Below are positions 1 through 64,000 of a DNA stretch of 64,000 nucleotides, in pieces. A program made the translations under genes and the position numbers. Source of the stretch: Hemiscyllium ocellatum (taxonomy: Eukaryota); the NCBI RefSeq assembly GCF_020745735.1, contig NC_083417.1, positions 38,006,001 to 38,070,000 on the forward strand. The letters are read 5' to 3'. Within the stretch, counting starts at the first letter, position 1. Each line of letters begins with the position of its first letter. The notes beneath the pieces were generated by a model. It was given only the letters and a program-made list of their open reading frames with translations. It was not told the origin of the DNA and searched no databases.

Positions 1-255
1 AGCCTAAAGCTAAAATCCTTCTGCTAGGGTGAAATTCTTCTGAACTGAAACTGATTCAGAACTGAACAAAGGACACAATATAAGTTTCACTGAGGAAAAT
101 CAATGACACTTGGCTACAGCTCTAACTTACAAGACTAAAAATCAGAGAAGCTCTCAGAAACAGGTTGTTTTCACATGTTCTAGGGAGGAAAGAAAAAGCC
201 CACAAATGTTTGCAAGGGAAAACTAAAAAGCTTTTCAGGAAGATTTCATACTCAC

Positions 256-334
256 CATAACATCATATGACACCTTATCAGGCAAATTTTTAAGCCTGCC
301 TTGCAGGGCTTCATAGTCGTTTTGCACTTTAACC
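256..334 (-). CDS. URI1: URI1 coding exon 3 (79 bp)
   Basis: ttttag|GGTTAAAGTG...GTTATG|gtgagt; encodes (W)VKVQNDYEALQGRLKNLPDKVSYDVM. Confidence 0.93.
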
Positions 335-3300
335 CTAAAAGTTAAGTTAATTTTGAGTTATTCAAATTATTTATGTATAAATATCAATTGCTTTCTAAAC
401 ATGCATAATTCTTGACTTTTAACATAATACGAATATAGATTGCTAACAGAACTTATATGCAATATGATTACAGGGACTTTAGAAAAGTACTTAAAGACTT
501 TTTGCAAGAGGAATATTGTGTAAACAGTAATTAGGATTCGGTACTGATGATGCTCTATAGAACACTACTTATTGAGACAGCTGAAAATTGGGCTCATACA
601 ATTTCCAAATTTCAAAAGGTTTGCTAGCAATGTATTAAAAAGCACTATCCTAATTCTATAAAAATAGTTCAACAATAACTTGCTAATTGTTTTTTCAAAA
701 TAATTACACAACCTAGAACTTACTGCATTACCTCAGAACGTGGAACATCACAAATAATAAATTTATCTGCCAATGGAAGGAGGATGTAATGCCTATTTCC
801 AGTGGATCAGTGGGTAAATAACTGGCAGGTAAGGTAAGAAGTCGGGTTCAATTGCTGTTCTTATCAAAAGCTCGATAGTGTCAAATGATTGAAGGCAGCA
901 CAAATGTGCTCAGTGTCCTTGAACTTGAAAAGCATCGAACAATAACAAAAAAAAGGCTATGTAAGCACACTGAAAATCAACAGCAGAAATCCCGATGAAT
1001 TTCTTCTCATTGTTAATCAGAGGCAAAAGTTCTATCACTGATGTGAAAAATGAAGGAGAACAGATGGGAAGAGATGTGAGAATTTCTACAATATCTTAAA
1101 TTTGATTTTCTCTCCGTCAACCTCATAAGAAAGCTAGCCAATTCCATGCATAAATTCTGGGTTACAGTGGTTTCAGATTTGACAAATCCAAGTATATTTA
1201 CATTTATATTACTACAGTAGTTCACCCACCCATTTATTACTGTTTAAAGTAGCTGGGATCTGGCAGAACAAAACCAAGAACACAAACTCCAAACCATAAC
1301 ATCTGTTCTCCACATCAATGGGATATTCTTTAGTTTGCTAAGTGAATGATCTTGAATTTAAGCTCTGCGCCCGAAGTACAAAATAACTCAGCTGCATGAA
1401 CAGTTTTAAAACGTCATTTATGTTATTTGCAAAGTACAGGATATTTTTAACTCTCAGATCGGGAATACTAAGTTCAGTTGTTAATAAAGAATTATTAGGA
1501 GTTTCATATTGACGGCCTGTTTAGTATTAAGTACAGCGAGAAAATTACTTTCACCCATGAAAACAATGAACAAATATTAAGATACATGTTTTTCCATGTT
1601 GATCAATTTCCACTGACAGGATATATTTCTAATAATTGACAAGCAAAATAAAAAAATGTGAAAGACTATAATACAGTAAACATGTTCACAAATGTTTGAG
1701 CTTACCAGTGCTGGATTTTTTCCTTGCAGCTTGAAACCACCTGTTATTAAAATAGACAACTGCTCATGAAAAGCAATGTCAAGAATTCCAAGACTGTTCA
1801 TACTGTAAACAAAAATATAGCAAAAAAAAACTGCAACTTAATTGACCAAAAAACCTGAAACAAAAGATTTTGGGAAGACTTTCATTTGTTTGAAAGGAAT
1901 ATCGGTGTCTCATCGTAATATAAGTAGATACTTTAGTTTTTCCTTCACAAACATTTCACTAAAAACAACTTTAGTTAAAATAATGAACAGGGGAGATAAA
2001 AAGATGTTGCTTTCCTCTAATTGGGTATACAAATCTCTCATGAATTCCTTATCTTTCACATATGACCAAATCAAATGCCTGCCCAATTTCCTAAGGGAAA
2101 GTTATCTGAACTCAAGGCATATGTTCCTCCCGCTCCCCCCCCCTCCCCACTGAGTTAATTGTTTTTTGTGAAAGTTATTGACATCACTTCATATGAGCAC
2201 AATTTGAAGCAAAACAATTAGGTAACTGCAATGAACAAGATCACCTTTTAGGTGAGATGTGATCACAAAAAAATACAAAATGCAATGCAGTCTAATCTTC
2301 AATTAAAAAATGGAATACTTTGCAAGTAATGCACTTCATAGACAACCTGAAGAATTGTTCATTGAAAAAGTAACATGCTAAACATTTGATACAACAAAAG
2401 AGCTCAGGAATATTTTGACAAGGACATTTTTTCAGTTTGTATCAAAAGTTGATTAACTTGCTTCCAATTATATAAGTAAAGTAATTCTACACAAGTGGTA
2501 CATCTAAAAGAGTAAAATGTAAGTTTGAATTTATTTGACACAATTCTTCTATACAAAAAGCAGTAGAATGCAAATGAACTTCAAAAGACAGAAAAGCAAA
2601 CAGATAAGGCTATTCAAGGAACCAAGAGAGTTTAAAGTTTGATTGTTGTAGGAGGGAAGGATCAAAGGTTGCTAAAACAGAAGGGAGTGATATCCTTGGT
2701 TACACACAAAATTACTTTAAAATCAATCACCTCCAATGTTCCTTCAGCCATAAGATTGAAACACTGTCAATACTTTAAATTAATTAGGTTCTTGCCCAAA
2801 TCATTTAAAATATGAGCTGCTACATATACACAATCTGCCAACATAAAGACAGACTACATGTGAATGCTTTTGAAAATTTAGTATGGACTTACAATCTTGT
2901 TCTTTCACTGCTCTGTTGCGAGTTAATAAATTTGGTTCCCTTAACAGGGAAAACAAAAATCAAATTCTGTTCTATCATTATCCAATAAATAGTGACATCC
3001 TGCATGTGGAGGTATCAGATCACAAAGGGACAACAGGTTCAGCTTCAACCTTGTGGCTGAATTGCCTGCCTCACTGTTCATGCTAGTGCATGACATTTGG
3101 CTATGTAAGCAAGATCCTGGCTCTCACCCATAAATACTTCTCAAACAGGTAGACAAAAAAAATTGAGGGACATAAGAGGTAACACCTGTAATTGGAGTAT
3201 TGATTTTATTTGGGGCTTCACAATGATTTTTAAAAACGGCAAAATTATCCAAGTGCAAGTTGTCATCATCCCCAATTTCCAAAATCTGCTTTCAGAGGAA

Positions 3301-6300
3301 CAGACACACTTGCTTCCTTCCCCCACTGCCAATCCACTTGTCAGCACTCAAATTATTATTTCACTCTGAAGAGTTAATGGACTACTTTCTAACCAAAAGG
3401 TCTGAGGCTTGCTATCTTGACAGCAGGTGAAATGCCATCATCATGTGGAAGTCTGCAGCTCCTGCTGTCATCGAACCAGAAAGAACTAGAGGTAGTTGCT
3501 TTTCAACAAAGGACATTTCAATGCAAAGCTGAAGATACCCTGAAGATCACAGACAATGAGCAGCAAGAGAATGGCTGCCATGAGAAATAGTTGATGGTAC
3601 AATATTAAACTTTTCAACACATACAGAGGAAGTCACTGAAAACCTGTTAGTTTAAATTTTGTCCCAACCAATAAATGTCCAGTTTATACCAAAGAATGAT
3701 TCAACAAACTTTCATTATTTTTACCTTGATAAATGGTAAAGCATTATTAACTGCACATTTGCTTTTTCTACGTAAAATATATTAAAATACAGAAAGGAAC
3801 ACTACTGTTTACACTTATTACATATTACTCTCCACAGATTACAGTGTTCATAGTGAACAGTTCACAGTCGTTCCCAACTTTGAATGGATTTACGCTTCCC
3901 CATTCTGCTGTGAGTTAAAGGAACCACCTGTTTGAAGTTAATTTTTGGAGTGATTCCTAAACTCATTTCCAGCAAAAGAGCCTTTGCCTGTGGTGTTCCC
4001 CTCCATTATGCCAGGACAAATCTCCTGGAATCCATAAATGGGTGGCTTCAACAAGAGACCAGCTCCCTCTTTGGTAGCTGGCAAAAGCCAAATCACTTCT
4101 ACTCTGACCATGCAAGACTCTTTTTTTGTGATACTCATTGATATCTAAGCCTTCTTTGCATTCTTTTTCACAGATGAGAGTTGTATACATTATATATATT
4201 GAAGCAAGAGTCAGGATGTAGGGAAGAAAATAAGTCAGGAAATAGGAAACGCATATTTAAAAAGGTCTGATTATAACAAGCATGGACTTCAATATGCAGG
4301 TGGACTAGGAAAATCAGGTTGGTAGCAGATCTCAGGAAAAATAAATTGTGGAATGTCGAACAGATGACTTTTTGGAGTAGCATGTGGTAGAGCCTACCAA
4401 AGGACAGGCAATTCTGGATTTGGTGACTGGTACTGCAAGAGACTTGATTAGGGAGCTTAAGGTGAAGGAATCCCAAAGGAGCAGTGCCCACAAGATAGCA
4501 TAATTTACCCTCCAGTTTGAGGGGGAGAAGCTGGAATCAAATGGCACTACAATTGAGCAAAGATAACTACAAACACATAGGGGAGAAGCAGGCCATAATT
4601 AATTGGAAGGGGGACCTACCAGGGAAGATGTGGAACAGCAATTGCAGTTTCTCACGGAATTTAGGAAGCATAGCAGAAATGCATCCAAAGAAAGAAAAAT
4701 ACAAAGAGAGGACAAGACAACCATGGCTGACAAAGGAAGTCAGGGGCAGCATACGAACAAAATAAATAGCATACTATCTGAAGATGATTACTGGAAAACC
4801 AGAGGATTGGTTGGCCTTTAGAAACCAGCAGATGGCAACTAAAAAAGCAATAAGGGAAGAGAAGCTAGCTAGTAATAGAAACCAAGATTGCAAAGAGTTT
4901 CTTTAGATACCTGAAAGGTAAGAGACAGGCATGAGTGGACATTGGATCGCTGGAAAATTAGGCTGGAGAAGCAGTAATGGAGAACAAAGAAATGGCAGAG
5001 GAACTGAATTGGTACTTTGCAACAGTTTTCACATTAGCAGCACACCAGAACTTCAAAAGTCAAAGGGCAGGAGTATCGTGGTCTTCACTAAGGAGAAGGT
5101 GCATTGGAAGTGAAAGGTCTGAAGGTGGATAAATTATCTGGACCAGATGAACCTCACCCAAAAGTTCTGAAGAAGATAACTGAGCAGATTGGAGAGGCAC
5201 ATGTGGTGATTCTTCAGAAATCACTAGTCAGGGAGGATCCCGGAAGACTGGAAATAGCTAATTAAACATCCCTGTTTAAGGGAGGGAGGCAGAAGACAGG
5301 AACCTGTAACCTATTTAGTGTGACCTTGATCATTGCTAAGATTTCATAGCACATTATTATGGATGAGAAGTATATTTGGAAGTGCACGCTAACATAGGGC
5401 TGATTCAACATGACAGTCGCACATTAGAAGGTCACACCTGACAAATCTGTTAGAATTCTTTGAGGTAACAAGCAAGTTAGAGAAAGGATATCCAGTTAGA
5501 CAATAGGTGCAGGAGTAGGACATTCTGCCCTTTGAGCCTGCACCACCATTCAATATGATCATGGCTGATCATCCTTAATCAGTATCCTGTTCCTGCCTGA
5601 TCTTCATAACCCTTGATTCCTTGAAAGCTCTATCCAACACTTTCTTAAACAAATCCAGAGATTTTCCTACCTTCAGACTGTCCAATCCTTTAATAATCTT
5701 ATATGTCTCAATCAGATCCCCTCTCAGTCTTCTAAACTCAAGGGTATACAAGCCCAGACGCTCCAATCTTTCAGTATAAGGTAATCCCGCCATTCCAGGA
5801 ATTGACCTCGTGAACGTACGCTGCACTCCCTCAATAGCCAGAATGTCTTTCCTCAAATTTGGAGACCAGAACTGCACACAATACTCAAGGTGTGATCTCA
5901 CCAGGGCCCTGTACAGTTGCAGAAGAACCTCTTTGCTTCTATACTCAATCCCTCTTGTTATGAAGGCCAGCATGCTATTAGCCTTCTTCACTACCTGCTG
6001 TACCTGCATGCTTCCCTTTATTGATTGGTGTACAAGAACACCCAGATCTTTCTGTACTTCTGTACTGGATTCCATTTAGGTAGTAATCTGCCTTCCTGTT
6101 CTTGCCACCAAAGTGGATAACCATACATTTATCCACATTAAACTGCATCTGCCATGCATCTGACCACTCACCTAACCTGTCCCGGTCACCCTGTAATCTC
6201 CTAACATCCTCCTCACATTTCACCCTGCCACTCAGCTAAGTATCATCAGGAAATTTGCTAATGTTATTGCTAATATCATCTTCTATATTATTAACATATC

Positions 6301-9300
6301 TTGTAAAAAGCTGCGGTCCCAGTACTGATCCCTGCGGCACCCCACTGGTCACTGCCTGCCATTCCAAAATGGAGCTGTTTACATTTGACATTATCTGTCT
6401 GGGTTTCCAGAAGGCCTCTGACAAGGTGCCATACAGGAGGTATCTTTTATCTTATTGAGGTTGCTCAGTAAGATAAAAGCCAATAGTGTTAGGGGCAAGG
6501 TACCAGTACGGATGGAGGATAGGCTGGCTGGCAGTAGGCAGAGAGTGGGGCAAAGTGATGTTTTTCAGGGTGACAAGCAGAATTCCAAACAGGTCAGTTT
6601 TGGGACCACAACTGGCCATGTTATACATTAATTACCTGGACAAAGGAAGAGAGGTTATTATTGCTAAGTTTGCAGATGACACAAGTCATCTTCGCAGGTG
6701 AAGGGACAGGTATTAACAAGGGAAGTGGTGAAGCTGCAGAAGAACTTGAACTGAGAGGAGAGTGGCAAAGAAATCGCACATGGAATACAATGTGAGAAAG
6801 TGCCAGATTATGCACTTTGTTAGGAAATCTACTGCTGAAGCTGTACAAGAGTCTGGTCAGACCACATTTGGCATATTGAGCGTGGTTAATTTGTGGAACT
6901 CATTGCTGCAGAAGAGTAAGGTCACCAAGTTGTATTTGAGAGAGAGATAGATTCTTGACTGATAAGGGGATCAAGGATTACAACAAAAAGGCAGTAGAAT
7001 GGGGTTGAGAAACTAATCAGCCTTAATGAAATGTCAGAGCAGACACATTGGGTTGATTGCCCATATGCCATAGCAAAAGTAGGCCAATGAAAGAAGCATG
7101 TGTTTTACAGAAAGAGAAATACTTATTAGCTACCTTGATCCAATTTTTTTCCAATCCTACTAGTAACTGGATAGTTGACAGAACAATGGTTGACAACCGA
7201 TTATTTCCAACATCTTTCTCAGCCATTGAGTCACAGTGGTTCCCCTGTGATCTCAGAGACTGATACCATTGTCTCCAAGTGTGAACACCTTACACCATCA
7301 TCCCGGTGTCATAATGTGAGCTTCCAGGGGATCTTGAAATATTACTGGCCTGTTATTAAAGAGGTAACACAACCATCAGTGTATTCTTAAATTTAAAGAT
7401 GGTCATTGTAGTCTGTGATTCAAGCATAGATATTTAATAAAACTTTGATTTGCATGAAAAAATAATGCTGCCAACTCTTAATACAAATATTCATTTAAAT
7501 TTTGCACATTAGCTCGGCTCAAAAACTTGGGAGTCAGTTCTTTCTTCTACATCACCTGATGTCAGTCATTACTAAATTTACATAATAAAACATATTTGGC
7601 AAAATACATTAGAACAGTGTGATACAGGAATGCCTCCTTTTAAAGCATATTATAAATTATTAACTATTTCCACAATTTGAAATTACTGCAATTGAGTTCC
7701 TGTTATGAAACTCTGCCAGAGTAAACCAATTACTTATGAATTACTGGATCAACTAGTCAAGTAAATAAAAAGAATGTTTACCCAGTCGTTCAAAAAGGGT
7801 TTATCCAGAAACTAGATCAGCCATTCAAATAAGGTCATACATAGTTTCAGTTGTACGGTCAATGAAGCTGGGATTTAGGTGCACTCTTAATGGTTTCGCT
7901 GCCAATTATGGGCTATGAAGCAAAAGATCTTCTGATTGCTATTGTGAGTTCCCTGCTGATTGTGAGCACATCAAGAGAGAAATAAGCATGTATAGTGGTA
8001 ATGCCCTGCAGCTGACTATCACGGTCAGGCCTGTACATAAATTACTACTTGGAAAAATGAGGATAACTGAAAGCATGTTTGGGCATGAGCCTATGGATTG
8101 GGTTTTAACGTGCAAATTGAACAAATAGAAAAGAGAAAATTAGAAAAACAAGAGAATTAGAGGGAACCATTGCAGAACAATGTGTCAGGAAAAAGCAATT
8201 GTCGGAACTGTCTCAATGTGACAGTGACATTACAAAAAAAAGCAACAAAATCGGATGGCTCATCAAGCCTGCTCCACCATTCAAAATGATTATGATTGGT
8301 CTTTAACTTCACCTCCAACTTCCCACCTAATCTTCATATTCCTTCATGCCCATAAAATTAAACATTGAACACAAGTAGAGGGCTGAAAAACCTGTGCTGT
8401 ACTTCTCTTTGAACCGACAGCAGAGAATTCCAAAGAATCACAATCCTGTGAATAAGGAAAATCTTTCTGATTTCAGTTTTGATGATTGATTTCTTATTGA
8501 AGACTATTCTCTCTAGTGCTGCATTGTGAGGAAACCTCTCAGTGTCTTATTTGTCAGATACACACTAAATCCAGAGTGTCAAAAAAATCAGAAAATGGGT
8601 CTAACATCATATATGTTAGAAGATACAGAAGCCTGAACACACACACACACCCCTCAACAGGTTCAGGAACAGCTTCTCCTGGGCTGTTATTAGGATGATT
8701 CATGAACTCTCTAGCCTCAAATAAAACTGATCTCGTTAAGTGATCTCACCGACTGCATCCCCTGTGCGAGGTAACCTGTATGCCTCCGTCTGTTTTTTTT
8801 TATAACTTTAGATCTGTACACGCTTGATCTGCCTACTGCTCGTAAACAAAACTTGTGTACTTCTGCACGTGACAACAAACCAATAAACTTTACAAAATAT
8901 TGAGTATAATTGTTTGCATTGACAGCTACTAGAGTACTACACTAGACAACGGTTTTGGTCACTAAAAGTAGAAAACGTTATTTTTTTGAAAGATGAGGAC
9001 CAGGTTACTCATCTCACTGAGGAGATGAATGTAAATAAACTCCCAGAAAGATGGAAGCAACATGACATCAATTGCACAGGTACAAAAAGCGATGATTTCC
9101 TGTTTCGATTACATTGAATTCGAAACTCACACCGCGTTTAGCGAATGTACTTGCTTCTTAGTACTTTTCTCCCTTATTAAAAAAAGTTCGCGTTTCCAAT
9201 CTTTTCGCCAATTTAGAAAATGCTCAGATACTCTTCTACCTTGTAAAAAACACTCCCGTTTCGCTAACGGGAGATTTCTACCCGAGCTGGACCGACTGGG

Positions 9301-9662
9301 ATCTGAATCACAACCCGGCCCAGAGCCCGCTACACCGGGGGGTGGGAGGAGGAGCAGGTCTGTCTGAGCCCCCAGTAAACAGGTGACAACGGATCTGGGC
9401 AGACGGGGCGGTGACACTTTGACCAAAACATGACCTGGGCCCCGCAGGCTGGAGCCTGAAACAAAAACCCCGCTGCAGCCCAGGCTCCTTCTCCTGGTTC
9501 TTCCGCCTGATTTTAACACAATGGCCGCCGCTGCAGCTGCTGCCGCCGCCGCTTATTTACGGCCTTTACCTTTCCGTGCTCTTCTCGGAGCCGTGAGAGA
9601 GTCAGTGGCTGGGAGTGCGGCGGTTTGCTGGCGGCACAGGGCCGATGCTGCGAGTCTGCCAT
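256..9662 (-). CDS. URI1: URI1 (unconventional prefoldin RPB5 interactor 1), 5' part; coding exons 9570-9662, 1706-1740, 256-334; continues beyond the left edge
   Basis: Spliced translation MADSQHRPCAASKPPHSQPLTLSRLREEHGK|VVSSCKEKIQHW|VKVQNDYEALQGRLKNLPDKVSYDVM matches vertebrate URI1 as recalled (RLREEQEKVVTNCQERIQHWKKVDNDYNALRERLSTLPDKLSYNIM). All junctions are GT-AG and phases are consistent. It lies downstream of CCNE1 on the same strand, as at the human locus. Confidence 0.93.
1706..1740 (-). CDS. URI1: URI1 coding exon 2 (35 bp)
   Basis: aacag|GTGGTTTCAAGC...CAGCACTG|gtaagc; encodes VVSSCKEKIQH(W). Confidence 0.92.
4250..7050 (+). mobile_element. Decayed CR1-clade LINE (APE/RT remnants), interrupted by a younger inverse CR1
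   Basis: Remnants QPWLTKEV, GFQKASDKVP, SVLGPQL...AKFADDT, MEYNVRKCQIMHF. Confidence 0.75.
5500..6380 (-). mobile_element. 5'-truncated CR1 LINE 3' end nested in the older CR1
   Basis: ORFs 6236-, 5978- and 5575-: [47 protein letters not shown]. Confidence 0.9.
8590..8890 (+). mobile_element. Rex1-like LINE 3' fragment
   Basis: Similar to 21680-21880 (agatacagaagc-tgaacaca...cctcaaataa...gtaacct), which ends the Rex1 element. Confidence 0.5.
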
Positions 9663-10015
9663 TTCCTCCAGAGCCGGAGCCGGAGCCGGAGCCCGAGCTT
9701 GTGTTTGATAAACACTCAGGAACTGGGAGTCCTAAAGAAATGTTTATGTATGTGATAACTGCAGCTGCACAACTCCTCACTCCTCGTCCGCATAGAGAGA
9801 GCAGGTCTTGTCATCAACACTGTCGGAGCGGAAAACATCTCACACTCGCATTATTAGCACAAATAGCCCGAAGCGCAGCTGTTCCTTTTTTCGTTGAAGC
9901 CGCTCGCTCTCAGCAAGACCCACCGCCCGACGCCATCTTGCTCCGGGACGGTCTGGACCGCGGCACGTGACACAAGGGGGCGGGATGCGACTCGACACGT
10001 GATACAAGGGGCGGG
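9187..10015. repeat. Left arm of inverted segmental duplication (URI1 promoter + exon 1 + intron 1 start)
   Basis: Reverse complement of ~22650-23484. Position p pairs with 32660-p across 9203-9958, and the ORF-track translations mirror each other (9127..9519 vs 23141..23527; 9521..9970 vs 22564..23139). Confidence 0.95.
9570..9662 (-). CDS. URI1: URI1 coding exon 1 (31 codons)
   Basis: GAAATGG start with an in-frame TAG upstream; ends RLREEHGK|gtaaag in phase 0, matching exon 2; lies in a CpG-rich region. Confidence 0.88.
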
Positions 10016-10060
10016 TACTGTCTTGAAACGTCACTATTGAGCACGTGATAACGGTAGGGA
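9900..10060 (-). promoter_or_regulatory. URI1 CpG-island promoter (copy 1)
   Basis: CACGTG E-boxes at ~9964, 9996 and 10043, GGGGCGGG GC boxes, and a YY1-type AAGATGGCG motif near 9931-9939; high CpG density. Confidence 0.7.
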
Positions 10061-10261
10061 GCCTCGCGAGAGGGAGAGAGTGTACGCCTGTTGTTGAGGT
10101 AGTGCGGGTACGGTATGAGGACTGCTATGAGTGGAATCAAACAGGTGTGTCACTCCTCAAAGCACTACCGTTGTTCTGTCCAGGAAAGGTTTCTTCCCTT
10201 AATGACTTCACGCTAAGTTTATGCATGTAATTTTTCAGAACTGTCTTTCATTTTCAAACTG

Positions 10262-10650
10262 ATGTGGGGTGCCGGTGTTGGACTGGGGTGGACAAAGTTA
10301 AAAATCACAACGCAGGCTATATCCGACAGGTTTGTTTGGAAGCATTCGTTTTCAAACTGCTGTTCCTTCGTCAGGTAACTAGTGGGGCAGGATCATAAGA
10401 CACAATGTATAGCAAAAAGTCTCAGTGTCATGACATTGTACAAACCTAGAATGCTCTTAAGTCTTTAGATCTCTGTCATGAATGGACACACCTTGGTAAA
10501 GACTGTTTTGGTTAAGTCTTAACAGCAAGCTAGATTTGTTCAGTATATTGTTTTAATTGCATGACATTGTGACCTTTTGCTATAAATTCTGAGACTTAGG
10601 AACCTGCCCCTCTAGTTACCTGATGAAGGAGTAGTCCTCTGAAAGACAGC
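10262..10650. mobile_element. Penelope-like element remnant with inverted terminal sequences
   Basis: Shares GCCGGTGTTGGACTGGGGTG...AAGTTAAAA with 50255-50372; ~10355-10435 is an inverted match of ~10560-10645, including CTGATGAAGG. Confidence 0.65.
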
Positions 10651-10804
10651 CAGTGACCAGTGCTGGATATTGCTGAGACCAGTGCTTGGACCCCAGTTAT
10701 TCACAATATGAAGGAACAAAATACAGTGTATCTAAGTTTACAGATGGTGCAAAGCAGAATGGGGGAGTGAATGGTAAGGAGGATGCAGAGATGCTTCAAT
10801 GTGA

Positions 10805-11150
10805 AGAACTGAAAACAAAAAATGCTGGAGATCATAGCAGGTCAGACAGCATCCATGGAGAGAAAGCAAGTTAACATTGAGTCTAGAAGACTCTTTACTA
10901 GTGCTGGAGTTAAATATGCAGGGGGCAGCATTTATGCAATAGTGGGAGGGGGGTTGAAGTGGTCATGCTTGCACATAGGCTGGCTATGTTCTGCAAAGTG
11001 GTCACCCACTCTGTGTTTGGTTTCTCCAATGTAGAATAAGTCACATTTGGTGCAGCAAATACGATGTACAAGATTGGAGGGGGTACAGGTGAAATGCTGC
11101 ATCGTCTGGAAAGACTGTTTAGGCCAGTGTGATTTGGACAAGGTCCTTGA
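10805..11150 (-). mobile_element. Penelope-like GIY-YIG endonuclease fragment
   Basis: ORF 10932..11159 FTCTPSNLVHRICCTKCDLFYIGETKHRVGDHFAEH. Confidence 0.8.
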
Positions 11151-12284
11151 TGGGTTCAACTAGTATTTGCTCCAAAAGACCTCTATGTTGAATGTTGGGT
11201 ATCAACATCTTGTGAATGTCCATGTGTACCAGTCACTTGTGCCCTACGTCATCTGTGATCCTCATGGCACATCTTTGATCTATTTACAGGACTCTTCTGG
11301 ACTTCATAAATAAACCTGTGTTTGCACAAGCACCTATCATTGTAATGCTGCTGCAAGTACACTTACGCTCAGGGTCACAAGCCTAGTTCACAGACTGGAC
11401 TATTTTTGGGCTCTTTGCTTATTAACGTAGTGCCTACTGTGAGCCTATCCAAATGCTCACAAGATGCTTGATTTTCCTTTTTGCACATTACCTGTCAGCA
11501 AAAGATACCAGGCTCATATTAGAAATAAAATCAAATAACTGGAAAAACTCAACAGTTCTGGAAGCATCTGTGAATGGAAAGCTTAGTTAATGTTTTGGGT
11601 CCAGTGACCCTTCTGTTTACGCCTCACTATCCAACTCAACTTTCACTTGAGCCAATACTCACTGACATCTCAGGTTCTGCAACACCATTAAGTTATTTGC
11701 TTTGCTCAATATCATTTGCCAGGACTACTGATGTCTAGATGAGTGTTGGACCTTCCTGTATTGTGCAGTCTACTAATGTTGGAGCTGTGGGAGATCCTCT
11801 TTTGAGATAGATGGTAAAAGTGAGACTACACCTGGTTCTACCTGTTTGGACTTAGTTTGGAGCTCACCCATCAGTAAGGATATTGTAGTCTGAGTGTCTT
11901 AAGGAATCAGAGTCGGAGTGACCTTGGAACAGCTTCAGCCTTCCTCACTGACATTGTCAGTCTCAGCTCCTTAATCTCATCCCATATCTTGATGTCTGCA
12001 CAGTAGAATCCTGCCAACTCTATCAGAAATGTAACATGAAATTTTAACACATGACTCAGAAATCACGAAGCAGAGGTGATAAAATGATTTATTGATTCTT
12101 TATTCCACTGTCATCAGGTCATTGAGATGTTAAGGATAAATAAGCAACTGTTTATACTATGTAAATGGATTGACTGTGTGGGTTACATTGGGCCACGGAA
12201 TTGCTTTGTCTGACTTCATTCTCATCAACCCTTTCACTAATTGAGACATACTTTCTTTGTATGTCAAGTGTCTATTCAAATGGA

Positions 12285-12600
12285 ATCCTAGAAGCTCTAT
12301 GTTGTGGAAACAGACCTTCGACCCAATATGTACACACCTACCCTCCAAAGAGTAACCCACCCAGACCATTTCCCCTATCCTATTATCCTATGTTTATCCC
12401 TGACTAATGCACCTAACCTACACATCCCTGAAGACTGTGGGCAATTTAGCACAGCCAAATCACTTAACCTGCACATCTTTGGATTGTGTGAGGAAACCGG
12501 AGCAACCAGGGTAATCCTACACAGACATTAGGCTGGAATCAAACCTGGATCCCTGATGCTGTGAGGCAACAGTGCTAACCACTGAGACATCATGGCGCCC
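12285..12600 (-). mobile_element. HE1-type V-SINE (decayed)
   Basis: tRNA-like head (CAGTGGTTAGCACTG), V-domain GCTCCGGTTTCCTC, CR1-like tail. Confidence 0.8.
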
Positions 12601-12671
12601 CACTACTCGAGCTGCCTTTCTCCATGTTGCTGATTGCTGCCAGATGTCTTTGAAATCTGCTCTGCTCCCTG

Positions 12672-13030
12672 CTCAATGCTCGGAGAAGTGAAGACTGCAG
12701 GTGCTGGAGAATCAGAGCTGAAAAGGGTTGTGCAGGAAAAGCACAGCAGTCCCAGATCCACCCCTCCAATTTGGCACTGTCCTGTTGACCTGTCTATTTT
12801 CCTTCCCATCTGTCTGCTCCACCCTTCCCACTGATCTATCACAATTATCCTCCACCTGCCCACCTGCTGTCCCCCCCCCCCCCCAGCCCCAGCCCCAGCC
12901 CCACCCCCACCCTCTTAGTTATCCCCCATCCCCACCCACATTCCTGATGAAGGGCTTGTGCCTGAAACATCGACTCTCCTGCTCCTCCAATGCTGCCTGA
13001 CTTGTGCTTTTCCAGCACCAGCTTTTTCAT
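12672..13030. mobile_element. Penelope-like terminal remnant (inverted ends, hammerhead-like core)
   Basis: GGAGAAGTGAAGACTGCAG...GAAAAGCACAGCAG at the left, TGTGCTTTTCCAGCAC at the right; CTGATGAAGGGCTTGTGCCTGAAAC near 12945. Confidence 0.65.
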
Positions 13031-15274
13031 CTCTTCTTGGTGTCCCCATCACTGTTGCTGCCTGCTGCTTGAGGTCTTGATACAAAAAGAAATTGTGATT
13101 GTCTGTATATTAAGTGTTTTTTTGAGTTCTGTTTGGCATTGATGTTACCAAAATCACATCATATATTAGCCATCTCACTGAATATTTTACAAAGCAGTAC
13201 ATTCATGTCAGTACTGGCATGATAGGCAAAGAGAAACAGAATCACAAAAATAAAATAATGAAATATGGACCTACAGAATTAATTGTTATTTTAATCAAAG
13301 TTTAGACTGGTTTTGTTTTCTTTCTGCAATTTCACATGTCTTATGTTGAAAAGACATTATATTACATGCATACAATTTGTATACAGATAATGCAAATAAA
13401 TACAAGTGACTGTGTGAGAAATTGATCATGCAAAACATTTTATGTTATGCCAATGCAAGGAAGATTAGTTCAAGGTTTCAGACATCTGTCATCAAATGCA
13501 TTTAAAATAGCATTCATGCAATATTCAAAATGTCACAAATTATGTTAACTTATTGAATAACGTGGAGTAACAAGTCATTGGTTTCCACTAAAATAATTTT
13601 TGAAGGAAAGTAGTAATTTTAAAATGGATCAGTATTTCATATCCTTTCTGAAATCCAGTTTTTGTTTCAAAGTAATATTTTGATCTTGTGAATGATGATT
13701 ATTGTGTTTGTTCTCTTCCTTTTTAAGTTTTGCATTACATACTAGTATTCACAAATAAACACATGCATTTCCTAATTTTCCAGCTTTGCACATAAAATAT
13801 GGAAAAGAGAAATTAGTTCAGCCCACCAGGACCAATGTCTTTATTTTTAAAATTTAATCGTTTATTTTCATAAACAAATGATTCCTGATAACAATTTTGG
13901 TGATTTATTCTGTAAGAAATATGTGTTAATCAATTAGATTCTTCACTCTTACAAGTGTTCAATCATTGTAATGAGAAAGTGGAGTTGAGGCCTGAAATCA
14001 TCCACAATTGTATTCAATGATGAAGCTTGCTCAGTGGGCCATATGTGCATCTTCTTGTGGAAGACTGGCAACATCACATCGTTTGGATATGTCATTGTTA
14101 TTGTGTGAGACAGCTCCTTGATGCATGATCTGCTATAAATGCTGTTGGATGCGAATCTTATCAGATCGAGTGGATCGGTTGGAGAGACAGACAGAAGCGA
14201 TGAGGAATTTGCAACAGTATGTGATGGATGGCAGTTATAGGAAGGGGGGGGGGGAAGTCTCCGATACAGTCACATAGATGGGTTAACTCCAGGAAGGGTA
14301 AGAGAGATAGGCAGCTAGTGCAGGAGTCTTTTGTGGATATACCCATTTCAAATAGGTATGCTGTTTTGGAAAATGTGGGGGGTGATGGATTCTCAGGGGA
14401 ATGTAGCACGAACAGCCAAGTTTCTGGTATTGAGACTGGCTCTAATGCAAAGAAGGATACGTTGGCTTCCAAGAGATTAATTGTGTTAGGGGATTCTGTA
14501 GTCAGAGGTACAGACTGACATTTCTGTGGCCAGCAGAGAAAAAGCGGAATGGTGTGTTGTTTCCCTGGTGCCAGGATCAAGGATGTCTCGGAGACTGTGC
14601 AAAATGTCCTCACGAAGGAGAGGGGCCAGCAGGAGGTCATTGTCCACATTGGAACCAACGACATAGAAAGGGAAAAGGTTAAGATTCTGAAGGGAGATTA
14701 CAGAGAGTTAGGCAGAAATTTAAAAAGGCGGTCCTCAAGGGTAGTAATATCTGGATTACTCTCAGCGCTACAAGCCAGTGAGGGCAGGAATAGGAGGCTA
14801 GAGCAGATGAATGCATGGCTGAGGAGCTGGTGTATGGGAGAAGGATTCACATTTTTGGATCATTGGAATCTCCACTGGGGTAGAAGTGACCTGTACAAGA
14901 AGGATGGATTGCACCTAAATTGGAAGGGGACTAATATACTGGCAGGGAAATTTGCTAGAACTGCTTGCAAGGATTTAAATTAGTAAGGTGTGTGTACGTG
15001 TGTGGGTGGGGGGGAGGGAACCCAGTGAGATAGTGAGGACAGAGATCGACCTGAGATGGGTACAGCTGAGAACAGAAGTAAGTCAAACAAACAGTCAGGG
15101 CAGGCAGGGACAAGATGGGACTAATAAATTAAACTGCAATGCAAGGGGCCGAACAGGGAAGGCAGATGAACTCAGGGCATGGTGAGCAACATGGGACTGG
15201 CATATCATAGCAATTACAGAAACATGGCTCAGGGATGGACAGGACTGGCAGCTTAATGTTCCAGGATACAAATG

Positions 15275-15578
15275 ATTAGATTACAGTGTGGAAACAGGCC
15301 CTTCGGCCCAACAAGTCCACACCGACCCGCCGAAGCGCAACCCACCCATACCCCTACATTTACCCCTTACATAACACTACGGGCAATTTAGCATGGCCAA
15401 TTCACCTAACCCGCATATCTTTGGACTGTGGGAGGAAACCGGAGCACCCAGAGGAAACCCAAGCAGACACGGGGAGAACGTGCAAACTCCACACAGTCAG
15501 TCGCCTGAGTCGGGAATTGAACCCGGGTCTCAGGCGCTGTGAGGCAGCAGTGCTAACCACTGTGCCACCGTGCCGCCC
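15275..15578 (-). mobile_element. Young HE1-type V-SINE with 7-bp TSD ACAAATG
   Basis: Full tRNA head GGGCGGCACGGTGGCACAGTGG...GGTTCAATTCC, V-domain and TCTAA tail. TSDs at 15268-15274 and 15579-15585. The empty site is seen in the other CR1 copy (~55595). Confidence 0.95.
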
Positions 15579-16550
15579 ACAAATGCTACAGGAAGGATAG
15601 AAAGGGAGGCAAGAGAAGAGGAGGAGTGGCATTTTTGATAAGGGATAGCATTACAGCTGTGCTGAGGGAGGATATTCCTGGAAATACATGCAGGGAAGAC
15701 ATTTTGATGGAACTGAGAAATAAGAAAGGGATGATCACCTTATTGGGATTGTATTATAGACCCCCCAATAATCAAGAGGGAAATTGAGAAACAAACTTGT
15801 AAGGAGATCTCAGCTATCTGTAAGAATAATAGGGTAGTTATGGTAGGGGATTTTAACTTTCCAAACATCGACTGGGACTGCCATAGTGTTAAAGGTTTAG
15901 ATGGAGAGGAATTTCTTGAGTGTATACAAGAAAATTTCTGATTCAATATGTGGATGTATCTACTAGAGAAGATGCAAAACTTGACCTACTCTTGGGAAAT
16001 AAGGCAGGGCAGATGACTGAGGTGTCAGTGGGGGAGCACTTTGGGGCCAGCGACCATAATTCTATTCGTTTTAAAATAGAGATGGAAAAGATAGGCTAAA
16101 TCTAAAAGTTCAAGTTCTAAATTGGAGAAAGGCAAGAACTTTCGAAAGCAGATGTTCGCAGGTAAAGGGACGGCTGAAAATGGAAGCCTTCAGAAATGAG
16201 ATAACAAGAATCCAGAGAAAGTACATTCTTGTTAGGGTGAAAGGGAAGGCTGGTAGGTATAGGGAATGCTGGATGACTAAAGAAATTGAGAGGTTGGTTA
16301 AGAAAAAGAAGGAAGCATATGTCAGGTATAGACAGGATAGATTGAGTGAATCCTTAGAAGAGTACAAAGAAAGTAGGAGTATATTTAAGAGGGAAATCAG
16401 GAGGGCAAAACGGGGACATGAGATAGCTTTGGCAAATAGAATTAAGGAGAATCCAAATGGTTTTTAACAAATATATTAAGGACAAAACGGTAACTAAGGA
16501 GTGAATAAGGCCCCTCAAAGATCAGCAAGGCGGCCTTTGTGTGGAGTTGA

Positions 16551-17570
16551 AAAATGTGATGCTGGAAAAACATAGCAGGCCAGGCAGCATCCAAGGAGCA
16601 GGAGAACCGACATTTCAGGCATAAGCCCTTCTTCAGGAATGAGGCTGATGTGCCAAGTGGGCTGAGGTAAAAGGTAGGGGGGAGAGAATTTGGGGGAGGG
16701 GCACTGGGAATGCGATAGATGGAAGGGGGTGAGGGTGATAGACCAGGGAGGGGGTGGGGGCGGAGAGGTCGGGAAGAAGATTGCAGGTCAAGAAGGCGCT
16801 GCTGAGTCTGAGGGTTGGGATTGAGAAAAGTTGGGGGGGAGGGGAAATGAGGAAGCTGGAGACATCTGTATCCATCCCTTGTGGTTGGAGGGTTCCTAGG
16901 CGGAAGATGAGTCGCTCTTCCTCCAGGCGTCGTGTTGCCACGGTCTGGCGATGGAGGAGGCCAAGGACCTGCATGTCCTTGGCGGAGTGGGAGGGGGAAT
17001 TAAAGTGTTCAGCCACGGGGCGGTTGAGTTGGTTGGTGCACCTCTGGGACACGCGCACCAACCAACCCAACCGCCCCGTGGCTGAACACTTTAATTCCCC
17101 CTCCCACTCCGCCAAGGACATGCAGGTCCTTGGCCTCCTCCATCGCCAGACCGTGGCAACACGACGCCTGGAGGAAGAGCGACTCATCTTCCGCCTAGGA
17201 ACCCTCCAACCACAAGGGATGGATACAGATGTCTCCAGCTTCCTCATTTCCCCTCCCCCCAACTTTTCTTAGTCCCAACCCTCAGACTCAGCACTGCCTT
17301 CTTGACCTGCAATCCTCTTCCCAACCTCTCTGGCCTATCACCCTCACCTTAACCTCCTTCTACCTATCGCATTCCCAACGCTCCTCTCCCAAGTCCCTCC
17401 TCCCTACCTTTTATCTTAGCCTGCTTGGCACACCCTCCTTATTCCTGAAGAAGGGCTTATGCCCGAAACGGCGATTCTCCTTCTCCTTTGCTGCCTGACC
17501 TGCTGCGCTTTTCCAGCAACACATTTTTAAGCTCTGATCCCCAGCATCTTCAGTCCTCACTTTCTCCTAC
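16551..17570. mobile_element. Penelope-like element as a long inverted repeat (two GIY-YIG 3' ends in opposite orientation)
   Basis: Mirror ORFs 16633..17262(-) and 16754..17272(+) both contain PVAEHFNSPSHS...RRLEEERLIFRLGTLQPQGM, the C-terminus of a PLE GIY-YIG domain. Confidence 0.88.
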
Positions 17571-18440
17571 TTGAAACTTGAAAGGGTTCAGAAAAGATTT
17601 ACGAGGATGTTGCCAGGTTGGAGGATCTGAGCTACAGGGAGAGGCTGGACAGGCTGGGGCTGTTTTCCCTGGAGCATCGGAGGCTGAGGGGTGATCTTAG
17701 AGGTTTACAAAATTGAGGGGCATGGATAGGATAAATAGACAAAGTCTTTTCCGTGGGGTCGGGGAGTCCAGAACTAGAGGGCATAGGTTTAGGGTGAGAG
17801 GGGAAAGATATGAAAGAGACCTAAGAGGCAACTTTTTCACGCAGAGGATAGTATGTGTATGAAATGAGCTGCCAGAGGATGTGGTGGAGGCTGGTATAAT
17901 TGCAACATTTAAGAGGCATTTGGATGGGTATATGAATAAGAAGGGTTTGGAGAGATATGGGCCGAGGGCTGGCAGGTGGGACTAGTTTGGGTTGGGATGT
18001 CTGGTCGGCGTGAACGGGTTGGACCGAAGGCTCTGTTCCCATGCTGTACATCTCTATGCAAGCTCCAATATTAAAGCCTGATAAGTTATTGGAAAAGGAT
18101 AAGTATATTTTTGAAGGGAGAGAGTTGAGATTTCTCCCAGCATACATTACAAATATATCTCTTCCAGTTTGTGATGACCTGATGACAATGGAATAAAGAA
18201 TATAAAGAATAAACAAATAATTTAAAAATCCCTGCTTCATGATTACAAAGATATGACCCTCCCTGATGCGATTAAAGCTTGGTTCGAGCAGAATGCCAAC
18301 AGAATTGTGTCATCTGCCTCTACAGCCCTCAACACACCTGTGCTGACAGTCACCATTGCAGATGTCAGATTGGTCTTCCTGGGAGTAATCGAGCACTCAG
18401 ATTCTGTGCGGATCAACTGGCAGAGGTATTCACTGACATC

Positions 18441-18598
18441 TTAGATTAGATTACTTACAATGTGGAAACAGGCCCTTTGGCCCAACAAGTCCACACCGAA
18501 CCACCGAAGCGTGACCCACCCAGACCCATTCTCCTACATTTACCCCTTCACCTAACACTACGGGAAATTTAGCATAGCCAATTCACCTAACCTGCACA
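18441..18598 (-). mobile_element. HE1-type SINE, 3' half
   Basis: TTAGATTAGATTAC...GGAAACAGGCCC...CCCAACAAGTCCACACC as in 15275-15420. Confidence 0.8.
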
Positions 18599-19185
18599 AT
18601 TTCAACCTCTCCCCAAGCCAAAGTCCCTACCTGCTTTAAGAAGACCACCATCATCCCGGGATCTAAGATAGCACATGTAACCTGCCTTCATGACCACTGC
18701 CCAGAGGCTCTCACCTCAATAATCATGAAGTGCTTCAAAAGACTGGTCATGGCTTACATCAACTCCAGTCTCCCAACCTGCCTCAATCCCTGACTGATGT
18801 CATAAGTTCACAGGGGATGCCATTGCCCTAGGCCTGCACTCATCCCTGGAACATCTGGACTTTAAGGACACATCAGAGTCCTGCTCACCTTCAACACCAT
18901 TGTCTTCTCCAGATGGATCTTAAAACGCCAATACTTTGGTCTTGGCTCCCCTCTCTGCAACTGGATCCTTAGCTTTCTGACCCAAAGACCACAGTCCATG
19001 AAGATAGGAACTGCACCTCCTCCACCATAACACTCAACACTAGAGCATCCCAAAGGATGTGACCTCAGCCCCTTACTTTACTCACTATAAACCCATGACT
19101 GTTGCCAAATTCTGAACGAATACCATCTACAAGTTCAGTGATGACACCACCATATCTAATGACGATGAGTCAAAATAGCGAAGGG

Positions 19186-20068
19186 TATGTTTGCAGATGA
19201 CACCACAATTGGAGGTGTAGTGGACAGCAAAGAGGTTTATCTCAGATTACAACAGGATCTGGACCAGATGGGCCAATGGGCTGAGAGGTGGCAGATGGAG
19301 TTTAATTCAGATAAATGCGAGGTACTGCATTATGGGAAAGCAAATCTTAACAGGACTTGTACACTTAATGGTAAGGTCTTCAAGAGAGCTGCTGAACAAA
19401 GAGACCTTGGATTGCAGGTTTATAGCTCCTTGAAATTGGAGTCACAGGTAGATAGGATAGTGAAGAAGGCATTTGTTATGCTTTCCTTTATTGGTCAGAG
19501 TATTGAGTATAGGAGTTGGGACGTCATGTTGCGGCTGTACAGGATATTGGTTAGGCCACCGTTGGAATTCTGGTCGTCTTCCTATTGATAAGATGTGAAA
19601 CTTGAAAGGGTTCAGAAATGATTTATAAGGATGTTGCCAGGGTTGGAGGATTTGAGCTACAGGGAGAGCTGAACATGCTGGGACTGTTTTACCTGGATCG
19701 TTGGTGGCTGAGGGGTGACCCTATTGAGGTTTACAAAATTATGAAGGGCATGGATAGGGTAAATAGGCAAAGTCTTTTCCCTGGGGTCGGGGAGTCCAGA
19801 ACTAGAGGGCATATGTTTAGGGTGAGAGGGGAACGATATAAGAGATCTAAGGGGCAACTTTTTCACGGAGAGGGTTGTGTGTGTATAGAATGAGCTGCCA
19901 GAGGACGTGGTGGAGGCTGGTACAATTGCAACATTTAAGAGGCATTTGGATGGGTATATGAATAGGAAGGGTTTGGAGCGGTATTGGCCGGGTTGGGATT
20001 GGGTTAGGATATCTGGTCGGGTTGGACCGAAGGGTCAGTTTCCATGCTGTACATCTCTATGACTCTGA
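19186..20068 (+). mobile_element. 5'-truncated CR1 LINE
   Basis: ORF 19187 FADDTTIGG...WQMEFNSDKCEVLH; tail CTCTATGACTCT. Confidence 0.9.
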
Positions 20069-20224
20069 GATAGAGGACCTTGGTGACAAGCAGTTAGAAC
20101 AACCTCTCCCTCAACATAAACTAAATATGTTGGAAGGACCCCCCATCTACATCAATGGAACTGAGGATGAGCGGGTAGAGAAAATGAAGTTCCTCAGAGT
20201 GTTAATAATTGACAACCTGGCAAG

Positions 20225-21300
20225 GGTGACCAGGGTAGGGGACATGCTGGGTGCCGGGGTCCTGGGCTGGACGCTGCTGCAGGACATAAGAGAGCAGGGC
20301 AGTGGTAGACGTCCAGTATGTGGCCACCGCCATCCAACATCTTAAAACGTCGATGCTCGGACCCGATGTAGTGCACCAGTTGGAGGATACTCAGGTGTGC
20401 GGGGAATCCCATCCGCGCTTACCCCTGCCCAGAAGTAATTTTACATTGGCCTCAAGGTTCCATACTTCCCGCAGGGGCCTGTGCCCCACAACCTGAGCCG
20501 CCTCCGGAATTTTAATTTTGTCCCTTTTTAAGGACGTAAAAAGGCGGGCCCTGTATCGACTGCTGCTGCACACCGCCCACCTCTTCTCCCTCATCCACCG
20601 TTTGGACACGTCTTGTCGTGCCCATTTGCCACCAAGTGGTGGGGATCCCCAGTGGAGGGCTCCCAACACAGGAGTCCTCTCCTTCTCTCAGGGATCTGGG
20701 GTGGAAGGTGCTGCACGCAACGGTCCCCTGCAACCGCAGATTGCAGTGGTTCACGAACTCCCAGTCCAACTGCTTGTTCTGTGGCACTGTATAGTCCGTG
20801 GACCATGTGTATATTGGGTGTGGGTGTTTGCACTCCCTTTTTGATTTTCTTAAAAAGCTCCTCTGCTTTTGGTTGCACTTCAGTCCCACGCTCCTGATCT
20901 TTGGGCACCCGGTACGGAGGAGGGAGGGCATGTCTGAAGACCTCCTCGTGGGTCTGCTCTTGGGCCTGGCCAAAGTGGTCATAAACAGGTCCAGGCAGCG
21001 GGACGTGGAGGCGGTCGTTAAGGCTGACTGCCTGTCCCTCCTCCGCAGTTATGTTAGAGCCTGGTGTCTCTGGAGAAGGTGCACTTTATGTCTCACACCT
21101 GCACGCACACACCATGGGTGCTGGAGAAAAATAAGCACTACCGCAGTTAGGGATTTAGGCGGTAGTGTGGGGGTTAATTTTTTAAAAATTGTGCACCTTT
21201 TGTTGTTTACTGTGTCTCACACCTGCACACACACAACATGGCTGCTGGGGAAAAAATAAGCACTACTGCAGTTAGGGAGTTAGGCGATAGTGTGGGGGGA
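20225..21300 (+). mobile_element. Tx1/L1-clade LINE 3' fragment (GC-rich) with duplicated 3' UTR unit
   Basis: LYRLLLHT..., FSPTLLIFGHP...LLVGLLLGLAKVVINRSR resemble the Tx1 ORF2 C-terminus. Confidence 0.65.
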
Positions 21301-22529
21301 AAGAAGAACAGGTGTGCAAGAGGTTCTGTTCATTCTGCGAGAAAAAAATAATTGACAATCTATCCTGGATCTTCCAGTCAAGAAGGTACAACCATGCCTC
21401 TCCTTCCTCAGGTAGCTCAGGAAAATTGAAATGTTCACAAGAACCCTTACCAACTTCCAAAGATGCATCACTGAAAGCATAATGTCTGAGTGTATAACAG
21501 CCTGGTGTGGCAACTGCTCCAGGACTAAGAAACTACAGAGGCTGTATGCACAGCCCAGACAGAAGCCAACCTTCCATCTGAGAACTCCATTCACACAGCT
21601 CATTGCTGGGAAATGCAGTCACCATCATTGAAGACCCATTGCTCCCCAGTAATGATCGCCTACAATCTCTTTCATCAGGAGGAGATACAGAAGCTTGAAC
21701 ACATGCACTAGCAAGTTCATCAACAGCTCCTTCCCGGCCGTTATTAGATAAATGGATTCTCTCACCTCAAATAATGCTGATCTTGCTAATGTTGATCTTG
21801 CCTTGTGTATTCCCTGTGCAGTGTAACCTACATGATCTGTACATCACTGCTTACGATGAGCCGCCTGCATTGCTCATTGAGTGAATAATTTATTTTCACG
21901 TGGACCAAAACTAATGGTCACGCGTGTTTGCTTGGCAATTCTAATTTCAATTGTTTCCTTCAGAGAATAGCAGATATTAGGAATTACTAAAGAACAAAGT
22001 TAGCATCCTTTTATTGAATGTGTATGCTAAATTTTAATATATTTGTAGCTAAGTTTACAGCTAGTGAACTTGAAGTTTAAATCATTCAACTTGGATTACG
22101 CAGCACTTTTCTGGTAATGCACCAAACACTAAGAACGGATATTAACAGGACAATGCGTGGATTCACCACAATAACAATAACGTACACTGTAAAATGATAG
22201 TACACCAAAATTAAAAATAACACAAATTGTTGAGAAAGCTCAGCAGGTTGGACAGGTTTTGTCGAATGGTTAACATTTCGGTTCGAGTGATTCTTCCTCA
22301 GAACTGATGATACTCCGAAGTGGTTTTGAATGAGTGTATGAAGTCAGGTATGCAGCACCTGTCAGTGCTGGTGTTTTCAGCAGTCAGACACCATGTGTGT
22401 TTACCTTCCGAGTCACGTACTCTGCTGTCACCGGGCTGAACCCAGGCGCCGATTGGTCATGTGACCCACAATGACAGGCTCACATCACGTCATGAGAAGC
22501 AACCGCACCCCGTGTCGTCCCCGCCCCCA

Positions 22530-22698
22530 TGTCACGTGGAGTGTTACGTCCACGCCCCTTGTATCACGTGTCGAGTCGCATCCCGCCCCCTGTATCACGT
22601 GCCGAGTCGCATCCCGCCCCCTGTATCACGTATTGGAGTTGCATCCCCACCCCTTGTATCACGTGTCGAGTCGCATCCCGCCCCCTGTACCACGTGCC
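22530..22698 (+). repeat. 31-bp minisatellite TGTATCACGTGTCGAGTCGCATCCCGCCCCC (E-box + GC box per unit)
   Basis: Units start at 22560, 22591, 22622 (diverged) and 22655, with a partial unit at 22686 and a degenerate one at 22530. Confidence 0.9.
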
Positions 22699-22997
22699 GC
22701 AGTCCAGACCGTCCCGGAGCAAGATGGCGTCGGGCGGTGGGTCTTGCTGAGAGCGAGCGGCTTCAACGAAAAAAGGAACAGCTGCGCTTCGGGCTATTTG
22801 TGCTAATAATGCGAGTGTGAGATGTTTTCCGCTCCGACAGTGTTGATGACAAGACCTGCTCTCTCTATGCGGACGAGGAGTGAGGAGTTGTGCAGCTGCA
22901 GTTATCACATACATAAACATTTCTTTAGGACTCCCAGTTCCTGAGTGTTTATCAAACACAAGCTCGGGCTCCGGCTCCGGCTCCGGCTCTGGAGGAA

Positions 22998-23090
22998 ATG
23001 GCAGACTCGCAGCATCGGCCCTGTGCCGCCAGCAAACCGCCGCACTCCCAGCCACTGACTCTCTCACGGCTCCGAGAAGAGCACGGAAAG
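22998..23090 (+). pseudogene. Orphan duplicate of URI1 coding exon 1 (intact ATG and donor; no clear downstream URI1 exons)
   Basis: Same sequence as 9570-9662, with donor GTAAAG at 23091. No recognisable URI1 exon 3 between here and CCNE1. Confidence 0.75.
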
Positions 23091-24049
23091 GTAAAGGCCG
23101 TAAATAAGCGGCGGCGGCAGCAGCTGCAGCGGCGGCCATTGTGTTAAAATCAGGCGGAAGAACCAGGAGAAGGAGCCTGGGCTGCAGCGGGGTTTTTGTT
23201 TCAGGCTCCAGCCTGCGGGGCCCAGGTCATGTTTTGGTCAAAGTGTCACCGCCCCGTCTGCCCAGATCCGTTGTCACCTGTTTACTGGGGGCTCAGACAG
23301 ACCTGCTCCTCCTCCCACCCCCCGGTGTAGCGGGCTCTGGGCCGGGTTGTGATTCAGATCCCAGTCGGTCCAGCTCGGGTAGAAATCTCCCGTTAGCGAA
23401 ACGGGAGTGTTTTTTACAAGGTAGAAGAGTATCTGAGCATTTTCTAAATTGGCGAAAGGAGACAGCAGTGATTGGAAACGCGAAATTACTAGATAGCGTT
23501 CAAAAGTGTTTTTACTTAGGATTTTAAACGTGTGCATTTGCCTTTTAGGGCAGTCGTTTTCCTGAAGTCGAGTTCAAGCTATAAGCTCGGAGATTATGTA
23601 TTCCTGAAAGATCCAGGGATGGCGAACACTTTTTTCATCATCAGTACACTCACTTATATATCAGATGAGGTGTATCTAGGAAATAATGAATTGGTTTAAT
23701 AATTAATCTAAGTATGATCACGTTTTTATGGGCGACATTTATTTGCTGCAAAACGATTACGTTAAGCAGTGTTTTATATTTATCAGAAAAAGCAACAATA
23801 GTTGCTGCTGACCTTAAATTTGTACACAGTGCTTATAATTGTGGTTTCCTGATCTTTTTCATGTGACTTTTCATATTCTCCAAGGCAGCAAATCAGAAAT
23901 TGTCAAATTGCTGAATTGATTTATTTTTAATTTTTATCTAAAATATTGGGGTGTTGTAATTAGGTAACTTAAATTATATACTTTAAAAAGTTTTTAAGGT
24001 GTAGGGTTTCTTTCAGAATGGGTACCGTTGACATTCAGCAAAAATAATG

Positions 24050-24347
24050 TTTGATTACTTAGTGTGGAAACAGCCCTTTGGCCCAACAAGTTTACACCGA
24101 CCCGCCGAAGCGCACCCACCCAGACCCATTCCCCTATGTTTACCCCTAACACGGGGAATGGCCAATTCACCTGACCTGCACATTTTTGGATTGTGGGAGG
24201 AAACCGGAGCACCCGGAGGAAACCCGTGCAGACACTGGGAGAATGTGCAAACTCCACACAGTCAGTCGTCTGAGGTGGGAATTGAACCCAGCCAGGTCTC
24301 TGGTGCTGTGAGGCAGCAGTGCTAACCACTGTGCCACCATGCCGCCC
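24050..24347 (-). mobile_element. HE1-type V-SINE
   Basis: Same head, V-domain and tail as 15275-15578. Confidence 0.9.
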
Positions 24348-24384
24348 TCCTTAATGGCTTAAAGTGGGGTTGTGGAGGTGGGAT

Positions 24385-25755
24385 CACGGAAACAAGACCC
24401 TTCAGTCCAACTTGTCCATGCCAACCAGATATCCTAACCCAATCTAGTACAACCTGCCAGAACCTGGTCCCTGGGAACCCGTCCTGTTCATATACCCATC
24501 CACATGCCTTTGAAATGTTGCAATTATACTAGCCTTCACCACTTCCTCTGGCAGCTCATTCCATACAAGTAACACCCTCTGCGTGAAAAAAGGTTGCCCC
24601 TTTGGTCTCTTTTATATCTTTCCCTACTCGCCCTAACCTACACCCTCTAGTTCTGGACTCCCCCCACCCCAGGGAAAAGACTTTGTCTATTTATCCTATC
24701 CATGCCCCTCTTAATTTTGTAAACCTCTATAAGGTCACCCCTCAACCTCAAACTCTGCAGGGAAAACAGCCCTAGCCTATTCAACCTCTCGCTATAGCTC
24801 AAATCCTCCAACCCTGGCAACATGCTTGTAAATCTTTTCAGAACCCTTTCAAGTTTCACAACATCTTTCCGATAGGAAGGAGACCAGAATTGCACGCAAT
24901 CTTTCAACTGTGGCCTAACCAGTGTCTTGTACAGCCGCAACATGACCTCCCAACTCCTGTACTCAATACTCTGATCAATAAAGGAAAGCATACCAAATGC
25001 CTTCTCCACTATCCTATCTACCTGTGACACCACTTTCATGGAGCTATGAATCTGCACTCCAAGGTCTCTTTGTTCAGCAACACTTGTGAAGACCTTACCA
25101 TTAAGTGTATAAGTCCTGCTAAGATTTGCTTTCCCAAAATGCAGCACCTCACATTTATCTAAGTTTCTCTCCATCTGCCACTTCTCAGCCCATTGGCCCA
25201 TCTGATCAAAATCCGGTTGTAATCAGAGGTAACCTTCTTCACTGAACACTACACCTCCAATTTTGGTGTCGTTTGCAAACTTACTAACTATACATCTGCT
25301 CACATCCAAATCATTTATATAAATTATGAAAAGTAGTGGACTCAGCACTGATCGTTGTGGCAACCCACTGATCACAGGCCTCAGGCTGAAAAACAACACT
25401 CCACCACCAATCTCAGTCTTCTACCTTTGAGCCAGTTCTGCATCCAGATGACTAGTTCTCCCTGTATTCCATGAGATGTAACCTTGCTAACCAATCTCCT
25501 ATGGGAAAACCTTGTCGAATGACATATAGATCACTGGTGAGACAGTGAGGTCTGCAGATGTTAGAGATCAGATTTGCGTGTGTGTTACTGGAAAAGCGGA
25601 GCTGGGAAATCGACGTTCCAGGCCGGAGCCCTCCTTCATCTATATAGATCATGTCTACTGCTCTGCCCTCATCAATCCTGTTTGTTACTACAAAAAAACT
25701 CAAGTTTGTGAGACATGATTGCCCACGCGCAAAGCCGTGTTGACTATCCCTAATC
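24385..25755 (-). mobile_element. CR1 LINE 3' part (RT C-terminus) with a small Penelope-like insert near 25540-25640
   Basis: ORF 24647..25201 WAEKWQME...CVQFWSP...LRGDLIEVYKI; ORF 25452 IDEGRAVD. Confidence 0.9.
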
Positions 25756-26149
25756 GATTGACTTGATGCTTACGCACTATAGGGATTCTATGATTCTAAA
25801 GAGGCTCCATATGAGTAATTGTGGACTTTTTAAAAACTAGTTTTATCTCAAATCAGCATGATGTCACTTTTTCAGAATAAACTCTGAAGTATGTCATTTG
25901 TCATCCGAGGTATCCCTCCGTGCAGTCCAGTAGAATGCACTGAACTGAAGAAATGTCAAATTCCAACAGTAATTCCTGCATTCTGTGCATTTCTGGGTTT
26001 CAGACATTGCTTTTCATTTCAGAGGAGCAATGACTGTAATTACCAAGTTTGCTGCCATTGCTATTACAGAAGGACAAAACTAAAAGTTCTCCACTTGAAG
26101 TAACTTTCAAAATGAAACTGATGCGCTGATAAGACAAATAGAAATAAGT

Positions 26150-27930
26150 CTGATCTGATCTGATGGTTATGAGAGATATTGCTGAAAAGTAGATTGGGAA
26201 CTGAATATTGAAGGTTACGTTTGCCTTGGGAAAGAACGGAGGCTCTGAAAAGGTGGCTGTATTAATCATTAGTATCAATACAATAAGGGGCGATGATCTA
26301 AGTGCAGGGAATCAGGATATTGATGTGGTTTGGGTGGAAATAAGAAATGATGAAGGCAAGAAGTAACTTTCAAGAGTGGTATGTAAAATAAAAAGCTGCC
26401 CTAACCGTAACCGCGTGGTAGTATGGAACATAAGTCAAATATTAATGTGAGCTTGCCAAAAAGATAGGGTGATAATTATAACTTACTGCAAAAACTGGAA
26501 AAGTTAGATGGGCAAAAGTAGCTGAGATGAATTTGTAGAATAAAGCAGTATATTCTGGAGAAATTCAATTGCTCTTCTGAAATATCGTATTAATCTTAAT
26601 GTTAACTGTTTCTCTCTCTGTGGATGCTGCCAGACCTGGGTTTCTACAGCACTTTGTTTTTATTACAAGAGTTCCAGCTTCAGCAGTAGTTTACTTTTCT
26701 TTGAATTTTAATGTTTTGGGATAGAGAACAGCATGTTTTGGAGCCAATGCGAGAACTGTCTGGACTAGTTTTGGCATTGTGCAACAATGTGCACCGCTCC
26801 TCAGTGGAAAATAAAATTGGCATCCCAGAAATAATTGTGAATCAGTGAATGGAAATGAAGGAGGAACTCTGGAAAATTAGTCACCAGGGAAGTGGTGCTA
26901 AAAATTGGAGCTACGGGCCGACAGTTCTCCAGGACCTTATTGACTTCGTTCTAGGATCTTCAAAGGAGTGACTTGTGAAATAGCTGATACGTTAGTTTTA
27001 ATTTTCCAGAGTTCCTCAGATTTAAGAAAAATAAAAGCTTATGACATCATTAGTAACACATTGATATAGCTGCAAGATTGCCTACTCAACAAGAACTAGA
27101 ACATAGCCAGAAAGGATCATCAAGATATTACAAGTGTTGCGCCACAGTGCCTGCGGCCTTTAACCTTTTACAATTTATACCAACAACCTGGATGAAAGGA
27201 ACTGGACGTTTGCTTGAATGGGGTAGGAAAGTGAGTTGTAGAGAAGATGTAAGGAGACTGTCAAGGAATATAGACATTTGAAATAAGTAGGTAAAGATCT
27301 TGCAAATAAATTATCTTGTAGGGAAATGTGAAATTTCCATTTTAAAAGGAAGAATAAAAAGTGTCATGTGAATTGTGAGAAGTTAAAGAGCGGAGATAGA
27401 GCGAACTGTGTGCCCTAGTACATAAGTTGCAAAACATTACTATGTAGATATAACCTAATGGGAATGTTGATTTAAAAAAAATACATATTATAAGAGAACC
27501 AGAATGCAAAATGAAGTTTGTCTTTGTTATGTGGGGAGTTGATTGGACCATCCCGGAGTACTCTGAATAATAATAGTCATCTTATTTTAAAGAAAGCAGT
27601 TCAAAGAAGGTTTACTCGACTAATATCTGGAATAGGTGAGTTGCCTGGGGAGAGGGTGGACAGGTTGCTATTGTATTTCCTGTAATTTAGAAAAGACAGA
27701 GGTAATTTGATTCAAATTAAAGATCTTGACAGGGTGGATGCATTGTTTTGTGGAAAATTCTAGAACTAGGGTTACTATTTCTAAATAATGCCTCGCTCAT
27801 TTAAGACAGAGAAGGGAATTTTCTTTTGCCCATGAGAATAGGGTAGGTGGGGAGGTGAAGTAATTGGAATAGCATGGTTGTATCAAATGGTGAAACAGGC
27901 TCAAAGGGATGAGTAACCTATCCATCCTCA
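26150..27930 (+). mobile_element. Highly decayed CR1-like LINE
   Basis: Recognisable APE/RT-like fragments (gtttgggtggaaataagaaat; gaagatgtaaggagactg; gggaaatgtgaa) without long ORFs. Confidence 0.5.
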
Positions 27931-30900
27931 TTCCCATGTTTATTTTCAAGTAAAATCTGGGCTAATGAAAAGTCAACCGGAATGAAGAATCTATTATATT
28001 GTCACTCAATTTGTACATGTACCGTATTGTTTCCATTTTCCTGTTTCATTTATACAAAGTGTTGATGTTGAATTATGCATCCTGACTTAAAACATCAGCC
28101 TTTAAGCCAATGTCATTGTTATGAAAAATGCTGTCAGGCTCCCCCTTGCCCCATGTTGATGCTAAATTGCTCATCATGTCCAGGTTAAGTGGATTAGTTG
28201 TGGGAAATGTACAGTTACAGGGAAAGGTTAGGAGGGTGGGACTGGATGGGATACTGATCAGAGGGTCAGGGTGGGTTTGGTGGGCTGAATGGCTTGCGTC
28301 CATGCTGTAGGGATTCTGTTATTCTATTTTCAATGACTAGCCATTTCTATATGACCAGTTAAAGCAATAGTATTCCATTTGCACTTGATTAGGTTTAAGG
28401 GAGAAGCAACCTCTCAATCTTACTGTACTTGTTCCTTTTTGCTTGGAAATTATTTAGAAAATGCAATTTTATGGAAATGTTTTCCATATTTGCTTAATTG
28501 CTTTTGGTTGCAAGGTATTAAACTGTAATTTTGATCGGTGAATTATCTACAGTCTGGACCTGAACAACCATTAGTCAAACCTCCCTGCTTGAATTCTGTG
28601 AAAATAGGCATTTTAACTAAGTTGTTCGAGGTGGATTGTGTTATTAACTAGCTAATTTGTTATTGTAATTTTTTAAAAATGTTTTGTACAATTTATTATT
28701 TTTAACATTTATGGCACTATTTTGATGTAGTGATACTGTTCGTTTTATTCTACAGCGACACTAAAAATTGGGCATTTAATGTACTTTTTTTGCAGTTCTG
28801 CATATTCATCAATATCGTTTTTAGGATGGATGAGTGGAAGGCATTTACTACTGGTGAGTTATGAGGAATATTGTATTGCTACTGATCTTGTCTTAGAAAA
28901 ACCTTTTTATGAATGTATTGGATTGACACAAATAAACAAAGTGGAACAACTCTGAGGAGATCTGGGCTCCGAAGAAATAATGACTGGACGTTAAGATGGT
29001 AAGATGAAATGTGGGGAAAGGAGATTATCACTTTGGAAAAAGCAAAGCATTTTTTTCACGGTATTAATTTTTAAAATGATATTCTGATAGATTTGGTTGT
29101 TCATTTTCAAGCAGCACAAAGTTCACATGCAGTTGGGATATGATAGTGTGTTGGTCATGTCACTCATCTAGTAATCAATTGTTGTAAAAATTGATCTGGT
29201 TCTGTAATATCCATTCGGGAAGGAAATCTGTAATCCATAGCCTGTCTGATCTACATGCTATTTCAGACCCATTGCAATGTGGTTGACTTTTAACCGTCCT
29301 CTGAAACGGCTCAACAAACCAAGGTTAGTTAGGGAGGTCAATAAATTCTGACTTTGACGTTGATGCCTATATCCCAACAAAGAATAGAACAAAATATAGC
29401 AAGCAATTCAGGTAAAAGACATTTTGACCTTTATTGTAAAGGGGCTGGAGTACAGGTGCAATTTTGTTCAGGGTGAGGTCACATTTGAAGTGTTGTGCAT
29501 AGTTTTGTTACCCTAATCTAAGAAAGCACATATTCACTTTAGGAACTGTGAGATTAAGTAGCTTGGAGTTTATACTCTGGAATTTAGAAGAGTGAGAGGT
29601 GATTTCATTGCAACTTATAAGATTTGTTGTAAGCTTGACAGGATAGATGTTGAGAAGTTGTTTCCCCTACCTGGAGAATCTATAAATGGAGAGCACAGCA
29701 AAGACCTAATGTTTAATCACTAAATTACAGAATTGTTATAGTGCAGAAGGGGGCTTTTCATGCTTGTGCTAACTTTTCAAATGAACATCTCATCTAGGAC
29801 TAACTTTTTTTTTTCTCTCCGTAATCTACGCATTATTTCCTTTTAGTAAGCCATCTAATTTTTTTTTGAATGCTCACCACACCCTCAGGTACTTCATTCC
29901 AGACCCTAATCCCTTGATGTGCAAAGTGATTAGGGAAAGAAATCTATAATCCATAGCCAGTCTGATCTACATGTCATTCTAGACCCAATGTTTTGTGCTT
30001 AACTTTTAACTGTCCTCATTTCACCTTTGCTTTAACTAATTACTTTAAATCTTTGCGCTGTCATTTTCGATCCTTTCATGAATGAGAACTTTTTTTCCCT
30101 ATTTATTCTATCCAGACCCCTCATGATTTAATAAACGCTTGAATTAAATCTCCCCTCAGCTTTCTCTTCCAAGGTATAACTGTGTCAATTTTTTCTATAC
30201 ATCTCCATTTCTGAAATGCTTCTCCCTAGAATCATTATTTTAAACTTGTTTTGCCCTCCGTCCAGTAGGTTTACATTCTTCTGAAAGTGGTGGCTAGAAC
30301 TTGATGCAGTACTTTAGCTGAGGAGAGTACCCTTCACATCAAGGCTTAAGTTTCCTCTCAAGAATCCCGAGCAAAAAATACATTCAGTGAGAGTGAATGG
30401 AATTCATTAGAAAAATTATTCAACAAATGGAGTCATTTCTGACACCAAGGAAGATGATTGGGATTGATGGAAGCTCTATTCATTGAAGCCGAAAGAACAT
30501 CAATGTAGTGGTTCTTTAGAGAAGCATGTTTGGCATTCCCACCATCAGCTGCATCCTTTCATTTATGATAAGGTCAGTTGTGGGACAGTTTCTTCAAGTG
30601 TCCAGATGATTTCAAAATAGTTTTAATAATTAACCATCTCAATTCCCTTGACAGCAAGTCTTGAATAACATCCAGTGACACAACTGGCAGACAGTGACCA
30701 TTTCAAACCAAATCTTCTGACTCCTAAAACAAGTCTCCAACCTGGAGTGTTGAGCTTCCCTTATGGGAAAGTGCTTTTGTGTATGCTCTTTAGTGTTTGT
30801 ATTTCCCTCCCACCACCATCCCGCTTTCACAGGTCTACAACCTTATGCCCATCACCACTGCCAACTTCTCTTTCTCTGGCAGTTCTCATCAAGGAGTGTC

Positions 30901-32934
30901 TCAGCACTTTTTCAGTCTTGTAATGAGGTCTCTTTGGAAATGTTCGGGGAAACAATGATCTCAGGTGGAAAGTCAATAACTAAAACTATTGGTAACTGCT
31001 TCACCAGTCAAACGAATTGCATTACATTGTAGTCTTTTGTAATTTTGGATATCCTGTTGTGAAACCCCTGGCTCATTTTGCAGGAGCTCATTGAAGTTCA
31101 CATGTAACACTTGCAAGCCTTTACAGAAGTTCAGTTGTGCATAGTTTTGGTCCTAATTACTGGCGTGAAGAATGGCAAGATACAAAATAACAAATCAAAA
31201 GCAATGTTGAGCATTACTTAGCAAGCAACCTGTAAACGGTAGAAATAACAGCTTTCATTAATGTCTTAAAATGTTAACCCCACAGGTAGTCAATTCTCCA
31301 AGAGATTTCAGACTCAAGACATTCTGGATGATATACACTTATCAGTTAGCAGTTCCCTTCTCTGTGGTCTTTTAGAAATTGCTTTAATACCTGTATATAG
31401 TTTGTTCCTTCCTTGAAATTGTTCATCGCTATCCCTGTTACCCTGAAGGTTTAACTGTTAAGCTGGAATGGTCACCAACCAGTTGCTTTAGTATTGATTG
31501 TTATGCAGTTTTTTGAATGATTAAGTTGAAGTGCCTTTAGATCCTCTTATTGTATGTGTTGTTTAGTTATGTTTTCCCACTCAACCTCATAAGTTAATGA
31601 GTGATGCAGTTCTGACCTTTGTCCATCTAACCCAGCAGGATATAGATAGGTTAGGCAACTTAATCCATTATTGATTTCTCTTCTGCTTTTAATGTTAAAA
31701 CAGAAATGCTTGATATTAATCCTACTCTCCTACTTTGGATCATGAGTTCTTTCACAATAGGATCCAACAGGAGTATAATTTACTCAAAACTTGTGTTTAC
31801 AGACACTGGATCTCCTGAAGGGCTATGTACTGTCACTTTTTTCATCCTGCATATGAGTAATTAATTGACGATCAGATTACTTGAAGTATGTTGTATGCTG
31901 ATTTTGGGTGTCATCAGGAATAAAAAATAAACACAGATGAAGTTTGTAAAATAATGCAGTATGGATTCTTTGAAAATCAAAAAAAAATGAAAGAACTAAA
32001 TTTAGATTTTAGAAAAAAGCCAGTTATTTATATACATTAGAATAGGCGAAAGTGAGGACCACAGATACTGGAAATTAGAACAGTGTGTGTGGTGCTGGAA
32101 AAACACAGCAGGTCAGGCAGCATCTGAGGAGCAGGAAAATCAAAGTTTTGGGAAATTTAAGGACTTTTGCCCAAAAAGTTGATTTTCTAGCACCACACTC
32201 TGGAACTTACAATAGCTAACTACAGCAATCCATGTGTCAACATGGATGATAAATGACGCATACATTTGTATAGGAAGTGACTGTCTGTTGAGAATGCTGT
32301 CTGTTTCAGAAGCTATGCTGCACGCTGCTGCCTGAGGAAAGCAGAATCTAAGGCTACATTACTACTAAAACAGGCACAAAGTATATTTGAGTTGATCTTC
32401 CTTTGCTGAATCAACTTTGATCAAAACTCTTGGAGAGAAGAGGGCATAAATAATGGGAATCACCAATTGTCCCAATAGCACTGTTCGAGTTCATGGTAAA
32501 AGCTACAATCCTTCAAATGTAGGACAAACTGTCATGAAGTCATTTGTGCCCTTCAGCATTTTTAACAGAAGCAGATGTTCATAGCATGGACTCATTGATA
32601 AATGACTCAGTTCAACACATTATATGTTTGATTTTTTTTGATCGTGTATTATTTTCTCCATTGTTATTTCTTTATACAAAACTAACAACGAGAAATTTCT
32701 GTATGGAATTTTCTGTTGAGGCTACAAAGTGGAAGAAGTGTGTGTTTTGAGGAAGCAGTCCATCATCACTCCCTACTTCCATTGGGTACACGTTTCTCCC
32801 CTTCATCAATCATAACATCAGATGATTGTCGAAAAGTACGTTCATCAGTTTTTGGAGAATTTTTTAACAGACTATCAGCAGTAAGACCAGTTGATTTTTT
32901 TTCCCTCTATCAGTGTTGCCAGGGCAAATCTTTT

Positions 32935-33330
32935 GGAAAAGTGAAGATTGCCGATCTGGAGATCAAGTCAGAGTCCTGTGGTGGGAAAGCACAACTGGTC
33001 AGGCAGCATCTCAGGAGCAGGATTTCCCCTTCCCCCATCTTATCGCAGATCTAACCTTCCAACTGAGTACCACTCTCTTGAACTGTCCTACCTGTCCATT
33101 TTCTGTCCCACCTATCTGCTTCACCCTCCTCTCCGTCCTATCACCTTCACCCTGACCTTCATCTATTTTCCCAGCTATTTTCTCTCCAGCCCTACCCCCT
33201 CCCATTTATCTCTCTCCCTTTGGACCACAAGCCTCATTACTGATGAAGGGTTTCTGCTTGAAACGTTAATTCTTCTGCTCCTTGAATGCTGCCCTGACCG
33301 GCTGTGCTTTTTCAGCACCACAAATCTTCT
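32935..33330. mobile_element. Penelope-like terminal remnant
   Basis: Same ends as 12672-13030; CTGATGAAGGGTTTCTGCTTGAAACG near 33240. Confidence 0.65.
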
Positions 33331-34049
33331 GGAGTCTTGTGATTGCCCTGGGATGTCTCTCTTTGACCAGATTACCTTCTATCCTGCATTTTTCCTGTAA
33401 CTTGTAGAGAACTTGCACCTGCCTTACTGTTGCTGATCATACTGGCTGCAGCTTTTTGTCTCTGTGAGGTGCCTCTTTTTTTTTTAATATAAGAACTTGA
33501 GAGACAAAAAGTCTGACAACATTTAGCGCTCTTGATCCTTCCGTTGTTTTCCAGTGTGAAAAATTTGCACTTTGCTAGTAACTCTCCATTTGTTCTTTCT
33601 TGCTACTGCTACCGCTACCCCTGACTCCCAAACTGTCAGAATTTAAAGTAGATGATGTCACCTTGTCCTTCCCTTTTATCTTGGATTAAATAGACAGCTA
33701 CAAACACTATCTTTTAAAACATCACATTTGTACCATTCTTCCCATGTTATAAAATTGTTTTCTGTCTAATTCAAGATTAATTTATGGGCAATTGAGAAAG
33801 GGATTGGAATGCCAAAAGTTGTTCAAGGTTTTTGAGTTTCTAGTCAGAACGATGGATCTGATGCTATAGGAAATAAATGATATATTTCAGTGTAGCAATA
33901 GAATAGAAACCAATTTTAAGGATGTAAAAGTTGAAATACTTTTTATTCTCAATGCTGAATGTACACTTTTTAAATTATTTTCAAATTGCAATTTAACAAC
34001 AAAACTTTGCGATTTCCTTACTTCTGCAGTAAAACCTGCACACAGGGAT

Positions 34050-34815
34050 CACATCTGAAACACACACCCACACCAGAGAAGTTGCATTAGGACCTTGTTC
34101 AAAAGGGCTACAACACACTACACTATCCCTGACCTCAACGAAAATAAGAACACATCTCTAGAGTCTTCACCAAGAATGGATAGTCCCGCAACTTCAGATG
34201 CCTCGCAAACAGACAATGTGACGAGGACAATAGTAACCATGCTGCCATATATAAAAACATCTCAGAACTAACAGCCAGATGTCCCCAACCACTCAGATTC
34301 ATGACGGTCCATAAACCAACAGCCACGCTCAGACAACAACTCACCAGAACAAAAGACCATATCCCATCATGTGCAAGACGAACATTCATTTACAGGATTC
34401 TATGCACTGACTGCATGAAACACCATATAGGACAAACAGGCAGACAATTAGCAATCCACATACACAAACACCAACTAGCCACTAAGTGCCATGACCAGCT
34501 GTCCATAGTAGCCATACACACAGATGACACGAATCACAAATTTGACTTGCACAACACAATGATAATAGTACAAGCTAAACATAGGACAGCCAGAGAATTT
34601 CTAGAAGCATGGCACTCATCCACAGGCTCCGTTAACAACCTCAGACCTAAACCCAATAGCTATGACAATGAACTCCCGCCAACCAGAAGCAGCAGGATTG
34701 GAACCAAATAAATTCCAGAAGAGAGAGTACAGCACTTCACAGGAGGATCCAAAGCACTGGACATGTCACCTAGATGTCTGCAAATCAACTTCCCAGGTCC
34801 ATGAACATAGCCACA
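34050..34815 (+). mobile_element. Penelope-like (Poseidon-type) GIY-YIG fragment
   Basis: ORF 34301..34711 HKPTATLRQQL...IYRILCTDCMKHHIGQTGRQL...AREFLEAWHS. Confidence 0.85.
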
Positions 34816-35234
34816 ATCATGTAAATGCTAATGGCTTTGAATTTGGCAGTTTGTACTGTCGAAAGTTAAAAATAGTCATTCTTCTGTGTCCACAAGGTTC
34901 CATTCCACATCAATTGAGACATTGCTCCAAGCATTAAACTATTATCATCAAAGATCCCTGTTGAACCATTTTCCAATGCTGTCAAATATGGAGGTTTCGT
35001 TTTACGCCTCTTTTCCTATGCAGCTGTCACTATGGTCATTAACAAAATCCTTACTTTCCTTTTTCTCCCTGATTAAAATCCCTCTGGACTTCTCACTTGA
35101 CCTATATATTGTCAATGATTTTGACACTGTGGGAAAGAAAGGGTTTGGCTATCTACTGAAAAACATGTAGGATTTTTAATTCTTCAGCGTGACAGCTGAC
35201 TGAATGCAGATATTTTTGCGACATTCATTGTTAG

Positions 35235-35735
35235 ATTCAGAGTCATACAACATGGAAATAGATCCTCAGTCCAAATCATCCATACTGATCCGATATACTG
35301 GTCTGAATTAGTCCCATTTGCCAGCATTTGGCTTATATCGCTCTAAATACTTCCTAATCGTATAAGCCACCAGTTGTCTTTTTGAATGTTGTAATTGTAC
35401 CAACCTCCACCACTTGCTCTGGCAGCTCATTCCGTCTGTGTACCACTCTGTGAAAACATTACCACTCGGGTTCCTTTTAAATCTTTCTCCTCTCATCTTT
35501 AGCCATGCCCTTTACTTGTGAACTCTCCCACCCTGGGGAAAAAAGGCCTATCTGTGCCCCTTATGATTTTATGAATCTTGATAAGGCCACCCCTCATTCT
35601 CTAATGCTCCAGGAGAAAGAAACACCAATCTATTCAGTCTCTCCCTATAATTCAAACCCTCTAGTCCAGGCAACATCCTTGTGGATATTTTCTGAACTCT
35701 CCATTTTAACAACATCCTTCCTGTAGAAGGGTCAC
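35235..35735 (-). mobile_element. CR1 3' fragment
   Basis: RMLPGLEGLNYRERLNRL; tail gattcagagtcatac. Confidence 0.8.
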
Positions 35736-35929
35736 CAAATAGGTGGAACATAAAACAATCGCCATCACTGTTTGATAAGGAGTGGTGTGTTATCCTCTTG
35801 AGCTACTATAGTCTGTGTGGTGAAATTGTCTACACAATCTATTGGATGGGGAACTTTAGAATTTTGATTCAAAATTGCATGTTTATGTCAGGATGGTATA
35901 TGATTGAGAACGGTATGTGGAAATGATAG

Positions 35930-36520
35930 TCATAGACTCACAGAGATGTACAGCATGGAAATGGACGCTTCAATCCAACTCACCCAGGCTGACCAGATAT
36001 CCTAAATTAATCTAGTCCCATTTGCTAGCTTTTGACCCATATCGCTCTAAACTCTTCTTATGGATCTACCCATCCAGGTGCCTTTTAAATGTTGTAATTG
36101 TACCCAACTCCTCCACTGGGTCCCTCTTAAATCTTTCCCCTCTCCCCTATGCTGTCTAGTTTTGGACTCTCTTACCTTGGGGACAAAACCCTGGCTATCC
36201 ATGTCCCTCATGTTTTTATAAACTTCTATAAAGTCACGCCTTGGCCTCCAACAATCTAGGGAAAATAGTTACAGCATATTCAGCCTTTCCCTATAGCTTA
36301 AATCCTCCAACCCTGGAAACATCCTTATAAATTTTGTCTGAATACTTTCAAGTTTCACAACTTTGCTATAACAGGGAGACCAGAACTGAATGCAATATTT
36401 CAAAAAATGGCCTAACCAATGTTCCCCATACAGCTGCAACATGACCTCCTAACTCCTATACTCAATGCCCTGACAAATAAAGACAAGGGTACTAAACACC
36501 AGCTTCACTATCCTGTCTAC
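35930..36520 (-). mobile_element. CR1 3' fragment
   Basis: Reverse match to the CR1 3' region at 57560-58188. Confidence 0.8.
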
Positions 36521-38214
36521 TGTGTTCTCATGCCTGCTGCCTTTGCCCTTCTCTTTAGTGGATGTTGTGAATTTGGAAGATGCAATAGAAATTCACCTTC
36601 ACTGCTTCATGTGATTCCTGAAGATGAGCAAAAGTTCGATTCTGGCCACAGTAAGATTTCTATAATTTGTCTTAGTTCTTATGAAAGAGTTAGGGAAAGG
36701 ACAAGAAAATAGCCCACCGACACTGGGTATCTAGCCTTCAGCTAATTAATCCTGGGATGAATCACTGAACATTGTACTAACCACAAAGTTGCATCTTTAG
36801 GACAATTGTGTGCAGGATAGGGTGAAGAAGGGAAACACAATTTTATTGCTGAAGTAGGTTTTAAAATTACTGTTACTATTAATTGCAAAATGGGTGGTCC
36901 TGCATTGTTTTCTCTACAAATTTTATTTTAGTCACCTGCATTTAATCTATCTACAAAATCAATAAAAACCTGAATGTACTTAATTTTAATGTCAGTTCAT
37001 TTTATCCTCTTATGATGCTTGATTTAAATTTCATTCAAGTTACTTATTTCAAAATGATTCAGTGAAATGTAGACTATATATTTATCTCCATTTTATTTGG
37101 TCGCATACAGTTGATGGTTTGGTGACTTGGAATATTTGTACATTGAATTGTGGGATACATGTGTGTCTCCCAACTCTGTACTTAATTCCCATTCTGCTCT
37201 ATTGCTTTGTGGTACTGAACACAGGTCAGCTGTTGCTGCAGTAAAGAAGGAATACTGCTAATTCACAAGCCGAAGGAAACTGTGGTGGCAACTTGGAAGT
37301 ATGTTACTTGCCTCTTCCTCTGTGGACAGAAAAGAGGTATAGAGAACTAGGGGGCAAAATAACGTCAAAGATCAAAATAACTTTACAAGTCAAATCCCTG
37401 TCAAATCTCATATCTAATCAATGAAAGCATTTGCTTATTTTAAGTTTAGGACCCTTCCCTCTGCCCTTCAAAATAATAAATGATAAATTTCAAAGAGAAA
37501 GTTAAGTATTAAATCTGTAAACTTTGGCACTATCAATCTTTTCAAAACTCAATTTGCTTTGTTTTTACCTATGTAATCTCAGCATCGTTTCATGAATGTC
37601 AAAATTAACAGTACCTGTTGAAATCATACACTGAAGATCTAAACTTCCATTTGTTGTTTTTCCTATATTCTAATTTTAATTCAATTAGGTCTTCTATTCA
37701 GGGAAGCAAGAGTGAAATAAAGATATCATTTTTTTTCCTGATCTCAAGAAGTCCTAAAATGCTTTACTACATTTGTTTTTGAAGCCTTGTAGGATAGACT
37801 GGAACCAAATTATGTATAGCAAAGCCTTACAAACACAATTGAAATAAATGACCTGATCAATTGATCTCGGTGCTGGTTGAAAAATAATTGCTGGCCAATA
37901 CATTGGGCATGCTACTCTGATCTTCAGATCTTCATTATCCAGAGCAGCATCTATACATTTATTCAGTTTTATTTTCTGTTAGAACATCCCTGTGCAAATG
38001 AATTAAATAACCACTGTATAAAGATGTCAGTGTACAGAAGCACAAATATATAAATTGTCAATGTGTATATATTCCACTTCTGTTTCTTTTAGCTTATTCT
38101 TTCATAAACCTGGACAATTTTTTAAAATCCAACTTAATTTTTCAAGCAACTAGGTACAAAAGAAAATTCTGATCAGAAAATGCCATTTAATGTTCAGCCC
38201 TTGTCAACCACTCT

Positions 38215-38420
38215 TTGCTCTTGTGCAAGGTTTGTGAAGATTTGTAGCTCAGGTTGAGGTTTAGGGTGTAGGTTTGCTCGCTGAGCTGTAGGTTTGATCC
38301 ATTTGCACTCCGACAACAGCTTCGCTTCACTTGGAGGTTGCCACTGATGATATTACCTAGCCAGGTAATGAAACGTCTGGATATCAAATCTACAGCTCAG
38401 TGAGCAAACCTACACCCTCT
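38215..38420. repeat. Inverted repeat, probably a Penelope-like remnant
   Basis: AGGGTGTAGGTTTGCTCGCTGAGCTGTAGGTTTGAT (~38263-38298) vs ATCAAATCTACAGCTCAGTGAGCAAACCTACACCCT (~38383-38418). Confidence 0.7.
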
Positions 38421-40357
38421 TTCCTCTTGTCTTGGATCATAGGAAGTAGTATTGGTATACCAATTTCACTATTTAAACTGTAGATCCAAATAATTGCAAA
38501 CACAGAACAAGTTATATGTAAGATTTATATTTGGACTATTGCTCAATGTGAATGTTTGTCAATTTACATTTTCTTTTGCCTGCAGACCATTTCATAGTGG
38601 AAAATAAATGTGAAATGAAATGAGAATTAATTGAGTGGAGAACTTGGACACCAGGAGAGAAACTCTGCCATATAGCGGCCTATTTATATTTGCTGCCAGT
38701 TGCAATTTGTTTTCACAGATGGGAAGCAAAACTGTTTCACAAGGTGATGTATGTTCTGTGCCTCCAGACCTTTTTGCATTATTGCATTGGCTCTGGCAGG
38801 GGACTATAAAATAAATAGATTAGACTGAACAAAAGAGAAGTTTGTTTTGGATGTTTTGCTTTTGCTTTGAAGCTTACCCCATCACACTTCTAATCCAAAT
38901 CTGAAACCCTCTTGGTTGGTGCAGGTAGTCAGCTTGCAACAATTCACCGTAGTCAAATTGGCATAACCAGCACCTGTTGCTGCCACCTCTGTATGTGTTA
39001 GCAGAACAAAAGGCCATTGAATGATCAACAGCTGTTATGTTGGTTCTGAACTATCCAGGGGGCCAAGTTTAGGGTTTCTGTGTAAGAGTGCAAATGATTC
39101 TAAGAATTAGAATAATGTAAGTGACAGATGTGTTATGTTATGTTCTGTTCTGATAGAAATAGAGAAGCTGGCATTGCTGTTTGTTTGTATTTCTAAAGGA
39201 GTTCTTTTTTCATTTTGGTTCAGTGTTCGAGTGCAAAATCAGTGTAGAGATAGTTGTATAAAGGGTGATGAAACTACTTCAATTACGTTTGATGAACTGT
39301 TACCGACCTTGGATCTTGGAATTGAGTCTTGTATAAAAGCAATTAATTTGGCTATAGCAAGTTCAAAGCATAAAGTATTTCATATTTGTCCGGTCTTTTG
39401 AACTGTTCGAACCTATTGAAATAATTATGGAGGATGTTTAGCATTTTTTACCATTTATAGTGCAAGTTTCATGGTTTAACCCTTAAGTATTTCAACTGTT
39501 GTGGTACAGTAATAATTCTATTGATTTCATGTTTACGATTTGAATCATGTTACAAATGACTTGTATTGTGGTGGGTGAACAAATCATAAGGATCATAATT
39601 GTTAGATTTAAAAACACAAGCTTAAATAATGTCATAAAATAGAAGAATGTGGATTTCGGTGTTAAATTTGGAAATTTCATTTAACTGTCTGTTATTGGTG
39701 AACATTCTATATGTCTCTGCCCAAAATCTGCTGAGATGATGTTCCAGTTCAGGAGAAGCTTCAATTTTACTCATTGTAGGTAACTCACCCACTGCCAACC
39801 TATCCACAAACTTCATCCGCTCAGTGGATGTTTGAATCCATTTAAAGAAAATACTAGTTGTTATAAAAAGACCTGAATTGATACTCTTAACAGGTCTCAA
39901 GATGGTGCATAGAATTGGGAAAAAAATAATTTAAGACCAGCTCAGAATTTCAGCTTGGTCAAAGAAAATGCAAAGCTAGAAACAACTATCTATTAGGTAC
40001 TTCTGAGGTGGCTTGATCAATGGCTTCAAACATACCAAAACCACAGGCTTTGGTCTTCCTAACAAAAGGAAAATGTCCTAGACAAGTATTGATAGTGGAG
40101 TGAGAGATAGGTCATCGGTATTGAGAAAGGAGGATAAAGTTACTCGTGAGAGTCAGTAAAGAAAATGCACCACAGCCAGAAATGTTCCTCCTCATTCTAT
40201 TGTCCCTTCTCCTGCGGAAGAAGGACCAATTTTAAGTCTCACCTGCTGCAGAGCTATGACATACGTACTTTCAAAACAATCTGTTTGGATGTTATTTTAG
40301 AAGTGAACTGATTCACAAAGAATACAGCTGCAGATAGTATCTATTCTGATGGTACCT

Positions 40358-40363
40358 TTTATT
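40358..40363 (-). terminator. Candidate CCNE1 polyadenylation signal AATAAA
   Basis: AATAAA on the - strand ~380 nt after the stop, in a U-rich context; a second one lies near 40495. Confidence 0.5.
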
Positions 40364-40462
40364 TAAAATAAACAGCAGCTTTAAGTACATAAAACAATTT
40401 CATCAATCAATACTTTGACCTTACTGTATTCTTCCCCCCCCACCTCCAAGAGCCACCCTCCC

Positions 40463-40470
40463 TAGCAGCA
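40463..40470 (-). promoter_or_regulatory. miR-15/16-family 8mer seed site (TGCTGCTA) in the CCNE1 3' UTR
   Basis: Exact 8mer ~270 nt after the stop codon; CCNE1 is an established miR-15/16 target in mammals. Confidence 0.65.
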
Positions 40471-40741
40471 ATTAGGATTACTTGAAAAGCACCCTTTATT
40501 TGGTTGGAGTTCTTGGCAAAAGTCCACCCATTTAAAAAAAGGTCAGTATTAAGAACCAAGTTATAGAGTTCCAACATCCAGCATTGAGAGATGCTGGCAC
40601 CACAAAGAATGCAATTAGACATTTACAGCCATCTTCTGCTTTCAAGAGTAGGCATGAGTCAAATCCATTTAACTTCTGTTCATTCTAAAGCATTTTCTTA
40701 TTCAGACTTCAAAGGTGAATGAAATTCACCCGTGATCTGTT

Positions 40742-40885
40742 TCAGGGTTGCAAGTGTTTGAGATCTTCATGAGGACCCGAAGTATTGTTCTTCTTACTGC
40801 TTTGTGGAGGAGTTAAAATTCCAGAAGGTACTGGTGAACATCTACTCTGTTCCAATAGTAGTGCCTGCGTTGAGAGAGCTTTATC
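40742..40885 (-). CDS. CCNE1: CCNE1 last coding exon
   Basis: [47 protein letters not shown]. Confidence 0.94.
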   Translation of the reverse strand, partial: DKALSTQALLLEQSRCSPVPSGILTPPQSSKKNNTSGPHEDLKHLQP

Positions 40886-43800
40886 CTAAGAAAAACAAAA
40901 AAGGTCAGTCTGTTCAGATTACTTGGAGAGCAATAAGTTTTCCAGAGAAAGACCCTTTCAGTTTCAGATATGTTCATCAGGAGGCAAATGTTAACCAGAA
41001 TGACTCCAGTCAATGGCATTACTGACTTGTATTGTTTCAATAACTTAACTGATTTGCATTTAGACATTCATAATCATAAATCACCTGAAGTGCTTTGGAA
41101 TATTTAGTACAAATCAGTATTGATGGGAAAAAGCTTCTCAAAAACGAGCACAAATTAAATGATGCAGATAAAGAAACATCCTGTATAGAATAATATCCTG
41201 CTGTTCAAAAGTATTGAAATATTAAAGTCACAAGCTTTGACTATGTAATGTTCATTGTTTCAAAGAGTCAGTGAGAGATGGACCCTAAATCAGGGGTCAT
41301 TTAAGATAAAGCTAAGGCCCCAGGAGTATCAGCAATCTAAGCTACAATTGAATTTTTTTGATGAGATTTGAAAAAGCTGTCTAACTCCCCACGAACAATG
41401 AATAGACAGGAATTACTATCCTTAGTGCATGGAGAAAGGTTTAAAAAGGAAGCAGCCAAGATAAGTGGTTCACTAATAGTTTTGCATATGACCATATGAA
41501 AAGTTAATCTTACCAGTAATAATAAGCTGTTAGAATGTGTCTGTATGTTGTGCAAATCTTCTGGACAGACACCTTTCAAATGTTTGAGTGTTATACTTCC
41601 CAGTTCTCTCAAGGCCATAGCAAATGGAACCATCCATTTCACACATCCTTCTATTTCACTCCATTCAAATCCTAAGCATTAAACAAGTTATTAATTGTAG
41701 TTATAAACAGCAATTAAAATTTGTAGTAATCTTGAAGATCACCCTACCTGAGACTTTGTGAACTAATTCACAAGACGAAAAGTGATACAGAGCTGAAGCT
41801 GCTGTAACTCCATATGTGAACTCCAAACATCTGAAATCCAAGATACAGAGATCCAATAGCTGCAGATAAGAGTAGTTAACACTATTAGTATTGCAAGGTT
41901 GGCTTAATTCAAACAGAATAGGTTGATAATCATAAAGAGGGGAAAATAGATTACTGTACCACAGGGTGTAACACTTTGTTCCTCCAATACCACTTATTTG
42001 AGCAAAGACTACTGGAAAGAAACTAGGGATGGAATTGTGCCTCAAACCCTGAATTCCATACAGAATCAATCTTTGGCCTACAGTCTATTGGAGGATCTGG
42101 GACAATGTATACTTCACTAAATGCTTACCCTACTTGATACCTCTTGTTAAAAATTGAAAAGAAAAATACCAAGTGTCTTGGGAATCAATGCACTTCACAG
42201 TAAGCTTTTACACTATTGATTTTCAGTGACACTCTACAAAAGATCAGAAAAGTTGTTTTTTTCTGCATTCAGAAATTCTTGTCATTGAGTCAATGATTAT
42301 GAATAAAATGCACAAGTTGGGAAATTAACAGATGGAAGGTGTTGATGATTTAATGCATTCAAGTGCTGTGTTCATGTAAGCTAAGGAGCAAATATTTTCG
42401 TTCCATACTTTAACCTAACTTGCAACATAAAGAACACTAGATACAATCTCGAGTAAGATAGTGGTATATGCTGTCTGGACTATAATAGTTTACACTAGCC
42501 TGAGCACCTTCTATGTCATTAGCCCAATTTTCTCACACCAGCCCTTATCTCAGGTTGCTATGATAACCATCCTGTGGGCAATTACTAATGGTTCTAATTA
42601 GTAGCTATTGAATCACCTAGGCTGACCTTGATCCATTCCTTTCTGTCCAACTATTTCTCTTTGGGCTTATCTCTACTTATTTACTCCTCCACCCACTCCA
42701 TCCTCAGTGCACAACCAAACTTTTTCGTAGCTGTAAATTAATTCTGGATGGTCACTGAACCCAAGCCATTAATTCTGCTTTCTGTCCACAGATACTGCCA
42801 GGCCAGTTGAATTCTCTCTCCCACTCCCCCCAACCACCAAGCAAATTTTTGATTTCTAACATCCACAGATTGTGTGCACGTGCGCGCCTGGACCATAGTA
42901 ATTGGGTATTTGTAGATGGAGACTCAGCTACATAGCAGATGTCTATTCTGAATTTCAGGTTCAGCTGAAGCTAGTGAAACTTGCAGGTATTCTGTCAGAG
43001 GAAAGATAGATACTTGATCAGATTGTAGTTTAAGACATTGCAAAGAACAGATCTTATGTAATAGGTACATGTGCTTATTGTCTGACTGTTGGAGAGACAA
43101 CAGGAATGCAAACTTTGATCACTGGAGTGTGCACAAGGAAGCAGCCATTTTTGTCAGTGATTTCCTAGCAGGATTGACAGTCTTGTGTATTGTTATCTTT
43201 ACTATTGTAAGGCAAATGGGCATCACAAACTAGCTTAACCGTGTGGAAATGGGCTCAACCTGTAGGACAAAGCAAGAATCTGTTTTCATTTCTTGAGCAG
43301 TAGTAAGGATTTTTTATTACCATGGATAGGAATAAGGTAGCACCAAAATGTCAGCCCAGATTGTTTGTGTTTGAACCCACTTTTGATTGTAGTCAAGGGA
43401 AAAGAACGCCTCAAAGTTCATTCTGGAGTTTTAGTCCAATTCTAGAAATACTACCATTTATCACTAGATTAGAATTGGAACCAACTACATCAAATTAAGT
43501 TGCTGATCAACAATGTTTAGACAGACAAAATAGCTAAATGCAATAAGATAAGATATCTGAAATTTACCTCCATTACTTGAACAAACATTTCTTGTGGGTA
43601 CTGTGGTATTAATATTTCATACATTTCCTGCAAATATGCAATTTGCATGTAGATGTTGAGCCAAGACACAATTGTTATCGGGCACAAATTCCACTTGAGA
43701 GCCTAGAACAATATGAATACAGCAGATCAATTTGACAATTGTACTTCGTTTCAAGTCTGATACGAGAAAATGTTTGCAGTCAGAAGAGGCTACATTCTCC

Positions 43801-46800
43801 TATTAAAGAAGCCGCCACCTTCTGGTTCTCAACCTATCCCAACATTTTACTTTAAGAGTATAAAGAGAACAAGTTTATCAAATCAGGTAAAATGTTAACA
43901 TTTCCATTTATGAAGTACCTTCATAACAACAAGTTCCATGTTAAGGATTTCTTCTTCTGTGCAAGCTCCATCAGTAACATAGGCAAACTGGTGTAGCTTT
44001 GGTGGGTAGATTTCCTACAAAAAGCCATCATTAAGTGCACTGAAACTGCATTTGAAATAATACAAGATTTCATTATAATTATCCCCTTACCTCTAGTTTT
44101 GCAGCGATAAATAAAGCTGATATACCAATAAGCTGTAATCGAGTCTTCACAATGTTTTGTTGTGTTGCCATAAATCTATCAAAAAAGTCTTGGGCTAAAT
44201 AAAGTGTCTCTCTATGTAGCTTGTAGACTTCACAAACCTTTAAAGTAGGGAAAGTCAATTTTAAACTGCTCAGAAAACTTCAACAGTCGAAGGAAAAATA
44301 GTTTCAGACAAATTGAAGGTACAGATGCATTCCTACAAAATAAATCCAGAATTGAATTTTCTGAAATGTGGCCTTTGACAGGTCAATGTCTCAATTTCAC
44401 TTCAAAAAACATGAAAACTTGCTGTTTGGGACAATGTAATATTTAACTAGGAGGTACTGGAACTTGAATCTGAATTTAAAATGCCATACATTCAAGTACT
44501 GCCTTAAGTTATAATCAAAACCTCCGATTGAGGATAATGTGTGTGTTGGGCGGCGTGGTTGGCACAGTGGTTAGCACTGCTGCCTCACAGCACCTGTAGA
44601 CCCGGGTTCAATTCCCGACTCAGGCGACTGACTGTGCAAACTCCACACATTCTCCCCGTGTCTGCGTGGGTTTCCTCCAGGTGCTCCGGTTTCCTCCCAC
44701 AGTCCAAAGATGTGCGGGTCAGGTGAATTGGCCAAGCTAGATTGCCCGTAGTGTTAGGTAAGGGGTAAAGGTAGGGGATGGGTGGGTTGCGCTTCAGCGG
44801 GTCGGTGTGGACTTGTTGGGCCGAAGGGCCTGTTTCCACACTAAGTCTAATCTAATCTAAAAACGTAAAACAGCTCGACAGTAAAGGGCTTATTGGTCAT
44901 ATAAATATTACATGCAGGTCAGTAATGTGAAAGACTATGGAAAGAGCAACATTATACCCTCACTACTATTTTGGGACTTCAATTTTAAAGTTTACTTTAG
45001 AAAAATGAGGTGTTGCATTTTGGCAAGGCAATTCGGGACAGGACTTAGGCAGCACGGTGGCTTAGTAGTTAGCACTGCTACCTCATAGCACTAGAGACCC
45101 AAGTTCTATTCCAGCCTTAGGAAAGTGTGGAATTTGCACGTTCTCCTCATGTCTGGGTGGGTTTCCTCCAAGTGCTCCAGTTTCCTCCCATATTATATGC
45201 AGTAGGGATATAAGGTTAGAATCATTAGTTAGAGATAAATATAGGGTAGGGGAATGGGTCTGGGTGGGTTACTCTTTGGATGGTCAATGTGGACTCAGAG
45301 GGCCGAAGGGCTTTTTTCCACACTGTAGGAATTCTATTCTTAAACATGTAAATGTTAGAATCCTGGGCATTGTTGCCAAAAGACCTTTCAAGATTCATAG
45401 TTCCTTGAAAGTGGAGTCACCGGTAGGCAGGATAGTGAAGGCGATGTTTGGTACGCTTGCCTTTAATGGTCACTGCATAGAATACAGAAGTCGGGAGGTC
45501 ATGTTGTGGCGATACAAGACATTGACAAAGCCACTTGTGGAATATTGCATACAATTCTGGTCTCCTTAATAAAATTATTTTGTTAAACTTGAGGGTTGAG
45601 AAAAGATTTAAGGATATTGCTGGGTCTGGAGGGAGCTATAAAGGAAAGGTTGAATAGATTGGGGCTATTTTCCCTGGAATTGAAGAGAAGTGATCTCGAT
45701 CAAAGCTTGAGGGGCATGGATAGGTCAAAAAGCAGAGGTCTTTTTCCAGGAGGGCATAGGTTTAAAGGTGAGAGGGGAAAGATTTAAAAAGGGACCAGAG
45801 ATCACTTTTTCCAGAGGGTGGTGAGTGTATGGCCATGAGCTGCCAGAGGAAATTTCAAAATTTAAAGTGGCATCTGAATCAGTACATAAGTTGGAAGCAT
45901 TGAGGGTTAGGGGCCAAATGCTGACCAATGGAATTAGATTAATTTAGGATATCTGGTCAACATGAACAAATTGAACCAAAGGTTCTGTTTCTGTGCTGTA
46001 CAACTGACTTGAGGAGTACTGGGAGAACTAGCCATTTGGATCAGAACTGGCTGAAAGAAGATGGAGGGTGGTGGTGGTGGTGGTGGAGTGTTGTTTTTCA
46101 GACTGGAAGCCTGTGACCAGTGGAGTGCCACAAGGATCAGTGCTGGGTCCACTGCTTTGTCATTTTATATAAATGGACTGTGAGCATAAGTGGTAAAATT
46201 AATAAGTTTGCAGATGACACCAAAATTGGAGGTGTAGTGAACAGGGAAGAAGGTTGGCTCAGATTACAAAGGGATCTTGATCAGATGGGCCAATGGGCTG
46301 AGAAGTGGCAGGTGGAATTTACCTTAGATAAATGTGAATTGCTGCATTTTGGGAAAGCAAATCTTAGCAGGACTTATGCAATTAATGGTCAGGTACTAGA
46401 GAGTGTTGCTGAACAAAGAGACTTTAAGTATAGATTCATAGCTCCTTAAAAGTGGAGTCGCAGGTAGATAGGATAGTGAATAACGAGTTTGTTTTCTTTC
46501 ATTGGTCAGAGTATTGAGTACAGGAGTTGGGAGATCATGTTGCAGCTGTACTGGACATTAGTTAGGCCACTGTTGGAGTATTATGCGCTTTTCTGGTTTA
46601 AGGATGTTGCCAGGGTTGGAGGATTTGAGCTTAGGAAAAGGTTGAATAGGCTGGGACTGTTTTCCCTGGAAGGTCAGAGTCCGAGGGGTGACTTTATAAG
46701 CCATTTTATAAAATAATAAGGGATAGTGCAGGAAAGTGTGTGTCCAGAATGTATAGAAGACACATCACTTAGTTAGCTTAGTGACCACGTAACCTGCTTT

Positions 46801-49410
46801 AGTGACATTTGTCAAGGTTCAACTTATGGTCTTTAAACCCATGCTTTTCAAACAGTATCATGACACTATTCTCATCCAATGTAATAGTTTAACACAGTGC
46901 ACCATGATCAGTCTTTGTGCTGTTGCTTTGAGTGGGCTTGAACCCACTTCTCAATGAGGCAGTTTCCTCTTTTAAGATTGGATCGAAGTAATTAAGAATA
47001 GCCATTTTAAATTGAATTCTGTAAGTACCAACATTCCTTAAATTCAGTTCAAGCTTGTGATCCAGCAATTTTCAGATCACTCAGTAGGACTTAATCCTGA
47101 TCCCAAAAAAAGGTTACTACATGAAAGTGTACCTTTCAGGCGAGTATTTCCAATACGTTTTTTAAAAAAATTATCCACACAGCAAGAATTGGAATAGGAG
47201 AGTACTCTTTACACAGTCCTTACCTCCATTAACCAGTCAAGAAGAATAGCTCTCATCTTAGGTTGCAAGAGTGGATGCTTTTGAAAAACATCTTTGTCTC
47301 TCGAGTAAGCCTGCTCCTTCTTCAGAAGGATATTCCATACTTCTTCATGATTTCCCCAACTATTTGATATTTAAAAAGATAATGTCACCATAATGGACCT
47401 GAACAAAGCTCTTTTTTCTTGCATTGTGTTTATGGCTTCTTACTCGATAAGGCACTGGAAGTTTAACGTGTGAATATACTTACCAGAAAACTGGTAATGG
47501 TGAAGCTCTAGTTGGAGTGGCTAAAACATTTTTGAACCTGTACAGCATATAACTAGAAGAACTTGATGTAACCGTGTCATCTAGATTTGTGCATGTTGTT
47601 GAATGGGGTCTGTATGGACTCATACAGTTGGCTACAGATCTCCAGCAAGCCTGCAATTAGTCAAGTTTGCAAGGATTAGTTATTAGAATGTTAATTTTCA
47701 GACTGAATTCAGCTTAAAATAGTGACAAAAATCAGATCTAATCACAATCCAAAAGTCTGTTGAACTGGCTACTGCCCCCTCATTTAACATCCTACGCCAC
47801 CATCTCAATACTGTCATGTTCCACTCAACTCGTAAGAGTAATCATTCAAGGTTGACTGGTAATGTAGGAACCATGTTGGAGTGTCTTTAAAGTTAGAGAG
47901 GGGGATTGAACTTAGATGAACTAATGCTAGATAGAATGAGATGGTTATTGGTCAGACATAGGACCAGTGGCAACTCAAATGTAGGCCATTCTGGTAACTT
48001 AGTGAAGGAATAGTGTAAATGTTAGTGTACAAAGGATAATTTGACAAAGTTAAGACTTTGTAACTTGATGCAGGAAGTGTTCAGAATGAGATGAGATGCA
48101 TTGATGAGCGAAGAGGTAAATGAATATATTTCATCCATTGCAGGGAGATCAAAACCGGGCATTTAACATTCAGGGATAGTTGACCTCTTGGAAAGGTGGT
48201 AGAAATAGAAAAGGGGGATAAATTTAAGACTGAGGTGAGGAATATCCCGAAGGTTGAAGACTAGAGTCCTTGTATATATTTATAATTCCTGATCATGTGG
48301 AAATCAAGGCTTTATCGGTAAAGGGAAGGAAAGTGGACATGAATTTGGATCAGCCATAAACCTGATTAACAGAGTAGCTCAAGGGACCAAGCAACCTACT
48401 ACTATTTATTATCAGCTTACATTTAGTTCTAACATTATACTAGTGGTTTTCCAGAAAAGTTTTAAATTGTGTAATTTAATTAGATTTGGAAGTGTTAGAC
48501 TTATCTAGATCCAAAGAGGAGGTAAAACATTTTAGAAATTTGAGACCAAAATTTCTGCCCAGATGGCCGATATTTATGGTAAACAAACTACAGTCCATTA
48601 ATCTTATGGCCTACCTGCTTCACAAATCCTTAGTACAAGATCTATTGGTAATGCCACATTTAGACTTCTCGGGTTGCTAGATACTCTTAACTAGTACAGT
48701 ACTGCAAGATAGTAAACCCTAGATTTTTTTTTGATTGGAATGAGGAAGAAAGTAGTTAGAAAAATCATTTTCTAATAATATACCAGAATGGTGGTTTCCA
48801 ATAACTCGTTGGATTATCGGCTTTACAGTAAGCAACCAAAATGACCTAGTCCAAAACATTATATTTTACCAAAGCCTTATTATACACGAATAAGGTATGC
48901 AGAACACTGCAATTCAGTTAGTAGCAACATGTAATCGAAATAGTTTAAGATGAGAAGTTGGCTAAAAATATAGTTATGTATCAATAGTAAAAATCGTGGT
49001 TAATTAAAAGTTACAGACCCTCATATACAATACCTCCTTTTCATATGGTTTCGCAGACTGTCCTTCCGTAACTTCATCCAAGTCTTGCAAACACTACGAT
49101 CAGAAAAGACCGATTACCAAATTTAGAAAACGTGCTAAAGCACAATGGTATATTCATCTGCGGTTAAACTTACAATGGCAACGTCTGCTTTTCGCTTTCG
49201 GGTACGCAGCACGACCCTGTTCGTTTCTTCGGTCTTTGTTGACTGGTCTACTAATTCACTAAAAAGAAATAATAGCTTAAAAGAACACACATTTGCTCAT
49301 TATGGCGAAACTCCTTGTATAGATTAGGCCTCTGGGGATACCTACCGTGAACTGTAACTAGTAGCACGCACTACTTCAACTCAAGTTAAAATGTACCTTT
49401 TTCTGGGCAT
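40742..49410 (-). CDS. CCNE1: G1/S-specific cyclin E1, complete; 11 coding exons, 1254 nt, 417 aa
   Basis: Exons 49397-49410, 49174-49258, 49034-49093, 47484-47650, 47224-47359, 44091-44237, 43919-44014, 43568-43702, 41748-41859, 41514-41671 and 40742-40885 join in frame with GT-AG sites. Contains RKRK NLS, cyclin-box [41 protein letters not shown] and C-terminal ILTPPQS. Adjacency to URI1 favours E1 over E2. Confidence 0.96.
41514..41671 (-). CDS. CCNE1: CCNE1 coding exon 10
   Basis: [52 protein letters not shown]. Confidence 0.96.
41748..41859 (-). CDS. CCNE1: CCNE1 coding exon 9
   Basis: [37 protein letters not shown](G); within ORF 41701..42069. Confidence 0.96.
43568..43702 (-). CDS. 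CCNE1: CCNE1 coding exon 8
   Basis: [45 protein letters not shown]. Confidence 0.96.
43919..44014 (-). CDS. CCNE1: CCNE1 coding exon 7
   Basis: [32 protein letters not shown]. Confidence 0.96.
44091..44237 (-). CDS. CCNE1: CCNE1 coding exon 6
   Basis: [49 protein letters not shown]. Confidence 0.96.
44548..44860 (+). mobile_element. HE1-type V-SINE in a CCNE1 intron
   Basis: Full head with B box GGTTCAATTCC, V-domain and (TCTAA)3 tail. Confidence 0.93.
45005..46720 (+). mobile_element. Two tandem CR1 3' fragments with a nested SINE (~45048-45340) in a CCNE1 intron
   Basis: ORFs 45264, 45596, 46120 ([10 protein letters not shown]) and 46489. Confidence 0.82.
47224..47359 (-). CDS. CCNE1: CCNE1 coding exon 5
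   Basis: [15 protein letters not shown]...[18 protein letters not shown]; ag / gtaagg. Confidence 0.96.
47484..47650 (-). CDS. CCNE1: CCNE1 coding exon 4
   Basis: [15 protein letters not shown]...[12 protein letters not shown]; ttgcag / gtaagt. Confidence 0.85.
49034..49093 (-). CDS. CCNE1: CCNE1 coding exon 3
   Basis: [20 protein letters not shown] (cf. human FLQDPDEE); ag / gtattg. Confidence 0.85.
49174..49258 (-). CDS. CCNE1: CCNE1 coding exon 2
   Basis: [28 protein letters not shown]; tttttag / gtaagt. Confidence 0.92.
49397..49410 (-). CDS. CCNE1: CCNE1 first coding exon (MPRK+); exon likely 49397-49442
   Basis: AAGATGCCCAGAAAAAG|gtacat; upstream acceptor cctcctacag; phase 2 fits the next exon. 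Confidence 0.85.
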
Positions 49411-50254
49411 CTTCGGAGTTAGTTGTGCGGGTTAGAGATCTTCTGTAGGAGGAGGAGGATCAGGGCTGCATTAAGTTGCTGTCGCTTCTGGAGGTAGTGG
49501 AGTGGTTGCTGCTGCTTACTCGCAGGACTTGCCTCAGGTTTGGGCGCGGGATGGGGAGGGAGGGGGATGGGGAGGCGGTGGTGGTGGGGGTGCAAGGTCC
49601 TCCGGCCCAGTCACATTACTGGTGTTGGGAAAGGAGGGGATGAGCGGGATAGCACTCAGCCCCAAGCCAGCCTCCGATCTCGGCGGACAGCCGAAGATGG
49701 CCGAAGCCGGGACCCTGCGCTGCCCGCTCTTCAACCGGGAGAGTGTGGCTACGACCAGCCCGGGCTGGCAAGGAGTCAGCTGGTGCTCACCACCAGGTGA
49801 CCCTGATCTGTATCCCGTTTCTTGGGTCTTATTGCCCCTTGACTTCTATGCTTGGTGGCCCTGCTGATGCTTCCCTCCAGTCACCCTGCCCTCAGCCGGC
49901 TCCCGCTCTTAACACAGCTCCGCTCCACAGAGCCGGGTCGCTGCACCTCACTGCGCCTGCGCCGATCCCTTTAAATCGCTGGCGGGAGTCGAGCGCGCGT
50001 TCTCAGCCGGAGGAAGTTGTCACCAGGCCACGCCCCTTTACCTCAGGCCCCGCCCCGTGCTCCATCTCTCGGGCACGTTTCTCCTCCCACTCCTCAGGCC
50101 CATCTCACTCAAAACCTCACACGGACAAAACTCCGTCAAACCCCGCCCATGCATGGGCCCCACCCACACACAAGACGTCATCAGGCCACATCCCATCCCC
50201 TTCCCTGGCCCTGCTCTTTCAGTCCTTCACCAGTCTTTCGTCCCATGTCTCGAT

Positions 50255-50372
50255 TTGGAGATGCCGGTGTTGGACTGGGGTGTATAAAGTTAAAAGTCAC
50301 ACAACACCAGTTTATAGTCAAACAGGTTTACTTGGAAGCACGAGCTTTCGGAGCGCTGCTCCTTCATCAGGT
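50255..50372 (-). mobile_element. Penelope-like terminal fragment with hammerhead-like core inside the bidirectional promoter
   Basis: Matches 10265-10376; the - strand reads CTGATGAAGGAGCAGCGCTCCGAAAGCTCGTGCTTC. Confidence 0.7.
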
Positions 50373-50630
50373 GTTTGCGGCCATGTCCCAGGTCTCCGCC
50401 CCCTTCTCTAGCCCCGCCCTTTCAGTCCTTCACCGAACCTTTCCTCTGGTCTCCGCCTCCTTCTATCGATGCGCCCTTTCCATCCAGCGCCGGACCGATC
50501 CCGACTCCGCCCCATTCCTCGGGTCCCGCCCACACAGCGTGATGTGGGCGGAGACAATGACGCGGAGGTACAGCACGTGGGCCGAAGGTAAACAAAGGCC
50601 AGGCCCGGCCTGGAGCTTGGCGGTCAGTAG

Positions 50631-50657
<27 letters not shown>
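50631..50657. repeat. (GT)n microsatellite followed by GCGCGC
   Basis: About 13 GT units read directly. Confidence 0.95.
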
Positions 50658-50662
<5 letters not shown>

Positions 50663-50717
50663 CGTCCCCTGGCCTTGACTGATTGACTGTCTGTCGGAGA
50701 GGCCCGTGTCGGTGGCG

Positions 50718-50796
50718 ATGGCGATGAGGCTGCAGCAGCTGTGGAGCCAGGTTCGTTGTGTTGTGTTGGGGATGGTGCACCTGCGGGCGATGCCAG
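50718..50796 (+). CDS. BtpA-family gene coding exon 1
   Basis: MAMRLQQLWSQVRCVVLGMVHLRAMP(G)|gtgagg; the start could instead be the ATG at 50724. Confidence 0.85.
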
Positions 50797-53700
50797 GTGA
50801 GGGTCCGGTGCCGCCGCTGATCCCGGTGAGTCACTCACTGACAGACTGACACTCTGAGTCAATGTCGACATTGTGTTTTCAGGGGCTCCTCTCAGCAGCT
50901 GCTCAGTGTCTCAGATAACCAGGAAGGCCTGTGAAGAGGTGGAGGTGTACGTCAGTGCCGGAATCGTACGTATCTCTTAATTTATTTTCTCCTGTCTCCT
51001 CATTCCCCAACTGGCTTCAGCTCTTCACTGTCTGTTGTCGTTTTATTTATGTCGCTGTGTGACAGCAAATCTGATCACCGAAAGACCCTTCTCACGATGG
51101 ACTGATATTATTAAGAACCATTTTATGGTGTTGCAAACTCTTCACGTATTTTGCGATTATCCTTAATTGCTGGTCACTCAAGTTCCTAACTGCAATTAAG
51201 GGAAAAAAAGAAAGGGGTTAAAATTGTTAATCTACAGGCCTCCTGCTAACAGGAATGTTTTAGTTCAGACATCAGGAGGTTTGTAGTGCAAGCAAAAACC
51301 TTTCGTCGGAGACTTTAATTTCAGGTCCGTTAGCAGAGCAAAGTGGCTCGAAGTAAAGATTAAAATGATAGAGCTACGGAAAGGGTGTGTATGTATATAT
51401 CTTCTCACAACTTAGGGATGACATCCAGGAAATCCATTGCTGTCAGTGAATCATGACTGGTAATCTGAATTGGTTTGAATCAGCATTTTTTTTTGTTAGT
51501 AATTCCTTCTGTAAAATAGCTTGGATAAAAGTTAGAGTTGAATGAGGTGAACTGAGTTTTAAACAGTGCTGAAAAAACTTTCTGGGTTCAGTCATTTATA
51601 TTTGTGAAACATTATTCTCATTCAATGATTTTAAAAAATCTACAGGCTTTTAAAGTGCAATTTAAAAACAAAACCTGTATTTGTTCTCCCACCTGGATCT
51701 TATTTATTTTGCTTTCAATAATTTAATAAAACATAAATGATAAAACCTGCTTGTTATTTCTGGGTTTGTTGACAGTGAGAACTCTGCATTGTTATTGGCT
51801 GTTTCATAGACATGGTAGCATTGCTTTTATTGAATCATCCTCAGAAGCTGATTCCAAAATTAATTTAATGTCAAAAAAAATCAATTTCTTCACGCTTGCT
51901 ATATCTTTATGGACAGCTTTCTTTGATGGCAACAACAAGCATCATCACTTTGTCTCTCAACATAAGTTCTGGCAAAATGTTTTTATAATAACAGAATTAT
52001 GTTGGAAGAAAATTTCTAATTGGCAAAGCTATACTTTTTATTAAAATAAATGCTTTTACTATCACAAATGAAAACTTGCTGAGCAGATTTATATAGATGA
52101 AGGAACTAATGGCATTGTTGCCAAGCACGCAGATAATACAAAGATAGATGGCGGGAGATCACATTGTGGAAACAGGGAGGCTGCAGAAGGAATTGGACAG
52201 GCTAGGAGAATGGGCAATGATATGGCAGATGGAATACAATGTGGGAAAATGTGAAGATATGCTCTTTGGTAGGAAGAATAGAGACATAGGCTATTTTCTA
52301 AATGGAGAAAAGCTCCGGAAATTTGAAGCAAAGAGGAGCTTAAATTCTGTTCAGGATTCTCTTAACATGCAGGTTCTGTTGGCAGTTAGGAAGACAAGTG
52401 CAATGTTGGGATTCATTTTGAGAGGGCTGCAATACATCAGGAATGTAATGCTGAGGCTATATCAGGCTCTGGTCCGACTGCATTTGGAAAACTGTAATCC
52501 TGTACCTAAGGAAAGGTGTGCTAGTATTGGACGACTCCAAAGGAGGTTCTCAACAATGGAGTTTTGAAGGATGCTGGGAGGAGGAGCAGGGAGTGGTGTT
52601 GTCATTGAAACTTACAGAATACTGAGAGGCCTGGTTAGAGTGGATTTTGTTCAGTGGCTAGCATTGCTGCTTCACAGCACTAGGGATCCAGATTCAATTC
52701 CATCTTTGGACAACCGTCTGTGTGGAGTTGGTACGTTCAGCCAGTGTGTGTGTGAGTTTCCTCTGACTGCTCCAGTTCCCTCCCTCAGTCCAAAGATGTG
52801 CAGGTTTGGTGGATTGGCCATTCAGGGATCTGCATGTTAGGTGGATTAACTATATAGTAATTGTGGGATTATAGATTAGATTAGATTCCCTACAGTGTGG
52901 AAACAGGCCCTTCAGCCCAACAAGTCCACACCGAACCTCTGAAGGGCAACCCACCCAGACCCAGTCCCCTACATTCATCCCTGAGTAATGCACCTAACAC
53001 TACGGGCAATTTAGCATGGCCAGTTCGCCTAACCTACACATCTTTGGACTGTGGGAGGAAACCGGACCACCCGGAGGAAACCCACGCAGACACTGGGAGA
53101 ATGTGCAAACTCCACACAGATAGTTGCCCAAGGCTGGAATCAAACCTGGGTCCCTGGCGCTGTGAGGCAGCAGTGCTAACCACTGAGCCAAGGAAAGGAT
53201 GCTCTTCAGCGGGTCAGTGCAGACCTGATGAGCTGAATGGCCTCTATTTGTACTGTAGGGATTCTATGACTAGTAGGAAAGGCTAGCATCCAAGGATGCA
53301 GTCTCCGAGTGAAGGGACCACACTTCAGAACTGAGATAAGGAGGAATTTCTTCAGCCAGAGGGAGATGAATCTGTAGAACACATTGCTGCAGAAGGCTGT
53401 GGAGGCCAAGTCATTGAGTTTATTTAAGACAGAGAAATGTGTTCTTGATTAGTAAGAAGATCATAGGTTACAGGGAGAAGGAAAGAGAATGAATTTGGGA
53501 AACATATCAGATGTGATTGAATGGCGGAGCAGACTCAGTGGGCCGAATGACCTAAACGATCGTTGTCCATCGCGAACACTGATATATATGCGATATGTGT
53601 CTGAATTTATTCCATTGAAATAAAATAGTAAATTAAGGTTTGGAACTCATTAAAAATTGACAAAACCCTTTGACCTAGTGGTGGAAAAAAAGTCAAAACA

Positions 53701-56700
53701 ACACCAGTTGTAAAAGAGAGAAGAACAGACAAAGGAAGCACATGGTGAAGTCAGTGCAGGAGAGAGAGAGAGGAAAAAAAAGAGAAAGACACTGCCTTTA
53801 CTGTTTGAATTCATGTATCGCTGGACATCGGAGTGCGTCTGGGAAAATGGACAAACGGTGAACTTCACAACTGATCTTGGAGGAACTGTTGGGCGAAGTT
53901 CACCGCACAGAATCAGATAAGTGAATCGTCGTTTTAAGTGTGGCATACAGAAAGTCTGCATTAGTGAGTAGAGTGATTTAGATTAGATTAGATTATTTAC
54001 ACTGTGGAAACAGGCCCTTCGGCCCAACAAGTCCACACCGATCCGCCGAAGCGCAACCCACCCATACCCCTACATATACCCCTTACCTAACACTACAGGC
54101 AATTTAGCATGGCCAATTCACCTGACCCGCACATCTTTGGACTGTGGGAGGAAACCGGAGCACCCGGAGGAAACCCACGCAGACACAGGGAGAATGTGCA
54201 AACTCCACACAGTCAGTCGCCTGAGGCAGAAATTGAACCCAGGTCCCTGGCGCTGTGAGGCAGCAGTGCTAATCACTGTGCCACCGTGCTGCCCGTCATT
54301 CTTCATTATATGCTTTTAAGATATGTCTCTTGATTAAGCTTAAAATATAAGCCATAACTATTAATTTAACTTGGGGTAGTCTTTGTAGAGGAATAAAAGT
54401 GTTATTTTCTGGGTTTATAAGAGAGTGAAGGAGCAAACATGGCCTTTAGTAGAATGTTTTGTGCTTCTTGTCAGATGTGGGAGTTTAAAGAGCGTTTAAG
54501 GGTTACTGCAGACTATACCTGCCATAAATACTGTTGGTTGCGAATCTTATCAGATCAAATGGATTGGTTGGAGAGACCGTTAGAAGCAGTGAGGAATTTG
54601 CAACAGCAACCGTATGTAATGGGTGGCAGTTATAGGAAGGGGGGGGAAGTCTCAGATACAGTCACATAGATGGGTTAACTCCAGAAAAGGTAAGACAGAT
54701 GGGCAGCTAGTGCAGGAGTCTTTTATGGCTATAGCCATTTCAAACAGGTATGCTGTTTTGGAAAACGTAGGTGGTGATGGATTCTCAGGGGTATGTAACA
54801 TGAACAGCCAAGTTTCTGGTATTGAGAAGATGAATTGTGTTAGGGGGACTCTCTAGTCTGAGGCACAGACAGACGTTTCTGTGGCCAGCAGCGAAAAATC
54901 AGAATGGTGTGTTGCTTCCCTGGTGCCAGGAATAAGGATGTCTCAGAAAGGGTGCAGAATGTCCTCACTGGGGGAGACAGGCCAGCAAGAGGTAATTGTG
55001 CACATTGGAGCCAACGACATAGGAAGGGAAAAGATTGAGATTTGGAAATGAGATTACAGAGAATTAGGCAGGAATTTAAAAAGAGGTCCTCGAGAGTAGT
55101 AATATCTGGATTACTCCCAGTGCTGCGAGCTAGTGAGGGCAGGAATAGGAGGATAGAGCAGATGAATGCATGGCTAAGGAGCTGGTGTATGGGAGAAAGA
55201 TTCACATTTATGGATCATTGGAATCTCTTGGGGTAGAAGTGACCTGTACAAGAAGGACGGATTGCACCTAAATTGGAAGGGAACTAACATACTAGCAGGG
55301 AAATTTGCTCGAGCTACTCTGGAGGATTTAAACTAGTAAGGTGTCGGGGTGGATCCCAGGGAGTTGGTGAGGAAAGAAGTCTGAGACTGGTACAGTTGAG
55401 ATCAGAAACGAGTCAAACAGTCAGGGCCAAGGTAGAACTAATAAATTAAACTACATTTATTTCAATGCAAGGGGCCTAACAGGGAAGGCAGATGAACTCA
55501 GGGCATGGTTAGGAACATGGGACTGGGATATCATAGCAATTACAGAAACATGGCTCAGGGATGGGCAGGACTGGCAGCTTAATGTTCCAGGATACAAATG
55601 CTACAGGAAGGATAGAAAGGGAGGCAAGAGAGGAGGGGGAGTGGCATTTTTGATAAGGGAAAGCATTACAGCTCTGCTGAGAGAGGATATTCCTGGAAAT
55701 ATATCCAGGGAAATTATTTGGGTGGAACTGAGAAATAAGAAAGGGATGATCACCTTATTGGGATTGTATTATAGACCTCCTAATAGTCAGAGGGAAATTG
55801 AGAAACAAACTTGTAAGGAGATCTCCGCTATCTGTCAGAATAATAGGGTGGTTATGGTAGGGGATTTTAACTTTCCAAACCTAGACTGGGACTGCCATAG
55901 TGTCAAGGGCTTATTAAGTGTGCACAAGACCATTTTCTGATTCAGTATGTGAATGTACCTACTAGAGAAGGTGCAAAACGTGACCTACTCTTGGAAAATA
56001 AGGCAGGGCAGGTGACTGAGGTGTCAGTGGGAGAGCATTTGGGGCTAGTGACCATGATTCTATTAGATTTAACATAGTGATGGAAAAGGATAGACCAGAT
56101 CTAAAAGTTGAAGTTCTAAATTGGAGAAAAGCCAATTTTGACGGTATTAGGCAAGAACTTTCGAAAGTTGATTGGGGACAGGTGTTCACAGGTAAAGGGA
56201 CGCCTGGAAAATAGGAAGCCTTCAGAAGTGAGATGATGAGAATCCAGAGAAAGTATATTCCTGTTAAGGTGAAAGGAAAGGCTGGTAGGTATAGGGAATG
56301 CTGGATAGATTGAGTGAATCCTTAGAAGAGTATACAGGCAGTAGGAGTATACTTAAGAGGGCAAAAAGGGGACATGAAATAGCTTTGGTAAACAGAATTA
56401 AGGAGAATCCAAAGTGTTTTTACAAATACAGTTAAGGACAAAAGGGCAACTAGGGAGAGAATAAGGCCCCTCACACATCAGCAAGGTGGCCTTTGTTGGA
56501 CCTGCAGAAAATGGGGGAGATACTAAATGATTTTGCATCATTATTTACTGTGGAAAAGGATATGGAAGATATAGACTGTAGGGATATAGATGGTGACACC
56601 TTTTCAAAATGTTCATATTACAGAGGAGGAAGTGCTGGATGTCTTGAAATGCATAAAGGTGGATTGATCCCCAGGTGTACCCTAGAACTCTGTGGGAAGC

Positions 56701-59700
56701 TAGACATGCGATTGCTGGACTTCTTGCTGAGATAGTCACAGGTGAGGTGCTGGAAGACTGGAGATTGGCTAACGTGGTGCCACTGTTTAAGAAGGGTGGT
56801 AAGGACAAGCCAGGGAACTATAGACCAATGAGCCTGACCTCAGTGGTGGGCAAGTTATTGGAGGGAATCCTGAGGGACAGGATGTACATGTATTTGGAAA
56901 GGCAAGGACTGATTAGTCAACATGGCATTGTGCGTGGGAAGTCATGTCTCACAAACTTGATTTTGTTTTTTGAAGAAGTAACAAAGAGGATTGATGAGGA
57001 CAGAGTGGTAGATGTGATCCATATGGAATTCAGTAAGGCGTTTGACAAGGGTCCACATGGGAGACTGATTAGTAAGGTTAGATCTCACGGAATACGGGGA
57101 GAACTAGCCATTTGGATACAGAACTGGCTCAAAGGTAGAAGACAGAAGATGGTGGTAGAGGATTGTTTTTCAGACTGGAGGCCTGTGACCATTGGACTGT
57201 GACAAGGATCGGTACTGGGACCTCTACCTTTTGTCATTTACATAAATGATTTGGATGCGAGCATAAGAGGTACAGTTAGTAGGTTTGCAGATGACACCAA
57301 AATTGGAAGTGTAGTGGACAGCGAAGAGAGTTGCCTCAGATTACAGCAGGATCTTGACCAGATGCGACAGGTGGGCTGAGAAGTGACAGATGGAGTTTAA
57401 TTCAGATAAATGTGAGGTGCTGCATTTTGGGAAAGCACATCTTAGCAGGACTTATACACTTCATGATAAGGTCCTCGGGAGTGTTGCTGAACAAAGAGAC
57501 CTTGGAGTGCAGGTTCATAGCTCCTTGAAAGTGAAGTCGCAGGTAGATAGGATAGTGAAGATGATGTTTGGTATGCTTTCTTTTATTGGTCAGAGTATTG
57601 AGTAGGGGAGGTGGGAAGTCATGTTGCGGCTGTACAGGAGATTGGTTAGGCCACTGTTGGAATATTGCGTGCATTTTGCTCTCCTTCCTATCGGAAAGAT
57701 GTTGTGAAACTTGAAAACGTTCAGAAAAGATTTACAAGGATGTTGCCAGGGTTGGAAGATTTGAGCTATAGGCTGGGTCTGTTTTCCCTGGAGCGTCGGA
57801 GGCTGAGGGGTGACCTTCTAGAAGTTTACAAAATTATGAGGGGCATGGATAGGGTAAATAGGCAAAGTCTTTTCCCTGGGGTTGGGGATTTCAGAACTAG
57901 AGAGCATAGGTTTAGGTTGAGAGGGGAAAGATATAAAAAAGACCTAAGGGGCAACTTTTTCCCACAGAGGGTGTTATGTGTATGGAATGAGCTGCCAGCG
58001 GAAGTGGTGGAGGCTGGTACAATTGCAACATTCAAAAGGAATTTGGATCGGTATATGAATAGGAAGGGTTTGGAGCGATATGGGCCAGGTGCTGGCAGGT
58101 GGGACAAGATTGGGTTGGGATATCTGGTCGGCATGAACGGGTTGGTCCGAAGGGTCTGTTCTCATGCTGTACATCTCTATGACTCTATTTAAAGGAGTTT
58201 TACAGTGTATCTGTAAAACTCTGTACAGAAACAGACCACAGGCTCAACAGGTTCATGCTGGTATTGATACTGCATGAATCTCCTTCATACATCTTTTATC
58301 TAACCCCATTAGTATATCCCTCTATTCTTCCTCCCTCATGTATAACCACTTTAAGTGGTGCTATACTCATTTCTTCATTCTAATCACTCTGGGTAAATAA
58401 TTCACTCATCAATTTCCCCTCTGGCCTCTAATTCCATTTGGTCCACAAGTGGATATACATTCTCTATGTCTACCCTATCAAATAATTCCAAAATCCTTCA
58501 GCTCCAGTCAGATCAGATAAGATTAACATTGCTACCTTACAACGCCATGGACCATATCTGCACACTGATTCAATTCCACCTTTCAACAAGAATGTGTGGA
58601 GCTTGCACATTCTTCCCATGTAAGTGTGGGTTTCTTCCAGATGCTCTGGTTTTCTCCCACAGTCCAATGATGTGCAGGTTAGGTGGATTGGCCATGCTGA
58701 ATTGCCCTATGGCATGCAGAGATGTGCAGGCGAGGTGAATTAGCCATGCGAAATGCAGGGTTATAGGGATAACGTAGGGAGATGGATCTGGGTGGGATGC
58801 TCTTCAGAGGATTGGTGTGGACTTGATGGACTGAATGGCCTGCTTCCACGGTGTAGGGATTTTAAAAAAGATCACCCATCATTTTTGGAGATTCAGAAAT
58901 TGTTTATTTGAGTTGGAAAATTGAAAATATAACTCCACTATTTTTGTGAGCGTTCCAATTGTTGGTAAAATATTATTGGCACCTATTAAGGATAAAGTGA
59001 GAAGTGAGCACTGAGACTCAACATGAATTTATAAAGGATGACTTGTGTATTATAAAAATTATTCAGGTTTTAGAGTAAGTTGAATATAGTAGATCCTATT
59101 GGGTGTTTTTTGTTTAATTAATTCACAGGATGAGGGTGTTGTTTGTGGCTAAACCAGAATTTATTGCCCATCCTTCATTACCCAAAGGGCAGTTAAGAGT
59201 CAACCACATTTTCCAGCAATTGACAATGGATTCACAGTTATCATTGGATTCTGAATTCCAGATTTTTATTGAATTCAAATTCTACCATCTGCTGTGATAG
59301 GATTCAAAGACAGCTCCCCAGATCATTACATGGGTCTCTGGATTAATAGTTTAGTGATGATATCACTAGGCCTCAAGTGTAGTTTATGTGAGCTTGCAGA
59401 ATGTGTGTAATAAGATCCAACATAAGAGACTTTCAATTAAAACTAATTTTTGTGGAAGTGAAGACAAATTATTGATGTTGTTAGGAAATTGGTGAAACGG
59501 TAGAAGACAGAGTAGGGATAAAGGGTTTATATTTGAATTGGGAGGACGTAATTAGTGGTGTCCTACAGATTCTAAATTGGGGGTTCTATAACCTCGCATA
59601 AAAGAGTGCTATAAATTCAGGTTTATGGTGACACGAAGATATATGTTATGGAGACAAAAGTATAACATTACAAAAAGATGTTTATAGATGAAATGAGTGT

Positions 59701-62497
59701 GACAAATTGTGGCAAATGGATTTTAACACTGTGAAGAATGAAGTCACACATTTTAACCAAGGAAAGAGTGAAATTGAATCATTTCAAATGGTGAGAAATT
59801 AGCAACAGCTGTGAATTGAATACACTTAACAGTCTTTGAACATTGATCACCAATATGAAGAAATCTCCATGGATTAGTTGGACTGACTGGTCTGTTTCTG
59901 TGATGTATGGCTCCATGATTGAACGAAATCTAGGTCAGTGGAATATAATATCAGAATCAACACATTCAAGTTGCTTCACAGTGGCCTCAATTTGTACACT
60001 GAACAGTCTAACTGCCATATATATGGGATAAGACATCAAATCTGGTTTATAGCATGTTTGGGGTCCACAAGATGCTAGACAGAAGTCAAGGACTGTAGAC
60101 ATCGTTCTAGAAGCTGCTTGATTTCCTTTTCCTGTACTCAGGGCAGCATGGTGGCACAGTGGTTAGCACTTCTGCCTAACAGTGCCAGGCACCCAGGATC
60201 AATTCCAACCTTGGTGATTATGTGCAGTTTGCATAAGTTTCTGCCAGGTGCTCCAGTTTTCTCCCACAGTCCAAAGATGTGCTAGTTAGGTGAATTAGCC
60301 ATGTTATTGTGTGCAGATAGGTGGATTAACCAATGTAAATGCAGTTACAGGGTTTGGGTGGGATGCTGCTCAGAAGGTCAGTGCAGAACCGATGGGCCAA
60401 GTGGCCTCTATCTGCACTGTAAGGATGCTGAGTAATGCGTGTGTTTCCAGTAAGTTATACTTAATTTGCATCTTTTTAACCGAGAACAACATCACAAGAA
60501 ACCTCAGAAAAGCATAGTCAGACCAAACTTTGAGATTTTAAGCAGACATGACTGAAATCTAGGTCATAGTGGATTTTAAGGAGTTGTGAAATATATCTTT
60601 GCATAAATATGCGTACTTGGCTTGCAATATTAAAATCTACTAATCAGCTACTATATACCTAAGCAGACGAAATTGTAAGAAGAAATGGAGATGCAGAATT
60701 ATAAATAATTTTAATAACTGAAATTGCATTCTTCAGATCCATTTATTTTAAGTCAAATAAGCTCACTGTAAATGAAAAGTTTCATTTTTAAAACTAGTTT
60801 TTGAGTTTTGCTGAGTAAAATATTATGACATTAGTTGATATGAAATAAAGATATTACAATAAGTATAATTATTCACCTAATCTTTCTGGATGTATTTGAT
60901 CTCCAAAGGATGGATTGATTGTGGAAAATATGCACGATATTCCTTACAGCATGACTGTTGGTCCAGAAGTAACCGCCATCATGGCAACTATCTGTGCTAC
61001 TGTGAGAAACTCTTATCCCAATATTCCTCTGGGTATTCAGATTCTTTCTGCAGCCAATCAGCAAGCATTGGCCGTTGCACTTGCTGCAGGTGTGTATAGC
61101 AGAGCAAAAAATTGCATTGTAACCATAAGTAGAGTACTGAAACAGAGTGCTTGAATTTACAAGTTGATGCATAATCATAAGATACAACAATGATAACCTT
61201 CAGTTTTGCCTATTTTATCTTTCAAGGAGTAACCAAGGTACTTTGGAAAATACTTGTGAATCTTGAAATTCTGATATAGTAGTCTTTACTTCAAAAGATT
61301 AATGGTCAATTTCTTTGGCTGTTGTATCTGAGTGGTCAAGATCAAATATAATCTTCAAATTAGAGATTGAGGACAGTTGTAGAGATGAATCCAAATAGTT
61401 ACTGATGTTTTAAATATCCAATAAACCAATCTAGATTGGAATTATTTCTATGATGTAAATGTCATGAATTCCTCCACTTGCTGAGATCACAGTCAAGCCT
61501 TCAGAAAGACCTCATGAGAAACAGTTTCAAAATGCCATGAGCAAAATGTTTTGATAATTGGGAAAATTTGCAGACAGTTCTAAAACCATGAAATGGACCT
61601 TCTTTAGGAGTAAAAAGAACATTTTTTCGGACATGCTTGCATATCTTTTTATTAGAAAAATAGCAGTAAAGCAGCACCAGCACAACCTGTATATGCAAAG
61701 TCAAACCTTAACGTGTCAGATACAACTGCTTTCTGTGTCTTAGGTAATATTGTTCCACACGTTGAGATTTGTATGCTGAAGTTATTGCTCATATAAAATA
61801 TGTCAATGTCTTGGAAACCAATGTGCAGTGTATTCCAGCCATAAATCATCATCTTTGTTCTAGGATCAGACATAACTTTCTCTGACAATCAGGTATTAAA
61901 GAACATAGAATCAAAAAGAAAATAAGACCATGAGACGTAGGAGCAGAGGTTAGGCCATTCAACCCATTGAGTCTGCTCCACCATTCAATCATGGCTGAGA
62001 GGTTTCTCAACCCATTCTCCTGCTTTCTGCCCGTAACCCTTGATCTGCTTGACAATCAAGAATCTATCTCCGTCTTAAATACACTGAATGACCTGGCCTC
62101 CACAGCCTTCTGTGATAATGAATTCCATTGGTTCTGGCTGAAGAGGTTTCTCCTTATCTCGTTCTAAAAGATCTTCCCTTTACTCTAAAATGCCATTTAT
62201 TTGGTAGAAGTTTGAAACCAACAGGAAGTAAAACAATGTGGATGAATATAATTGCTGTACTCAGCTATTCTGTAATATTTTTGTTTTAGAATATGTCTCT
62301 CCTCAGAACAAACTTAATGACTGTAAATGCATATTATCTTTTCTAGATGCTGATTTTATTCGAGCTGAAGGTTTTGTGTTCTCGCAAATTTCAGATGAAG
62401 GATTTTTAAATGCATGCGCTGGTGACCTTTTGAGATATCGCAAACAAATAGGAGCTGAACACATTCAAATTTTTACTGACATTAAAAAAAAACACAG
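50718..62497 (+). CDS. BtpA/SgcQ-family protein (F13E9.13-like, TIM-barrel), first four coding exons 50718-50796, 50883-50965, 60909-61089, 62347-62497; continues beyond the right edge
   Basis: Spliced product carries family motifs GMVHLRAMPG, DGLIVENMHDIPY, PLGIQIL, DFIRAEGFVF, DEG and IFTDIKKKH. GT-AG sites and phases 1, 0, 1 are consistent. Confidence 0.9.
50883..50965 (+). CDS. BtpA-family gene coding exon 2
   Basis: ttttcag|(G)APLSSCSVSQITRKACEEVEVYVSAGI|gtacgt. Confidence 0.87.
52090..53555 (+). mobile_element. CR1 3' fragment with a + SINE (~52648-53270) that itself holds a - SINE (~52873-53190)
   Basis: ORF 52148 LQKELDRLGEWAMIWQMEYNVGKC; SINE heads and tails in opposite orientations. 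Confidence 0.82.
53977..54294 (-). mobile_element. HE1-type V-SINE
   Basis: Near-identical to 15275-15578. Confidence 0.93.
54310..58188 (+). mobile_element. Near full-length CR1 LINE (ORF1 Zn-finger/esterase; ORF2 APE-RT), inactivated by stops and frameshifts
   Basis: ORF1 MAFSRMFCASCQMWE; APE GLYYRPP, VGDFNFP; RT NYRPMSLTSVVGKLLE, FSKAFDK; tail CTCTATGACTCTAT. Confidence 0.95.
58590..58860 (+). mobile_element. V-SINE (decayed, head missing)
   Basis: V-domain TTTCTCCCACAGTCCAA...GTGCAGGTTAGGTGGATTGGCC and tail GTGTAGGGAT. Confidence 0.75.
60141..60425 (+). mobile_element. V-SINE (decayed)
   Basis: GGGCAGCATGGTGGCACAGTGGTTAGCAC head and V-domain. Confidence 0.8.
60909..61089 (+). CDS. BtpA-family gene coding exon 3
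   Basis: DGLIVENMHDIPYSMTVGPEVTAIMATICATVRNSYPNIPLGIQILSAANQQALAVALAA; ORF 60915..61154. Confidence 0.92.
62347..62497 (+). CDS. BtpA-family gene coding exon 4
   Basis: ttctag|(D)ADFIRAEGFVFSQISDEGFLNACAGDLLRYRKQIGAEHIQIFTDIKKKH|gtattg. Confidence 0.92.
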
Positions 62498-63289
62498 GTA
62501 TTGCTAAAAGTGCTAATTATTAAAGTTTATTTAATTTATTGGTTAATATCAGACATACAGAGGTGTGTGAGATAGTTTCCTCTTTGTAACAAGACATTGA
62601 CTATAACAGCAGGGAGGCAATGCTTAAGTTTCTAAAAGTTAGTTAGGCTACAGTTGGAGTAGCCTTTTATAGTTTTGATCATTATATTAGAGGAAAGATG
62701 TGGTCAAATTAGAGAGAGTACTGATAAGATTTCCAAGTGTGTTGATAAGAATGGAAAATTTTAGCAAGTAGGAAAAATTGGATAGACCAGGGCTGTTTTC
62801 TGTGGAACAGAGGAGAATGTGTGGCATTTAATGAAGCTGTACAAAATTGTGAGAAATTTAAACAAAGAGGCAATATCCAGGGCTTTTAGATTTAGAATAA
62901 TTGTTGAGAAGCTATCTTTTCACCCAAAAGGTGGTGCAGATCTGGAATTCCGTGTTCTAAAGGGTAGATGAAGCAGGAAAAACACATCACATTTAAAAAT
63001 AATGAAAATGTTTGAATTATGAAAATTAGAGCTGGAAATTGAATTGAGGTTATATAGCTTTTTTTTTGTTCACTATCAATATGCTAACCAAATGGCGATC
63101 TCCTGTCTGTATATTTTCTGTTTGGAAGGTCTATCTCATCTGATGTGAAATGGGTTAACCCTCCTGATATTTGTAATTTCTTTTTATCCCACGTATTTTC
63201 AATTCTTTAAATTAAATTATTTAAATTTAATTAAATTAGTTTTTTAAAATGTAAGCTACTAATAGCTAGAAAAGAGGAATTAGAATGGC

Positions 63290-64000
63290 TATTCAAGTTA
63301 AGTTGCCAGATCAGATGGGATGCTCAGGGAAGTAAGAGATCCTGATCACAATCTTCCAGTCCTCCTCAGATATAGAGTTGGTGCAATGGAACTGGAAAAT
63401 AGAAACTGTTGCACCCTTGTTCAAAAAAATGGCAAGAAGAAACCAAAAATTACAAGACAGTCAGTCCAGCCTTTGTGGTGAGAAAGCTTTCAGAAATAAT
63501 CATGACATAATTAATGAGTCTCTCAGAATAGGTATTGTAATAAATATTGTAAAGCTGTATCATTTCTGAAAGGCAAATCATATTTGATTAATTTCAAAGC
63601 ATTATTTGATTAAGCTAATGCTATTACAAAGTTTATGATAGAATTTTATATAACAGTGTTGTCAGCAAAGTTGAAGCTTATGGAACAAAAGGGGCAAAGA
63701 TAGTAAGGATACAAAACTAGCTGAGTGTTTCAACACAGAAACTAATGGTAAACAGTTTGTTTTTGGCCTGGAAACATACATACATTAGAGTTCTGCAAGG
63801 ATTGGTACCAAGACCATTTTTATGGGGACTGCCTATGTGAATGATTCAGACAGAGGTGTGCAGAGCAAAATTTCAAAATAAGCAGATGATACAAAATATT
63901 GTGAAACTATTTATCATAAACCCAAAGTAGACCTAACAAAGTTGGTGGAATGGGTGAATAACCAGCAGATGAAATTTAATGCAGATGTGAAATGGTACAT
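63290..64000 (+). mobile_element. Decayed CR1 RT fragment
   Basis: WKIETVAPLFKK; gcagatgatacaaaa; cagatgaaatttaatgcag. Confidence 0.65.

Follow-up and report, generated by a model that had tools for sequence, protein, structure and literature searches.

The DNA just upstream of URI1 in Hemiscyllium ocellatum carries two inverted copies of the promoter and first exon of this gene. The interpretation that we favor, at a probability of roughly one half, is that the locus is the scar left by an evolutionary inversion of only about 12.7 kb, one of whose breakpoints was duplicated in the process. The window analyzed here is a stretch of 64,000 nucleotides (nt) from contig NC_083417.1; its relevant features are listed in Table 1.

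Structure of the inverted repeat

Comparison of the window with its own reverse complement, a check proposed in an initial annotation of this DNA, recovered both arms of the repeat. Positions 9203-9958 and 22702-23457 are exact reverse complements with no mismatch in 756 bp and a constant coordinate sum of 32660, just as had been read by eye. This perfect core is embedded in a longer, gapped alignment block of roughly 835 bp (9184-10015 versus 23487-22646; 843 alignment columns, 97.9% identity). The description of the core was accurate: it holds the 5' UTR, coding exon 1 with its splice donor, and about 370 bp of intron (367 bp by our count). Both copies indeed point outward. The left core has 48 CpG and a GC content of 57%. 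Its microsatellites, (GCC)n and (GAGCCG)n, have the same copy number in both arms. Apart from one transposon fold-back, no other near-perfect long repeat was found in the window.

The edges of the block are less well preserved. At the outer edge, an 11-bp indel sits between a 19-bp stretch with 2 mismatches and the core; at the inner edge, 60 bp contain 6 mismatches and 1 gap. Together, the edges show approximately 8 substitutions and 2 indels in approximately 79 bp (about 10%), versus none in the 756-bp core. No convincing template for the 11-bp extra stretch (23458-23468) was found nearby. The homology of the left block stops abruptly at 10018 (GGGGCGGGTA/CTGTC, with the slash marking the junction). 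Past the block, no homology between the flanks was detected by local alignment (scores of 13 and 14 versus shuffle means of 12.6 and 12.0).

Two perfect copies can resemble collapsed or mis-polished repeats, and we therefore considered whether an assembly error could account for the second copy or for the way the spacer is oriented. This is highly improbable. The window is free of gaps and does not contain a single N, there is no fold-back palindrome, and the 12.7-kb spacer is unique and asymmetric about the center of the repeat. The novel junctions at 10018 and 23484 are both sharp. Moreover, the arms differ in array length and in edge variants, differences that would not arise if an artifact had copied one locus. 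Long reads should easily span a 756-bp repeat, if the assembly is a long-read one, as its gaplessness suggests.

Table 1. Features of the URI1 upstream region and their positions in the window
Feature	Position	Strand	Evidence or content
URI1 exon 3 (VKVQNDYEALQGRLKNLPDKVSYDVM), 79 nt	256..334	-	AG acceptor, GTGAGT donor
URI1 exon 2 (VVSSCKEKIQHW), 35 nt	1706..1740	-	Flanked by AG acceptor and GTAAG donor
Left duplicated block, the working 5' end of URI1: a pair of E-box/GC-box modules, the 5' UTR, exon 1, and the beginning of intron 1	9184..10018	-	Gapped homology to 23487-22646
Left arm, perfect 756-bp core	9203..9958	-	0 mismatches versus 22702-23457
URI1 coding exon 1, 31 codons, donor AAG/GTAAAG	9570..9662	-	Sequence reading; frame continues into exons 2 and 3
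Inverted segment (spacer), chiefly transposon debris	10019..22516		CR1-like LINE ORF1 with GDSL esterase domain, reverse transcriptase pieces, Penelope-like pieces
Ancestral URI1 upstream region, now adjoining the orphan copy	19935..22433	-	Collinear with L001 3857-6477, 87-89% identity
Long minisatellite (31-bp E-box/GC-box unit) of the right copy	22517..22704	+	Tandem Repeats Finder 22553-22704, 4.8 copies; more unit matches back to 22517; five CACGTG
Right duplicated block: orphan promoter, exon 1, and intron start, toward CCNE1	22646..23487	+	Gapped homology to left block
Perfect 756-bp core of the right arm, with the coding part of the orphan exon 1 at 22998-23090	22702..23457	+	0 mismatches versus left arm
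Cyclin E (CCNE1-like) exons, upstream same-strand neighbor of URI1	41340..47370	-	Three consecutive exon pieces match Pfam Cyclin_N (E 3e-8 to 4e-16); cyclin E motifs

The left copy belongs to URI1

Exon 1 was read from the sequence, with the ATG at 9662 and, after 31 codons, the donor at 9570/9569. On the minus strand, exons 1 (9662-9570), 2 (1740-1706), and 3 (334-256) are joined in frame via consensus splice sites. Motif scans of the plus strand downstream of the right copy found neither exon 2 nor exon 3. The left copy is the gene's copy, and the right copy is an orphan aimed at the 3' end of CCNE1. Which copy was URI1's own had not been stated in the initial annotation.

The name URI1 was assigned from what we take to be its conserved N-terminus and from synteny; in human, URI1 directly follows cyclin E1 in the same orientation. 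In the window, Cyclin_N exons were detected at 43.9-47.4 kb on the minus strand, which is also that of URI1, and a CpG-rich block at 49-51 kb is located near these CCNE1-like exons. Searches with short peptides in Pfam, among solved structures, and among proteins gave no match that confirmed the name. The spliced 69-residue peptide of exons 1-3 matched nothing among solved structures or in the protein collection, and the 31-residue exon 1 peptide retrieved only low-complexity proteins from the whole protein library. No Rfam family was found across the entire window.

The two copies have unequal upstream regions

Ahead of the ATG, the left copy retains no more than about 356 bp. This stretch holds two E-box/GC-box modules and gives way to unrelated DNA. 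Upstream of the right copy there are five CACGTG sites, a CCAAT box, and, at 22553-22704, 4.8 tandem copies of a 31-bp unit (Tandem Repeats Finder). The imbalance noted previously, of about two units on the left and about five plus extra motifs on the right, is thus real. A decayed array unit was considered as the source of the new flank of the left copy and rejected, the sole shared stretch being a 10-base E-box match that is not significant.

A YY1-like motif (AAGATGGCG) is present at 9931 and 22721, inside the arms, and likely marks the start-site region. CpG is retained in both arms and in their flanks. If the event is recent, this is no proof that the orphan promoter is active.

The spacer and the proposed promoter switch

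The spacer shares LINE material with copies at 52.9-58.2 kb that are 83-94% identical. A Pfam scan of six spacer open reading frames (ORFs; at least 70 aa) and one LINE ORF just outside detected the LINE esterase ORF1, a weak reverse transcriptase match, and one weak sub-threshold match. The remaining spacer ORFs of at least 70 aa, judged by eye, resemble Penelope-like and LINE pieces. No recombinase was found in the spacer, either among the six ORFs analyzed by Pfam or among those inspected by eye.

These data bear on the idea, put forward in the initial annotation, of a regulated or somatic switch in which the spacer flips within individuals or tissues to change the array that drives URI1. 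In bacterial phase variation of the fimS and hin type, the repeats are short, a dedicated site-specific recombinase is employed, and expression is turned on or off within a cell population. The shark locus is similar in that inverted repeats enclose a segment carrying promoter elements, and this geometry, together with the unequal number of E-boxes and GC-boxes upstream of the copies, speaks for a switch. The hallmarks of fimS and hin were, however, not found: the spacer shows only transposon debris and yielded no recombinase by the above criteria, and the arms are homologous blocks of 756-835 bp rather than short recombination sites. In addition, the proximal promoter and the likely start-site region lie within the arms and not wholly inside the invertible segment, so that flipping would at most modulate URI1 without on/off control. 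We know of no precedent for an invertible promoter switch in vertebrate germline genes. The proposal found no support here, and we give it almost no credence.

The spacer is flipped relative to Chiloscyllium punctatum

When the antisense ORF of the core served as a protein query, the single match was chiPu_0022278 of Chiloscyllium punctatum. The outgroup was one 6.5-kb short-read scaffold of this species (L001), with a 42-N gap inside the core. Scaffold positions 1-2873 aligned to window positions 6262-9064 on the plus strand (URI1 intron 1), and positions 3020-3693 matched the core together with array modules 1 and 2. Positions 3857-6477 aligned to the window from 22433 down to 19935 on the minus strand, covering only 2.5 kb of the spacer. 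The spacer beside the left arm (10019-12000) had no match in the scaffold. In a three-way alignment, C. punctatum runs on past module 2 into the long array and the inner flank of the right copy; the left copy switches at 10018 to unrelated DNA. The array of C. punctatum is comparably long to that of the right copy. The left copy runs without a break into intron 1. The right copy, matching C. punctatum, runs on into the long array and the old upstream sequence.

According to these alignments, the orientation of the spacer is opposite in the two sharks, which makes the upstream edge of the left copy, at 10018, a rearrangement breakpoint. The comparison covers this inner junction of the left copy, and the outer junction of the right copy lies outside L001. 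Should C. punctatum also have two identical arms, the join in the outgroup might be a mistake or might show an older two-arm locus in its flipped state. Relatives of the core ORF in the protein collection amounted to one protein on one contig, in a short-read assembly that might collapse two copies. Exact look-ups of the 191- and 149-aa antisense ORFs spanning the inner edges of the arms returned no contig. The comparison with orthologous shark loci that had been suggested thus yielded, from one scaffold, a flipped spacer.

Where the arms diverge from each other at the inner edge, it is the left copy that agrees with C. punctatum at all sites but one (59/60 bases), and the right copy has the changes. 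Divergence of the core between the species is 4.9% (30/615), versus 0/756 between the arms. If no gene conversion has occurred, the arms would, by this measure, be less than about 8% as old as the species split.

One inversion or older arms

We infer the following one-step origin. One inversion breakpoint would have fallen in the region of the URI1 promoter, exon 1, and intron 1. Most economically, a single event as modeled by Ranz et al. (2007) would have duplicated about 835 bp in inverted orientation and placed one copy at each end of the segment: the breaks at this end would have been staggered, their overhangs filled in, and the ends joined. The left copy would have remained joined to URI1 with only the proximal promoter. 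The right copy would have inherited the ancestral distal promoter, comprising the remaining array, the CCAAT box, and the old upstream DNA, and would since have faced the 3' end of CCNE1.

Consistent with this origin, inverted duplicates bracket both ends of the rearranged segment (9184-10018 and 22646-23487). At the second breakpoint, no inverted duplication was found, and the reconstructed ancestral junction (10019 onwards, reversed, plus 23485 onwards) had no repeat or ORF across it. Breakpoint duplications of Drosophila inversions range from 46 bp to 1.9 kb and are one-sided in 12/18 cases (PMC1885836), and thus the one-sided 835-bp duplication falls within the Drosophila range. Counting against this origin, the literature consulted favors recombination between repeats for vertebrate inversions (PMC11499932), with staggered-break cases reported mainly from insects. 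Given the perfect identity of the core, either the event was recent or gene conversion has been evening out the arms. The identical copy numbers of the hypermutable core microsatellites were also counted in favor of the one-step origin. A transposon-mediated origin was set aside, since inspection by eye revealed no poly-A tail, target-site duplication, or transposon end at either junction.

The contrast between edges and core is the pattern expected of older arms with a gene-converted center, and it counts against the one-step origin. An inverted 835-bp copy may first have been placed about 12 kb upstream, with non-allelic homologous recombination later flipping the spacer once or repeatedly and conversion keeping 756 bp identical. 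We regard this as possible but doubtful. It would make the locus a recurrent or still polymorphic inversion and would place the mechanism of the initial annotation on an evolutionary timescale. The geometry underlying that mechanism was correctly derived, as crossing-over within the core would turn 9959-22701 around and swap the upstream regions, leaving the URI1 transcript unchanged. A 756-bp perfect repeat is expected to be ample substrate for non-allelic homologous recombination. Among known inversions by this route, the F8 intron 1 inversion takes place between repeats of roughly 1 kb. The C. punctatum scaffold has the predicted flipped layout (URI1 intron 1, core, long array, and the window from 22433 down to 19935), and human inversions mediated by inverted repeats often recur, with 11/16 recurring within or between species (PMC3961182). 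However, the opposite orientation in the relative is equally explained by one inversion that created the repeat, which would then be the result and not the cause of the inversion. Older arms require two events where one would do, the left copy fits C. punctatum at nearly all inner-edge bases with the changes in the right copy, and one contig alone carries a relative of the core ORF, though two copies might have been collapsed. The inner edge is also a poor clock, because several of its changes resemble copying from neighboring array units or CpG decay; it lies within a fast-changing minisatellite, and the outer edge lies beside the junction.

Relation to known inversions

The favored one-step inversion resembles the staggered-break inversions of Drosophila (Ranz et al. 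2007, PMC1885836; Guillen and Ruiz 2012, PMC3355041) in that the segment ends carry inverted duplicates of nonrepetitive sequence derived from a gene, in that the duplication comes from one breakpoint only, and in that one copy keeps the gene intact. It differs from them in its shark host and its very small size (12.7 kb). Identity between its duplicates reaches 100% over 756 bp, compared with a mean of about 88% in Drosophila. As in human inversions that arose by non-allelic homologous recombination (Aguado et al. 2014, PMC3961182), near-identical inverted repeats bracket a segment whose orientation varies between related genomes, and gene conversion between the arms is plausible. Unlike in most of those human cases, the shark arms are short, and the inversion is known here from one orientation per species. 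This kind of event is already known, and there is little here to surprise specialists in structural variation.

Since the arms are perfect, the segment is prone to renewed flipping, which makes it a reasonable candidate for an inversion polymorphism. That it is a live, recurrently flipping inversion, polymorphic in this shark, with orientations that act as expression alleles kept by arm recombination and gene conversion, is very improbable. If true, the essential chaperone gene URI1 would toggle between a short promoter with two E-box/GC-box modules and the ancestral one with at least five, and in the alternative state the strong promoter would drive the orphan exon 1 toward CCNE1.

If the one-step origin holds, the locus would be a sequence-level example from a cartilaginous fish of a breakpoint-duplicating inversion, a mechanism documented mainly in flies in the literature consulted. 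The duplication appears to have spared the essential URI1 gene the loss of its promoter and first exon. The locus would then be a natural experiment, in which URI1 is placed on a truncated promoter and an orphan exon under the full ancestral promoter.

An inverted duplication of the URI1 exon 1 block

A block of ~835 bp with the URI1 5′ UTR, exon 1, splice donor and intron start is present at both ends of the spacer (~10019-22516). The 756-bp inverted repeat described in the initial annotation was confirmed: 9203-9958 is the exact reverse complement of 22702-23457 (0/756 mismatches), and the coordinate sum remains 32660 throughout. Gapped homology extends over 9184-10015 in the left copy and 23487-22646 in the right (97.9% identity, 843 columns). 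At the outer edge of the arms, away from the spacer, we found 2 mismatches and an 11-bp stretch on the right only, followed by 15 further matching bases. At the inner edge (60 bp), the arms differ by 1 gap and 6 mismatches. Past the block limits, the flanks were no more alike than shuffled sequence. The window contains no N bases, and besides a transposon fold-back it has no other long repeat that is near-perfect. This layout is unlikely to stem from an assembly error: both junctions (10018 and 23484) are sharp, array length and edge variants differ between the arms, and the spacer lacks symmetry.

Features of the window and blocks aligned to the Chiloscyllium punctatum scaffold L001
Feature	Window position	Strand	Details
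URI1 exon 1, left copy	ATG 9662; donor 9570/9569	minus	31 codons; donor AAG/GTAAAG; read from sequence
Exon of 35 nt	1740-1706	minus	encodes VVSSCKEKIQHW; consensus splice sites
Exon of 79 nt	334-256	minus	encodes VKVQNDYEALQGRLKNLPDKVSYDVM; consensus splice sites
Cyclin E (CCNE1-like) gene	exons 41.3-47.4 kb	minus	at least 6 recognisable coding exon pieces; Pfam Cyclin_N in three successive pieces
L001 1-2873	6262-9064	plus	90-92% identity; URI1 intron 1, outer flank of left copy
L001 3020-3693	9337-10015	plus	94% identity; core and first two array modules
L001 3857-6477	22433 down to 19935	minus	87-89% identity; inner flank of right copy
CR1-like LINE	14228-16540		inside spacer; GDSL-esterase ORF1 (Pfam PF13472, E 3e-11) and reverse transcriptase pieces
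Fold-back	16587-17494		inside spacer; 213-nt central arms 16827-17039 and 17055-17267, 98% complementary, 15-nt loop

The left copy as the predicted 5′ end of URI1

Exon 1 of the left copy (9662-9570) and the 35-nt and 79-nt exons join in frame, and the resulting peptide resembles the conserved URI1 N-terminus. The gene name was not confirmed by tools for the exon peptides because the exon pieces are too short. Motif scans downstream of the right copy detected no counterparts of exons 2 and 3. The in-frame exons on the left, with none downstream of the right copy, indicate that the left copy is the working URI1 5′ end; the right copy is an orphan, facing the CCNE1 3′ end. The CpG-rich 5′ region of the CCNE1-like gene lies at 49-51 kb. 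The gene order in the window agrees with the human order, CCNE1 then URI1.

Opposite spacer orientation in Chiloscyllium punctatum

When the core's antisense ORF (149 residues) was used in a protein search, the single match was the hypothetical protein chiPu_0022278 of C. punctatum (85% identity). The 6477-bp scaffold carrying it, L001, was aligned to the window. Its third aligned block ends in a transposon fragment, positioned as in the window. In a three-way alignment, C. punctatum continues past module 2 into a long E-box/GC-box array and then into the right copy's inner flank. The right copy shows the same array-to-flank continuation; homology of the left copy stops at 10018. Reading the DNA beyond 10018 as a decayed array unit was considered and rejected. 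As judged from the alignment, C. punctatum URI1 exon 1 adjoins the upstream region that in the window accompanies the orphan copy, and the aligned blocks indicate that the spacer, at least at 19.9-22.4 kb, is oppositely oriented in the two sharks.

The scaffold L001 comes from a short-read assembly, and its core is interrupted by a 42-N gap beside a poly-G run. Window positions 9065-9241 (~177 bp), which include the outer limit of the duplication, are missing from it at 2873/2872, and the ends share TG microhomology. A deletion in C. punctatum or a loss during assembly of its sequence probably explains this absence, which makes the outgroup unusable at the outer edge.

Origin and age of the arms

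The structure can be reached by two routes, each giving exactly the observed layout. With a probability of about one half, we favor a one-step inversion by staggered breaks. The staggered breaks would flank the 835-bp block, with a near-flush break 12.7 kb upstream; after fill-in, the inverted middle piece would be end-joined. An inverted block copy would thus lie at either end of the inverted piece, one joined to the gene and the other to the old upstream DNA, as observed. This model was proposed for Drosophila, where 17/29 fixed inversions have inverted duplications (46 bp to ~1.9 kb; at one breakpoint only in 12/18) (PMC1885836). A more doubtful alternative is that an inverted copy was placed upstream first and that recombination between the copies then flipped the spacer. 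In humans, recombination events of this kind are common and often recur (PMC3961182), and a herring study prefers repeat recombination as the vertebrate inversion route (PMC11499932). The ~10% difference at the arm edges would fit this two-step route, with older arms and a homogenised centre.

The cores of the arms do not differ (0/756), versus 4.9% divergence from C. punctatum (30/615); without gene conversion, the arms would be less than ~8% as old as the split between the two sharks. In the core, two hypermutable microsatellites also have equal length in both arms. At the inner edge, the left copy matches C. punctatum at 59/60 bases, differing at one arm-variant site, and the changes fall on the right copy at all the others. 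Among these right-copy changes, two are CpG-to-TpG substitutions and some look copied from adjacent array units; the outer-edge differences lie ≤30 bp from a junction. Array-like copying, CpG decay and junction proximity therefore make the edges a poor clock.

Spacer content and the proposed switch

The spacer consists mostly of transposon debris, including SINE copies and Penelope-like pieces. A second copy of its CR1-like LINE family lies beyond the CCNE1 promoter (52.9-58.2 kb, 83-94% identity). Weaker outer arms enclose the central arms of the fold-back, and the ORFs on either arm look like the GIY-YIG terminus of a Penelope-like retroelement (NRPVAEHFNSPSHS...); no hammerhead ribozyme was detected in the fold-back with Rfam. 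A 120-bp repeat (78% identity) is common to the spacer (10261-10376) and the CCNE1 CpG-rich region (50252-50372), and a small hairpin beside it (10350-10644) resembles a miniature transposon.

The arms are a good substrate for further flips. The geometry on which the initial annotation based an invertible promoter switch stands, but a switch acting within one animal has no support, since no recombinase or other gene was found among the spacer ORFs examined, the arms are long homologous blocks as opposed to short recombination sites, and the likely start-site region sits inside them.

Inferred consequences for the promoters

The upstream arrays are unequal, as had been claimed. The left copy retains ~356 bp upstream of the ATG, with two E-boxes, two GC boxes and a YY1-like AAGATGGCG; further upstream, the gene's new flank is CpG-rich, with a CTCGCGAG motif at 10063. 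The orphan copy retains five E-boxes, four array GC boxes, a CCAAT box and an intact splice donor. Both copies contain an 8-codon upstream ORF, ATGGCGTCGGGCGGTGGGTCTTGCTGA (9904-9930, minus; 22730-22756, plus), starting within the YY1-like motif.

CpG observed/expected is 0.7-1.0 in both copies and their unique flanks versus 0.1-0.4 in the surroundings; if the event was recent, this retention says nothing on the present activity of either copy. On the far sides of the new junctions (10019-10250 and 23485-24000), the ratio is 0.74-0.96. If these two segments were adjacent before the inversion, the second breakpoint would also have hit a CpG island, ~12 kb upstream of URI1. Judging by its retained promoter motifs and splice donor, the orphan copy could yield a transcript towards CCNE1.
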